Origin: Amphiscolops sp. MND2022
Taxonomy: Eukaryota
Assembly: GCA_964187785.1 (NCBI GenBank)
Contig: OZ076409.1
Span: 15,626,001-15,690,000 of the forward strand
Length of the DNA stretch: 64,000 bases
Reading direction: 5' to 3'
Positions within the stretch are counted from its first letter, which is position 1. The number at the start of each line of letters is the position of its first letter. The notes under the pieces were generated by a model. That model searched no databases. It was not told the DNA's origin and worked only from the letters and a program-made list of their open reading frames with translations. The translations under genes were made by a program, and so were the position numbers. This document shows positions 1-64,000 of the stretch, piece after piece.

Positions 1-1565
1 ACATATTGTCTGCCATTTTAACATTGCGTGACCACATTTATGCCGTAATTTACGTTACAATAATGGTTTAACAGTCTGTTGCTGTTTCAGATTCAATGAA
101 ATCTTTGACGTGGGACTATTTTGACAAGGCCGCAGACAATTTAACCTGCAAGTGTAAAGAATGCGGGATTACAATAACATGCGGAGACGGCTCCCCTACC
201 AATGCAAATCATCATTTACAACGTAAACATCCAAACATCTATGAAGAAATGGAGAAAAAGAAGAACGCAATCAAACCATCTGTGCCGCCAAAAAACAAGG
301 CCCAAACGAAACTTTCTGCATTTGTTAAACACGACTATTATAACAAGAATAGCGACAGACAGCTACTATTAGAAGAGAAGACAGCCAATATGATTGCTTT
401 GGATTTACAGCCTTTTAGCGTTGTTAACCAGCCAGGATTTCGTGGACTGGTTTCTGCACTTGACCCAAGATTTAAACTACCGTCACGCGAAGCTTTTTCG
501 AGGACAATAATTCCTAAACTATATGAAAAAGAGAGGTTAAAATTGAAAGAGCTTTTTGCTGCGGTAAATTACAATGGCTTATCTTTAACAAGTGATATTT
601 GGACAGCGCGAAATCAAGACGCTTATATTGACGTTACGGCACATTTTATTACCAATTTTAAGATCGAATCGAAGTTACTAGATACAATTGAACAGTGGGA
701 GGAGATGAAGGAGCTCATAAATATTTTGGAGCCTTTTAAAAAGGCCACGGAAGTACTGTCCGGTGAGTCATATCCTACCTTGTCTAGCGTTATTCCCATA
801 CTTCATGGAATTATTACATTTCTCGATCGTTTGGATGAGAATTTGCACTCTGCCAGTGGTCATTTGCTTGTAACATTTCTGAAATCCAATTTGGCCATTC
901 GTTTTCCTGATAACCTGGCTTCAAGTGAACCACATATTCTGTCTATGATCATTGACCCGAGATTCAAAGATGTCTTGTTAGATGAAGAAAAAACGCTACT
1001 CGCAAAAACTAAACTGCTTTCATTTTGGAAATCGTTGAACAAAAATGCAGGAGAAGTTTTTGTAGTTGATCGGGGAGCACCTGAAACATCGCAAAATGAA
1101 GATGCCTTGTGGGGCGCCTTTGAAAACGCTGTTGAGAAAAAGAAAGCAAGAATGGACATGGATAATTCGTCAGCCGAGGATAACTTTTTACGTGAACTGG
1201 AAACCTTTCTTAAGGAGCCGATTATCAATCGACAGGATTGTCCTATCCAATTTTTTGAACAAAATGGCAACAAATTTCCTAGTCTCATACAATGTGCGAA
1301 AATTCTGCTGTCTATTCCGGCCACAGCGGCACCAAGTGAGCGAGTTTGGTCGGATGGAGGAAATACGGTGACATCAGCAAGGGAGTCTCTTTTACCGGAC
1401 ACTTTTAGAATGTTGATGTTTATACGTTCAAACCGAAAATAAATTTTTGGTTCATGTTTTATTTTTTTTTGGAAAAAATCGAATCGATAATCGAATCGCG
1501 ATTCATAGCCTACTAATCGAATCGAAATCGAATCGAAATCAAAATAACTGAATCGCGCAGGCTTA
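1..1565 (+). mobile_element. hAT DNA transposon, right part (left end outside window)
   Basis: Transposase ORF followed by subterminal AATCGA repeats (1477-1540) and terminus ...AATCGCGCAGGCTTA (revcomp TAAGCCTGCGCGATT), hAT-like TIR. TSD cannot be checked. Confidence 0.75.
96..1442 (+). CDS. hAT-family transposase (BED zinc finger + hATC dimerisation domain), internally deleted
   Basis: N-terminal BED finger (WDYF...CKEC...HLQRKH), DLQPFSVV motif, first catalytic motif LTSDIWT, C-terminal SIPATAAPSERVWS. The central block (second Asp, CxxH, TRWNS) is absent. Confidence 0.9.
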   Translation: MKSLTWDYFDKAADNLTCKCKECGITITCGDGSPTNANHHLQRKHPNIYEEMEKKKNAIKPSVPPKNKAQTKLSAFVKHDYYNKNSDRQLLLEEKTANMIALDLQPFSVVNQPGFRGLVSALDPRFKLPSREAFSRTIIPKLYEKERLKLKELFAAVNYNGLSLTSDIWTARNQDAYIDVTAHFITNFKIESKLLDTIEQWEEMKELINILEPFKKATEVLSGESYPTLSSVIPILHGIITFLDRLDENLHSASGHLLVTFLKSNLAIRFPDNLASSEPHILSMIIDPRFKDVLLDEEKTLLAKTKLLSFWKSLNKNAGEVFVVDRGAPETSQNEDALWGAFENAVEKKKARMDMDNSSAEDNFLRELETFLKEPIINRQDCPIQFFEQNGNKFPSLIQCAKILLSIPATAAPSERVWSDGGNTVTSARESLLPDTFRMLMFIRSNRK

Positions 1566-2269
1566 GTGCTAACTATTGAATGTATGATAAGCAAAACGTA
1601 TTCTTAAATTACACGGTTAGTTTGGTCTGAAATATGGCTTCTTTTTTGAAAGACAGTCATTATACTTTTGGTTTTTGCTATGAGTCCTTTTGTGTTATTT
1701 AGATCCAGAAACATATGAGTCTGTTGCAAGAAGCTTACCAAGGCATGGTGCAGAAAGTGGAAAATCTGAAACATGAAAAGATTCTCTCCCAAGATCGAAT
1801 TTCGAGAGCGTCGCTTCTGACTGATGCCCTAGCTGGGGAAAAGGTATACTGCTTCCAATAATATATAAACTTCTAATTTCGTTGTCATTTTGACAAGTCG
1901 TGGATCTGCGAAAATCTGGTCATTTCCAAGAAGTACTTCTCTGGCTGATATCAAAAGAGAAAATGAATCTCTCTCAGTCAATTGGGAGTCATTTTTTAAA
2001 ATTGGGAGTCCCTTTTCGGGTCGATATCTGAAATGGCACCGTGCGAAGCAAACCTATGGTGGTCTGCAACGCTAATAATGGCCCAGGGTTCAAGGGGGAC
2101 AATTTTTTGGATGAATGATGAGATTGTGTCGATACACTGCAAGCTGTAGAGTCTGCTTGCAATGTCAGTAACCGTCCCAATATCCCAATATATACTTGGT
2201 GCTCCTCTTTAAGATGGATTAATTTATGAAATAAAACACCAACACCTAATCCGTACATATTTTTTTCAG

Positions 2270-2716
2270 GATCGATGGATTTCGTCGATAGCCGAATTCG
2301 AACATCTTCTACATTTCGTAGCCGGAGACATCCTAGTCTCAGCCGCTTCAGTCGCATTCAATGGGGCTTTCAACGCCTCTTTCAGATCTCAACTCGTAGA
2401 CGAGTACAAACAATTGTGCTCCAAAAACCGAATCAAACTCACAGATGGTGTCAATCTCACCAACTCGCTTTCACACCCCCATGAAGTTCTTCAGCTTTAC
2501 AGCGAAGGTCTTCCCAAGGACTCTCATTCGACGGATAATGCACTGATCATAAAGAAGAGCATCCACTTCCCGCTGATCATTGACCCGCAAGGTCAAGCTG
2601 TGAAGTGGATCAACCAGATGGCTGGTACTAAACTGAAGAAGACAAAACTCAACGACCCCAACCTGATGCGAACTTTGGAAAACGCGCTTCGTGTGGGGGA
2701 CCCTCTTCTGATAGAA
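2270..2716 (+). CDS. dynein heavy chain exon
   Basis: tttcag acceptor; DRWISS...GDILVSAA...GLPKDSHS...[14 protein letters not shown]; gttagt donor. Confidence 0.92.
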
Positions 2717-5700
2717 GTTAGTTCTCAAGATTTCTCCTCATAGTGATTCAAAGCTAGACAAAGGGGCTGAATCTCATTCTGCATACTGGTTCTCATTGGC
2801 TCTTGAAAAACCAAGATTTTTTTCCAATATAAAACGGTATCGAATTGCTGATAAAGGCATGCATTAGCAAATCGATGCCATTTTGTATCTCAAAAAATCT
2901 TGGCTTTTTCTGCAGACATCTAGAAATTTTACAACTTTTCGCTCAATACAATACGGTTCTTTCGTTTCTGAAATGAGTCACCAGGTGTTTTTTCTGTTAA
3001 AAAGTAGCTTGTATAAATTGAAGTTTTTGTATATTTGAGAGTTTTTTTATATACAGAGACCACCATCTCCAAAAATTCATTTTCCAGGGTTTCCTTGAAA
3101 ACGTTGACCCCGCACTGACCCCGGTGCTGCTAAAGCAGACCAAAACTGTGGGCGGACAAGAGGTCGTGACCTTGGGCGACCGAGAGATAGAGTTCAACCG
3201 GAACTTCTCCCTGTACATGGTGACCTCTCTGCCCAACCCCCACTACCTGCCCACTGTTTGCATCAAGGTCAACCTGGTCAACTTCATGGTCACCTTCGAG
3301 GGTCTCCAGGACCAGCTGCTGTCAACTGTCGTGCAGCAGGTTTGAATCATTTCCTGTTTTAACAACTTGAAGCTCGTTCGTAACATCTCAAATTTGAAAA
3401 TAAGTACTTAAATAATTGAATTGCTAACTATTAATACACACTGTTAATTGATCGGCACTTGATTGAAAATAAAACACGGCTATTGTGATGGCTTTTCGTC
3501 GGTTTTTTTTTCAATCCTCATGATTTGACCAAAATACGTCTACAAAAGTTTTACAAATCTCTAAAATTTTGAATTGTACTATTTGGCCCACCGAACTGAA
3601 CTATATTAATTACCTTTCTTAATACTAACAATATATTGCCCTATATCCGAATTTTTGACGGTATGTCCGAATTAAACTGCGTTCCACTAAGGAGGAGGTG
3701 TGGGTTCGAATCTTGTCTGTTTTCATGTTTGGTTTCCCTCCAAATTGAAAAGAAGGGCATTATATATGAATGTTTGACGTTATATCCCAAGTGATTGATG
3801 TTTTTGTGGGAAAAGAACCTGAAAAGCTTTGGTTTTTGATAGTATTGGTCAGCAGGGTTGCGGCGTTTTGAACAAGCTTTGTTTACACAATTGTTTTGTT
3901 TGTTTTACGCACCCCTAGATTTTATATGAGTAGCTAGCTCGCTAATGAATTTTTTTCAGATCACATGAAAAATGAGTTGTTCCGGTCGCAAGCGTGACTC
4001 AATTTGGATCGAATTTATTCAACAGGGAAACCGAGCAAGGTGTAACCTCTTCAACAAAGAAATGACAGGACTTGTGGAGAGAATGAAAAAGCTTTTTCAA
4101 GATGCTCATAAAGATTTGCTTATAATCTTTTGGAATGGTATGTTAAGTCTTGGCCTTTTCTCAAACAGTACATCGAACAAAATCCAGAAACATTTCGAAA
4201 TGGCCAAGTACTGGAAGTCGCAAAACCTCTAAGAGACATCGTTCTTTTTAAAAACGTTGAGGACGCAGTAAATCTTCTGAAACCAAATTCAGAAGCACTT
4301 AACATCGTTCAGTCCAATAGTTGTTCCGTCGGTGACACAGTCGACACTCGGAAAAAACTGCTACAGGTTTCCGTGACCAAGGTTCTGAAACAATGTAATG
4401 GCTGGAGAAGGCAGAAAAAAGGTACAATTGTTCAGTTCCGGACTCCTGGTTTGCCGCGTACTTGCTCTGTCTTAAGTTCGTGGGTGATGAGTTGACTGAA
4501 GCGGAACTGAAAAAAGCGGATGCATGGATAAAGAAAAATCATCCGGACTGCCGATCAGCCTTGATTGATTTCATTGCTGAAAGAGAGCGATCATTAAGTC
4601 TGATTTCAAAGAAGGGGGTCGCAAACAACGTGTCAACTATTTGATCTGTCAGATTATGATGGGAAACCTTCCTTCTGAAATGTACAATTTGGCTTGCAAA
4701 TTGGCGAAACTTTCACCCATCTCCGCTGGTCTGGAGCGAATGTTTAGCACAATGGGATTCATCCAAAACGATTTGCGAAATCGACTTGGACTAAAGAAAC
4801 TCGAGAAACTCACTTTCGCACAACGTGTGCTTTTAAATTGACGTTTTTTTTTGTTTTGAACATGTTTAAACCGCTTAAAACATTTTTAAACAAGAATTTT
4901 GTTTTTTTTTCGCATTCCTGTTGGTGAGAATAAAAGCAAAAAAGTCTTTTAAAGCCTATATAGTCCTCGCTTCGGATTTTTTGGTATTGGGAAATTAAGA
5001 ATTACTTCCAAAGTGAATCATTGACGCTTTGAAGTACTTTTGTTCTTTTGAGCCTTAAGCGACGCGCCGACTTACACTGTTCCCGGCTTGTTTATATTGA
5101 AATAATTCCACAATTCATTTCACTAGAGTGGAAATAAGTAGAAAAGGTTGCAGATTGAGGAATTTTTCACGTGATTCATCTGAGCAGTAAAAATAATCTT
5201 TTACTGAAAGTTTTATCATCTTTCAGTAATCATATCATCACATGCCATGACGATTGCATCGAAAAATATATCGTGTACAATGTATGTGCAATCAGAACGA
5301 TGTTTCAAAACACTCGTTCAACGTTGTAAAATTTTGTCTGCAAATCACAGTTGTCGTGCGTGGTCATTAGTGAATTAAGTTTTACCAAAAAACGCGCTTA
5401 TCGCTCGTTGAGCTTGTGATTGGCGCGCTAACCCTTAGGCGGCGACTTTTGGTAGAAAACTTTGGCTCAGCGAATTTAAGTTTTATAGAGCTGTACTTTC
5501 TTGACAACTTGCCGAACGTTTGGAATTTCGAATAGGTTACTCCCGTTTCTCAACAAAGTACCATCATAAGAGACAAATATGTTTACTTACTTGTGTCGAG
5601 TGAAACGCTCAGTGCAAAAAAAGGTGTCAGGACATTTCATCCTATGCAATTTCAACCTATGCATTTTCAACCGTTGCCATTTCAATCGCTGACAATTTCA

Positions 5701-8700
5701 ACCTATTGCATTTTCAACCGTCCGCCATTTCGACCTAAACTGATTTTGGCTAAAGGATTCTAATTAGTTACATAATTATTTTGGTGGTTTTAACTTTCAT
5801 ACATTTCTAAATTGAAATTTGCTAATTTTTACGCCAGTTTTGATACGTTCTGGCTTCTTCATGAATAATTACTATTAATTAAGGCTGTTTGATCCATTAG
5901 TAATTAATGCACTAGAATAATAACTCAATCGAATTAAGACTAAATAGCCAAAATCAGTTTAGGTCGAAATGGCGGACGGTTGAAAATGCAATAGGTTGAA
6001 ATTGTGAGCGGTTGAAATGGCAACGGTTGAAATTGCATAGGTTGAAAGTGTAATGGACGAAATGTCATGTAATCCAAAAAATTGTCACTGTACCAGTTGG
6101 GCATTTAGTATTACCAAAACAGATAAAATTTTCGACCAATCCAATCAGATAAGCGCAAATATCAAGTTTTGCTTTTTCTGTCGGCGCTTATTCGGCTATT
6201 ATGTCACTTTCGCGCTTTCGCTTACAAGCGACCTAATTCACTGGTTGTCATGGGCGTAAAAATGATGCCATAAATGGCATCAATTTTATGTCCATTTACG
6301 GAGAACTGTTCTAAAGTACAATGAATGAATTGAATTTCAGGAGAAGCCTCTCTTGGAAGAGCAAAAACGGGAAAACCTGGAGTCACTTGCTCGGGACACT
6401 GGCACAATAAGAGAACTGGAGAAGAAGTCTCTCAGACTCCTTCAGAGCAGCGAAGGGCATCTGCTGGATCAACAGGATCTCATTGAAACCTTGCGACAAA
6501 GCAAAACTATATCAGCTGAAATCAAGGAGCGAATCAACATTTCCAAATCTACAGCTGAAAACATTCAAGCTGTTCGGGACCAGTATCTCCCGGTAATCAG
6601 GCGTCATCAAATTGAATTCACCATTTGGATTCACATTCAAATTGCTTACGGGCCTAACTCATGAACCAGATGTAACAAATTGGATGCGGGACAAAACAGC
6701 CGATTTTAAAACCAGACAAAACAGCCGATTTTCAAAACGGGACAAAATGAGTGCTGTACAGCCAATATACATGGAACTTGATTTATTTGAAGAGATTAGC
6801 ATATTTGTTGTATGGCTCGGTCGCTTCGCTCCCTTCGCCAAGTAGCAACATTAAGGCATGGCCATATGCCACGTCGCTTCGCTCCTGCATTTAGGGCACT
6901 AGGGGTATGTGAACATAGCTGAGCTGACTACGTTATAATAATAATTTTATTGACTGCTAATCTTACGCATTGACAAAATCGGCGATTTTTATTTTTACCA
7001 ATCGGCGATTTTGTACTGTTTTAAAATCGGCTGTTTTGTCCTATTTTGAAAATCCGCTGTTTTGTCCCGTTTACAATTGGCTGTTTTGTCCCGCTCCCAA
7101 CAAATTGATTGCAAATTGAAAAGTAATAATTTTAGATTCTCCACCTTAATTTTGTTGGTCCTTTTTCTGGCAAAGATATTATATACATATAATATGGGTT
7201 TTTAGTTTATCAGATTTATCTTTTGATTCCAGATAATGAAAACCTTTGGAAATTGATTTTTATTACCATCTTGAAAAAAATTTCGGAACTATGACCATTA
7301 AATTAGGTTTCACCAAAAAACGCGCTTATCGCTTGCTGCGCTTGTCACTGGCCCGCTAAAATTTTGGAAGAAAACTTTGGTGCAGCGAATTTAAGTTTTC
7401 AAACGCTGCAATTTCTTGACAACATTTCGAACTTTTGGAAATTTCGATCGGGTACTCCCTTTTGTCAACAAACTGAAACGCTCAGTATAAAACTTGTCAC
7501 TCTAAGAGCTGGGCACTTTTTTTTAAACCTAATCAAAATAGCTAAAAGTTTTCGACCAATTAGGTAAGCTCAAATTTCAGTCGCCGCTTTTGCTCTCGGC
7601 GCTTATTCGGATATTACGTCGCTTTCGCTTCTTTTGCGTTCTCCCTTACAAGCGACCTAATCCACTGCTAATAACCCTCAGTTTTTCAAGGTTGCGAAAC
7701 GAGCCGCGATTCTCTACTTTGTTCTGGCCGATTTGAGCTACATTGACATCATGTATCAGTTCTCACTGCCTTGGTTCAGAGGCATCTTCCAGAGAAGCAT
7801 TGACAGCTCCACCATGGAGAAGGAAGCAACCCAAGAATATAATTCCGATGACGTCACTCAAGAATCCCTGACAGCTTTGCTCAACTCCATGAATACTAGG
7901 TTCTATCTTTGGTTCAATTACGATCTGCATGTGAAAACTCAACAGTAATCGTTTGTTTTTTTTTCTTCTGAAATTTGTTATTGCTGTTGTGAAGAAGAAA
8001 TGATGTGGAAACAAGAATTTGTTCATCTACCGTGAATAGGTTCTGCCTCGTAACTTCTAAAACATTTTGGCTTCCTATTTGTTGGTAATTCAAATATTCT
8101 CTACAAATGATGAGATTAAATATATTGCTAGACGTTTCAGAAAACACGTAGTTTTGGATTTTTTCGAAAAAAAAACTGTTGAGTTTAGTGAAATAGCTGC
8201 CGTGTCGGAGTTTCTCAGGGATTTGATGAGTGGTTTATATCAGCGGCAGCTTATAAAATACCACAATATGATAAATTTTAAATTTCCTCAGAGTATCTAC
8301 GGAGTATTATAGGCGTCGGCGGTCCGGGAAATTTCAAACTCGGTTCGGTTCGGGCCAAAAAATCGGTTTTCAACTTCGGTTCGGTTTTTTAAAGTCTATG
8401 CTAGTTGAGAATGCCGTGAAATTTTGAAAAACTTCCCTGCATCTTAGAAAAACCCTGGAAAACTTCCGTGCATTTTGTAGAAACTTGGAAAAATATCCAC
8501 TAACAGGGCTGTTCAAACATGAATTGTCATAACAATAATTGTCATTTTTTCTACTGGTACAAGAAAATGTGATCAATGGAAAAAATGCAATAAAAATTGT
8601 AACATGTAAATAAATGTAACATTTTGTTCCTGCGTCACTGCGTAATTCATTCGCCGGTTTTTGAAACAGCGCTGAGAAAGTATCAGAACGGAGAGGAAAT

Positions 8701-11700
8701 TGCAAGTCTGGAAAAGGAAAGTCAAATTTTCTTGGAAGTCAACCGGGACTTTCTGTTTTTCTTTTAATTTCAAATGTTTTACATATATGTTCTACAATAC
8801 GGTGAACTCAGACATTATTTTAGTAATATACAGTGTTTTTAGATCTTATTCCAGTGATACGAATTTGTTTACCACACTGGCACATGTAGACTAGTTGTTT
8901 ACATCATATTGTAGCGTCTGTGCTCACAAAATTGATCAATGAAAAAAACGGCGAGAAGCAGTTGTTGTTAGTTGTTCTATTTCTAAAAAATGCGAGGTTA
9001 TATGCTGGGATATACGCCGCTATTTCACAACACCTTGGTTAATACCGAGTACATGTAAACCGAACCGAAATGAATTTTCAGTTTTCGGTTTTCGGTTCAT
9101 GTACGAGTCGGTTCGGTTTTCGGTTCGGTTCGGTTAACCGCCGACCCCTAGAGTATTAGAATGATAGGACTAATTTTTTTCTTGATAGAACTCATAAAAC
9201 ACGAAAATTACAGGAAAAAATCAAGTTATTAGCTGAATCAACAAACTTGAATAGTCTCAGAAAAAAATTTCCAGTAAATTTTATGAGCGAAAAAAGAGTG
9301 ATCTCAAAACCATGATTTTTAAAAGGAACTTCATCGTGACCTTAGATTTACAAAATTTCTAAATTTGATTATTTTTTCAATGTTTAGATTGACGAGCAAC
9401 GTGTACAAAGTTGTGTCGCAGGCAGTTTTCTCGCACGACCTGCTTCTGTTTTCCTTCCACATCTACAGCAGCATAGAGAGGGCGGCGGACAAGATCTCGC
9501 CCGAGGAGTGGAACGTGTTCCTCCACACCGACACCCTCGCTGACCTCAACGCAGAGGACAACGGCAAGACACAGGACCACACAAACAGCTAGTTGACATT
9601 TCAATTAATTGAGGGAGGGGGGGGGGGTTAAGATTTAATGTCAACAAGCCGGGATCGGCGGCCCAAGTCGGCGCCATACCTAAGGCTCAAAAATAGCAAA
9701 AGGACTTCAAAATGTCAAAGTATTGATGAATTGGGGACCCTTTATGGGAAAAAAAACGGAAAAAAGTTTCACAATGCCGAAAAAAACTGAAAGGGAGGCC
9801 TTTTGGGATTTTTCAACATTCATTTTGTCGCAAAACTCGAAAAAAATTAAAGGGGAACCCTTTGGTGGAAAAATTTTCGAAAAAAGTCGAACAATGCCGA
9901 AAAAAACTGAAAGGGAGGCCCTTTGGGATTTTTCAACATTCATTTTGTCGCAAAACTCGAAAAAAAATTAAAGGGGAACCCTTTGGTGGAAAAATTTTCG
10001 AAAAAAGTCGAACAATGCCGAAAAAAAATTGAAAGGGGGACCCTTTAGTCTCGCCCGGTAATGTATGTTACGCGAAAAAAAAAGAAAACCCTTTTTGGTT
10101 TAGTTCCCTGGGCCAACAGGTGAAATTTGAAATTTTGTAGAACTTTTGGTTGAACTATTTTGATCACTTCAGGTGGTCTTAAAAAAACACTGACGAAAAG
10201 CCATGACTATAGTCGGCTCTTTTCAGGAAAAGTGCCGACTAAAAATGGGAATAAGATCTAAACTTTCAGGACTGGAATAAGATCAAAAGGGAATAAGACC
10301 TAAAATTTTAGATTTTATTTCCCTTTTCGAAGTCGGGCATGTCGAAATTTTAGATCTTATTCCATGAGATCTTATTTTTTAGATCTCTCTCCCCCCCTCC
10401 CTCAATGAATTTCCAATAAACGAAGCATCGATTCTTTTTTAAAAAAAATATCTACAGACGAAGTTTCGAGACTTCATTTAAAGCCTTTTCACTGACAAAT
10501 CATGCGTAATGGGTTTTCATTTGGTTTCAGATTCTATTCCGTACTCAAGATTACAGAAGGTGCTAGACTCTCAGACCAATGAATGTCTGTTCCAATGGAT
10601 CTCGAGGGTGGCGTGGAAACAGTGCCAATTCCTGTCTTCCTCTCTGGAAGTGTTCCACAATCTCAACCGGTACATTTTGGCCAATCCCCACCAATGGCTT
10701 GAGTTCGGACGAAGCTCCTCTCCCTTCGAAGTGCTCTTTAAACCTCCTTTGACTCACGAAACCTCGGACGCACAAATAGGTGACTAGTTTTTTCATTCAT
10801 TTTGTGTTTCTTATCTCAAAAAGTTATTTCTGATACAATATTCCTTAGTCCTTTGTGAAATAAAACGCGACCATTATAGTGGTTTTTCTGCGTGCTTTTT
10901 TTCTTTTTTTTCGGTCGAAGTGACCATTTCATGCCGAATGCCAAAATTCTGCAGAAATTCTACAAAATGTCAGATTGGTCGAAAAAGTGCTCTGTTTCAT
11001 GTTTTGACAAAGTTATTTCAATGAAATTATTTTGGGCTATTTTTCGGCACTGAGACTTTTTTCCGAGAAAAAATTCAATTTTTAGAAGGGTTCCTCTTTG
11101 CTTCTTTGATATATTTAGTTTTAATAAGTCTTTCTAGATTTTTTTTAATAAGCCCAAAAAGTCACCCTTTTGGATTTTCGGTACTGTGCGACTTTTTTCG
11201 GGCAAATTTCATTTCACAAAAGGGTTTTCGGTTTGGGTTTTGGTCCTTTTAGAAAGAAAAAGCCCTCGCAAGCCCAAAAACGAACGAGCTTTTCGGCACT
11301 GTGGTATTGAGAATTATTCAAAAACAGTTCCTTTAAAGCTTTGTAGTACTTTGCGCATTTTGAGCCTTAAGAGAGACCCCGATTTATGTATTCCCGGTTT
11401 CGTTGCTATCCCCATAGTATAACTCGGAGACTGAATGAAGATGATAATCATTTAGCGTCATTATTCCGTAACTAAAGCTATGGTTTTGAAGCATGAATAC
11501 TTTATCTTCAAATGGCCACAAAGTTCAAAGTTTGAATAATTTTTGAAGTTTATCACTAACATTGTAAGAATCTCTAAACGTACATAAATATTTAGAATTG
11601 AGTGTCATCTTGATTGTGTTAATCAGTTCTTTCAATACATGTCTAGTGACCGATTCAGTTCAAGTTCAGTGTTATACGAAAGAATAACGTAAGTTTTTCT

Positions 11701-14700
11701 TTAAGCTTCATTGACTCAAGCTAGATCAGACCCAAACGAAATCTCTGTCCAAGTGAAGATTATGACAAGCAAAGGATATATTTTCGCTTTGACGTTTGTG
11801 TCTGTATAGGTACAGGATGGTGATTATAGATTAATACTCCAAAAGACAGTGATTTCGTTCAAAGTTTCCGCTATTTGTCAGTCAAAGCATAGTTTCGACA
11901 GTGATAGTCTACCGAGACCGTTTTCGTGTCAAAAAAGAACAAAAAAATGTTTCTAAAACAGCAAGGGAGTGTTTTGCTTGGTTATGGTATTACTTGGATT
12001 ACTTGGTCAAAATCCAATATGGCCGCGGTACCAACTTCGAATTTTTCCATTTTTCATCCTGGTAAGATTCGATCTTGAAATAATGATACATCTCAGTAAG
12101 ATCTTAATTAGAATTTTGAAATGGGGTTCATGGCCGCCAAGATGTAAGAATTTGACAAGATCTTGTCATTGCAGCCAAGTTGCTAGTAAGAGGGTCAACC
12201 CTGGTATACCATCATATACATGTCTCTCACAACATCAATGTCACGATTTACGTCTTCTTACCTCATCCATATTTATGTCATGAAGATGCAGTTCTGACCT
12301 AATTGATGTGATTCTTTGGTGATATTATAAGTTAGGTCATACAGTTTAAATATTTGAACTGTAGGCATCAATTACTGAAACTGTAGAAAACCTGTTTTTG
12401 ATGTTTTGATTTTTCAGTCAATCTCAACGATGATATTGGTAAGATTCTAGAGGCGCATGCTGCTCTTGTTGTTAGATAGTTGTAGTTTGCCCATTTTCAA
12501 AGTTTTGCCTTGTCAATGATTCTGCATGTCCCTTCTTCATACCATGTTTCATACCATGTTCCTCTTTCATACCCAATAAATTAAGGTTCTCCCACAGAAC
12601 TCAGCTATTATAAAATCAAATCAAGCTCGTAGCATAAGTATTTGTGGAGATATTTGAAATTTTTTGAGAAAAGCGCTCAAACTAGTAAAATGCCTTTTAT
12701 CAACTTTCGACCATTTTATGCAGTTTGTGTAGTTGTTGAATGTTTTAGTGGAGAAGTAATATCCAGAGTTGCACAAAACCATTAGCTGTTTAGTATGTTT
12801 TTCAAAAAAATTGAAGCGTATTTGAAGAAAAAATGCTTGAAAATTGCAAACGTTTTGAACTTTTGACCTTTCAATTCAATTTGCTGCTATTAAAGAATGT
12901 TTTCGCGGGTTTGAATAGCCACAGAGTTGGACGACAAAAAAACTATCTACTTGACATACTTGTTTATAGAAAACTATGAAGTTTTTTTCAAAAAAAGTGC
13001 TCAAAATTCCTCCAATAAGACCCGAGACGCCAGGACGATGCTGCAATGTATAAGCATAGTGAACCTATAGAACTCTCATTTTTACTGAGACTCACGTATA
13101 TCTTTTCAAATTCTTCAGCGATACCATCGGAATTGGTAACTCCAGACAAAAGGTATCCCAGAGTATTGATTCTGTTCTTAATGCATGATTGGGTTTTTTT
13201 GAAAAAGCTGAAAATTCTAGGTTTGGGCTTCATCTGCTCTGCTTAAACATCATTCTATATTCATTTTCAATTTATGTTCATCTTGGGAATAAATTCGTGT
13301 TCTGTTCTCATTTGAAAAACTTACAAATTGACGTCCAATTTCAAGTTTGTCCGGTTTCAGAGGCCGCCGCTTACGATTGGATAGACCTGACAGATTTCCA
13401 GAAACTCATTCTGGTGAAAGTGTTGCGACCAGATGCCTTCATCTCTGCGGTTAGACACTGTGTACGGAAGTCCCTGGGAGACTCTTACGTCACGGGAGTG
13501 CAGCTGGACATGAAGGAAATATACAGTCAGGCTACACATTGCACTCCCCTCATATTTCTTCTATCTCCAGGTTTATTTAAATAAATATTTTTTTTATTTT
13601 GCCTTTTTTGTGTGAAAAAGTGCCCGAGCCATACATAGACAATTTCATCTTTTTTTTAAACTGATGACAAAACTCGCACTGTATGGTCCACCTATCGCAG
13701 ACTGTACGCCTAAGATCTAAATAGTATACAGAAAAGGAAAATGTTCAAATTTTTGAACATTTAAACATTTCACTTTCATTTTCTCAATTTTTTCCACCAA
13801 AGGTTCCTGCTTTGGTTTTTATGTTTTCAGATACAAAAAGTTTTGCTTGCGTCGAAAGAGTGCCTTTTGGATATTTTTGGCCTGTGAGAGATCCAAAAAT
13901 TTTCTCAAAACAACTTGAGCATATCCAAAAGACTGTTTTTAAAAGTTTCAAGAGCCCTAAGAGGACGCCGGCTTGAGACGTTCCCGTTTTGTTTGGGCTT
14001 CATTTCATTTTTTTCATAGTCTATAATATCTTGATGTATTTTATCCGTGTCCTCAAAAAACGCCCATGGTGCGGTTTCAGAAGTGGCAACGGCTATTGCC
14101 CTATACGGTGACAACAAAATTTAGCGTATTTGTCGTTTGATCATTTCTTTTCAATGTTATCATTCCTCGCAAATATCTGTTTTTAGTGGGCGCTTTTCTT
14201 GAAAAGAGCCGACTATAGTCATGGCTTTTCGTCAGTGTTTTTTGGTAATTTTTTTTCGATACACCTGAAATGACCAAAATAGTTCTACCCCAAAAGTTCT
14301 ACAAAATTTTAAGAAGCCGCCAAATTGTACCCGTTGGCCCAAGGAACTGAACCAAAAAGGTTTCCCGCGTAAATACAATACCGGACGAGACCAGAGGGTC
14401 CCCCTTTCAGTTTTTTTCGGCATTGCGAGACTTTTTTTCAAATTTTTATTTCATAAAAGGGTCCCCAATTCGCCAATAGTTTGACATTTAAAGTCCTTTT
14501 GCTATTTTTGAGCCTTTGATATGGCGCCGACTTGCGCCGGTTGCGGCTTGTTAATATTACGTCTGTCTATTCATATTGAAGATTGCCCATGGTGAGATAA
14601 TCGTTGTAAAAATAGAAGAACTTTTGAAGCTCTCTATCGAGGACTCTGATTGAAATTTGTCCTTATTGTCTCTCTTTAAACAAACAAGCCGAGAACGGCC

Positions 14701-17700
14701 AAAGTGGGCGCCATATCTAAGGCTCAAAATTTAAAAGGGGGACCCTTCGGGCTTTGTGAAACTCCAGCTAGTTGCAAAAAACTTAAAAAATTGAAGGGGG
14801 GACCCTTTGGAGACATGAAAAAATTTCCAAAAAAAATTTAAATGAGATTTTTGAACAGTGTCACAGTGCCGAAAAATGTAAAAGGGGGGACCCTTTGCGA
14901 TTTTTTGACATCCATTGTGTTGCAAAATATCGAAACAAATGAAGGGGGACCCTCTGGTGCAATCCAAAGAACTTCGAAAAAAGTCGCATAGTGCCGAAAA
15001 AAAGTGGGGCTAAGGTGGGATCTTTAGTGTGTTTTCGAGGTTGTGGACGTCTGTTTTGTTTTTTCTTTTCGTTTTGGACGCGCTTCTGAGGTTGGAGTTG
15101 TTGAGGTTTGAAGTTGTTGAGGTTTGAGGTTGTTGAACAAATGAACAAAAAAGTGGACCTTTCGTGTCTAAAAAAACTACCCACTGTAATAGTCGGGCAC
15201 ATTTTCTAAAATGCGCCGACTAAAAACGTCTTGAAAAAGTTGCTTTCAAACATTCTTGAGAACGCTATATACGGCAGCCGTTTGCGGCAGGAGCCTTGAC
15301 ATATTCTTTATACGACAGTAGTTGCCGTATACGGCACTTTAGCCATCCGTGTTCATGCGTCGTTATTTTTCGCCCTGTTAATGAAATCTATATGCGGATA
15401 GCGTATTTGACCTATTAACAAACTTTTTTTGACACTTTGACTAACCATTTACCGGTGACGATGACCTTGTCCATAGAATTTAATCACGCCATAATCATTG
15501 ATAAAAATGATTGGTATTTTTGATCAATTTTAGGCACTTTCTTTTAACAATGCAGATTTTTCTTGAAAAGTAAGCTAAGAAGCTAATTTTTTTTTCTCTG
15601 ATTTCTTTGAATATTCATAAAAAAAGAAGTTAATTTTACTGGATGTACCAAGTCGTACCCACGGGAAACATTCCAAAATCGTACCAAAGTTAAGTAAAAC
15701 TGACAAAAATGAAAAGTAGTCAATTGTAGCGAATTGTTTTTGGAACTATTTGGATATTCATATATGCGGAAACATTCGAAAAAAGCTGCTGTAAAAATAT
15801 TGCATAAGTCGGTCAAAAGTTTGAAAGAAAAATTGCTGTTTTGGAGGCATTTTGCCACTTTTTTCAAAATAAGTCAAAGTTTCTCCTTGAATACATATGC
15901 TAGGTACCTAATTTTACGATAGCTCAAATCTATGGAACAACCATTATCTTCTGGATATAAAATTGGAACATGACAAAATAAGGGAAACAAAAGTTTGGAA
16001 AGTAACTGTTCTCTACACAGTTGAGTGCCATTTTTTACGCGGAAATGTTTCGGTATTTTGTTTTGTCTCGTTGGAAATCTGCTGGTAATATTTTGAATCG
16101 TTTTGATTGCAAGCAATAATGGTCCTAAAATGCTTTTCTGTGAGGATACTTTCGAAGGTTTTTGAATAAGGGAAGTTGTTGATTTTCTGTTTTTTGTGTG
16201 TGTTTAGGGTCCGATCCAGTAGCCCAGCTGATGAAATTTGCGGTTGAGGAAAAAGAGTCGGCGCTTCACATAGACATGATATCACTGGGGAGAGGACAAG
16301 GTCCCAGAGCCGAAGAGTTGATCAATAAAGCCCAGATTCTGAAGAACCGATGGGTGTTCTTACAGAACTGTCACCTTGCTGCCAGTTTCATGTCCAGGCT
16401 ACAGGAAATAGTTGAGGGGTCAGTCTTCTATGTATGCAGATGTTTTTAGTCTGCGCTTTATGAAATAAAACGCGACTATTATAGTGACCTTTCATCGTGT
16501 TTTTTTTAAAATTTCAATCCGACCTGAGTGACCATAAAAATTGAAGGAAAACGCGAATTGATTGAAAAGGTCTACCCATTCATATTTTGACGAACGTAAT
16601 TATTATCATATTATAGCAAAAAAGCACTTTTTAAAGTAAACATTTCTCAGAGAATTTTTTGAGCAACAAAATTTCATTGTCGATTTTGTCTCTTCAAGGC
16701 TCAAAATTCAAGTGGCTTTCAATTCAACATTATGTTTCAATGGTTTCGTTTGAAACACTGGTGGTGCACGCAGCCGACGTTTACTTTTCCAGGTTTTCGA
16801 GACCCAACGCAGATGTCGATCCAAACTTCCGACTGTGGTTGAGCTCCCGGCCTAACTCCTCTTTCCCTATCTCCATCCTTCAACAAAGCTTGAAAGTGAG
16901 CAACGTTTTTGTTCACTCATCAGTTTCACTGAAAACAGTTTAAGTGCTAGTTCCTGGTTGAAGTTTTACCTTCTTAGCAGGTGAAAATTTTTCATTTTGA
17001 TTGCTAAAAACGGTACAGAATGATAACTTGGACCTACGGTTAAAGTAAAAATAACCAGGTTTAAAGTAATTTTAATTTAAAGAAGCGTACGATTGAGTAC
17101 GTTTTTCATCCTGAAACAAAACTCTTAAATTTACCATTCGTTTTGGTCCCATTGGAGCGCATGTTAAATTATCTCGATTCCCGTTCCAGATGACAATCGA
17201 GAACCCTCAAGGAATCAAAGGTGCCATGGGCCAAATTTTTGGCACCGGTTCTACGGCTGTGGTTACCGACAGTGTTTGGAACAAGCAGGAAAACAATCCA
17301 AACTCGCCTTGGCGAAAGCTGCTGTACAGTTTATGTCTATTCAACTGCGTTGCAGTGGAACGTAAAAAGTTTGGAGCTTTGGGATGGAACCTGCCGTATG
17401 AGTTCACCCAGAATGATTTGGATGTGGCCATCTTGCAACTGGAGACGTTTTTGGGCAACATTGCCAGCACCGATCGGATTCCCTGGCACGCTTTGTTGTA
17501 TGTAACCGGAGAATTGGTGTATGGTGGACGGGTCACCGATGACTTTGATAGAAAATGTCTCGCTACCTCTATCCGCAGTTTTTACACCCCAAGTATTTTA
17601 GAGGAAAACTTTTGCTTCACGGCTGATCAGGTTAACTTCACTGCTACACTATTAGGTTTACCAACAACCAAAATTAGCAACTTTCGATAGCAAAAATTTT

Positions 17701-20700
17701 AAAGGTCAGTTTTTCCAAGAATATGCATTTAACGAAAATATCCCAAAAGTGTCTCAAGTTCTGACTCGAGAGAATGGAAGAAAAAAATTGGTTGTTATGA
17801 AACTTGATGAGAAAAACAAAACTTCTCCGTACTTTTTTCCGGGAGTTTTCGAACTTCTCCGAACATTTTAACGAAATAGCGGAAAACTACTAATTGTGAG
17901 CTAAATCGGCGAAAACAAGTTCTGTAGGTTTGACTCTTTTATCTAAATCTTACTTCTATAACATCACACGAGAAAAAAACGGGTTTTTAAAATATTTTGT
18001 GGAAACGCAAAATATTGAAAGAGTGGACACGCAATTTTTGTGGTATCATTTTATTGGTATCAAAACCATGTCTCTGATTATTTTTCTTTGAAGTGAATTC
18101 TTTCTCAAAAACTTAGTTTATGCGATTCAGTATTTAAAAAACTGTTTTCATAAATGAAAGGTATTTTATAATTTCAGGTGTACAAAATAGTGGATAGTGA
18201 CCAGCAGTTACCAGATGTTCGAAAACTCATTGAAGAACTACCGGCCGATGACAAGCCTGAAATTTTTGGCATGCATTCTAACGCCGACAAGTCGTACCAG
18301 ATCAGCATGTGCCAGTCTCTTGTGGACCAGATGAGATCGCTGCAACCTAGAATGGCATCTGGAACTATCAGGTAAATTAAAAGCGCTGACATTTTCATCA
18401 GAGTTTTGACACCGTTAGTCGGCGATTTAGCGAATTAGCGGCGGCACAGAATTTTTTCAGTGATTCTATTAGCAATTCAAATCAGCGGCAATTAAAAGAT
18501 TGTCCAAATTCAAAATTTCCTCGGAAAATACTCGGAATTTCAAAATGAACTTCGAAAAATTCCAACTCCTCATCTGTATAACCGAGATAGTATAAAAACT
18601 AGCTTTTTTCTTACAAAAATTGAATTCAGCTATCGTTTATATTAAAAACATTCTTGTTCTGAAAGTTTTTCAGCGAAATTGCGCTTTTGGAAGTAGCGGA
18701 AAAATTAGCGATGTCAAAACTCTGATTTTTATTCAAAAAATGACGAGGGCATTTATGAAATACTAAGTGCTTGTTATTTTTTCTATTTGTCACCTCTGTT
18801 GGCAATTGTGAAAAAATATGATTCGGATCTGAAAACTCTTCGATTCGCTCTTATTCGGCTGAAAGATAGGTAGTAAAGATAGGTAATACTGCTGGATTTA
18901 TTTTGCGTTTTCTCGGAGGTGCACATCAAGACGAAGAAATTGTTTTGAAGGCTAGTTTTTCGGTGAAATTTGCGGTAAACAAATGGCGTTTACTTGCACA
19001 CAGAAATTTTTAGAAAGCACTTGAGGCTTGAGCGCTGAATTGCATTGACTTTTTTCATTCAAATTCAAATTTGTTCTCATTTTTGTCAAGATTTGAATTT
19101 TTTGTTCAGTGCTGGCAAAAGCGACGAATCCATAGTGCTGGGAATGGTGAACGAAATGTTGTTCAAACTGCCGGAGATTGTTGAGCAGGGAACCGCTCTG
19201 GTAGGGATAGACAAGCAACTGTCCAGCCAATCACCCAGATCTCAAAACGTCATCAAAGAAGCCACCCAACTGCCAAACACTGTTGCGGGATTGGCTAAAT
19301 TTGTGAATGACGTCAAAACTGCGTCACAGTTCTCCAAGAAACCAATGGGAGGTACAGAAACTAAGCAATCATTTCATTATACAATTTACCTTATATTATA
19401 TTTATATTATACGATTTAGTCTCAGGATGTTTCAACATGTTCGATGAATTTCAAGATACCTCAAGTCTATTTTGATGAGCGAATTGAATTTTTAGTCGCG
19501 GAAAGCAATCATTACATTGCAATTATTGAGTCATAATGTTGTTATGGATTACAATTTTGTTCGGAGACCTAATTTTATTATAAACCTCGCCAGAACACCG
19601 AGAAGTTGAGAAATTGACAAAAAATTGGCAACATTTTTTCAAAGCTTAATTTCAAATGCCGGTCGAACTCTTTGCTGGAGCTTCCTTGAAAAAAACTTCT
19701 ATATGCGTTTTCAATGGTGGCAAACTATGTTACTAGAGTGTGACTAACTTAGCAAACAATTGCTGTGTTATTGAGGAAAGGCCAATTTTCTGAAAAGTAT
19801 TTTTTTGCAAGTTTTCACTTTTTTCCAGTTACTTTTTTGCCGGTGGTTCGGAAAATGAACTCTATTGACACAAATAACAACTCGCCCTAGGTAGTCCAAT
19901 AGATTGTTGATAAGAAAAACAAATGTTCGTTTTCCTATGTTTTTTGCGTTTCGTAAATTTTTTATTGATTGTGAAAAAAAATCGCTGTCCTCATTTGGGG
20001 ACAAAAGCACTGTCGAAGTTAAAGCATGACATCAATTAGCCGTTTTTATTATTTCCGAGAAGTATAGCCTGAGTTTCTTTTCGCAGACGTGGAAGCCGTA
20101 GCTTCGATCAGCCAGGCAGCTTTGGTGACGTGTCTAAGACAAGAGATCGACAGGTTCAATCGTCTGCTAGCTGTGATTAGGACGACCTTGACCTCCACTC
20201 AGCTTGCCATCCAAGGAGTGCAGGTCATGTCAGAAGACCTCGAAGAAGCCTTCAGCGCTCTGCTACTTCTCAAAGTGCCTAAAGCGTGGAAAGTTAGTGC
20301 ACTGAGACCACATCGCAGTAAATGCGATTTTTTCAAGACCTATTTATTGACCCCTATTGTTATCTAATTTTGATTGGCTACTCCAAGTCTTGAGCTAGTT
20401 TAATCAATTCTCGTAGCCGCGAGCTGGCATTTTCATTGAGATAAGAAGCGCACCAGTACAGTACTGTGAATAATAAAACGTCCCCCGAAATTTTAGAAAA
20501 CATCAGACATAAAAGTTTCCTAGAATTTCATCTAGTTCACATTAGTATTTTTTAAATTTCTGAGACAAAAATTAAGAAAGTTACAAATAGCTGATTTTGA
20601 GCAAAATTGGGACTTTTTGCCGTTTTCTTTTCAATTTTTGACCGTTTTATCCACAGTTTTTTGACAAGTTTTATGCTCAATTAACTCCCACAAATCACAA

Positions 20701-23700
20701 ATCTACTGAATCTAAGGATATATTTTGATTTCAAAAACGATCAACCGTTTTCCAAATATCATGCTCGAAAGGTAAAATTTCGTGGATTTACTGTATTAAG
20801 ATAGGAAATTTCGCGGCGAAAAGTGATTATATTTTTTCATTTAGAATGTTTTTGAAACAAAAAATATATAATTGAATTCTATACAATCTGCAGAATTCGA
20901 TGAATTTAAAATTTTCATAAAATATTTCAAAAACATGCTCAAAACTGGGAAAATAACAGAAGTGTTCATTCTGCGTCTAAGATTTCACTCGATGCGCCAA
21001 TCAAAATTGAAAGTGAGACCAAATAAGCAATTTTAATTGGTTGATAACGACGCTCAGCGCATAGGGAGACGATTACTTAGTCACAGTACTGTATTTACAA
21101 TTTTACGCCGAGGTCATTGAGATGAAGCGAACGAGTGTTAATTATTCGCGCGCCGAGAGCTTCGCCTGCATCCAAATTCGAATGCGAAACGTCATACGAA
21201 TGCGAACTTAGTAGTTGTATTTTCTTTGGTCCAAGAAGAATCAACGGTGTTGTAAACTGGTGCAGTGATTAATTGTGCGCTATATAATGAATTAACAGGA
21301 GTATATAGTTATTTCAGATATTTTTCAGTTTCAGGTAATTTCAGTTTTTATTATTGAACTTTGAAGTTAATGGTCATGGTATCCTGAAGCAGAAATATTA
21401 CTGTGCCCCGCAGGGGCCTATTTTGTTTCATTCTATTCTTTGTTTCATACTACCATTGTGTAACTAACTCAATGTTTTCAGGCAGTGGCATACGAGAGCT
21501 GTGCAAACGTGTCTGCGTGGGTGAACGACTTATGTCTTCGGGTTGAGTTCATGGCCACCTGGTCCGAGATGGTCATCGCCTCTGCCCAGGTAGCCTACAG
21601 CGGGGGCAAGCTCACAAACTCGGCCGATCCCACTTCCACTGTTCGACTCATTCCCAGAAGTTTCTGGCTACCTGCTTTCTTCTTTCCGCAAGGTTGCACA
21701 TTCTTCTCCATTAAACCTTTTGAAATGATGATAACTAGTTGCTCTGTCGACTTCAATTGGCCAAACGGTTGGGATAGATAATTCAGGAAAAAGCTACAAT
21801 CTACATGTAATAAAATCAATAAAAATGTGACAACGACTTAGGGATCTTTCCTGTTAATAACATACCCCTCCCCTACTAACACACACCGATTTAACCCCCC
21901 AGTTAAACGGTCAAGTGAAAGTATCATTGCATCAATAGTAACAACCAATCGAATTGCAGTATTTTATAACTCTAACTGCTACTGAAACTTCACTGATACT
22001 GGGGGATTAAAATTTTCGCGCTTAGGGGGGATCAACAAAAAAGCTCCCGACTTAATTTCATAATTGTTTTCCACATGCAAATGTTTCCCAAGTTTTGTGT
22101 AATGAGACCGTTATTGGTGCTGCAAGAAGACTCTGCCGCTTGCAGCGTATTGCACCCGCAAACTGGTTACCGATAGGTCCCTTACAATCATGGGCATATA
22201 ACAAAATTTGTTCATCATGCTAAATTGGGTTTGAATTCACGCTTTTTTGTTTCCAAAGAGAGAAGTACGTTTGTAAAGACCGGGAAGAATTTTTTGCTGC
22301 ATCATGTAGCTGAAAACGGCCGGTCTAAAAGAGTTATTTTGTGTAGCATTATACTGTAGTTATAATAATTTCCGGCATGGTTAAAAAGTGCTCCAGTATG
22401 CCAAAATGCTAAAAAATCAGGAGTAAATATCTCAAGGAGTGCTTTTCGTGGCATTTTTTCGATGAATCTGTTCATATTCTGAGCAACATTCAAGCGTCTC
22501 GTCCGATATTCTCCAAAATATTCTAACAAATAATAAATAGGCATGAAATTTTGATGAATGATTTTCAGAAAAGACAACTTTGGCCGCATACCTCAAGCGA
22601 CTTCCGGTATTGTGCCAGAAAACGACTCTATTCGGCAAAAGCTGCAATTCTGTCAATGCCAGAAATATTTCTTCCCAGTAGAAACTACTGTCAGAAACTT
22701 TGTTTTATTTCAGAAAAAAACGTGTATCAGTTTAGATTTAATTTTTGAATATTGTACATCAGCATAGTCTAACTGTTTTGGTCAAGATGCAACAAGATGC
22801 AAGACGTACCATTTCTTCTGAGGCTAAAGTAGACCGTTCTAGTCATCTCGACAATTTCAGAGTCATCTTGTTCAGAAGATTTCCTGGTAAAGTTTTGAAA
22901 ATCAGAAAATTGTGTTTTTTCAGGTTTCATTACGTCTGTGATGCAACATTATGCAAGAGCTTCTCGTTCGTCTATCGATTCGTTGCAGTTCAAGTTCGTC
23001 GTCACTGATTTTCCCGGTGCAGTCGATCACATCAAGAGACAGGTTTTGGAGGTTTGTGAACAATTTTAAAAATTACTACAGAAGGCATCATTTTGCCCCA
23101 CGACAGACTGATGGGAAGAGTTTTCGAGAGCTAGTTTATAGCGAATTTTTAGGTTCTGCTCACGATGCTTTGTGAAATGTCTCTAAGAAGTAATATTTTA
23201 TCTTTGGTATATTTTTTTGAAAAAAAAACACCCTTTGTTACTTTCAATACTTCTTGACAGCCATGAAGTTTATACCATTGTCTGACTCTAAGATATCGGT
23301 GCGATTTTAGTTTCTCGAGCTGTCAGGTTTTTGAGTGATATCCGAATTTTGTCAATCCCGATGTTAGTGTATCGGCTTAGGTTTTCCTTGGTAATTTTGC
23401 TTCTCCATTAGATTCGTGTATGAAAAGTTTCTCTTTTTCAAGACGGCAGATGTCATGGATGACGGTGTTTTGGTGTTCGGTCTGTTCCTGGATGGCGCTG
23501 CGTGGAACGGCGAGTTGCAAACATTGCAGGACCTGCCAGAAGGTGTCAGATTCAGCACCCTTCCAGAGCTTCACGTCATTCCAGAACAAGTGAGTCATCT
23601 TTTTGTTACCTTTTGGGTCATAGTCATGCTGCAGGGTACCGGAAACGTGCTAAAATAGTATGTGTCAGTCAACAAGTCGGGAACGGCCCAAATCGGCGCC

Positions 23701-26268
23701 CCACTCAACGTTCAAAAGAGTAAAGTTTCTTAAATATGCAACGGATACTTTTGTCAACAGTTCATCAAATTTACTAACAGGAAAATACCAGAAGGGATAC
23801 GCATAAGACTCGAACCCGCTTTTTTCTAACTTGAAACATCAAAAAGTTGATTTTTTTCTGCAGTCTAAAGTTTCATAGTTCCAAAAAAGGAGCTTTAAGC
23901 TCGCCAAACGCGTTTTTCAGGCCAAAAACATTTATCAAAGTGAAAGGGGGTACCAAAGTGGAAAATGTATCGAAAAAAATCATTGAGAAAACTCATCAGT
24001 TCCACATGATGATAAAAACTTTTCGGAAAAAATTTACGGTGCCAAAAATGCAACAGAGAGTAAAACTTAATACCAAAAAAACCAGTAAAACCAAACCTTC
24101 TGAGTTGTCTAGTAACGACAAAAGCTTTAAAATCTATGGTAGCCTTTGGAAGCACCCGAGATTGCTTTCTAGTAGGTGGAAAGGCCTGGAGAAATTCTGT
24201 AAAAAGTGGACCTTTCAGTGTGAAGTCTGTGGTCTGAAGAAAAAGAAAAAGTCACTGTAACAGACAGGCATTTTTGGTTCATAAAACGCGCCGACTAAAA
24301 ATGAGAACTTTCTTGTTTCTTCGGCATCCTATTATTTCAAGCAATCCTAAAATTTACTTGATTTTTTCAATTTCATGATTTTTGTTTTTTTTTCCTAATT
24401 TTGATTGCAACATTGCAGATTCCTCTCAATTTAAGTTTGAATGCCTATGCATAACTGACTCATGCATTATTTGATTGAATTACTGTAACGAGTGGCGAAT
24501 CATACGCCGACGTGATAGGTTTCATCAGAACATAATTGAGCTTTGCTCGCCTGGAAAGCTCAGTTCTGTGCTTATGGGGTTGTGGAGTTTTCAAAAGATT
24601 TGAAGATCCGATAGGGCTTGATGTCCGCTACACCGCGCTGAGCAGTTGATCCGTGTTAGCAGTTGATCCGTGTTAGCAGTTGATCCGTGTTGTTTACGGT
24701 CTGGACCCGTTGTGAAAATCATATATTTTCAATTTACCACGTCAAATTAGAGTTTCATACTGAACCAAAATTCATTTATCAGGTGTAGCTGTTTCTATCG
24801 CCACCTCAACTTTCTCGTTTAATACAACCTGGAAATTTCTTCTCTTGCCAACTTTAATTAATACTAATTGCTTGCTCATTCGTAATTGTATTTTAAATTT
24901 TGAACTGAAGCTAAACCAGCTTTTCACCATAATGCTAGCTATTCCTCCAACTCATGCAAGTTACCTTTGAGCTGTATTTCAAAGATGTATAGTGACGATA
25001 TTATACAGGTACTTTCTCCTGAATATGGAGTATGATAGTTCATGCATGTATACTCCATTGCCTTCTGCCACCTGATGCGAAAAATCCCGCGTTAGAGTTT
25101 CAAGGAGTCTACATCTATGCTCCCCTGGAGCATTGAAGACTCCTGGGCCAGTAAAGTCGGGCATCAGATGTGCAGAAGCGCTAAATAAGAACTATATCAA
25201 CAAGGGTGTGAGATATGAGTTTTCAGTCGAAAATCGCCATATTTTATGGCTTTTTCAGCTCCCTAAACTATTGGCTAACCGTTGACAACTACAACTTGCG
25301 GAACTAGTATTTGCAAAACTATCAAGCCTACAGTGCTATCAACAAACGTCAACATAATATCTTTTCAAGCTTTTTTGGAAAGCTGGTTTTAGTTCTCTGT
25401 ATCGAAATGCTTCATTTCTCCGAACTCTGTTTGTGATTTGATTTCTGGTTGTGAGAATGATGAGCTAGCAACCTGCTCTAAGGAAGGCCTCCTTCAAGCG
25501 GGCATTGGTCCTTGGTAGGTCTTATTATGTCAGAAAATTATCTTTGTATACTACTTGTGTTCGTATAGTGTATGACCAAATGAATTAAATTTTTATTTGT
25601 ATTTATTACACCCCGACAGCGTGCAATATTAAATGCAGAGTTTTGACATTGCTATTTTATCGCTAATCGCTAAAGTCAAAATCGCTATTTCGCTGGAAAA
25701 CATTTTCTTCAAACTATTGAATGTTTGAATTCAAGAATGTTTCAAATATAAAGGATGACTTAATTCTATTTTTGCTAGAAAAAAACAGAATTTTTTTATA
25801 GTGTGTGAGTTTTACAGATGAAGAGTTGGCATTTTTCGAAATTCATTTTTAAACTTTTTGTCTTTGCCGAGGAAATTTTGAATTTGGGCAGACAATCTTA
25901 CAGTTGCCGCTAATTTGAATCACTGAAAATTCTGCGCGGCCGCTATTTCGTCAAATCGCTTTTAGCGGTGTCAAAACTCTGATTAAATATGGTTTTCTTA
26001 AATCTGATAAAAATGAACGCGCATTTCGCTTTTAAAAAATCCATTTCAGGTCCAATCTTCGTCCAAGGTCAAAAGCGGTCAAGTTGAGAACGCTGACCCG
26101 AAGGTGTACAGCTGTCCACTGTACCGAACGCCCCTCAGAGCTGGCACTTTATCTTCCACTGGGCACTCCACCAACTTCGTCATGACTATAGACCTTCCAG
26201 TGACTGGATCACACCCAGACTATTGGATCTCCAGAGGAACCGCCCTTCTATGCCAAACTGTTTCTTAA
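2270..26268 (+). CDS. Axonemal dynein heavy chain, 3' part (stalk end, AAA5, AAA6, C-terminal domain), DNAH14/DNAH6-like; 17 exons in window
   Basis: Exons join in phase: 2270-2716, 3088-3339, 6341-6592, 7691-7899, 9388-9563, 10531-10779, 13361-13570, 16208-16418, 16793-16895, 17190-17630, 18178-18371, 19110-19351, 20087-20292, 21482-21692, 22924-23051, 23443-23589, 26050-26268. Motifs [87 protein letters not shown] wording recalls DNAH14; orthology not tested. Confidence 0.95.
3088..3339 (+). CDS. dynein heavy chain exon
   Basis: ttccag acceptor; [12 protein letters not shown]...PNPHYLP...GLQDQLL; gtttga donor. Confidence 0.92.
3972..4841 (+). pseudogene. degenerate, heavily deleted hAT transposase
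   Basis: BED-like start (GRKRDSIW...ARC) and hATC end ([10 protein letters not shown]....LRNRL) over several frames, with frameshifts and large deletions. Confidence 0.75.
5367..6243. repeat. MITE-like repeat (related copy ~7300-7666) interrupted by the 5623-6075 MITE
   Basis: Shared blocks accaaaaaacgcgcttatcgc, gaaacgctcagt and cttacaagcgacctaa..cactg in both copies. Confidence 0.7.
5623..6075. mobile_element. foldback-type MITE with long TIRs built from ~15-bp CATTTCAACC units
   Basis: 5630-5750 is inverted at 5945-6068; GG...CC ends; sits in an A-run within another repeat. Confidence 0.8.
6341..6592 (+). CDS. dynein heavy chain exon
   Basis: tttcag acceptor; EKPLLEEQK...SEGHLLD...RDQYLP; gtaatc donor. 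Confidence 0.92.
6682..7098. mobile_element. MITE with repeat-built TIRs and 8-bp TSD AACAAATT
   Basis: GGACAAAACAGCCGATTT units inverted at both ends; TSD at 6674-6681 and 7099-7106. Confidence 0.85.
7691..7899 (+). CDS. dynein heavy chain exon
   Basis: [10 protein letters not shown]...MYQFSLPWF; phase-2 end matches next exon. Confidence 0.9.
8310..9150. mobile_element. non-autonomous hAT element, 8-bp TSD GAGTATTA
   Basis: TIR TAGGCGTCGGCGGT / ACCGCCGACCCCTA, subterminal TTCGG repeats, TSD 8302-8309 and 9151-9158. Confidence 0.9.
9388..9563 (+). CDS. dynein heavy chain exon (GC donor)
   Basis: [19 protein letters not shown]...EEWNVFL; ends ACG/gcaaga, phase 1. Confidence 0.85.
9611..10404. 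mobile_element. GAGGGAGGG-ended MITE (Sola-like?) with a nested Helentron-type repeat
   Basis: GAGGGAGGGGGG...CCCCCCTCCCTC ends and internal AATAAGATC inverted units; TSD imperfect. Confidence 0.5.
9643..10245 (-). mobile_element. Helentron-associated non-autonomous element (HINE/DINE-1-like) with internal ~120-bp tandem repeat
   Basis: On - strand: TTTTTAGTCGGCAC start with adjacent inverted copy, central tandem repeats (9760-10030), end GCGCCGACTT plus short stem-loop and TTGTT. Confidence 0.7.
10531..10779 (+). CDS. dynein heavy chain exon
   Basis: tttcag acceptor; [13 protein letters not shown]; gtgact donor, phase 1. Confidence 0.85.
13361..13570 (+). CDS. dynein heavy chain exon
   Basis: [16 protein letters not shown]...TPLIFLLSP; alternative in-frame acceptor at 13346 possible. 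Confidence 0.88.
14180..14552 (+). mobile_element. HINE-like Helentron repeat, same family
   Basis: Starts TTTTTAGTGGGCGC...GCCGACT, ends GCGCCGACTT...CGGCTTGTT; body homologous to 9643-10245. Confidence 0.7.
14682..15226 (-). mobile_element. HINE-like Helentron repeat, same family
   Basis: AAACAAGCCGAGAACGGC...TAAGGCTCAAAA at one end, AGTCGG...GCGCCGACTAAAAA at the other. Confidence 0.7.
16208..16418 (+). CDS. dynein heavy chain exon (AAA6)
   Basis: GSDP...[11 protein letters not shown]...[14 protein letters not shown]. Confidence 0.93.
16793..16895 (+). CDS. dynein heavy chain exon
   Basis: [17 protein letters not shown]; gtgagc donor. Confidence 0.92.
17190..17630 (+). CDS. dynein heavy chain exon
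   Basis: [16 protein letters not shown]...[11 protein letters not shown]. Confidence 0.93.
18178..18371 (+). CDS. dynein heavy chain exon
   Basis: [19 protein letters not shown]; gtaaat donor. Confidence 0.92.
18399..18724. mobile_element. hAT-type MITE (CAGAGTTTTGACA TIR)
   Basis: TIR pair; 8-bp flanks ATTTTCAT/ATTTTTAT; second copy at 25636-25981. Confidence 0.85.
19110..19351 (+). CDS. dynein heavy chain exon
   Basis: Phase-matched to both neighbours; [19 protein letters not shown] plus a low-conservation insert. Confidence 0.8.
20087..20292 (+). CDS. dynein heavy chain exon
   Basis: [16 protein letters not shown]...[14 protein letters not shown]. Confidence 0.92.
20459..21091. mobile_element. 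Tc1/mariner-type MITE, TA TSD
   Basis: TA-CAGTACTGTGA...TCACAGTACTG-TA. Confidence 0.8.
21482..21692 (+). CDS. dynein heavy chain exon
   Basis: AYES...WVNDLCLR...[10 protein letters not shown]. Confidence 0.92.
22924..23051 (+). CDS. dynein heavy chain exon
   Basis: [12 protein letters not shown]...IDSLQF; donor after 23051 (alternative 23042, same phase). Confidence 0.85.
23443..23589 (+). CDS. dynein heavy chain exon
   Basis: [15 protein letters not shown]; gtgagt donor. Confidence 0.92.
23671..24301 (-). mobile_element. HINE-like Helentron repeat, same family
   Basis: AACAAGTCGGGAACGGCC...CGGCGCC and GCGCCGACTAAAAA termini. Confidence 0.65.
24640..24691. repeat. 17-bp tandem repeat x3
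   Basis: AGCAGTTGATCCGTGTT repeated three times. Confidence 0.85.
25636..25981. mobile_element. hAT-type MITE, inverted copy of 18399-18724
   Basis: Same TIR; flanks ATTAAATG/ATTAAATA. Confidence 0.85.
26050..26268 (+). CDS. dynein heavy chain terminal exon
   Basis: [25 protein letters not shown]...[15 protein letters not shown]; not in the ORF track. Confidence 0.93.
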
Positions 26269-26359
26269 TCATATCAAAACCTAATTTCACATATCATTCT
26301 ATCAACTTCTGGTAGCTGAACTAAATTCTCCAATTGAAGTTTTCTAATTCTCTGTGTGA

Positions 26360-26365
26360 AATAAA
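26360..26365 (+). promoter_or_regulatory. putative polyadenylation signal of the dynein gene
   Basis: AATAAA about 90 nt after the stop codon. Confidence 0.5.
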
Positions 26366-26716
26366 AATAGATGTGTAAAAAAGGTTTTCGATCATATGAT
26401 CATCATCAGTTATCCGAAAATATGTACAACACTTCGAGAAAATTCCGGAAAAATATGTGCAATTCTAGAAAATGAAGATATTAGAAAAGGATTCAAATTT
26501 AATCAATTCTTATCAAGGATAGGGTATAAAGCTTCCAAATTCTTAAAGGATAGTTTTTGTGTGGGTTAGGTTTTTATCGCATAATTAAATTATCAATCCA
26601 AATATATCCGAATCTAGTTTTTGCCTGCATTTATTCACCATATAAAGTGTCAACGCATAAAAATGTGTCAACTTGTAAGGTGTAAACTTTCCCAAGTTGT
26701 CCTTCATTTGCGCCCT

Positions 26717-29700
26717 TCACTTCCTAGAAAAGTTTCGCTGACTTGGAGGAACCTTGGCCACTTCCCTCTTTGTTTCTTCTTTCCGGAACACGAGGAAAAA
26801 CTGTTTCCGGAAGTGGCTGCTGGCGAACATGTAAGAGAAGAAGTTCACAGAGTGGTTCAAACACGACAAAAGTCCCTGAAAATTCGGAGACATGGTTATT
26901 TATTACAGAAAATGTAGGAGCCGGAAATTTTAGTCATTTGATTTAGTCATTTTAGTCATTTGAAATTTTAGTCATCCGAATTTTAGTCGTCAGAAATTTT
27001 GTCAGAATTCTCGTTGTCAGAAATTTCGTGGTTTTGTTGAAATATGCTGGGAACTGCATAAGTTGTCACCCCGCTTAAGGCTCAAAAGAGCAAGTACTTC
27101 AAAGTGTCAACGATTCTTTTTTTGAATGAATTCTCATTTTCACAGTTCCAAAAACCCAATGCAGGGACTTTTTTTGCTTTTATTCTCACCAGTAATATCA
27201 GAAAACGAAAACTTTCCTGCTTCTCTTCCTACCAGAACTATCAATTTTTTCGGATATTGAGTCAAAAATTCAGATGTAGTGTGCTTTTTTCGACTCTTAC
27301 AAGAGATATTGCGTCGAAAATTTGGATATAGCGCAATAGATTGTTCATATCATAGAAAAAGCAATTAATTCAGTTCGCTGTGCCAAATAGTACTTTTCAA
27401 CATTTTAGAGTTTTGTAGAACTGTGTTCATCAGTTCGTGTGGATTGAAAAAAAAACGACGAAAAGCCACAGTAATAATTGTGTTTCATTTTCAATAAAGC
27501 GCCCATCAATTGACAGTGTATTCTAATAGTTAGCAATTAAGTTATTTAAGTACTTATTCTTGAATTTGAGAACGAGCTTCAATTTGTTACTTCCATTAAC
27601 AACATTATTAAGGCTAAAAGTTGATTGCATTCAAACAAATCAAAACGTCTCAGACGATTACTAGGAAACGGACTGTTTCTTGTTTCTGCGCTGAAATATT
27701 TCAACAAAGTACAATATAAAAATTGCTTGAAACTTGCAGGAAAAGTTCAAATATGCCTAGAAGTAAGGTGTCAAGAATTATGTGGTAACGCTTGATGTTC
27801 TATGAACAGTTGAATTGATGGTTTGTTCTCAGTCGATAATAATAATACTCACTGATAGCAACTGCTGTTATTGTATTTTTTGCATTTAAAAAAATAACGT
27901 CGCAGAGTACTGAAATCACTGAATTAAGGTGTATAACTTTATTTTCGAAAACCGTGTTTTCTAAATTGCAAACATCAAAAACCGAAATAGCGAACCTGTA
28001 GTAGAAGATATTTCGTAAAAAAATCACAGAGCTCAAAAAGGTAAGTCTTTTCCTCCATTTTGGAGAAGGCTCTCTCCAGTTCCACAAGACCAAAAAGTAA
28101 CCAAGGAGATCACCAGACTCAGAAAATTTCATAAATCCAAAATATTGCAAACAATTCTATCAGATAGTGCCAAAGTTCCCTTGAGTATACCCTCTACCTT
28201 CGCAAGCATAAGAAAGTATGTTGTAGTGTCCAACATGTGTTTAGAAGGCGAATCCCTCAAAAGCAATCTTACATTACAAAGCACAGAATTAAACATACTC
28301 AACTTACTTCTGAACCATCCTGTTGGTATTGCAGAAAAACGAAATCTACCTACTTTGTTATTGGGTATCCCATCACAGCGAAAGTGAATTCCAATCATTT
28401 TCGAATAATGAGTCACTTGAGATTATACAAAAATTAGTTCGACTGAAAAGAAGTTGCTTTGTTAGAAAAGTTCCTTAGGACCATTCAACAATTAATTCAA
28501 GTTGTTACTGATAGCAAGCTATCTGGTAGAAACTGATTGTCTTTCATTAACGGAAAAAACTATTTTAGAAGTGTAATGGAAGATTTAGTGTTATAGCTGT
28601 TAGTTCCTTGCAGGTTTCATCTATATGACTCTAAAAAGATACTTACTCCCAAAACGTTCAAGAGTTCATAGATGTCAGGTTGTCGATAAGTATCTGTTTT
28701 GAAGATGGCAGTGGTAATTAGACAGCTTCCAATTCCCAAGTTCAAAACTAGGAAACACACTGTCGCAATTAGCAGAGAAATTGAAATTTCTCTTTCCCGC
28801 CGTCTTACGGCTCCTTTCATTGTCTTCAATTTGTAAACTATGAGAATGTCGGAAAGAAGTATGCTGAAAAATGGGGTCCCAATCATTCCCACAAAAATAG
28901 TCCCAAATGCATAGAGGTCACGCTGTTTTTCAGTGAAGAATCCTTTTCTTGCTACAAAGCAGTCAGGATATAGAAGGTCGTAAAAGACGAATACTGGGAC
29001 AAACATTATTGTTGTGATGCATTGCAGAATTATGGTTGTCCAAACAGATACTTTTGGTTTGCCATATGTTTTGTAGGCAATAGGGAACCACAAAGCAGCG
29101 ACCCTGTCGAACGACGAAAATGCCAGTACGTAGTTGGCTGCAACAAATTTAACACGGTCTGTTAGCTGCTAAAATCGGCTCAAATAAAAATTGCAACCAT
29201 TGAAAAAATGGCGACAATTACCCAATAATTGAAAAGTCCGATTTTTAAAAATGTACTGAAACAGAGATTACCTCTAAATATCTTAATGGGAAACTCAGTC
29301 ACAAAATTAATTGTTTGATTTAAAAATAAATTATTTTGTTACTTCATAAAAGTTGTGCGAGAGTCAAAAATCAAACGTTTTTGATCGATGGCTTATCTAA
29401 CTAATGTTCGCGTTTTCTCATCACAAGACGGTATCTTCTTGAAACCGAATTCATATAGAACAATTTGGTGGTTGTTGCTAAGGACCAGTTTTGTGTAGAG
29501 ACGTTTTTTTCGAATTAGTTGTTTGTATATGAAAATTTGTCAGGCATTCAGAGCGTTTCTTTCATTTTATTTTCACAAATTAAAACTAACTTTGTGGCAG
29601 GGCTGTCACAAAAAGAGTTTAAAAGAAACTTTAAATTAAAAACAATTAAACTGTCAACAAACTGTCAATCATAGTATGCTCATTTATACAGTTGTCTTTG

Positions 29701-32700
29701 TAATTACTAGTGTTGGCCAATAGTACCAGCAAAACCATAGACCACAAAAGAGATGGTAATTCACTTTGCCACATGGTCTTGATCGAGAATAGAATCTTGC
29801 TTAAACTCTTTTCTTTGTTATCTAAACAGAATAACAGTTACTGAGAATAAAGAACCCTGTAACATGGCGCTGCGACCTGACTCATCTGGAGGACCTCAGG
29901 CGATTGCAGGACTTCCAACCTACTGGCAAGATGCCTCCAAAAACACTACATTAGAATGGGAAAACTGGCGAGATTTATTTGAAGTGGCATTTATGGCCAA
30001 AAACAATATATCCATTGCTGAAATAATAAAAACGGGAAATAAAGACAAAAGTTTAATGGGTGACCTCGACGAAGTACTAGCTACAAAGAAAGCTATAAGC
30101 GTACTTTACCTTGCTTTGGGATCCGCAGGACGCACATCAATTGCTGACAAGTTTCCCACTACCAATATTGCCACCGTATCACTCCCAGATTTGTTAAAAA
30201 ACTGCAAGGACTGCTTTGAGAAACCCAAGAATGAAACCCTTGATCGCTTCAAATTCTTGCCCCGAAAACAAAAAGAAGGAGAATCGTTGAAAAACTTCTG
30301 GAACGAATCAAATGGATTAGCAGCAAAATGCAACTTCGGCGCGATAACAGACAGTTTAGTAAAAGACGTCTTCACAGTGAACATGATAAATCAAGATGTA
30401 CAACAAAAACTCTGCACAGAGCCAAAAGCAACAGCAACAGAAAGAATCCAAATCGCAATTGCTTACCAAAAGGGCACTCTGAGACAACAATCGTTTGGTA
30501 CGCTAGATAAGCCAAATATAAAACCGAAGCAACGGACGTGAATAATATTAACCAAACCAACAAACTAAATAAGGCTCGAATATTGATTGCAGACAAAGGC
30601 GCAAAATCACTCATTGGACATGATTGGCTGAACGCGTTCAACTACAAATTCGTGTCTCCATCAAAAAGTGAAGGTAACAAAGCTATTTACACAATTAAAC
30701 AAAACGCTAAACAACCAAATAAAACAATACAACCAGGTAAACAGAATATTTCAGAAAGTTTGAGTGATAATGATAATCACAACGAAAAGATTAAATTACA
30801 AAACCAATTTCCCTCCTTATTCACTAGACAAGGACAAATTCGCGATCATACAGTTAAAATAGAGTTTGAACCAGAAGCTAAAATAACACAACAAAAAGGT
30901 AGACGAGTTCTTATTCAATTACAAGACGCGGTACAAGAAGAAATTGAAAGGTTATTAAACGAAGGAAACATCGAACGAGTAACCGATGTGACGGATAAAC
31001 AATTTATCCAACCAGTTGTAATCACAGTAAAACGGGATAAAAGCGTAAAAATCGCACTCGATGCACGTGCGTTAAATAACGAACTGATCAAAGACAAATA
31101 CCAGATGCCGAATTTAGAGCATCTCGTAGACATGGTAGCAGAACAATTAGATAACTCAACAAGCGGACAAGCGTGGTACACTTCACTAGATGTGCGCTAT
31201 GCCCATGGTCAAGTACCATTGGACGAAGAAACTGCACGTCACTGTAATTTTCAAATAATAGGCGGCAAGGCAACGGGTACACATCGCTTCATCACAGGAT
31301 TTTATGGACTCACAGTGATGCCAACAGAGTTCCAAAAAGTTATGGATAAAAAACTCTCCAACATTGCGAATACGTATGTTTTCTTAGATGACATACTAAT
31401 AGTGACTAAAGGTAACCAAACAGATCATTACACACAAGTAAAAACAAGTATTAGAAAAACTTGATGAAGCAAACATACGATTAAAATGGGAAAATGCAAG
31501 TTTGCACAAAGTGAAGTTGAGTGGTTAGGGTATCACCTAACACAAACAGGAATACGACCAATCAATGCAAAAATTCAGGCGATAACTGATAAATTGTAAC
31601 CGAAGAATTTAAAAGAACTCAGATCATACTTGGGCGCAGTGAATCAACTAAACAGATTCATGCCAAATTTAGCACAACTATGCTTTAATCTACGCCTACT
31701 ACTAAAACAAGATAAACCATGGAGCTGGAACGAAACCCACGATAAAGCTTATGAAGAAATAAATAAACAAGTCCAAAAAGTCCCTGAAGTGGGCCACTTC
31801 AAGAAAAGTAGAAAAATAAGAATTATTTGCGATGCCAGTAAAGCCGGTTTAGGTGCTGTATTACAACAACAAGAAGAAATTGGTTGGAGACCAGTTCACT
31901 TCGCCTCACGTTTCCTTACACCATTAGAAGAAAAATACTCAATTAATGAACTTGAGTTATTAGCAGTTGTTTGGGCGGTCGAACATTTTAAGAACTACCT
32001 ATATGGAATAAAATTCCAAGTTGTATCCGACCATAAAGCACTCGCTACAGTTTTAAAGAGCAACAAAGGTAATAGAACATACTCGAGTAGACTCACTCGA
32101 TGGGATGATTGCTTACTTCCATTCGATTATGGAATCTTTCACGCTCCAGGCAGAACAATTGGCATTGCGGACTATCTATCACGACATCCATCTCCAATAG
32201 AAGGCGCAAGCGTGAAAGCAGACGAATTATGGAACAACTGGTTCACAGTGAACCATGTAAATAATGTAAATAGCATTTTAGCTGAGGAAATCAACGGACC
32301 AATCAGAAGCCGCAAATGGATCAAGCTGAGACGCGACGATGCACGCAGTAAAAGTGCAAACACAAACGATTCATTCAAAACACGTGATGAACAGCAAATA
32401 AACGATTACCACAAAATGGGCCAATTACATTCAACAGATACGCTCAAAGGTAATCCAATTTCCAGTCTATTCGAATCAAAAATTCCTATTGCGAACAAAA
32501 TTGGGGAAAACCTATTAATTGCCAATTAAACCCTACAGAAAATTATTAAATTAGTGAAAAATTCCACCAAATCAAAAATCAAGTAACTCGACAGCCCATG
32601 GCTCGAACGTTTTTCTTCACTATCATTAGACGAAAACGACCTATTGTATCTAGATGATCGATTGGTTATTCCTAAAATCCTACAAAGCCCCATTAAAAAT

Positions 32701-35700
32701 TCCCCTCACTGGGGACATCGAGGCCGTGACCAAATGCTTCGACAAATAACAGTTATTTGGTGGCCACGTATTCATCGTGATATTAATTTACTTACACAAT
32801 CGTGCCCTGAATGCCAAAACGCAGGTAAATCAGTAAAACCCATTTTATCACAAAAACAATTTGGAAAAATCCCTACCCCAAAAACAATAAATGAAGACAT
32901 AGCTATTGAATTTGCAGGACCCTTCAAAATTGCTCACAGTACAAAGAAATATTTAATAGTTTCGGTAGACAGCAAATCAGGATGGCCTGACGCAAAATTC
33001 CTCAGAGCCCCCACTACAACTAAAGTAATAGAATTTCTTACCAAATATATAGCAGATAACGGAATCCCACGCCAAATCCGTACAAACCCAGGAACCGTTT
33101 TTAAAAGTGCAAACTTTCAAGAATTCTGCCACAAATATTTTTTTAAACATGTAATCTGCCCGGTGCATGACCATAGAGGAAATGTTAAAGTCGAAAGACT
33201 AATCTGTACAATAAATGAAAGACTAAGGGCAAACCAAAGAATTGTATTAGATAAAGATAATACAGGCTTGTCAGAATGGCTGTATGCACTACGAACCGCC
33301 CCCAAGGAAAATAAAATATCACCGGCAGAACTACATACAAGTCGAAAATTTACTACTGTCAAAGATATAATAACTACAAAACCAATACAACATAACTACA
33401 ATGTTTCAGACAACGACAACAACTTTGAGCTGACGATGAGCGATATCCCAGCGGACCAAGACTCTGAAATTCTGGTACGGGAAAGAACCAGAGGATCAAA
33501 ACTGGAAACGGCATATAAGAAAAAGAAGGGCCAAATCATCGCAGAAACTCCACATACAATCACAATGAAAGAACGCGGCAGGTCACTGCCAACGCTGTTC
33601 AGCAAACGTGAAGTGGCAACTTCACATAAATTGGCTACACCACAGCTGAACAAACAAAACATAAATGACCAATCAGCGAACGCCACCAATACCCAACCAA
33701 CCAAAACACTACAACCAAAGTCTCAAGCAAGACCAACAAATACAACTTTTCCAAAAAAGCCCAAGAAGAAAAACAGCAAATGAATTCCGGCGGAATTTAA
33801 ACGACTCGAAAAGTGGAGAGAAGTATTCTTCGAATCAGAAGACGAGGAGGAAGGCGAGAGAAGACAAAAAACTAAAGCCTCAACAAGTGCATTAAAAGCC
33901 ACGGTAAACTGGACAAAAACTGAACCAGAAGAACCCACAGAACATGAAAAACAAATCAGCGAACAAGAAACAGATACTGCAGATGAACCCGGCACCTCAA
34001 CTGGAGAGAAACGCCCACAACGAAATCGAAAAGCCCCCCAATACTACGGAGACGCCGTAATGATTTGTGGCCTAGACAAAGCAGGAGAACCAGAAATCAT
34101 AAACATCTCTTCTAGCGAAGACAGCCTACGATAAACAAGTCTAACGAACTACTACAGCCCTAGTTTTTGAGTTTACACATGTAAAGCAGAGATGGCCAAG
34201 AACTACAGAAGGAGGAGTATGGCAGGGCTGTCACAAAAAGAGTTTAAAAGAAACTTTAAATTAAAAACAATTAAACTGTCAACAAAACTGTCAATCATAG
34301 TATGCTCATTTATACAGTTGTCTTTGTAATTACTAGTGTTGGCCAATAGTACCAGCAAAACCATAGACCACAAAAAAGATGGTAATTCACTTTGCCACAT
34401 GGTCTTGATCGAGAATAGAATCTTGCTTAAACTCTCTTCTTTGTTATCTAAACAGAATAACAGTTACTGAGAATAAAGAACCCTATACCAAACTTACATA
34501 TTTGTTTCCATAATTTACTAACTGCAATTGATTTCATTCACATTAATTCAGCTAACAAAAAGATTGACTACTTTTTAAATAGGAATCAAGCTACCTACAT
34601 GAATTGAGTAAAAGCAGTTTTTACTAAAAGGCAGGTTGCAGAATCTCGAACAATTTTTCTAACCCGCTGAGGACGATGTACCTGTGAGAAAAAACCACAA
34701 CTTGCACGTGTACCGGTTGATCAGCGTGAAAGGGGCTTGAAACAGAAACGAGCCAGAGGCTAGTACGCCAACCATGAACACTGGGAAGGTGTCAGCCACC
34801 GCCAGGCACTTAATGAACGTGGTGCCTGATGTTTGCGAGCCCAAACGAGAAGCAGTCAAGTACGCCAAGCAGTTGCTAATCAGTCCAATTAGAGCTACTA
34901 CTACACTCAGGACCGACATCATGTATTGGATTATTAACAGGTCCACAACAAGTTTCGCTTCTTGTAAATAAGAAGTTGAATCGCCGTCACTTACACAACC
35001 TTAAAAAGACCATTTTGGGAACATAGAGTGTCAAACAATGGATAGAAGCGCAATCACAATGACAATCTCAGAAGTCAGAAAACTTTCTGAAGATTACAAA
35101 TAGCGATGAAGACTGTACATGGACCTTGCTTTTCTTCATTTGATTTTTCTCGAAGCCATTCTGAACACTGGAAGGAAGTTGAAAAAGCCCAGGTTAAACG
35201 TGGAAAAACGTGTTTTTCTTTTTTCGAACCAACTTCAAATTATCACCGCACGGAGATAATCTTCGAAGGTCGTCAGAGATATGTTTCTTTGATAGTCCTT
35301 CTATGTCAAAACAAACCTTTGGAGTTTCAAAATTTCCAAGCGTCATATTTTTATCCGCAAGAACTTCAAGGGAATATTTTTTCCCGAATGAGCAACAATA
35401 TTCGGAACTCCTTAAGCATTGGGGACAATTGCAAACTTAGTATGATCCTACACAAAATTTCAAGGCTCTTCCAACAGCAAGTTATTCACCCCATTTTTCG
35501 TGGACAATGAAGGGCAGACGGACGAAAAAAAGTAATCATCACTCCAACGTTTTCACGTCTGAATCAGCAAAGTTAAATATCATTATGATCTCGTTACTCT
35601 GAACTCTATAAAATAAAATGGAACGATACTCTCAAATATGAATGCCTTGTAGAAATTCTACGCCCTTTCAGTTTTAAAATTTGAATGCACTGAAGGTTGC

Positions 35701-35791
35701 AGCTACCTGTAGTTGATTGTACCGTTGCTTCATTGTACTTTGAGCCATTCACTGGGTTGTAGCAGAGATTCATCAAACTCTCGGTGTCCAT
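26717..35791 (-). CDS. rhodopsin-family (class A) GPCR, peptide-receptor-like, 4 exons, ~356 aa
   Basis: Exons 35791-35707, 34999-34664, 29137-28647, 26875-26717 join in phase with GT-AG (1071 nt). N-glyc site NGS, TM1 GLISN, TM2 LAVAD, TM3 C...FDRV, TM5-6, TM7 LNHSVNFFSY, helix 8 FRKQF. Confidence 0.88.
29593..29864 (+). repeat. 5' LTR
   Basis: TG...CA, near-identical to 34218-34490. Confidence 0.93.
29864..30541 (+). pseudogene. Gypsy gag (truncated)
   Basis: RFKF..RKQKEGES...LAAKCNFG retrotransposon gag motif. Confidence 0.85.
30538..34133 (+). pseudogene. Gypsy pol (protease remnant, RT, RNase H, integrase) with stops and frameshifts
   Basis: RT ALDARALN, FLDDILI; RNase H CDASKAGLGAVL, ELELLA, ADYLSR; integrase H-H-CPEC, EFAGP, VER; catalytic Asps appear as E and N. 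Confidence 0.92.
34218..34490 (+). repeat. 3' LTR
   Basis: Follows the PPT; starts TA instead of TG; followed by TSD. Confidence 0.93.
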
Positions 35792-36149
35792 TCCTGGAAA
35801 TGTTCGATTTGGATTTACTTATTTTAGTTTAGTCTAAAATCCAACTATTCGAATATGACCTAATTAGACATTTGGTTTGCAACTTTGCCTAACAAAGTCT
35901 TTATGTGTCTCTACGTCTTCTGAGTTCAGAGAGTGGACATTGCTTCGACAGAAAAGTTTACTTTATAAAACAGAATCGAATTACTTTGAGTCCGATATTC
36001 AACAATACGACTTTTAAGCATATATGTAATAATACGGAAGAAACGACTGACACAATAATCCAACTGAATAAAAATACTCAATCACAAATATCAGAGTTAG
36101 ATAGCATTGAAGAAGAGAGAAGAGAAGAAGAATTGAATTATTTTTGTTG

Positions 36150-39100
36150 CCCAAGGGCGTACAAACAACAACTGAGGGTTGATATCAGTAATAGAGCACC
36201 GAGTACTTATCGAATGCAAAAATTTAGCAAAGTTTTTTGCTAAATTTTCATCAGTTTCATTCATCAGCTGGTCATATTTGATGTCATTTGGGTAGTTATA
36301 GTAATATTCAGGTAAAAGTTCTTTACGCTTATCGTCAAAGCTCTCGCATTTCAAAACCAGATGATACTCACCGGGTTTACATCGAGTCTCACAAAAGGGA
36401 CAGGACTCTACTGGACAGTTCAGGAATTTCGATTTTACCAGGCAGCACACCTAAAGTTTGTTAGTTCAAATAGGGTTCAAACACAAGTCCGTGTTTATAT
36501 AGACGGTACTTATCGCATAGAGAGTTGCTTTGAAGCATAATCTGCCAAGTCTGAAAAGCTAGATCTTGACATTTTGCTTTGATGAACTTTTCAAATTCAT
36601 AATTGGATACTAGACCGACAAATTCTTCCGCCAAAGGGATTCAACAGATTATCAGAATCTGTTTAGTTCCCAAATGCCATTGCGTGGCTTCATTTCTATA
36701 ATGTAGCCAACGAAAAACAACGCATTACAGTTTATCGGGCGATGTGGTAACTTTTTTCCAGAAATTTATCATTCGTTTCCATACAGTAAAATTAGTTTCG
36801 TGGCGTCCCACTTCTACGTACACAATAGCCTTGGGCGCGCTCTTTCTACGTAGTTCTAACATCCGTCTCAAAAACTTTCAGTGGAACACTTCAATGTGCT
36901 CAATGTTTTCGTAACCCCACAGTTCACAACTGTATAGCAAAATTGGCAGTATCAGGCTGTCAAAGAGATGAAGCCTTATTCTCACTTGTAGATCCCCTTT
37001 ACTGAAAAGAATGTCAATTTTGAACAGAGCTTTTTTCGCCTTGTCAATATTATGCTTCATCGCGGCTTGAAAGTTGTTATTATATCTAAAAACAATCCTT
37101 AGGTAACAAAAAGTATCCACTCGTTCGATTGCTTGGCCGTGTACAGTGATAGCTTGATGCTTCCGGATTTTGCCTCGCTTTGCCAGTATTTATACACATG
37201 TTGTTCATCTCGCAGTACCTTAAAATTGCATTAATAGCGTTTTGCATATCATCAGTAGTTTCATTAAAAAGTAGGGTGTCGTCTGCATACAAAAGCAGGC
37301 AGAGTTTCAAAAAAACCTGCATATCCATTTCATCATAATCGAGACTTATACATGTGAACTTGGAGCAAACTATTCCTGAAAGTCGTTCATGAAAATGATG
37401 AAAAGCAGAGGCAAAAAGTTATCACCGTGTTTGACTCCTACGCGAAATTCCAATACATCTGTTAAGGATCCGTTGATATCAACACAAGCTTTGGTTTTCC
37501 GGTAGAGTTTCTTCATAACTGATAACACTTTTCCATTGATATCATAGTGGCGAAGTTTTTTCCGGAGAAGGCAATGATCAACTCGGTCAAACGCCTTCTC
37601 ATAGTAAACAAAAATCACAAAGTCATTTCTTTTCGGCTAGATAAGTCGATATTATAGCATATAGGACTAAGGCATGATCGCTGCAGCTCATATTTTTTCT
37701 AAAACCAGCTTGTTCTTGTCCTAAAATCTGTTTATTTTCCAACTCCTTTTCAATTTTTTCAGTGATAAGGGAAGTGAAAGGCTTACACAAACAGCTGGCA
37801 AGGGAAATACCTCTATAATTATCTTTCTTGTCTCCTTGTTTATAGAGAGGACGGTATATAGAGAGGGCCCAGTCATCCGGTACAACGCCACTTTCTAATA
37901 TCTTATTGAAAAATCGTGTTAGCAAAGTTATCACTTTTTCATGGGCATACTTCAAAAAATCTGGAAACACATCATCATGACCAGCTGATTTACCATTTCG
38001 CAATTTCTTCAGACAGGCAGTGACTTCTTCCACAGTGAAGTTTTTATTAATTTTGGGATTCGCAATGGTTTCACATGAAGGATAGTCTTGAATACTAAGG
38101 TGAGGGCTCGCGGCACTGTTGAGAGTTTTGAAGTGGTCAAAAATAACCGATTTTGCAATTGGTATTTTTCCATTATCCTGGTTAAAGCTTTTCAATAGAT
38201 TCCAATATACTTTTGGGTCTTTTATCTTTTTAGTTTGGAGTTCGGTACTAAACATCTCAGAAGCCAACAGTTGCCAGCGCTTCAGAAAACTTCTATAAAC
38301 TTTGAAACCTGATTTATGCTCCTCGTCATTATTGTCTCTTAGAGCGTTTCTTCGTATACGACGATCAATTGTTCGTTGCTCCTGACATTCCCAATCGAAC
38401 CAAAATTTTGCTCTTTCCTTTTCACTCTTTTTCACCTCATGCAGCGTACCTTGGCTGCACCACCTTGGTTGCGGAATCTTTAATGACCTGAACTATTTTG
38501 ACATTCGCTACATACAGAGTTTTTAGAGAACAAGGATCCTCCTGTTCCTCCTGTAAGCTATTTTCAAGTTCGATCAGCTCTTTCAAATTTATTTCCGAAG
38601 GGTAGAGTTCTTGCACTTCTCGGCTGCAATTTCTTTTTAGTTTTGGTACCACCACTGAATCGCCCGGCGGAGTTTCCGTCAACTCCGATAATTCTATTAC
38701 AACCAGACAATGCACATCAGATAGACATTCATCGAAGTTCCAAATAGTTATGTCTTTTATTAAATTCAAAGACGAACTATCTATTATGAAGTCATCAATC
38801 AGACGTTTACCATTGTGTGTTATACAGGTGATTTCTCCTATCCCTTTATCGGAACCAATCCTTCCGTTAACAAAACTCATTACTGTTGTGTTGCACAGAT
38901 CGAGCAGAAAACGGCCGTTCGTGTTGGTGATTTTCTCCCGGTTACCCCTGGAGGGAATTTTGTTGTGCTCGTTATCAAGCTCAACGAAATCCTCACTCAC
39001 CCCAGTACGTGCATTGAAGTCGCCTAAGAAGATGATATTAGTTTCACAGTTGTTAAAAGTCAAAACATCATTTCAGATTTTTTCGAAATTTTTAACATCC

Positions 39101-39430
39101 CAGTGCCTCGAACATTCACCAGGGACATAATATAATCCAAACCAGTAGTCAAAAGCATCTAGTTGTACACTGAGCCACAGTCCTAAATCAGTTTCAGTGA
39201 ACTGGTGTTTCACTGACTTGCGCACTATAAAAACTAGTCCTCTATATCCTTTCAGGTACAATTTATCTTTTCCTGTGAAGACTTCATGGGTATCGATATC
39301 GAGATCAAATGCATTGGAAAGTTATTCAGTAAGTCCTATTATGTCATGGCCATTGACTACGTGTTGGATTTCGCATATGTTAAGTTTGCTCTAATACCAC
39401 GGACATTCAGAAGAAGAGCACTGAGTCTCC
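36150..39430 (-). pseudogene. LINE ORF2 endonuclease-reverse transcriptase
   Basis: Fragments 39073-39261, 38437-39063, 37623-38435, 37370-37618, 37086-37328, 36878-37120, 36097-36450 in the expected domain order. Confidence 0.9.
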
Positions 39431-39450
39431 ATTTGAAGTTCGAGCTAAGT

Positions 39451-40443
39451 TTAGAGGGCGTTGATTGCTCTTCTTTGAACACTCTTTTCATTTGGGTAGA
39501 GTCCCATCCCAGTTTGCTTTTTCATCCAATACAGGGCTCTGGCTCTCTCTTTTGTTAGTTGCTCGCGGACAAAGACGTTGAAGTGATTCTTCGAAAATTT
39601 CGGTTCGTATATAAGGTTGTTAGTGTTCCGCGGAGTGAATTTTGCTATTATGGGTCTGGGTTCATCTGATCTTTGGTTCCGCGTGAGCAGTCGGTGGCTA
39701 ACAAACATCACCGTGCATGATTTTCACCCCCATTGCGAAAGCAGTTTGAATAAGTTTGTCGACGCAGTCTTCATTTTCACATTCTGTTAGACTGAAGAAA
39801 TACGCAATCCCGTCTGTTGTATTGCTCAATACTCTCTAATCTGCACTCAGTTGAAAAGCAGGGCACTGGCTCATTGTGTTCACTAGTCAGAGGATCTGCG
39901 GTGCCAGGAAAAGTTTTGTTTGAAATTTTTTTTCAAGAGCGAGTCAAGTTTTTCGGAGAGAAGATCTGTATAATCCCAGTTTTTTAGTGCGTTGACTTCA
40001 CTTTGCAACTGCTGATTTGCCACCATCAACCTGTCAAGGTTTGCTTCCGTTCGCGACAAGCTGTCGGCAGAGCAGCTGGCATTAGTCTTCAGGGTAGCTA
40101 TTTTGTCTTCAAGAACTTCCTGACTGGTTTTGAGATCTTTAGTTGACTGGCATATACTTGTTAGTTCCAATTGAATACTGTCGTTTCTTTCACCAATTGA
40201 AGTGGGCTTCTCTTTGATACTGTAGAGGTTTGTCTCATTGCAAGTATACAGCTTAGCAAACTGATCTTCGATGTTTTTGATAACAGCTTCATGAACACTT
40301 GCTTTCAGTGAAGGGAGAACAGTGTCTGCCAGTTCTTTGAAGTTGAGACCTGACATCGCAAGGGCGTTTCTCGAGGACGCTGATGAGCGGGAAGCGATTT
40401 TTGTAACAATGGGTGATTTTTTCTGGTTCTGAGATCTGAACAT
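39451..40443 (-). pseudogene. LINE ORF1 (coiled coil + RRM-like)
   Basis: Heptad-rich 39883-40443, then PRPIIAKF motif in 39451-39711, directly upstream of ORF2. Confidence 0.7.
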
Positions 40444-40454
40444 TTTGTCCGATA

Positions 40455-40637
40455 TGGACTAAGCCAAGTTTTCTAACACGGCAAGCCTGCAAGAAATGAA
40501 TCTCCGAAGGCCAGACCGTATCGGAAAAACCAACTATTAACCTATAGACCAGGCTGAGTTTCCTAACACGGCAAGCCAGCAAGACAAAAATCTCCGAAGG
40601 CTAGACCGTATCAGACAAACCTACTACTAACCTATTG
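40455..40637. repeat. ~90-bp diverged tandem duplication upstream of LINE ORF1
   Basis: CTAACACGGCAAGCC...TCTCCGAAGG..AGACCGTATC...TAACCTAT present twice. Confidence 0.8.
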
Positions 40638-42584
40638 GTCCCCTGCTCGTTGTCTCGTTCTTCTTTCCTTTTGAGATAGTCGTACCTTTTTTGTTCTTGT
40701 ATTCCGCGTTATACTTTTCAGGTCAGCAGCGTTCTTCAGGACAATGTTCAGTTTCAGTGATTAAGGTTTCAAGAGTGAACTCTGGAGGATGACTGAATAC
40801 TTGAATCCAAAGACGTTATCTTTTTGTTTACGCTTGGAGTCCAGATACTTCTTCACGCTGATGACAGGGATGCCCGCCTTTTTTGATATCGTGATATGCG
40901 TCAGGAGTCCCATCCCGTTGAAAATATACAATTGCGCTGACCTTATTGCTGATTGTTTTCAGAGTTTCGACTAACGCTTGACTTGCTTGATACTGCTGGT
41001 GTCTTCTTGAATGGATGGTCGGAGAGAGTGGTAATAATTATATCATGCCAGATCATTAGATTTCCTCATCTGGCAAACATTCCTGTCAGAAGATTTTGCA
41101 GGCTTTCTAGGTAATCATCCGATTTGGATAAGATTGTTGTTTTAAACTCAAACGTGGAATTACAGTAACAACCAGTAAGTAAGACCTTCTGTTCTGCTGT
41201 TCTGGTGCTTCAATGCTTTCAGTGTCTTTGACAGAGAGCTCGCGCCCACCACGTGAATCATAGGGGATATCTGTCGCAGGAGGACTTTTGCAGAGCTTCG
41301 GTTGTTTGATGACTTCTGCGTCAATCACAGTCCCTATCTACACTCTCAGTTGATTTTGCTGATCGCAGGACTCTCTGAAATCCCGAGGGCTACCCAATCG
41401 TCGCATTATGCCGGCACACTATCCGCTCCGAAACGACCATATTAAACAGCAGTTTCACCTGCAAATGCTGTTTAATAAGTTTATCACAACAATTAGGCAA
41501 TTGAATGAACACATACTTCAAAGTATAATTTTCTGTTAATCCAGTAAGTTTGTTTTAAGTGATACGAAGTATACGTTGTTTTCGTGATCATATACGTTCA
41601 ACAATAGTTAAGACTGTATATACTTACGTGTTCAGGATTTTAAGGCTATTCAGACAAGATAGTCGTCCCCAACAAGAGTAAATGAAAATAGTGACTTTTT
41701 GACATTTGTAAGGTGGCAAGGTTGTCACAATCTCTAGCTTATATGAAGCTGAAAACTGTAAGTATGAATTTAAAGCTTGTATTATCAGCCGCTGATAGAT
41801 CAGTGACAGAATTGTCTAATGTCAGGACTTTTATGAAGTCCTTCAATACTCTTAGCTAAGTGAGCTAAGGATCCTAATAACGAGTTTAGCTATGTCGAAT
41901 GGGCAGCTTCAAAAAAGCCTGATGCTTGGTAAAGGTCGAGAGGCAATGTCTAAGTTAGTTAAATTAACCTAATGTGGAATAGCCTAGCAATCTGCTAAGT
42001 CCAAACAAAATAGCGTTTTCAGTTTTGTATAAATATCAAAATTGAGAGAATGGTTTAGACAGGCAGCTTAGCTCAAAACAAAATAACTACAAGTCATACA
42101 CCTATAGAAAATATCGCTCTTAAATTGTTCTGTAACTTTTGTAAACTGAGAGTTGCAAGACAGAAAAGATAGTTTTTAAAAAGAGTTTTGTAAGCTGAGA
42201 TTTTAGTGAAAATGAAAAAATACCAGATTGTTGAAGTTTGATGAAAAGAGAAAAGCAGCAAGAAAGGTTCTTTGGTATTTCCAAAACAATTTTTTGGAAA
42301 AATGATTTTTTTCTGAGTGAGAATATTTGTGAAGCAGAAGCTGATGTTTCAACCAGAATCAGGGTTTTCAATCAAACTATCGAAGGCATTTTGTTGGGTT
42401 CGAACCGATGTTGTCATCAATCCCATCCGTATAAACCTTTGAATCGACTGGTCGGCCGGACCAAATCGTTAATATTTTGTTAGTCAGCTGAAGTGGCAAA
42501 TTAAGTCGGATGGCAACTTTGGAATCGTATTTATCATATTCGGGAAAATGGTTTCAGGTGGAAGGTACTGTATTCGCTTCAATA

Positions 42585-42958
42585 CAGTGTAGGACGTTGA
42601 AACTTTGCAAAACGACATTGAATTATGTTTTCAAAATCAGTCTGTTTTATCAATCTTGATTCTAATTGGCTAATTCCAAAAATTAGACAATCAATTTTAA
42701 CAAAATAGACATTCAAAATTAGCACATGCTACTGTCATGCTATTGGATAGGTAGAAAGATTGAAAATGCTGCTCCGCATAGCTGCTCAAACTTTCAATCT
42801 TAATTACCAGCGGTATGCGATTAGCGGTTTGCTGAGGAAATACTAAAATTGAATGTCGATTTGGGAAATTTGAATGTCTATTTAGAAAATTTAATCTTTC
42901 ATCTGATTGGTTCAGGGATTTTGAATGTCGTTTTGCAAATTTTCAGCGTCCTACACTG
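42585..42958. mobile_element. Tc1/mariner-type MITE, TA TSD
   Basis: TA-CAGTGTAGGACG...CGTCCTACACTG-TA with ~40-bp TIR. Confidence 0.85.
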
Positions 42959-43190
42959 TATTTTAAATTCGTGAATCGAGAACCTCTGGCCGAACAAGGG
43001 GTTTTTTAAATTTCGCAATTAAAGAAACTGCAAACGTGGCACCAATTGAATTTTAAAGGAGAATCGTGCTTCACAAATGACGCACAGCTTTAACTTTATT
43101 TACATTTAATTACCGCCAAGCGTAGCCACCGTGGCCATGAAAATTGTAAAGAATGCGCTTGGGAGTTTTTGAAAAATGAATGGGATTTAT

Positions 43191-43735
43191 GGCACCACGA
43201 CAATTCGTACAAACGACGTTTCGTACAATAGCCAAAAACCCGACATTTCGTACACGGACAATTGGTACAAAAATGAAACCGGACATTTCGTACAAAAGAC
43301 ATTTCGTACAAAATTAAATTGAACAGATTTGCAAAATAGGTCTCAAACATCAGAATTACTAGCTTTCGGTGCTGTTACAGCCAATATGTATGAAACTTGA
43401 TTGAATTAAAGAGGTTAGCATATATGTTGTATGGCTCGGTCGCTTCGCTCCCTTCGCCAAGTAGCAACATTGAGTCATGGCCAAATGGCACGTCGCTCCG
43501 CTTCGCTTCGCTCCTGCATTTAGGGCACTAGGGTTATGTGAACATAGCTGACTACGTTATAATAAAAAGTTGTATAATATAAGTTGCACGAAATGTCGGG
43601 TTTCATTTTTGTACGAAATGTCTGGTTTCCTTTTTGTACGAAATGTCTGGTTTCGCTTTTGTACGAAATGTCTGGTTTTGGTTTTTGTACGAGATGTGTG
43701 TACGAAATGTCGTGTGTAGGGATTGTCGTGCCCCC
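43191..43735. mobile_element. MITE with repeat-built TIRs and 8-bp TSD GGATTTAT
   Basis: GACATTTCGTACA units inverted at both ends; TSD 43183-43190 and 43736-43743. Confidence 0.85.
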
Positions 43736-44917
43736 GGATTTATATAGCTTTATATATGATATTTTTGAAATTGCATACATTTTCAGGTTTGTCTTGATTG
43801 TGTTAAACTTAACACCTGGTATAATGGAAAGTTATTAGCGGATATTCGTGGATCACAAAGAATGAAACTATCAGAACGTCAACAGAATTCGTTGACTCTT
43901 CAAGTTTTGCGTACTGATTTTGGTTTTTGAACGTGTGTCATACCCTTGCTTATCATACCCAGCAAAGTCTTCCCCTCATAATTTGCAGAGATGTCGCTCT
44001 TGGAATTTGCAGATCTAAGGCTGCTGACCAATTTTAAAATTTTAACGAAAAAGAAAATGGAAAACGGAAAATGATATTTATAACGGAATCCGTTAACGGA
44101 TTTGTAGAACTGGTCAGCACTGGTCTCTAATCTCTTCAAGCTGTTTAGATATGTTTTGATTGGGTTCACACGTGAGAAATTTAATCTCTGGAGTTCTGGT
44201 GTCGGTATCATTTTCACTGATTGTGTTTTCAACAGTATCTGCTACAGACCTCAGTTCATCGCTCCGAGAATTCACGTCATTTTAAAAAAAGTATTCGATA
44301 CTAGATCACTGTTGAGTCCTTTTTCTGGCCATTTTGACAAGCTTCTCTACTTCAACGTCATTTTTTTTTCGGAATATGACATTGTCAGACCAGCGGTAAT
44401 TTTACATTCACAGCGTTTGTCTTTCTAGGGACGGCATTTCTGGAATGAATCAGGTATCGTCACAACAGTTTGATTTATAATGATTGATGTGTTTACATCG
44501 GACTAGGAAAGCCGTGTGTCAAATTTACAAGTTCAAGGGTTCAAATACTCCTTTTATTGACATGACATGCGTTTTTCATGCGCCATAGACTGGAAATAGC
44601 AGTCATCAAATTACCGGTGAACACAAAGAAACGCAACGTACAAAAATTTTCGATCTCTCAAAGTTTCAAATTTTTATCAACAAAAAATTCAAAACATCTT
44701 TGAACGCTGCAAACAATCTTTCAAGTTTGCAACTTTTCTTCGAAGCGAAAGAACTTTCACACATTAAAAGAGGGAACCAAGTGACTGGTCAAGACGTCTA
44801 GACTTTTTATGATGGTTCGAACCATCCTGAGTTGAAGATGGGATTACGTAACAGCAGCTTCATTCTAAATGACTGACACAAAAAATTGAACGATTTTCAG
44901 TTTCTTGCTTACAAATA

Positions 44918-45645
44918 AGTAGTTAGCGAAATGCCGTTATAGGCCAAGCAACCAAAAAATTTCAAATCCCCAATACCCCCCTTTAGAGGCCCAACCAACA
45001 AAATTCAAAACAAATCAATAAAATTAGGCCGATTCGGGTCAAGCAACAAAAAATTTCAGAAGACCCAACCCCCCCCCTTTTAGAGGCATTTTTCCAAAAA
45101 CGAATCAACAAATTGGTGTTTTTACCAATGCAATGTAAAAGCAATGTAATATAAACAACTGGCGTGGACATAAATTTAGTTCCAATGGCTCAGTGGTTAG
45201 ACCACTAGAATTTTACGTTCGCGCAGCTTCACACGTGTTCGAGTCCGCGACAAAGCATATTTTAATTTAGCCATTAGTGGAGGGGGGTATATAAGGAAGA
45301 TAGTATATTATTTTTACTGAAAAGTTACTCATTGCTTAAAAGGATTTGTCATCCTTTCCTCCGCTTTCGAGCAGTATTGGCAATAGTAACGTGAGCTTTA
45401 CCAGGACACACTTTCGGGAGGGGAAAAGATTGTGTGTTACATAAACTGGAGCTCTATAGTGAATTAACCAGTGCGAGGTAAAATCCTGTGTAGTTAATTT
45501 GCGAGCAGTGGACAATTGTAGCACATGGAAAATAGTGTCGGTCGACGGAAGCCGCGTTAAGCTTTTGCGTTAAGCTTTCGCGTTAAGCTTTTTCGTTGGG
45601 CTTTTGCCTTAAGATAAGTTGCCTAATACCTCAACGGGAAACGAT
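44918..45645 (+). repeat. Polinton left TIR
   Basis: Reverse complement of ~58349-59042; 13-bp GCGTTAAGCTTTT repeats at the inner end; left copy has ~20 extra nt near the tip. Confidence 0.93.
45178..45263 (+). ncRNA. putative tRNA-like RNA polymerase III unit in left TIR
   Basis: A box TGGCTCAGTGG 45186-45196, B box GTTCGAGTCC 45237-45246, TTTT 45260-45263; no clean cloverleaf. Confidence 0.45.
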
Positions 45646-45727
45646 GTTTGAGAAAAACGTCAGAAACAAAAGTTATAGAGTATTCACACATAACAATGAA
45701 AAAACACTAATAAATGAATTATGTGTC

Positions 45728-46149
45728 ATGTCAATACCTCTCATTCAAAGAATTTGTTGAAAAATACAGACTAAAAAACGAAGCAACTTCTAATGTAAAA
45801 ATAAAAGAAATATGCTTCGCGCCTCCAGTGAATTAGGCGCTGCTTCGCACACAGCGTGTGGAATATACATCAGAGATGATAAGTTTACCACTCCTTCAGG
45901 TCTAGTTAACTTACATCGAACTGAAGGAACACATTGGGTCATGTTTGTTAACGAGTTCTATTTTGATTCATATGGATGACCTCCAACTAATGTACTTAAT
46001 CACATTAAAAAAGGTATCTATTCAGAATATCAATTTCAGACCGACGACAGTTATTGTGCAGCGTATTGTTTATATGTTTTATATCTCACAAAAATTATAG
46101 GCTTCAAAAATGCAGTACTAAATTTACACTATCAAACTTTCAAACCTAA
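45728..46149 (+). pseudogene. Polinton adenain-like cysteine protease
   Basis: Manual translation: GLVNLHRTEGTHWVMF..FYFDSYG*PP...YQFQTDDSYCAAYCLY (His, Asp, Gln, Cys motifs); internal stop; not in the ORF track. Confidence 0.85.
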
Positions 46150-46353
46150 TGAATGAAGAAAATTAATAATTATTCAGTTCAATATAAAATTATACATTTT
46201 CATAGAAATAATCCGAATCCGCGTAGCTTCGCGAATAAAAACCCCGAAGGCGAAAGCTGGCGCGCTTCGCATAAAAAAATATTATCAAAAGATAGGCAAG
46301 AATTCATAAATAACATAGCTGCTAGTGGATTCAAACAATTTAATCTATAATAA

Positions 46354-47411
46354 ATGGATCTATCAACCTTGGTATTTATTGATAAAAAAGAATATCTTCT
46401 TTTAAGTATTGCAAAATCTAATCAAGAAAATGTTAAAAATACTTATTCTAAACCACAAAAAACTCTAGAATTTAAAATGACCAAACAAAAAGAATTTTTC
46501 TCATTTGATGTTCCTCTCAATCTAGAAGAAAAGTCGATGATGGGGGTAACAAGTTTAGAAGTATACAACACCGTATATAATTTTACTGAAAAGAATAACA
46601 AATACAAAATCTTCTCAATTATGAACAACTCGATGAACTTTAGTTTGACACTGAAGTGGTGCCGAATATAAGAACTATATGAAATTTATGATTTAGAAAG
46701 TAATAAACTTTACTATGAATATATAGAAAAAGCTAATATATTTTCAACTACTAGTTCTAAAAAAAGAAGAAACTTCCAAAAAAAGGTTTTGACTATTTAA
46801 AGCAAATAAAGAGCAACACTGCTATAACTATTCCAAACTTTGAAATTGAGAATAAGTTAATTGAAATACAGTTAGTACCAGGTGTATACGAACTGATTGA
46901 AATAAACAATGCCATTAAGCAAATAATCTATGATTCGGATTATGACTTAGTTGACAAATCAAAATTCAGAAAAGATCTTGCAGTTTTTAGTTTTGAATTC
47001 AACATAATACCCGACACAATATCAATGAAATCAGTTTTAAAAACCTCAAATCCGATTAATTTTAACTCCGAATTTAACAAAGTCTTGGGATTTACAAACA
47101 AGGATTACCAAGCAGGAACTCACACTTGATAAAAACCAGTTATGATAACAACCACAGACAAAGTTCATCTGAAGTCTGACTGCGTAGATGGTTCAATTGT
47201 TAATGGTATACGAGAACAAATTCTATTTTCATTTAATTTAAGCGCACCTCCCGGATATAAAATAATAAAAGAACCCACAACTGTTTTGTATAAAAAGATA
47301 AACAAAACACGACTGGACACCATCCAATTTTTCCTTGAAGACTCCAACCACGACAGAGTTGATTTCAACTGGGAGACATTAACATTTACCAAGTTGATTC
47401 TAGTATTGTAA
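46354..47411 (+). pseudogene. Polinton minor capsid (penton-like) protein, frameshifted
   Basis: PLNLE..MGVTSLEVYNTVYN start and VHLKSDCVDGSIVNG...LFSF...PGYKI...IQFFLED...VDFN end, typical of the Polinton penton (from recall). Confidence 0.7.
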
Positions 47412-47470
47412 AAATAATTTCCAATCTTCTTAATGACAAAAACAAAAGTCAGTTTAGTTTAGAACCAATT

Positions 47471-48035
47471 ATGGATAATCCAAATTTTTTCACGATTAAC
47501 CCCTCCTATCCACAACAAGTTTTAAATAAAAATTCTACACTAACCTTCTTGGGTAGTGGTAACATATATGATCTAAATGACCCAAGTCTTCAATATTTTA
47601 TAACTAATACAAAATTTGATAGAGAAAAAAATAACAAGAACATAATTTATAGTTTCCTAAATGATATGAATTATAACATGAAGTATGGGGATAAAAAATC
47701 AATGAGATATTATTTTATTAAAGATTTGCATATTCAATACTATCAATTGGGAAGCGGATTGCCGAGCTACGCGCGAAAGCTATCGCGAAAGCTATCGCGA
47801 AGCAGTTCACAGAGCTACGCGCAAAAGCTATCGCGAAGCCATGCAAGTCAGTCCGTCTTCCTCTCATCTGATCCAGACGAATTAAGGATCAATTAAAACT
47901 TCTTTCTTTTGAAAAATTAGGAGGAAATGACAACCCTCAACTCAATGAACAAATCGTAGCAATTGCAGATAAACTATTGGAGTATGAATGCATTACAACA
48001 AATCAACACCAAAACATGATCTCCTCAATTATTTA
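47471..48035 (+). pseudogene. Polinton hypothetical protein, frameshifted
   Basis: ORF 47471-47896 continues after a shift as LKLLSFEKLGGNDNPQLNEQIVAIADKLLEY. Confidence 0.5.
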
Positions 48036-48625
48036 AAGGATCAGTTTGTGGAATAAAGATCTTGTAATTTGAATTAGATTCATTACAAATCCTGTAACTA
48101 CTCCCATTTTTATCTTCCGATCTATTTATTAATAAATAATTGAATTTTTCGTTCCATGCTTCACTGCACAAACGTTTGAATTCCCCATAAGAAATATCAA
48201 AACCTGCTATGTCCCTATGAATGTGTTCTACATCTTTTAGTGTTTGTTGAAATAAAATTATTATATTCGAATTGTTTCTAACTGTCTTTTTTGGTGCATC
48301 AAAATTACCCTGACATAAATAATAAACATCACACAACTTGTGTCTTCCTCTTGTAAAAAATGGATCAATCAATTTCTGGTTGGAGTGTAACATATCATCA
48401 AATACTACACAACACCCCCTATACTCTTCCAAATCCCCCACATTTTCTTCCACTTCTATTCCTGGCGAAGCTCCACCAATATCAATTTCCTCATATTGTT
48501 CCGGACTCCTCGTAATGATACGAATCTGTTTCTCAGGATCTTCCAAACGAATAAATCGTAATTTATTCAACAACAAATGAGTCCTACCACAAATTGATGG
48601 ACCAACTATTAATGTTCTATTACAC
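48025..48625 (-). CDS. A32/FtsK-like packaging ATPase 1
   Basis: NRTLIVGPSICGRT (Walker A, K changed to R) just upstream of the tracked ORF, VVFDD (Walker B), FFTRGRH, YYLCQ, VRNN. Confidence 0.85.
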
Positions 48626-49052
48626 TTATTATCATTATCATTATTATTTCTATTGTTGTGGGAACCTGCGTGGGAACCAGCACGGGAAGCAAGTCACCAT
48701 CAGTATGAGCAGGAACCTGCGCGAAACTACGCGAATAGCCTTGCGAATAGCCCTGCGAATACCCCTGTGTGTGAACCCGTGCGAAGCTATGCGAATAGCC
48801 CTGCGGATACAAGTGTTGTTTCTTAATGTGGGATCTTAAATAACTGTTATTTAATTCCTTATTACAAAATTCACAACTTACCTTTTTATTAAAACATTCT
48901 TTACAAGTACTGTACGTTTTACCATTTTTGTATGAATAGAAGTCCATCTTCATCTCATTACAAACTTTACATCTTTTTTTACTAGAGCAATCATCACACA
49001 CATTACTCTCACTACATTCATTACAGATTAAACATCTTGTTATCGTACTCAT
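48609..49052 (-). CDS. Cys-rich zinc-finger protein or domain, probably the N-terminus of ATPase 1
   Basis: CLIC, CDDC, CKVC, CKEC, and C2H2 CEFC...HIKKQH, then QGYS repeats. Confidence 0.7.
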   Translation of the reverse strand: MSTITRCLICNECSESNVCDDCSSKKRCKVCNEMKMDFYSYKNGKTYSTCKECFNKKVSCEFCNKELNNSYLRSHIKKQHLYPQGYSHSFARVHTQGYSQGYSQGYSRSFAQVPAHTDGDLLPVLVPTQVPTTIEIIMIMIISVIEH

Positions 49053-49317
49053 TTATTCAGTAAAAAATCACTAATAATCACCAATAATCACTCAGTATCA
49101 CTATGTAATCACTATGTTGAATCACTATGTATTCACTATACAATCACTAAGAGCATTTATTTTTTTAAGATTGAAGAGTATAGTGAAATTTAGAGAAAAT
49201 AAATGCTCTTAGTAATGCTTTGTGATTGTTTAGTGTTTCTATAATCACTAATTACTCAGATCTCTAAGAATCACTAAACAATCACTAATTACTCTAAGAA
49301 ATCACTATGGTTTCACT

Positions 49318-50277
49318 AAACATTATTTAGCTTATTTTTAGTAAAACTTTTTGCATGATCATATATACTTTTCTTAAAGTCCTCTTTAATTGAATTACTA
49401 ATTAGTGGTTGTTGCATACGCTCAACGTTGTTGTCTATTTTGGATTAATTCACGTTTATTTTCTTTTGTTTACAATAATATACATATTAAAAAGCTATGT
49501 TGTACGGTGTTATTTCAATTGTCTGGTCAGACATCTCCTCTAAAAATACCTTGAGTTTGTTGTATTCCTCACCAGTGAAAAAGTAACTTTCATAAGCAAC
49601 ATAATCTTCAGGGCCACACTTATGCTGTTTGCTAGAATCATAAATTAAATTGTATTTGTTGTTTAGTGTTTTGTACTTCTGACTCCTAGTGTCAAATTCA
49701 ATAATACCAAATTCTAACTGATCTCGGTATTGTTTCCACCTGTTAAGAATACTAGCATCCTTGATTGAATAGGTTTGTATTATGGTTTCAAAAAACTATC
49801 TGGGTTATTAATTGTTATGTAAATTTGAAACAATTCTCTCTTACAACAGGGAGAACATCCTTTTCATAGTGAGCAAGGTATATCACTTGAATTCCATGAT
49901 GTCTACCAAACCTAAATAAATCCTCTACTTTTGTTTTAAGACTTTTGTATGCACCTGCATCAAGCAGTATAACCGTTTTATTAGCAAGTGATTCAATGCC
50001 TATTGTTTCTAACTGCAACAAGGGTATAAAGTTGGAAGCAGGAAACTCTTTTTTATCTCGTCCAAATACTATGTAACTTCGTCTGCGAAGCTCTGCAATC
50101 TGTGACAAATAATGCTTTAGGAAAGATGTCTTCCCTGACGCACTACTTCCATAAATTAACATATGACAGTTTGTATTACTGACTGGTTGAGTTAGCGCTT
50201 CACCTTCTTGGTTTGCAAGATGAGAGTATTTGAACCCTTCAAATTGTAATAGTTTTCTATATATTTTTTTGTACCAT
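49318..50277 (-). pseudogene. A32/FtsK-like packaging ATPase 2, frameshifted
   Basis: HMLIYGSSASGKT (Walker A), VILLDAG (Walker B remnant), LFRFGRH, VIYLAHY, VREN; continues after a shift to ~49318. Confidence 0.82.
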
Positions 50278-50499
50278 TTAGGGCGAAAATAACGCCAGTA
50301 TACTATGAAGATAATAACAAGTATTATTATAAAATAAAAATAAACATTGCGTAGCTTCGCGGATTAATTTTCCGTAACCAACTGGCACGTTCGGTAGTGC
50401 GCCAGCTTTCGCCTTTGGACACCTTTGTGTCTTCCACCGAATTCTTGCGAGAACATCTGTGATAATCATCATTCATTTGTTCAGAAAAAAATTGTTAAA

Positions 50500-51383
50500 A
50501 ACGAATCGAAATAAGAAAGAAATCGCTAAAGCAATCACTAAAGAAATATTCTCTCTTTTGTAATCAAAAAGTTTCAAAGAATTCAAATACAAACTCACTA
50601 CAAAGATGAGTGTTGGAGTATTGATTTAATTGACCGCTCAAGTTTAAGCAAATACAACAAAAACTACAAGTTTATATTCACAAAAATTGACAATCATACT
50701 AAACATGCATGGGCGATTCCTCTTGAAGATAAGTCCGGAAAAATACAACAACTGCATTCAAGAATTCATTGGAAACTAGTGAAAGAAAACCACAAAAAGT
50801 GTGGAGTGAAAGAGGTAAAGAGTTTTACAACCAGACTTTTTTACACTACTTAAACGAGCAAAACATTCAAATTTATTCAACCTTTTCAGATTTGAAGGCT
50901 GTTTTTGTTGAACGCTTCAATAGAACACTTCTGAACTTAATCAAAGAACCAATGTTCATTGAGGGTAAAGGTAACTGGTTGAATCACATTAATATTGCTC
51001 TGAAAAAATATAATAATCGTGTCCATGGCACAACAAAAATGACACTTTTTGAAATGAGTTTTAATGAACCAATACCGCGAAGCTACACCAATCTGATACC
51101 CAATAATTATAATAAAATACCTAATATCCAAGTGGAGGATTTTGTAAGAGTTCCTGACAAACGCAATGTGTATAGTAAAGGTTATACAACAAATTGTAAT
51201 AGAGAACTTTTCAAAATGCACAAAATTATTTCAACGAATCCTGTAACATACACTTTGGAAGATGAAAACAAAGAAATTATTCAAGGAAAATACTATGAAC
51301 AAGAACTTTTAAGAAGTATATTCAACTTTGACTTCAACAACAAAACGTTAGAAAGTATGAATATTTTCCACAAATTGGAGTAA
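50500..51383 (+). pseudogene. Polinton retroviral-like (rve) integrase, frameshifted
   Basis: WSIDLID...IDNHTKHAWAIPL, KVWSERGKEFYN, KAVFVERFNRTL, YNNRVH, SKGYT, YYEQEL. Confidence 0.92.
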
Positions 51384-51418
51384 GTTTCCAACAATTTTCA
51401 CATAATATTTTATTATCA

Positions 51419-52686
51419 ATGAATTCTATAATTTCAGAATCAGTGGATACCCCAATGTTTTCTTTAAAAAGTAAATACTTACTCGAAAAACCTATTCATA
51501 AATATGATTTTATAAAGTACTCACCGAGTAGTTTGGCGACAATCAAACAAAATAATTCAAATTTTTCATTCAGCTTATCAAGAAAAGATGCATACATATG
51601 TTTACAAAACTCATATATAAGTTTAGAATTTGAAGTACTTAAAAACGATGATACAAGATTCAATGACGATGATGAAATAAGCTTGGTTAACTTTGGGCCC
51701 ATTGCTCTATTTAGTGAAGCTAAACTGACAACATCTAGTGGAAAACACCTAGAAAAAGTTGACAATTTGCATCCATATTGTTTAATGTATAAACTTCTGA
51801 CAAGTAGTCAACAAACTTCCCAGTTGATGTATGGGTTTGAAGAAAGTACTACTATCAGAAGACAAGAACTAACAAACAATGAGACAGAGAAAGAAACCTT
51901 TTTTGTGAGAAAAAAACTGAAAGACTTGTTTGGATTTGCGGATCAAGAAAAAATAACTTATGGATTGGGGTACACTCTTACTTTAAAACGGAACACTAAC
52001 AATGATGTTGTCTTTCGTACCAACGGTGTGAATGCTGCAAAAGTAGTTGTAAAAGACATAAGTTGGTATATTCCACACTACGTTCCGAGCTTAGAAAACC
52101 AACAACTTGTCATGGACCAAATTCTAAATAAAGACCCAACCGAGTTGAATTACACTGAACGTACCGTTTTTAGAAAAGATGTTAACACCAATAACGATTG
52201 GACATTTGAATTAGGTAATAGTGGTGGCGAAGCTGCACAACCAACACCAACTTTTGTGATTGTTGGAATCCAAGCTAGAAATAAAATTGATTCACAAACA
52301 CACGATAAGTCAACATTTGATAGATTTTCGGTTAGTAAGGCTGTTTGTAAAATAGGATCAGAAAAATATCCCGATGATGGAATAGACTGTGACTACGACA
52401 AATATGATCAAGCATACAGGAAAATTGAAAACTTTTATCACTTAAAAAGTGAAACTAACCTACTCAACCCATTTATTGATTTGCACAAATTCAGAAGAAG
52501 TTATAAAACTTTTATGTATTTGATTTATCCAAACAAAAAGATCACATTGCGAGTCAACCAATCCGTTTAGAATTTCAATTTTATGCTGCTTTTGGTGTAG
52601 CGGATTGTATAGCTTATGCCTTGGTTCCAACCCCAAAGTTAATAAGTATTAGTAGTGATGGCAAAGGCATTTTTATTTGATATGAG
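51419..52686 (+). pseudogene. Polinton major capsid protein (double jelly-roll), frameshift near the 3' end
   Basis: Beta-rich ~420 aa; ALFSEAKL...GKHLE, ISWYIPHYVPS, PTFVIVG, then FYVFDLSKQ in the shifted frame; size and position fit MCP. Confidence 0.78.
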
Positions 52687-52728
52687 AGGAATGATGAATT
52701 ATAATAATGTTATAAAAATGTATCAGAT

Positions 52729-52975
52729 TATGATAATAAATGATGATAATAAATGATGATAATAAATGATGATTCAAGGGTGAATGATAACAAATGATGA
52801 TAATAAATGATGATAATAAATGATGATAATAAATGATGATAATAAATGATGATAATAAATGATGATAATAAATGATGATTCAAGGGTGAATGATAACAAA
52901 TGATGCTAATAAATGATGATAATAAATGATGATAATAAATGATGATAATAAATGATGATAATAAATGATAAATGA
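52729..52975. repeat. 13-bp minisatellite (AAATGATGATAAT)n
   Basis: Many tandem units with two TTCAAGGGTG interruptions, between the convergent MCP and PolB genes. Confidence 0.92.
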
Positions 52976-53034
52976 TAGAGTACAATTAGCTTCGCGTAGC
53001 TTCGCGCAATCATAAAAGATGTTTGTCACGCCAG

Positions 53035-56000
53035 TTATAACAACAAATGGGCCCGATCACTTATCAGATTTAAAAGATCTTGATGATTCAATTTTTCTTT
53101 CAGAGTCCAAATGTTATAGTATATTTCTTCATCCCAGAGGCTTGTGCCATCCCTTGTGCTCAAATCTTTATAATTCAAACCAATAAATTTCAAACAATAT
53201 ATACAAGGACAATCACCTTGCTGGGTGTGTTTGTCCCAAGATAAACTTTGTTTTGGATTTAAGTACACTTGCTTGTCATCAGAAGGATTCAAAGCTAGTT
53301 TGTTTTGTTTCTCCACACTTAGTTTGTGTAAATTAGATCTAATTGAATAATTTGTTGCACTTGTTGTTCGGACATAAACAAACAACGTGTGTAATCTTCA
53401 CATTCAGGGGCTTTTTGTATTCCTTTTTGTTTCGCTTTTTGAATACTATTATAACTAAAAAATACGACTTTGATCGTAAAGCTGTGAAGCTATCTAACAC
53501 CAAAACTGGACTTGTTTCAATTTTCATTTTTCCTATAACTTTTTTGTTGGTTGGGTTGTACAGTTGATGAGCATTGTCTAGTTCACTGAAATCAAATTCA
53601 TCTTCGTTTTAAAAACTTAATTAAATTTTCCAACTGACTGTCAAAACTAAGAACAAAAGAATCTGTATCCATGTAGTGATGTTGTACTTTATTTTGCCAA
53701 TGTGGTTCTAAAGTATTGTAATAAAATTCATACCTTAGTAACTTACCTAGTTATAAAACTGTAAAACCTAAAAAAAATTGGTTTATCAAAGACTGTTTTT
53801 TCTCTATCAAATTTGTACACACTAAACACACTGTACCAATCCACAATACCTTTGAAACCTAACTTGGATTGTCGTTTTATTATTTGCTGTATTTGAGAGT
53901 GATCAATGAATTCTAGATTGACACGGTCTCTTACATTTTCCATAGTCTTACCAAAGAAAGCATTATTCATTAATTTGTACAAGTCTTTTTCAATGTTTGT
54001 TTTTGCTTTGGTGCGTTTTTGGGTGTTATGATCAGTGTATTTTGCTAACCATGGACTTTGCTTGAAGCGGTAGATTGTGTTAATGTGTGTTACTTTCATC
54101 CCCATTTTAGTGTAAAACTTGAACATCCTGTAGTGTATCATATATTTTTGTTTGTTTGTTAGGCCACACACAAGTTTCTGTGTTGGTTTGTAATTGTGCT
54201 GTTTTACACTATTCATATAATCTGAGAAACACTCTGGATCTGCTTTGGTTTGATGAGGACAAAGTGGAAAGTTTTCGGTTTTTTCTTTAATTTCAGATAG
54301 AAATTCTAAATCACATTCTATGAAGAATCCATATGGGTTGTTGTCTGGAATAAATCTAAAATCTTCTACTAGTTGTTCTAGTTCATACTCTTCTGGAAAA
54401 TATAGTTTTTCAAATGTGCCTGTAGGAAGGTGTTGACTCATTGCCCATCCATAAAGATTATTAGCGTCGATGTACAAGATTTGTTTATTTTCGTTTGATT
54501 CAACAAATCGATCACCCATGACACTTGAAATTCCTCCACGTATATTATTTTCCAATAACAGTAACAAGTGTTTATCTTTTATAAAGTCTAATTTTATTTT
54601 AGTCAACTTCAATCCTGCTTTCCATGTATACCCAGGAGCTGAGAAGGAGTACAATGGATTGATGCCATACTCTTCAGTGGATGTTTGCACAAAGTTCTCA
54701 AAGATATCAGTTAGTTGAAGGACATCCATTTTTAAGTATAACATAGTAAGTTGTTGAGGTGTTGTAATGTTGTATTTGTCAATTATTTGTTGGGTTCTTT
54801 TGATATCATCATCATACGGGTAAGATTGTGTTAATGTTGACCAATAGTCTTCTTTTGTTAGATTTAAATGTTCTTGGAAATTATTAGGACTGAATTTCTC
54901 ATATGGGTAGGCTAACTTCTTCCTAAACAAAACATCAATTAAACCCTCACTATTCATATACTTAAGAGTATCCAGAGATGCTATAAGTTTTTGTAGACTA
55001 GAAGAAAGAAATCGGTTTGAATCTAAAAATCTCAAACAACCTACTTGGACTGATACATAGTTTTCCATTGATTTTGGTATTATCGTCAGATTATAATTTT
55101 GATTGAATTATTCGGTTAGCAGTTGTTCAAAAATTAAATGCAATCATATCCAGAAAAGTTGTGGAAAAATATGGGAACAAATGAACTTCACTTTTTTACA
55201 ATTTAAATTACACCTGTTGTGAGCTGCTCCTCGGTACTTGCCTGTAAGATGATCGTAATCTCGAACTGTATCCTCACCGAGTGGATTTTCGCAATGCCAG
55301 CATATGGTAGATTGTTGAAAAGATTCTTTTTCTTCGGGGGTCATTTCAAGAGGAATATTAGTTTCGAAATATTCCGATGTAATTTTTTCTAACGTCAACA
55401 TTTCATTTACAAACTATGTTACGGCGCTTTGCGTAGCTTCGCGTTGGCCTTCGGTGCCTTCGGCAGTGCGATCTACTCCAAAGTATGAGTAGTACTCTTT
55501 CCCAAACGGTGAAATTAGATAAAAGCCTACTGCAATTGGAATTTGTTTAAATAAAACTTTGGGCGCGATAGCTACCGCAGCTTCGCGGTCACCTTTGGGC
55601 GCAGCTTCGTGGTCATCTGTTGGTTGATTAATACATTCAAAATCTGCATATACTCTCATTGGTGCAAGAACTTTCATATGATAATCTTCGAACTTAAAAT
55701 GATCCTTCCTGCTGAATGTGATTTTAGTTGGTTGTTGTTTTTCACAACAGTCAATGTGTTGATTGAGAATATCCTCAGAACTAAATGCAGTTAGACATCT
55801 TCTACACACCCATATCATGTGTGAACTTTTATTTATTAGACAGTGCCATTTTGTTATTAGGCAATAATGATTTTCAAATGGTAGCAAGTCAATTTGTGGT
55901 TCTAAGTAATTTTTCTTAATATGAATTGGTGCTGAAACTGTTCCGATGAGTTCAAAAACATTTACGTTTCAATTTTTTAAGGTTTCGAACTTGGGAATGT

Positions 56001-56919
56001 CTTTAACTTTCATAGGGAATTCTAATCCTTTCAGTTCGAGTTTGTTCATATGCAGTGAATAACTTGATGTTCTATTTTTATGATCCTCAACGGGACAAAG
56101 ATGTGCTAGGATGCACCATAGAAAACAATATTGATCATCATTTTTTATATTTATAATTGATTTAATATTCTTATATTTTTCTGGCAACTCAATGTGTGAA
56201 GAAGCTTGAATATCATTGACTTTATATATTTTTAATATAACATTGACAATACCGTTTAACACGAAACCTCATCCTTCTAATTGTTCATCATCTAATTTCT
56301 GCATTAATGTGTTGTGAATTGTATGATTTGTGCCGGAGGTGCTTTGCATGTGATTATAATTAAAATCTGAATCAACCCATTTGTGAAATACATTTTCTTC
56401 TCAATTAACTATTTTTGAAAACTTAGCTAAATAACTCAATTGATATTTATATCGGGGAAAGTAATTTTTATCTAGTAGTTCATTTATGTGATGTTCGAGA
56501 TTTTGTGTGTTAGTTGGATTTACTCTCAGTTTAATGTATGTTTTTTCATTCACAATTATTTTTACTCCATGCGATGCCAGTGAAGCTGTATTACCGAAGG
56601 CATTTTCTTGACTAATTTGCGTAGCTTCGCGATAGCTTTCGCGGTTGTTTTGACTTCTTAACGTGTGATTTTCACTTTGGAAATGTCTTGTTTTATCACT
56701 AATGTATTTACCACAATCATCACACCAAACTTTCTGCTGTTTAGTTTTGTTCTTGTGTTGGTCTGAACTTAAATGATTTGACTTGTCTGATAGGGGCATA
56801 AATTTATTACTTTTTTAACAATAATATTGATTTAATTTTTCTGAATGTTTTACTGATTTTAGTTGATCAGACTTGAAAGCTTTCTTATATTCAGAATTAC
56901 AGAGACTACAGTTCTCCAT
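53035..56919 (-). pseudogene. protein-primed family B DNA polymerase with N-terminal zinc fingers and an endonuclease-VII-like insert, fragmented
   Basis: YADFEC, DYDHLTGKYRGAAHNRCN, RFLDS, YIDANNLYGWAMSQ, KLMNNAFFGKT, HYMDTDS (~53660-53680); N-terminal CDDC...H fingers. Confidence 0.95.
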
Positions 56920-57036
56920 TTATTTGTAATAAATTTACGAATTTAATAGCAGTATATGTTTCAAAAGTATAAGTTCAATTATTGAGTGGTAATTTTTATT
57001 TTATTTTTCATGTTAAAATTGAATAAATTAATTCAT

Positions 57037-57486
57037 CTATAGAAATTCATCTATGTGTTTATCTTTTAAGCTAGTGGTAAATAATTGTCTAAAGTCATCA
57101 AGTGTTTTCTGAACAATATTGTACTTAAATTTATAATTTTGCTCCTTTTTCTTCAAATAACTGGAACAACTTCTAACAAGAATACCAGTTGCACAACCAA
57201 CTCCTGCAGTGATTGGAACAACTATAATGCCCACACCAGTAATACTTAGTGTAACGGATGCGGAAGTTGTTCCTATTATTATAGCACCATCTGTTGAGTT
57301 AATAATGTTATTTATTAGTTTGTATTTGGTGTATTTTTTCCTATATTTATTTTCTTCCAATTCATAATATTTCATCATTAGACTAATGTTTTGAATAGAA
57401 TTATTGAAACTAGATACTTTTTGTAATTCGCTTTGCAATCGCCTATTTATCATTGATTTTACATCATATGGTGCAGAGGGGGTCAT
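57037..57486 (-). CDS. Polinton protein with coiled coil and hydrophobic hairpin, function unknown
   Basis: PSAP at the N-terminus, Gly/Ala/Ile/Val-rich stretch AIIIGTTSASVTLSITGVGIIVVPITAGVGCATGILV between basic helices. Confidence 0.65.
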   Translation of the reverse strand: MTPSAPYDVKSMINRRLQSELQKVSSFNNSIQNISLMMKYYELEENKYRKKYTKYKLINNIINSTDGAIIIGTTSASVTLSITGVGIIVVPITAGVGCATGILVRSCSSYLKKKEQNYKFKYNIVQKTLDDFRQLFTTSLKDKHIDEFL

Positions 57487-57514
57487 TGAGGGATAGAGTT
57501 TTTGTTCCTTTTAT

Positions 57515-58231
57515 TAATCATATGAAATGAAATTTATTTCCGTTGGGGTTAATTTCATTCTGTGTTTCATATCAACAAGGTCTTTATAGGACTCTTTTTT
57601 CAATGACTCCACAATTGATTGTCTGGTAGAATATTCTAAATCAGACAGATGATATTCATCTTCTGAAGTAGGTATTGTTTTTCCATACTTTTCCTTTAAA
57701 TAGATTTCACTGAAAATTAGATAATTTGCAAAAACTTGATCTTTATTGGGAAAAGAATCGAATAAACTTTTGTCATAAAGCAGTTGAATTATGTTGTTAG
57801 CTATAGTAATTTTGTTTTGATCAGGCTATAAAGAGTATTATTCATTTCATTTTCACTTAAAATCATTCCAGCTTGACCTGGAGTTGACATAAACTTTAAG
57901 TTACGGTTGTTAACATTTCAAAACTATGGTTGTGTAAAAAATTTAGTACTTCTTTTACTAAAGCAGTTCCTTGTTCGGCGAAAATTTTTTTCATATTTTG
58001 TTCTAACTTATTTGTGGTTTTTGAAAGGTCTGAAAACTGGGAATATAAATCATTGAATAACTTTGCGTTTAATAAAACATTTTGAATTTCCTGTGGGTCT
58101 AGTATTTGGTCTAGCATTTTTTCTTCTATTAATTTCTCTTGATTTTCTATGTCATTTTCAAAATCACGTTGCAAATCTTCTTTTAATTCGGAATGGGTTA
58201 ATTGGGCTATTTTTTCTTGACTTTTTATCAT
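57515..58231 (-). pseudogene. Polinton hypothetical ORFs next to the right TIR
   Basis: Helical 111-aa ORF 57896-58231 and a frameshifted ORF starting MSTPGQAG at 57890. Confidence 0.45.
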
Positions 58232-58348
58232 ATCTTTCAGCTCCTGAAATTCTCTCAGTTTTAGCTGTTCACTAAAATAACCAAACTTATGAAGAGACGG
58301 AGTTTCATACAGTTATCAAGATGAAAAACTTAAAAGGGTGTCGAGAAA

Positions 58349-59042
58349 ATCATTTCTCGTTGAGGTATTAGGCAACTTATCTTAACGCAAAAGCTTAACG
58401 CGAAAGCTTAACGCAAAAGCTTAACGCGGCTTCCGTTGACCGACACTATATTCCATGTGCTACAGACGTCCACCGCTCGCAAATTAACTACACAGGATTT
58501 TACCTCGCATTGGTTAATTCACTAAAGAGCTCCAGTTTATGTAACACACAATCTTTTCCCCTCCCGAAAGTGTGTCCTGGTAAAGCTCACGTTACTATTG
58601 CCAATACTGCTCGAAAGCGGAGGAAAGGATGACAAATCCTTTTAAGCAATGAGTAACTTTTCAGTAAAAATAATATACTATCTTCCTTATATACCCCCCT
58701 CCACTAATGGCTAAATTAAAATATGCTTTGTCGCGGACTCGAACACGTGTGAAGCTGCGCGAACGTAAAATTCTAGTGGTCTAACCACTGAGCCATTGGA
58801 ACTAAATTTATGTCCACGCCAGTTGTTTATATTACATTGCTTTTACATTGCATTGGTAAAAACACCATATTGTTGATTTGTTTTTGGAAAAATGCCTCTA
58901 AAGGGGGGGGGGGTTGGGGTTTTTGAAATGTTTTGTTGCTTGGCCCGACTCGGCCTAATTTTAATGATTTGTTTGAATTTTGTTGGTTGGGCCTCTAAAG
59001 GGGGGTATTGGTTCTTTTGAAATTTTTTGGTCGCTAACTACT
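58349..59042 (-). repeat. Polinton right TIR
   Basis: Reverse complement of the left TIR. Confidence 0.93.
58718..58803 (-). ncRNA. putative tRNA-like Pol III unit in right TIR
   Basis: Mirror copy: A box 58795-58785, B box 58744-58735. Confidence 0.45.
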
Positions 59043-59264
59043 CAAATACGATTTTGAAGACGCAAACTTTTGAGCATTCTGTTTTGTTTGTTCACCTAGT
59101 TCACAACCTTCCAGTCATGGCTAAAAGTAGTTCTTCGAAATGTTTACGCTTTGACCTCAAGGCAACAAAGGGTCATAGGTTAGACATCAATACATGAACA
59201 ACTACTCGCACCCTTAAAGGAAAATTAAGACATATACATTTCCTTCCATTGGCACTTTGATAAA

Positions 59265-59855
59265 GTTTTCGTTTAGCAAAATGAGCTCGACTATTACAAT
59301 GGCAACTTTTTTTCTCTTTTTTTTTCGTCAGACCACAGAATGTATGCGTAGTGGACACTTTTTACAGAACTACTAAAGTACTGGACCGGCAAGCGGAATC
59401 GCATCTAAGTTAGTGCAAACGGTTCCCCCTTTCGTGTACCCAATTTTTAGCGTGATACAAAACCGGACGGGACTACAGGGTCCCCCCTTTGAATTTTTTT
59501 TCGGCACGGTGCGACTTTTTTCGAAATTTATTTTGTCGCCAAAGGCCGCCCTTCAAGTTTTTTGATATTTTGCAGCAAACTGAAGTTTCAAAAAGCCCAA
59601 AGCGTCTCACCTTTCTAGTTTTTCGGCACTATGAGACTGTTTCAAAAATCTCATTTTTCGTTTTTTTTCGAAAATTTTTTCAAAAAATTCTTATATTTTT
59701 TTAATGTCTTCAAAAGGTCCCCCTCAACTTCTTTGATATTTTGCTACAAACTGGATTTGAAAAAGTCTAAAGGGTCCCCCCTTTTACAATTCAAAAAACT
59801 TTGCGCCTTTTGAGCCTTAGATATAGCGCCGACTTTAGACGTTCCTGTCTTGTTT
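59265..59855 (+). mobile_element. HINE-like Helentron repeat, same family
   Basis: Ends GAGCCTTAGATATAGCGCCGACTTTAGACGTTCCTGTCTTGTTT; left end degenerate. Confidence 0.6.
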
Positions 59856-62380
59856 AGAATTGTTGTTGTTGTAGAGTGGGAAAATTCATCCACACTCTTA
59901 ACTGTGAGGATTGTTTTGGACAAAAGTATAACGGTTAATTGTTCGAGAACGACGAAGAATTTACGGAAAGGTGAAAGACGAAAGTTTTCTGGAACTTTGT
60001 CCAGCTTAAAAAACTTCTCCGATCGAAATTGATCTAAAAAAAATGAGATGAGGATCAGCATAGTTACATGTATTAGCTTTGGCATGAGATTACAATTTCA
60101 TCACTTTTAGGGAATGATCTCTGCTTCAAAAAAACGCTTTGATGTTTGCCAAGATGTTCATCACTTATTTATCACAGTTCAAGATTTGTTGATGATTGCT
60201 AAACTAAGAGAAAAATAACATTCTTGATATATATTTTTTCTATGTATAAAGACTGTGAATGAATTTCTGCCAGTGAAGCTGGTTGATTATTGCTACAATT
60301 GCGGAAAAAGTGTCAAACTTTATGAGGGGAATCAGTGTATGTTCGATTTTCCCGACTGAATAGGGTGCGAATATTGAAACAATTTGAGGCACTCAAAACA
60401 CTGAATGCTTTGATATTGAAACCAATTACAATTAGAACTCATAGAGTATTGAAAGGCTCATTTTTACAAACACCTGTAAATTTCATAGAAGTTTGTACAA
60501 ATCAACTTGTGCTCTAATTGAGATTTCAAGAAACTTCTAGTTCTATGATGTCATCAAATCCGCTATAGTTTTTGAATATTTGAACTAAAATGTCTACTTC
60601 CTAAAATTTTTCTAACAAACTGCAGTGCGAAACATTTCTTCCACAATTGTACATCATAAAAGTAACAATTAGGTGGAGAAACTGTGATGAGTGGGGCGGC
60701 ACGGTCATATTGTCAGTTTAAAACAACAAACAGGCTCAGAAACTCAAAAGTTTTTTTCGGTAATTTTTCGGTTAACCGAATATTGAACACAGTGTCCGCT
60801 GTGATGTTTCTTGCTGCTTTTGTTCCGTTTCATCAATCAATCTTTTGATGCAAAACTGAGTTTCGCAATAGCATCAACCATCAGTCATTGTACAAAAAAC
60901 ATATCATCAAAACTGAAAGATTATGAGGCCATGTAGTTTAATCATTTTAAATGTTCTGGTTCAGCCATTAATGTTCCCGCACGTTTTATGATATTCAAAG
61001 CCTTTACTAATTCGTAAGACTAGCTAAAAAGTAGTTTTTTTCAAACTTAGGTTTTTTCAAGTATATAGTTCCGGAGTGCTGTACCCGCTAGCGTCGGCGG
61101 ACATCAAGTCCATTCATAACGAAAACACTCTTAAAAAATTCTATGAATTTTCTAGAAAATAGCAAAATAGCAATCGGAAGTACCTTTTTTTTTCAAATTT
61201 TTACGAAATTGTCTGAGGGTGACTTTCGATACGGCACTTTTCAGAATTTTTCAGAAAAGGGTCCCTCTCTTGGTTTTTCAGTACTGTGCGACATTTTGTC
61301 GGAAAAATCTCATTTCATGAAAAGGTTTTGATTTTGCTTTTTTATATAGAATAAAAGCAAAAAGCCCTTTTGAGCTCACAGGAACCCTGCTTTGGGTTTT
61401 TTGGGTGCTGTGAAACTGAGAATTTTCCAGAATAGAATCCTTGACGCTTTGAAGTATTCTTGCTCTTTTTGAGCGTTGAGGGTAACACCATCGTTAGCCG
61501 TTTTGGACATGTAATTGTTCTGATTCAATTTGAAAACAATATTTCGAACGAAGCACTTCTATTGGCCCAGGAGAGATTGTTTGATTACTTTACGTTTTAC
61601 CGTATTTTGCGAAACTTCTATAAAGATTATATCAAAACTGAACGCCGACTTTCAGATTTTGAATTTTCCGTGCACTCTTCTGTTTTATTTTTATCAAGCT
61701 GCCAGATCAAAGGTTCATGTTTTTTGACGGCCTGATTAAGCCGCAATATTTCGTTTTTCAGGGTTTTTCGAAGCATGAGCTCTTGCATTTTTTTTCAAAA
61801 AGCAACTTCTGTTGCTGCATGGACAGAAAACGTCACCTGCGTTACTTGGGAAGCAAAATTGGAACCAAAGGACTGAATCGGTACCAAAATGGAAACTATT
61901 TTTTAATTTCATACAAAGATGGATGCATCAATGTTATTTGGGTGGATGGATGCAACATTTGTGCATATACAAAAATTTAAAAAATCTGTTTAAATTATTA
62001 TTTAGCATGCAGGCCAGCAGCATGTGAATTTTGTTTAAAAAATGGGCCTTCGAATTAGGGCGACCGGCATTTTCGAAGTATAGTGACGGATTTCAATTAT
62101 GGTTTTGACGGCTGATTAGGTAGCCTAGTTTTAAACACTGCAAAATAAAATTTAGTAGGTTCGTTTTTGTCATCACCCAATGAAGTATTCGTGGCAAGTT
62201 GAGCTGTACTAATCCCCTCTATAACGTGATGAAATTTGGTTACAACATATGTCATTCAGTTTAACTTGGTTCAAAAAGTCAAAACTCGGTATAGTAAATA
62301 GTTTGTCAATGCGTAAAAATATAGGATTTGGGGAAAATTTGGATGTTATAAGATCCACGATCCGTGGAATTATTCGATTA

Positions 62381-62525
62381 CAGCCCCAATTGAAATGAAG
62401 ATTTTAATTGACAATTTTTTAAAGTGACCTCTTCAGATTTCTAAGTTTTGTAAAGCAGAATAAAAAAAAACGAGGATCCGATTTTAGAAAATTGACAATT
62501 AAAATCTTCATTTCAATTGGGGCTG
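62381..62525. mobile_element. small Tc1/mariner-type MITE, TA TSD
   Basis: TA-CAGCCCCAATTGAAATGAAGATTTTAATTG...CAATTAAAATCTTCATTTCAATTGGGGCTG-TA. Confidence 0.85.
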
Positions 62526-62865
62526 TAATTAAAACGTTTTAGACCTTTTCCCCCCAGATACACCTTGTTTCTTATTCCCCAATACGAAGTTGTTTCGACT
62601 CATCAGGATTTTTTGATAATTTTTTGACGAAAGAGCAAAAATTCCCCCAACAATCTTGGGAGAACAAACTTGAATTGTGTTTCACCGGTAGGACTGAAAA
62701 TATACCATTACTCAATAGGCGCCTTGATGAGATGATTTGAATGCAATTAACTTTTTGACTCAATTTTGGTGTCAAAATGAAATTTGTTCCTAAGATCTCA
62801 TTTTAATAATTAAATAATTGAACAATTCAAATGATATCTTTTGGTGAACGCTGTTATTCTAATCA

Positions 62866-62990
62866 ATACGACGAAATTTCTGACGACGAATTTTCTGACG
62901 ACGAAGTTTCTGGATTTGCTAATACGACGAAATTTCCTACGACGAAATTTCTGACGACGAAATTTCTGACGACGAAATTTCCGCCTCCCG
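62866..62990. repeat. 15-bp tandem array (GACGACGAAATTTCT)n, likely one arm of a foldback element
   Basis: About 7 units; a related inverted array lies at ~26920-27030. Confidence 0.75.
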
Positions 62991-63160
62991 TGAAATCACC
63001 TGGATGATCTTATCTGGAGGTACACCACGACCATAAGCATACTATTGTTTGTACCATGTTCATAGTAATTGTAGAATGACGTTGAAAGCCTCCTCCAATT
63101 TCGAGCATTATTTGTATCATAACAGGTTTCTGCATTTTTGATTTTTTGTTTCATTTTAAA

Positions 63161-63617
63161 CGTAAAGCGACAATCCCAAGAGGCGATTCGTCCCAAATTG
63201 CAAAAAGCGACAATTCACCCGAAGCGTCAATTCGTCCCATTATGAAAAAGCGGTAATTCGTCCCCAATTTAAGTGCCAAATAGTAATGAATCCGGAAATT
63301 TTACATTTAGTGGTAGAAACTAACCATTGACACCAATTGACAGGGTCGCATTTTGGCAAACTTGATATTCTTCATGCACATTCTTCAGTATTTCAAGATT
63401 AGTGCACTCCGTCATTTCTACTTTTGGAACTATTTGTTCTATCAGTTGAATTCAATCTTCAAAAAGTTGTTAATAAGTTGGGATCATATAAACATCAAAT
63501 AAACAATTTGGGACGTATTGTTGCCGTTTCAAAATGGGGCGAACTGCCGCTTGCGACAAATTGTCGCTTTTTGGAATTTAGGACGAATTGGCGTTTGGGA
63601 CGATTTGTCGCTCATCC
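63161..63617. mobile_element. Mutator/foldback-like MITE, 9-bp TSD CATTTTAAA
   Basis: GCGACAA/TTCGTCCCA units inverted at the ends; TSD 63152-63160 and 63618-63626. Confidence 0.7.
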
Positions 63618-64000
63618 CATTTTAAATGAGGTTGCCAAAATTAGATGAATTCTACGAATCTTGCCTTTTTACTCGAACTTTCATCTCGTATAGTTCTCTA
63701 GATGTGATTAACGTTTGTGTCCTTAAAATTAGTTTGCACATTCTGAATGGAAACGCGACTATTGATTTGGTTTTTCATTCCTGTCGAAATGGCAAAAAAA
63801 TCAACAAATACAAAACGGCTAGGTTCTGAAGAGAGCCAAAATCCTTCAAAGAGCTCTTCTTCTCAGCATGTTGTTTTCAACATTTTGATTTGGGTTACAA
63901 AGCAATATATGTGTCTTTAGGTACTATGCAACTTTTTATTGAACATTTCCTCAAAATGTTCAGAGCGCAAGCTTGGCGCTGACTTGTTGCCTTTCCCGAT

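Follow-up and report, generated by a model that had tools for sequence, protein, structure and literature searches.

Short palindromes that accumulate in genomes, some of them in frame within genes, are represented by REP/RAYT, Rickettsia RPE, yeast mitochondrial GC clusters and cyanobacterial HIP1. Adenovirus VA RNA, like further viral RNAs made by Pol III, carries internal A and B boxes and forms no cloverleaf. The replication of Polintons is modelled with single-stranded intermediates, which, to our knowledge, have never been observed. Animal Polintons/Mavericks are described with (AGT)2 termini, a 6-bp target site duplication (TSD), terminal inverted repeats (TIRs), pPolB, integrase, ATPase, protease and both capsid proteins, with most copies degraded and some holding open frames, and the family investigated here shares these features, its protease being a putative one (PMC8097293). 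Stony-coral polintoviruses have undergone a massive expansion, with 2,686-2,802 MCP matches (PMC11131425), and the natural DNA mini-hairpins described in PMC13037366 are single sites, such as phage origins, ssiA and the N4 promoter. In this study, a 64,000-nucleotide stretch of Amphiscolops sp. MND2022 (contig OZ076409.1; the window) was observed to harbor a dead, internally deleted copy from a Polinton family, whose strongest oddity is a population of short palindromic inserts.

The window element and its genes

The element is a Polinton, as it displays AGTAGT-ended TIRs, a 6-bp TSD, a protein-primed PolB, an integrase, a double-jelly-roll MCP, a penton and an A32/FtsK ATPase. Its edges lie at 44918 (AGTAGT) and 59042 (where ACTACT finishes), and its features are as follows.

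44912..44917: left TSD CAAATA, 6-bp
44918..45648, + strand: left TIR, type-1, begins AGTAGT, 731 nt
45717..46156, + strand: putative adenain-type maturation protease, broken (frame change and stop), with homologues in IMG/VR Polinton-like contigs
46354..47390, + strand: penton (minor capsid protein), broken, 3' end gone; carries a helical insertion specific to the lineage
47385..47395: internal deletion junction; penton end, whole gene X and first 128 HYP1 codons gone
47390..48018, + strand: HYP1 remnant (about 375 aa in sister copies), with a conserved C-terminal motif common to other Polinton-like contigs
48028..49052, - strand: zinc finger and A32 packaging ATPase (ATP1), broken, a single gene in sister copies
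49340..50400, - strand: second A32-family ATPase (ATP2), broken, with an N-terminal hydrophobic helix and an extra C-terminal domain
50515..51383, + strand: rve integrase, broken; PF00665 in a sister copy
51422..52677, + strand: double-jelly-roll MCP, PF21738, frame change near the 3' end
52691..52995: 13-bp minisatellite separating the converging MCP and PolB genes
53038..56919, - strand: protein-primed PolB (1288 aa in sister copies), broken, with an N-terminal zinc finger, vOTU-like Cys/His motifs, EndoVII/HNH insert and palm
56900..57510, - strand: HYDRO, broken, with a central hydrophobic hairpin; homologues in 3/29 IMG/VR relatives
57514..58312, - strand: HYP54 (about 274 aa), broken, eleventh gene of the family, with no family match
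58346..59042, - strand: right TIR, 697 nt, containing the A/B-box unit in mirror orientation at 58718-58802
59043..59048: right TSD CAAATA, 6-bp

The termini, the CAAATA duplication and the TIRs of roughly 700 bp that an earlier sequence-only reading had reported are all borne out, with 661/688 aligned bases identical between the TIRs. A 6-bp TSD was also noticed in 13/13 callable sister copies (among 19 TIR pairs). The insertion target is a high-copy host repeat, split by the element; all five host-repeat paralogues examined (5/5) run uninterrupted across the site, with 3 extra bases there. In this genome the family comprises at least 520 TIR ends and hundreds of copies (2710 candidates in a loose first look); similar loads in corals rule out copy number as a record.

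The same reading had called the element complete, with a full virion module. Neither description holds, as a deletion at about 47390 joined the shortened penton to HYP1, two genes further on, at residue 129, and took gene X, which 25/26 other copies keep. Gene X (175-189 aa) is DUF5679-like, amphipathic, basic and core-protein-like, and presumably resembles a Cupiennin-type gene; its homologue in the relative L129 matches PF18930 (E 1.8e-13) and has a PLA2 domain, which gene X itself does not. The proposed gene order is correct, though it left out HYP54, and the ATPase1 and zinc finger, both present, form one fused gene in sister copies. The verdict of a dead copy also stands, since frame changes or truncations affect every one of the ten genes present, and PolB contains 7 in-frame stops as well as frame changes. 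Relatives with open frames were found in the same genome.

With reference to the individual genes, the window MCP frame matches PF21738 (E 1.3e-10); the best 120 of 1469 MCP matches are ENA proteins without names, and an MCP scan of viral contigs gave no match. The sister-copy penton was modelled by AlphaFold2 with a pLDDT of 81.9 from a 96-row alignment (an 8-sequence alignment gave 45), and the predicted fold matches the mavirus penton (E 1.6e-8), followed by adenovirus and Sputnik pentons, in keeping with a single-jelly-roll penton. The MCP and penton calls of the sequence-only reading stand, and its virion-forming ancestor is supported. The protease had no match in a Pfam search; its homologues adjoin Polinton core genes (down to E 8.5e-13), and its H-D-Q-C motif is one that we take to be adenain-type. 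The integrase of a sister copy matches PF00665 (E 5.8e-10), and that of the window copy is 78-90% identical to its sister-copy counterparts. HYDRO had only weak protein-atlas neighbours (unnamed viral and mollusc clusters at 0.90), and HYP54 had no usable match in the protein atlas.

PolB, the second ATPase and the TIR unit

Near full-length matches of PolB are PolB-like proteins of about 1200 aa at 31-43% identity, one of them with PF03175 (E 9e-26). In the Pfam search PF03175 was absent from the sister PolB and 14/15 relatives, direct Pfam and PDB sequence searches with PolB gave no match, and the 10 matching PolB clusters are unnamed or 'hypothetical'. The vOTU-like Cys and His motifs are conserved. 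The sequence-only reading had suggested that two ATPases, a zinc-finger/EndoVII PolB and a TIR-borne small RNA unit might define a distinct lineage. The PolB drops out of this list, both as lineage mark and as novelty, since EndoVII occurs in 13/15 related PolBs (the N-terminal zinc finger in 3/15) and an HNH insertion in pPolB2 is already published (PMC10748475). The other two traits are retained, neither having been found in relatives outside the lineage.

Both ATP1 and ATP2 match PF04665. ATP1 matches outside ATPases to E 5e-31 and is orthologous to the only ATPase that outside relatives have; ATP2, assigned to A32 with an hhalign probability of 98.2%, is a second ATPase of the membrane-anchor type. 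Exact-peptide scans of viral and metagenome contigs, which are insensitive to distant forms, found no ATP2 relatives outside the lineage, and for its C-terminal domain the best 120 of 247 matches, from a search likewise insensitive to distant forms, are ENA fragments 61-93% identical.

The TIR unit was placed as follows, its start being set by tRNA geometry.

45179..45263, + strand: Pol III type-2-promoter-like unit; A box 45186-45196, B box 45237-45246, T4 45260-45263

A pattern of A box, B box and T-run spaced as in tRNA genes matched twice in the 64 kb, both times in a TIR, and never in 100 shuffles, and the box positions are conserved in 23-27 of 27 TIR ends, with a degenerate B box in type-2 copies. 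The predicted fold reached z -3.0 for type-2, with a 5'/3' terminal stem, and z -0.56 and +0.5 for type-1, no better than shuffles. ARAGORN found 0 tRNA genes in the TIR, and Rfam matches were sub-threshold for both TIR types. A SINE origin was also rejected: exact A-box matches, judged on the best 100 of 120 and the best 100 of 403, were mostly inward-facing pairs 11-16 kb apart, indicating that the unit tracks TIRs. The unit is real as a feature of the letters and marks the lineage, and we regard it as a candidate Pol III gene. The left one contains a decayed palindromic 12-mer at 45221; a causal tie between this unit and the inserts is weakened because a homologous unit also lies at one end of a type-3 copy in which no exact 12-mer occurs. 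Searches of the literature outside subscription journals and Repbase, taking the best 10-15 of large result sets, retrieved nothing on TIR Pol III units, two ATPases or mini-hairpin inserts in Polintons.

Mini-hairpin units and their possible spread

The inserts, which the sequence-only reading had missed, are 12-14-nt palindromes of the form GCG-N(1-2)-AGCT-N(1-2)-CGC. Each strand carries one Hirao-type mini-hairpin sequence, GCGNAGC/GCGNNAGC, and is predicted to fold as one ultra-stable mini-hairpin. The two loop classes are exactly those of PMC13037366; a 3- or 4-base loop is chosen independently in each half, free variation occurs only at the loop N positions, and CpG decay accounts for most remaining differences. 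Loop frequencies (A 175, T 76, C 49, G 27) agree with the stability order A>G>C>T described in PMC13037366 only for first place. ViennaRNA, whose model does not include the sheared G-A pair, scored the units as ordinary weak hairpins (z -1.6 to +0.8). Examples in the element are listed below.

46221..46263: exact 12-mer (46221-46232) and 14-mer (46250-46263), intergenic
47773..47798: two chained 14-mers, period 12, within HYP1
50349..50412: exact 12-mer (50349-50360) and 14-mer (50399-50412), near the ATP2 5' end
52994..53005: exact 12-mer; 2 other copies show a 12-nt gap
55431..55610: 12-mer at 55431 and 12/14-mer cluster at 55565-55610, in frame in PolB; empty alleles exist
56619..56642: chained 12-mer and 14-mer, in frame, PolB N-terminal region

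Allowing up to 1 mismatch, 16 unit sites were found in the 14.1-kb element and 0 in the 49.9 kb outside. Genome-wide, the 14-mer had 5326 sites against 226 for the control, another genome-wide count of the units gave 1638+1683 against 61+61, and the sites checked lie almost all within Polintons of the window's family. In 11 copies (169 kb), GCGNAGC occurred 327 times and GCGNNAGC 268 times, compared with 13 and 14 in 72 kb of host DNA; CG-closed loops were not enriched (5). The units are confined to two of three sampled lineages, with 0 in 79 kb of type 3 (6 copies) and 0 in 368 kb of 29 outside relatives, and the chained 20-mer had 0 matches in viral contigs.

The palindrome with its two CpGs could suggest a double-stranded binding site for a dimeric protein, be it a factor of the host (E2F-like or reading CpG) or a zinc finger of the element, with sites building up like bacterial uptake sequences or cyanobacterial HIP1; GCGAAAG-type halves include TTTCGC, which we take to be an E2F-like core. 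We consider this improbable, as the halves vary their spacer independently (12-, 13- and 14-mers), units appear as whole blunt inserts and not via point changes, the majority lie within genes and not promoters, and type 3 keeps the same zinc-finger genes with no units.

The units behave as blunt 12-nt presence/absence inserts with no target duplication, in 48 coding site clusters among 21 copies, of which 24 are limited to one or two copies and none occurs in more than nine. Where an empty allele exists, 62/72 flank contexts show zero spacer; 81/153 contexts, partly non-independent, have no empty allele in the sample. Among coding 14-mers 69/100 are chained, so slippage acts. The PolB tree (a quick version that left out L053 and L037 and had no named reference sequences) neither supported nor rejected a T1+T2 clade (p-AU 0.435) and did not place the root of the three lineages, so that units may have been lost in type 3. 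Both points would suit an origin by slippage and decay only, with a GC-rich repeat that arose a single time in an ancestor, expanded locally and was later deleted precisely from many copies. Such an origin, or an assembly artefact, is to us the least probable of the readings: isolated inserts lie between unrelated flanks with no junction repeat, several of the 48 separate clusters hold units in both orientations, and an artefact would not look like restriction to a single transposon family, CpG decay and frame filtering. As to the filtering, frameshifting 13-mers number 0 coding and 14 non-coding, and 12-mers 87 coding and 56 non-coding. In the TIRs, 9 inserts occur as mirror images at the two ends of the same copy, which points to gain before integration; six are one-sided, compatible with gain, loss or recombination.

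It is also conceivable, though unlikely, that the units are adaptive, shielding displaced single strands from nucleases, excluding SSB, or serving re-priming or packaging, such that gaining lineages out-replicate others; an insertion route would still be required, while selection would account for the density of units. Mini-hairpins are described as nuclease-resistant, poor SSB binders found at phage origins and N4 promoters (PMC13037366), fixed unit positions stay constant beside diverse N positions, type 2, the richest in units, leads in number of TIR ends and its TIRs are nearly identical, and a small number of single GCGAAGC hairpins occur in type 3 (15 against about 1 expected). Nevertheless, no unit site is fixed across copies, type 3 and the 29 outside relatives persist without units, and the units showed no regular spacing.

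Our best explanation, to which we give about an even chance, is that the units likely spread as self-copying micro-insertions during the Polinton's own replication, a likely mode of spread that we infer from their pattern. Strand-displacement synthesis by pPolB would expose single strands on which GCGNAGC/GCGNNAGC could fold. Each unit edge would be the 5' end of one hairpin, so that resection or a polymerase template switch would, as we propose, stop exactly there, leaving or copying a 12-14-nt piece that would be joined blunt into breaks of co-replicating genomes. Protein-level selection would retain only in-frame inserts in tolerant loops, slippage would convert chained 14-mers to low-complexity tracts of 12-nt period, recombination and TIR copying would shift unit sites between ends and copies, and, after integration, CpG decay wears units down. 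We found no TSD or dedicated transposase for the units, no extra gene in carrier lineages relative to type 3, and neither a mobilising enzyme nor a donor; unit-free type-3 copies possess the EndoVII motif and the two zinc fingers just as carrier copies do. Only tentatively do we go further and view the double mini-hairpin as a parasite that itself lives on a parasite, a DNA element defined by its structure. The Polinton replication/repair machinery would excise or copy this element at the hairpin edges and paste it blunt into other Polinton genomes, and the element would have rewritten protein loops thousands of times and raised lineage GC from about 27% to 33%. We know of no mobile element shorter than this 12-14-nt unit.

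An element-confined motif defined by folding in single strands, once per strand, would be a sequence fossil of the single-stranded intermediate. The units also offer a countable marker (presence/absence at dozens of sites, TIR mirroring) by which recombination between Polintons that replicate together can be followed, and they supply viral proteins with loop insertions of four residues; the second ATPase and the Pol III-like unit add adenovirus-like parallels. As far as we could find, Hirao mini-hairpins would here be used in nature on a large scale for the first time, the 2026 review describing single phage/plasmid sites (PMC13037366).

Comparison with known systems

Compared with REP, RPE and GC clusters, the units are much shorter, and unlike these systems and HIP1 they have no TSD, no dedicated transposase was found, and they are limited to a eukaryotic virus-like element. 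The TIR unit shares with VA RNA and viral Pol III RNAs the internal A and B boxes, no cloverleaf and, in type-2, a predicted 5'/3' terminal stem; in contrast to VA RNA, the candidate unit is placed in both TIRs, and its type-1 form folds no better than shuffles. The window family differs from the animal Polintons of PMC8097293 in its 11 genes, other order, two A32 ATPases, TIR A/B-box unit and iterated mini-hairpin inserts. Beta adintoviruses, as described in PMC8502044, may resemble the window family in a PolB with no PF03175 match and with OTU-like Cys/His motifs; of their accessory genes, GasderminX and Cupiennin, the second may have a counterpart in gene X, whose amphipathic basic segment and lack of a PLA2 domain would suit a Cupiennin-type gene; a second FtsK goes unmentioned in the searched text of that paper, as opposed to two ATPases here. 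Compared by domain type, the HNH-bearing pPolB2 Polintons of nematodes and oomycetes described in PMC10748475 likewise carry an HNH/EndoVII-type nuclease domain inside pPolB, whereas no fusogen gene was identified in the window family. Stony-coral polintoviruses share the DUF5679 gene and massive expansion, and the main text of PMC11131425 does not contain 'palindrom', the palindromic inserts being the feature of the window family. The mini-hairpins described in PMC13037366 belong to the same sequence classes, GCGNAGC/GCGNNAGC, including GCGAAGC, GCGAAAGC, GCGACAGC, GCGATAGC and GCGTTAGC; those of the window family, in contrast, are paired back to back on opposite strands and occur in thousands as polymorphic inserts.

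Gene content and state of the window copy

It is the mini-hairpin inserts that make this finding notable, and not the window copy itself, which is an ordinary fossil. That the element is a Polinton is close to certain. Six of the seven Polinton features tested are present, with the protease as a candidate seventh, and its class is probably Beta in the sense of PMC8502044.

Features of the window (window coordinates, strand in brackets)
72-1442 (+): hAT transposase with BED finger, single 456-aa open frame
2213-2743 and 17115-17690 (+): dynein heavy-chain exons
28617-29168 (-): rhodopsin-type GPCR frame
29783-33783 (+): frames resembling decayed Gypsy gag-pol (judged by eye)
37623-40458 (-): endonuclease and RT frames, LINE-like on visual inspection
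44616-44917 and 59043 onward: host repeat split by the Polinton
44918-59042: Polinton, type 1, with AGTAGT at 44918 and ACTACT finishing at 59042
44918-45648 and 58346-59042: TIRs of 731 and 697 nt
45553-45617 and 58381-58428: 13-bp tandem units of the inner TIR, with the hairpin grammar of the unit treated below and longer loops

The ends were as the sequence-only reading had described them, with AGTAGT termini, CAAATA flanking both sides and TIRs of about 700 bp that agree at 661 of the 688 bases aligned. In the host, an animal whose assembly spans 1.07 Gb, the Polinton was inserted within a high-copy host repeat, for which all five paralogues examined span the site with three additional bases. 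The split repeat, with 2087 candidates often found as inverted pairs, is probably a non-autonomous DNA transposon.

Natural open frames of fetched sister copies, each kept separate, served as the gene references. The carrier lineages (types 1 and 2, which bear the mini-hairpin unit) have 11 genes in the order protease, penton, X, HYP1 (+); ZnF-ATPase, ATP2 (-); integrase, MCP (+); PolB, HYDRO, HYP54 (-). The window copy had been called complete, which it is not: near 47390, penton residue 331 runs directly into residue 129 of HYP1, and the copy has lost gene X, which 25 of the 26 others keep. None of the ten genes left is intact, and PolB additionally has 7 in-frame stops. The earlier view of a frameshifted, dead copy stands. 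Its MCP and penton calls also stand up to the jelly-roll check: MCP matches PF21738, and a sister-copy penton model (pLDDT 81.9, built on a 96-row alignment) has a fold matching penton-type chains of mavirus, PBCV-1, Sputnik and adenovirus. The integrase matches PF00665. Among copies the penton ranges from 337 to 576 aa (L029:1989-3716, L052:4819-6126), owing to a helical insertion that expands and that outside relatives lack.

The EndoVII-bearing PolB had been offered as a lineage marker, and this we could not uphold; it is ordinary, because 13 of 15 related PolBs carry EndoVII and PMC10748475 already describes an HNH insert within pPolB2. The TP-vOTU-Exo-palm layout is likewise described in 10.1101/2024.03.18.585575, and Cys and His motifs are conserved in the sequences of the family PolB.

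The two ATPases were confirmed. ATP1 (the ZnF-A32 ATPase) and ATP2 both match A32, with a mutual identity of about 22%. ATP1 matched one frame in 23 of 29 IMG/VR relatives, to E 5e-31, while ATP2 matched weakly (best 3e-4) and within the ATP1-matching frame; no second ATPase frame was detected at any of the 29 loci, many of which are partial. ATP2 is nonetheless a true A32 homologue (probability 98.2%), and with its hydrophobic N-terminal helix and additional C-terminal domain it may be a putative membrane-tethered partner of the packaging motor.

Lineages in the host genome and their terminal repeats

An MCP search of the genome gave 2710 loose candidates, and the 108 scored, the window itself aside, showed 75-85% identity. 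Exact A-box patterns marked 120 type-1 and 403 type-2 TIR ends, and therefore at least about 260 elements; corals bear comparable Polinton loads, as PMC11131425 reports. TIR divergence within a copy is 4% in the window (type 1) and mostly 0-2% in type-2 pairs. Type 3 (L209-L218, L047-L048) has 27% GC, short TIRs (130-215 nt) and the order INT-HYP54-HYDRO-MCP, in which HYP54 and HYDRO are relocated between integrase and MCP and are far more diverged (39-48%) than the other genes. No root was supported for the tree of the three lineages.

Among the fetched loci, L034-L036, L047 and L219 show internal tandem duplications of multi-gene blocks, and L031:4914-9998 is a large insertion with 614- and 1080-aa open frames in place of the X-HYP1 region. 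A second, distant PolB (23-29% identity) adjoining a family copy at L038:7346-8342 is another Polinton group in the same genome. The nearest outside layouts, L129 and L132 from IMG/VR, have in common protease, penton, HYP1, HYDRO, MCP and ATP1; gene X of L129 carries DUF5679 and a PLA2 domain.

The small RNA unit proposed for the TIRs stands as a candidate Pol III unit. Only two places in the window combine an A box, a B box and T4 at tRNA spacing, one in each TIR, and 100 shuffles gave no such combination, but the predicted fold of this type-1 unit is no better than shuffles. The boxes are well conserved, yet no better than the surrounding TIR core. In type-2 TIRs the unit is alignable to that of type 1 with a degenerate B box, and it is predicted to fold as a rod closed by a terminal stem of 11 bp (z -3.0). 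The window unit matches neither tRNAs nor any Rfam family. Window 45118-45367 has no mismatch to the right TIR in this 250-nt core and 15/170 in the outer part, and across all 10 pairs pooled the outer 200 nt diverge by 10.5% against about 3%, which suggests chimeric ends or conversion. At about 2280-2720 of L213 (type 3), a hybrid TIR-core unit with a type-2-like A-box head and then a type-1 downstream region is found at one end only.

The mini-hairpin unit

The sequence-only reading listed the Polinton genes but overlooked a palindrome of 12-14 nt, GCG-N(1-2)-AGCT-N(1-2)-CGC, in which each strand carries one GC-GNA-GC or GC-GNNA-GC motif and the two motifs overlap. With at most one mismatch, its 12-mer form GCGNAGCTTCGC has 16 sites in the element and none in the remaining 49.9 kb of the window. 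Ten further copies hold 151 unit sites over 155 kb, whereas 22 kb of flanking DNA has none. Genome-wide, the 12-mer counts were 1638+1683 against 61+61 for the control, and those of the 14-mer 5326 against 226. Every unit site adjoins Polinton sequence at 35 of 41 loci checked; the other six have isolated sites, five of them fetched for being isolated, consistent with background. Relative to host DNA, both mini-hairpin classes show an 8- to 10-fold excess, and relative to shuffles one of 20- to 40-fold; CG-closed loops show no enrichment. According to PMC13037366, GC-GNA-GC and GC-GNNA-GC sequences form extraordinarily stable mini-hairpins, nuclease-resistant and poorly bound by SSB; that the units are adaptive, protecting single strands, is possible though on the unlikely side, and compatible with their arising by micro-insertion. 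Other short motifs are repeated 7-13 times in L137/L138 and L134 (IMG/VR).

The N positions of the loops are free, changes elsewhere are mostly CpG decay, and loop length varies independently in each half of the unit; a duplex protein-binding site is an unlikely reading of this pattern. In 21 copies there were 87 coding and 56 non-coding 12-mers, 0 and 14 13-mers, and 100 and 42 14-mers; 69 of the 100 coding 14-mers are joined in chains of period 12.

The unit also behaves as a presence/absence insert. At nine of the 16 window sites, at least one other copy aligns with a gap of exactly 12 nt, and 64 of 109 rows of gene alignment indels of 6-60 nt (pairwise, rows partly redundant) are multiples of 12. 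An empty allele is present for 72 of 153 flank contexts, and for the other 81 there was none among the sampled copies; the flanks directly abut in 62 of the 72, and therefore no target duplication is involved. The coding sites of the 21 copies form 48 clusters, 13 single-copy, 11 two-copy and none in more than nine copies, with only two in MCP and none mapped to penton or X. Slippage with parallel loss, as the source of this pattern, is judged quite improbable. Of the inserts in 19 type-2 TIR pairs, nine recur in mirror image in the partner TIR; six are one-sided, five of these at the inner TIR edge. The double unit was not found in 368 kb from 29 outside relatives or in six type-3 copies (79 kb). 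Single hairpins do occur in type 3, 15 in all, and a recurring one there has a 4-bp stem and a GAA loop. Overall, the enrichment and indel behaviour of the unit are near certain.

Origin of the inserts

We propose, at about even chances, that the unit is a self-copying structural micro-insertion which would arise in a replicating, partly single-stranded form of the element; beyond the sequence pattern we infer every step. Such micro-insertion would account for the one hairpin per strand, the coincidence of unit edges with hairpin 5' ends, the blunt junctions and confinement to the element, and the mirrored TIR inserts and frame filtering.

In a literature search of partial coverage, we came across no report of Polintons with mini-hairpin inserts, with Pol III units in their TIRs or with two ATPases, and PMC3671162 and 10.64898/2026.10.13.758929 gave no further information on them. 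Placement of the unit as a MITE/REP-type mobile element was considered and rejected, although in its manner of working the unit resembles iterated palindromes of the REP/RPE or HIP1 type.

Follow-up and report, generated by a model that had tools for sequence, protein, structure and literature searches.

Polintons of the genome analyzed here keep a tRNA-gene-like module, consisting of a TATA box, an A box, a B box, and T-runs, near their ends in most of the sampled elements. Our leading explanation, which we rate as an even call, is that this segment is a Pol III small-RNA gene kept by the element and that its RNA acts in trans. The module was studied in one Polinton of the window, i.e., the whole stretch of 64,000 nucleotides under analysis, and in its relatives elsewhere in the genome. 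The host genome is animal-like, with U6 and tRNA arrays.

Overall Structure of the Polinton

The element in the window is a Polinton of 14.1 kb, measured from TIR to TIR. Its long TIRs, AG-type tips, and perfect 6-bp target-site duplication are those of a Polinton/Maverick (Table 1). The corresponding gene set is also present: the capsid protein and the packaging ATPase were identified by Pfam, and the protein-primed family-B DNA polymerase and the integrase by eye only, in broken frames. Besides the A32-like ORF, a second ATPase-like ORF (48025–48693, minus strand) has a Walker-A-like motif by eye and no Pfam match. A GC-rich short near-palindrome is distributed throughout the Polinton (44918–59042); its core occurs 17 times in these 14.1 kb vs. 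7 times in the other 49.9 kb. In sister copies, it takes the form of polymorphic insertions of 11–13 nt, including some within ORFs and tRNA-like units. The window further contains a hAT transposase ORF (96–1442) and an LTR retrotransposon with RNase H and integrase (29595–34490), the repeats of which are 98–100% identical and 4.6 kb apart.

Table 1. Features of the Polinton, in positions of the window.
Feature	Position	Strand	Remarks
Left TIR	44918..45648	+	Target-site duplication at 44912–44917 and 59043–59048
TATA box, 36 nt 5' of the A box	45150..45155 (mirror 58826–58831)	+	No variant common to at least two of 35 elements
tRNA-like unit, type 1	45178..45263	+	A box 45186–45196, B box 45237–45246, TTTT 45260–45263
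Putative read-through part	45264..45315	+	Strand pairing weakly with the 5' end of the unit (45271–45282), G-run, second TATA, first T5
Module B, TATA-led, ~250 nt, candidate structured RNA	45316..45566	+	Ends at TTTT 45563–45566
A32-like packaging ATPase ORF	49815..50363	−	PF04665, E 5.7e-5
Integrase-like region, two frames	50542..51383	+	By eye from translations; without Pfam match
Double-jelly-roll major capsid ORF	51332..52570	+	PF21738, E 1.3e-10
Family-B DNA polymerase region, several broken frames	53035..56814	−	Motifs by eye; without Pfam match
Right TIR	58346..59042	−	TIR comparison
Module B, mirror copy	58415..58665	−	TIR comparison
tRNA-like unit, mirror copy in the right TIR	58718..58803	−	A box 58785–58795, B box 58735–58744

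Signals and Predicted Product of the tRNA-Like Unit

The initial annotation had placed an A box, a B box, and a TTTT in mirrored positions in both TIRs. This was confirmed. The combined A + B pattern has two matches in the window, which are the mirror pair, vs. 0.02 expected from 100 shuffles. As also annotated, the unit points inward and ends about 25 nt before a TATATAA box (45288–45294; mirror 58687–58693), the second TATA. The arrangement of A and B boxes at tRNA-like spacing is that of a type 2 Pol III gene, and the B box agrees in 10 of 11 letters with the consensus, which was taken from the accessible part of PMC3395662. The predicted start is 45178/45179. The left and right copies are indeed identical, but this identity is not special to the unit, because it covers 342 nt (45114–45455) and extends well beyond it. 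Among 15 other left/right TIR pairs, several of which had been chosen by their likeness to the unit, differences affect 20 of 1187 sites compared within the unit vs. 183 of 5904 elsewhere.

The proposed product of ~85 nt could not be upheld for the window copy. A TTTT at 45211–45214, A-flanked and of the same length as the terminal TTTT, lies within the unit between the A and B boxes; thus, an 85-nt product is not assured. Following these two A-flanked T4 runs, the first T5 is found at 45311–45315 (about +134). Host tRNA genes and most of the host U6 copies inspected terminate in T5 or longer. Pol III would have to pass the internal run to transcribe the unit at all; if A-flanked TTTT is passed in this way, the window RNA would be ~138 nt long and end at 45315. 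A T5 is located directly 3' of the B box in 10 of the 31 type 1 elements read (type 1 being the unit type of the window), and these ten would end near 85 nt.

The unit is not a recognizable tRNA gene. ARAGORN identified 0 tRNA genes in the type 1 unit, no Rfam family reached its gathering score, neither a tRNA nor a VA RNA was matched even at E ≤ 10, and by inspection only 3 of 7 acceptor pairs form, so that there is no cloverleaf. Folding was not better than that of shuffles (z +0.24 for 86 nt and z −0.03 for 139 nt). The likeness to VA RNA that had been suggested for the window copy therefore finds no support, given the lack of a fold, the internal TTTT, and the lack of an Rfam match.

Conservation within Type 1

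Constraint was assessed in 35 type 1 elements chosen on their flanks, with nine TIRs having other outer ends dropped. The shared changes in the boxes are all consensus-neutral, being T/C at 45194 (2 elements) and G/A at 45241 (8 elements). Shared indels are confined to the spacer, the T-run, or the G-run and never occur in the boxes or in the stretch from the TATA box to the A box. Shared changes affect 2 of 22 box sites vs. 6 of 39 spacer sites (p 0.70), and consensus-breaking changes 0 of 22 vs. 6 of 39 (p 0.08). The spacer count of 6/39 was obtained after gap masking; the count of 12/39 before masking was inflated by misalignment beside an insertion. Neither contrast between boxes and spacer is significant.

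Distribution across Polintons and the Five Unit Types

The exact 15-letter A-box stretch has 128 matches in the 1.07-Gb genome, mostly as inverted pairs 11–22 kb apart. By place, the first 30 matches comprise 28 in this TIR, one in a different Polinton-like end, and one in unrelated sequence. With 29 of these 30 in Polinton ends, the unit does not show the genome-wide dispersal without a host element that marks a tRNA-derived SINE, and it is not an ordinary SINE absent from most TIRs. Together with related units found at the same place in other subfamilies, this supports the annotated view of a Pol III-type unit kept by a Polinton family. Confinement to Polintons is nonetheless incomplete. Twenty apparent-singleton stretches, hand-picked and with two of them already among those first 30 matches, consisted of 9 TIR copies and 11 dispersed, diverged tRNA-like heads. 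These heads (L202, L205–L209, L211, L213, L215, L216, and L218) have a common A box and probably belong to an old host SINE family; a SINE-like source of the A-box stretch exists in the host genome.

Twenty elements picked by capsid, drawn from 107 scored capsid matches (2710 candidates), include 15 with a unit and five with none. Among the 14 elements with both TIRs visible, the unit is present at both ends in four, at one end in eight, and at neither in two. The single-end units are always located downstream of the capsid gene. Hence, the placement in both TIRs described for the window holds for its family but not as a general rule. The Polintons at L105/L106 and L395/L396, with both TIRs visible and without a tRNA-like unit, offer a natural control lineage. 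At L201 (G000:C8:30687000–30692500), there are three tandem copies of a 1.27-kb TIR piece, in which a deletion fuses the A box to module B.

Five unit types (1, 2a, 2b, 2c, and 3) occupy the same place in different subfamilies. Type 2a is the commonest: its 17-letter motif has 497 exact matches, and all 30 motif loci examined show the 2a unit, most of them beside Polinton end sequence and one (L234) without. Type 2b emerged from 28 TIRs chosen on the inner TIR, eight of which have a different outer TIR and, at the same place, a different A-box unit. Types 2c (L388) and 3 (L138) are represented by one locus each; an unrelated repeat adjoining type 3 overwhelmed the census of this type, and the association of its locus with a distant capsid (34% identity) could reflect a nested insertion.

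The A-box consensus is TRGCNNARYGG. The A boxes of the five types vary at four positions, all of which are degenerate in this consensus, an outcome of ~5/330 if the variable sites were random. A TATA or TATA-like hexamer lies 34–39 nt 5' of the A box in all five types (degenerate in type 3), and this spacing holds even in types whose outer TIRs do not align. A pyrimidine–purine step 8–9 nt before the A box is likewise found in all five. No upstream TATA was present in the four host tRNA-gene flanks inspected; the host U6 copies of contig C2 have TATAT near −30. A canonical B box is confined to type 1. In types 2a, 2b, 2c, and 3, C replaces the invariant A, although the key C and the G/A toggle are preserved. 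An internal TTTT, here GC-flanked, also occurs in types 2b and 2c. Several host repeats were noted alongside: large tandem arrays of tRNA-Lys and tRNA-Ser copies in which the anticodon is often mutated (L171–L200 and L341–L352), U6 copies arranged tail to tail on C3, and U6 copies (L423–L432) with an upstream motif near −59, whose 7-letter core also occurs just before the 2a TATA at a different spacing.

Type 2a and Module B

Type 2a is a module of ~250 nt that runs from the TATA box to the T-run and is tRNA-headed, stem-closed, and hairpin-ended. It occurs at several hundred Polinton ends (e.g., L228:1435–1690; also L091–L110, L141–L170, and L221–L250), and of the units it is the best candidate for a real, structured RNA. 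Across 30 loci, likeness goes up at the TATA box and drops at the T-run, although the drop partly marks the inner end of the TIR. The type 2a fold has a z of −4.14, with 0 of 200 shuffles as good. Its 11-bp terminal stem can form in full in 44 of 46 copies, and the shared changes in this stem (9 and 8 copies) all give G-U on the inward strand. The 3' hairpin, situated directly before the T-run, keeps its arms; 10 of 45 copies show a G-U change in it, and its loop measures 13–56 nt. With three or four independent changes, these patterns suggest a modest RNA-level signal. A hairpin just 5' of a short T-run helps Pol III termination in yeast, according to the accessible text of PMC9278858. A test for a covarying terminal stem shared by every type did not show one, the true pairing ranking 2nd of 24 permutations and only 2a being strong. 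The 2a-family outer TIR at L092:3640–3900 contains a tandem array of 17-nt near-palindromic repeats with fold z down to −12.6.

Module B, which follows the unit in the window, is common to types 1, 2b, and 2c, i.e., to three subfamilies, and is also found in a related organism. In L388, it is 94% identical, while the interior of L388 is only ~75% identical to the window's element, indicating either constraint or an exchange in the recent past. With limits set after inspection, three local hairpin domains beat shuffles (z −2.6 to −3.3); the whole stretch has a z of −0.63. The pair 45465/45496 is U-A in the window, U-G in L388, L158, and L159, and C-G in the related organism's contig. In that contig, matched insertions lengthen one hairpin and one other pair is broken. 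Module B has no Rfam match and lacks clear A/B boxes, and the host U6 upstream motif is not found ahead of it. Homology to the 3' half of 2a was rejected, as 476 of 500 shuffles scored as well. Stronger within-family constraint was also rejected: the figure of 1/141 shared sites was biased by copy choice, and an unbiased set of 36 elements gave 7/141.

Proposed Function and Alternative Explanations

As an element-kept small-RNA gene, the unit would bind TFIIIC and TFIIIB, and Pol III would initiate at the purine 8–9 nt before the A box. Whether or not the A-flanked TTTT is read through would set the length of the product at ~138 or ~85 nt in the family of the window; in the commonest family, it would be an RNA of ~250 nt that is closed by a stem and ends in a hairpin. 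During element expression or replication, an abundant U-tailed RNA might then draw off, as a decoy, RNA-binding defence proteins of the host (Dicer/Argonaute pathway, La, and dsRNA sensors); this is the most speculative step, and a defence role could be proposed only by analogy to VA RNAs, EBERs, and TMERs. The doubling in both TIRs would be a by-product of TIR length. RNA contigs of the related organism (three runs of one sample, a small share) cover neither type 1 nor 2a, which is not evidence of absence.

Alternatively, the unit may act as DNA, i.e., as a TFIIIC/TFIIIB landing pad that opens the element end or stops the spread of heterochromatin, with the RNA being incidental. This is unlikely. 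Type 1 does keep both boxes without a fold and lies 25 nt before the second TATA and module B, and yeast B-box elements bind TFIIIC and serve as barriers (PMC3395662, accessible part). Yet the unit flanks both sides in only 4 of 14 elements and is found at one end in eight and at neither in two, which favors a trans-acting gene over a two-sided insulator. Moreover, barrier sites rely on the B box, and it is from this consensus that the commonest type deviates, while keeping RNA-type stems with G-U changes. Single-end placement and a weak B box with kept stems thus disfavor a two-sided TFIIIC barrier, and the insulator idea of the initial annotation is weakened, even though the window's own family carries the unit at both ends.

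A captured tRNA-derived SINE head that is a passenger, carried from one end or subfamily to another as TIRs homogenise and recombine, is also unlikely. It would account for the 11 dispersed, mutually diverged heads that carry the exact 15-letter stretch outside Polintons (20 picked), the nonsignificant within-family selection, and the exchange of modules between subfamilies; furthermore, SINE capture into terminal repeats has been proposed for Helenus/Ajax in the accessible part of PMC10886601. However, the five diverged types retain only consensus-allowed A boxes and the TATA spacing, the 2a stems are kept, and no donor tRNA or SINE matches beyond the boxes (z −0.4 to 1.0 for Ser-AGA; z 3.4 for the best of 52 comparisons). 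A tRNA-Ser origin, suggested by eye, was unsupported against a box-keeping null, and the dispersed heads, host tRNA-Ser, and host tRNA-Lys gave no convincing match to the units beyond the boxes. Outside this genome, capsid searches of viral and metagenome contigs found no relatives, and DNA-pattern matches in such contigs (1, 41, and 48 loci) had no similarity other than the pattern itself. Quite unlikely is a third explanation, in which the TATA boxes serve as promoters for RNA polymerase II and the leader of the first inward genes begins with the unit or with module B. A TATA box ~28 nt before a pyrimidine–purine start suits Pol II equally, both TATA boxes face inward, and the host U6-type upstream motif is absent 5' of module B. 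Nevertheless, Pol II needs neither A/B boxes nor T-runs at module edges, L105, without a unit, has its first ORF directly after the TIR, and strong hairpins and upstream ATGs precede the ORF in the 2a module.

Comparison with Known Pol III Systems

To our knowledge, Polintons have been described almost exclusively by their proteins. No report of Pol III units in Polinton TIRs was found in literature searches at the level of titles and abstracts; "tRNA" has 0 occurrences in PMC8097293 and one in PMC8502044, where a figure on other midsize viruses shows predicted tRNA genes. Viral Pol III RNAs are called "not widespread" in the accessible part of the review PMC4378190. If the small-RNA gene is real, a Pol III RNA module kept in hundreds of copies and several Polinton subfamilies would offer, as one abundant small RNA, a cheap read-out of Polinton activity and a candidate route for escape from small-RNA silencing. 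It would also allow testing whether VA-type RNAs arose in the wider adenovirus–Polinton lineage or repeatedly from host tRNA genes.

PKR, the main target of VA RNA, is a vertebrate protein; therefore, any defence target of a Polinton RNA must differ. As far as the accessible parts of PMC4378190 and PMC8223928 describe them, adenovirus VA RNAI/II and EBV EBER1/2, which are viral Pol III genes, resemble the unit in their intragenic A and B boxes and in ending at a T-run. EBER1/2 also share the added upstream TATA-like element, and the tandem of two small units may have a counterpart here. Unlike these RNAs, the window unit has no Rfam match, is unstructured and shorter, and resides in a TIR; its Pol III transcription is a prediction from sequence. 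Indeed, VA RNA is ~160 nt long and strongly folded with a terminal stem, whereas type 1 has a z of ~0 and 2a folds with a terminal stem but is ~250 nt long; no match to the Rfam VA model was obtained. The TMERs of murine gammaherpesvirus 68, as presented in the same two sources, resemble 2a in having a tRNA-like 5' portion with hairpins and a T-run behind it. However, no cloverleaf was recognized in 2a, its A box is not triplicated, and its arms of 11–14 bp are too short for a typical pre-miRNA.

Other systems share the promoter rather than the product. The yeast tDNA/ETC/IR B-box barriers (PMC3395662, accessible part) are similar to type 1 in their canonical B box and position at an element boundary, but Polinton units also have an A box, a TATA box, and a putative terminator, are often at one end, and, in four of the five types, deviate from the canonical B box. 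In the Helenus/Cassandra/Ajax TRIMp3 elements and SINE2, a tRNA-derived Pol III promoter likewise lies within the terminal repeat of a mobile element (PMC10886601, accessible part). These elements need the promoter for an RNA intermediate, whereas a 14-kb Polinton, replicating as DNA, does not; thus, retention of the unit needs another reason. Collectively, the unit would work like a viral Pol III RNA gene, although its sequence features place it outside VA RNA, tRNA, and SINE. We tentatively suggest, as a possibility we still doubt, that animal Polintons carry swappable Pol III small-RNA genes at their ends, one a tRNA-headed RNA and the other a TATA-led structured RNA, and that the strategy of VA RNAs and EBERs thus extends to integrated relatives of adenoviruses and to invertebrates without PKR.
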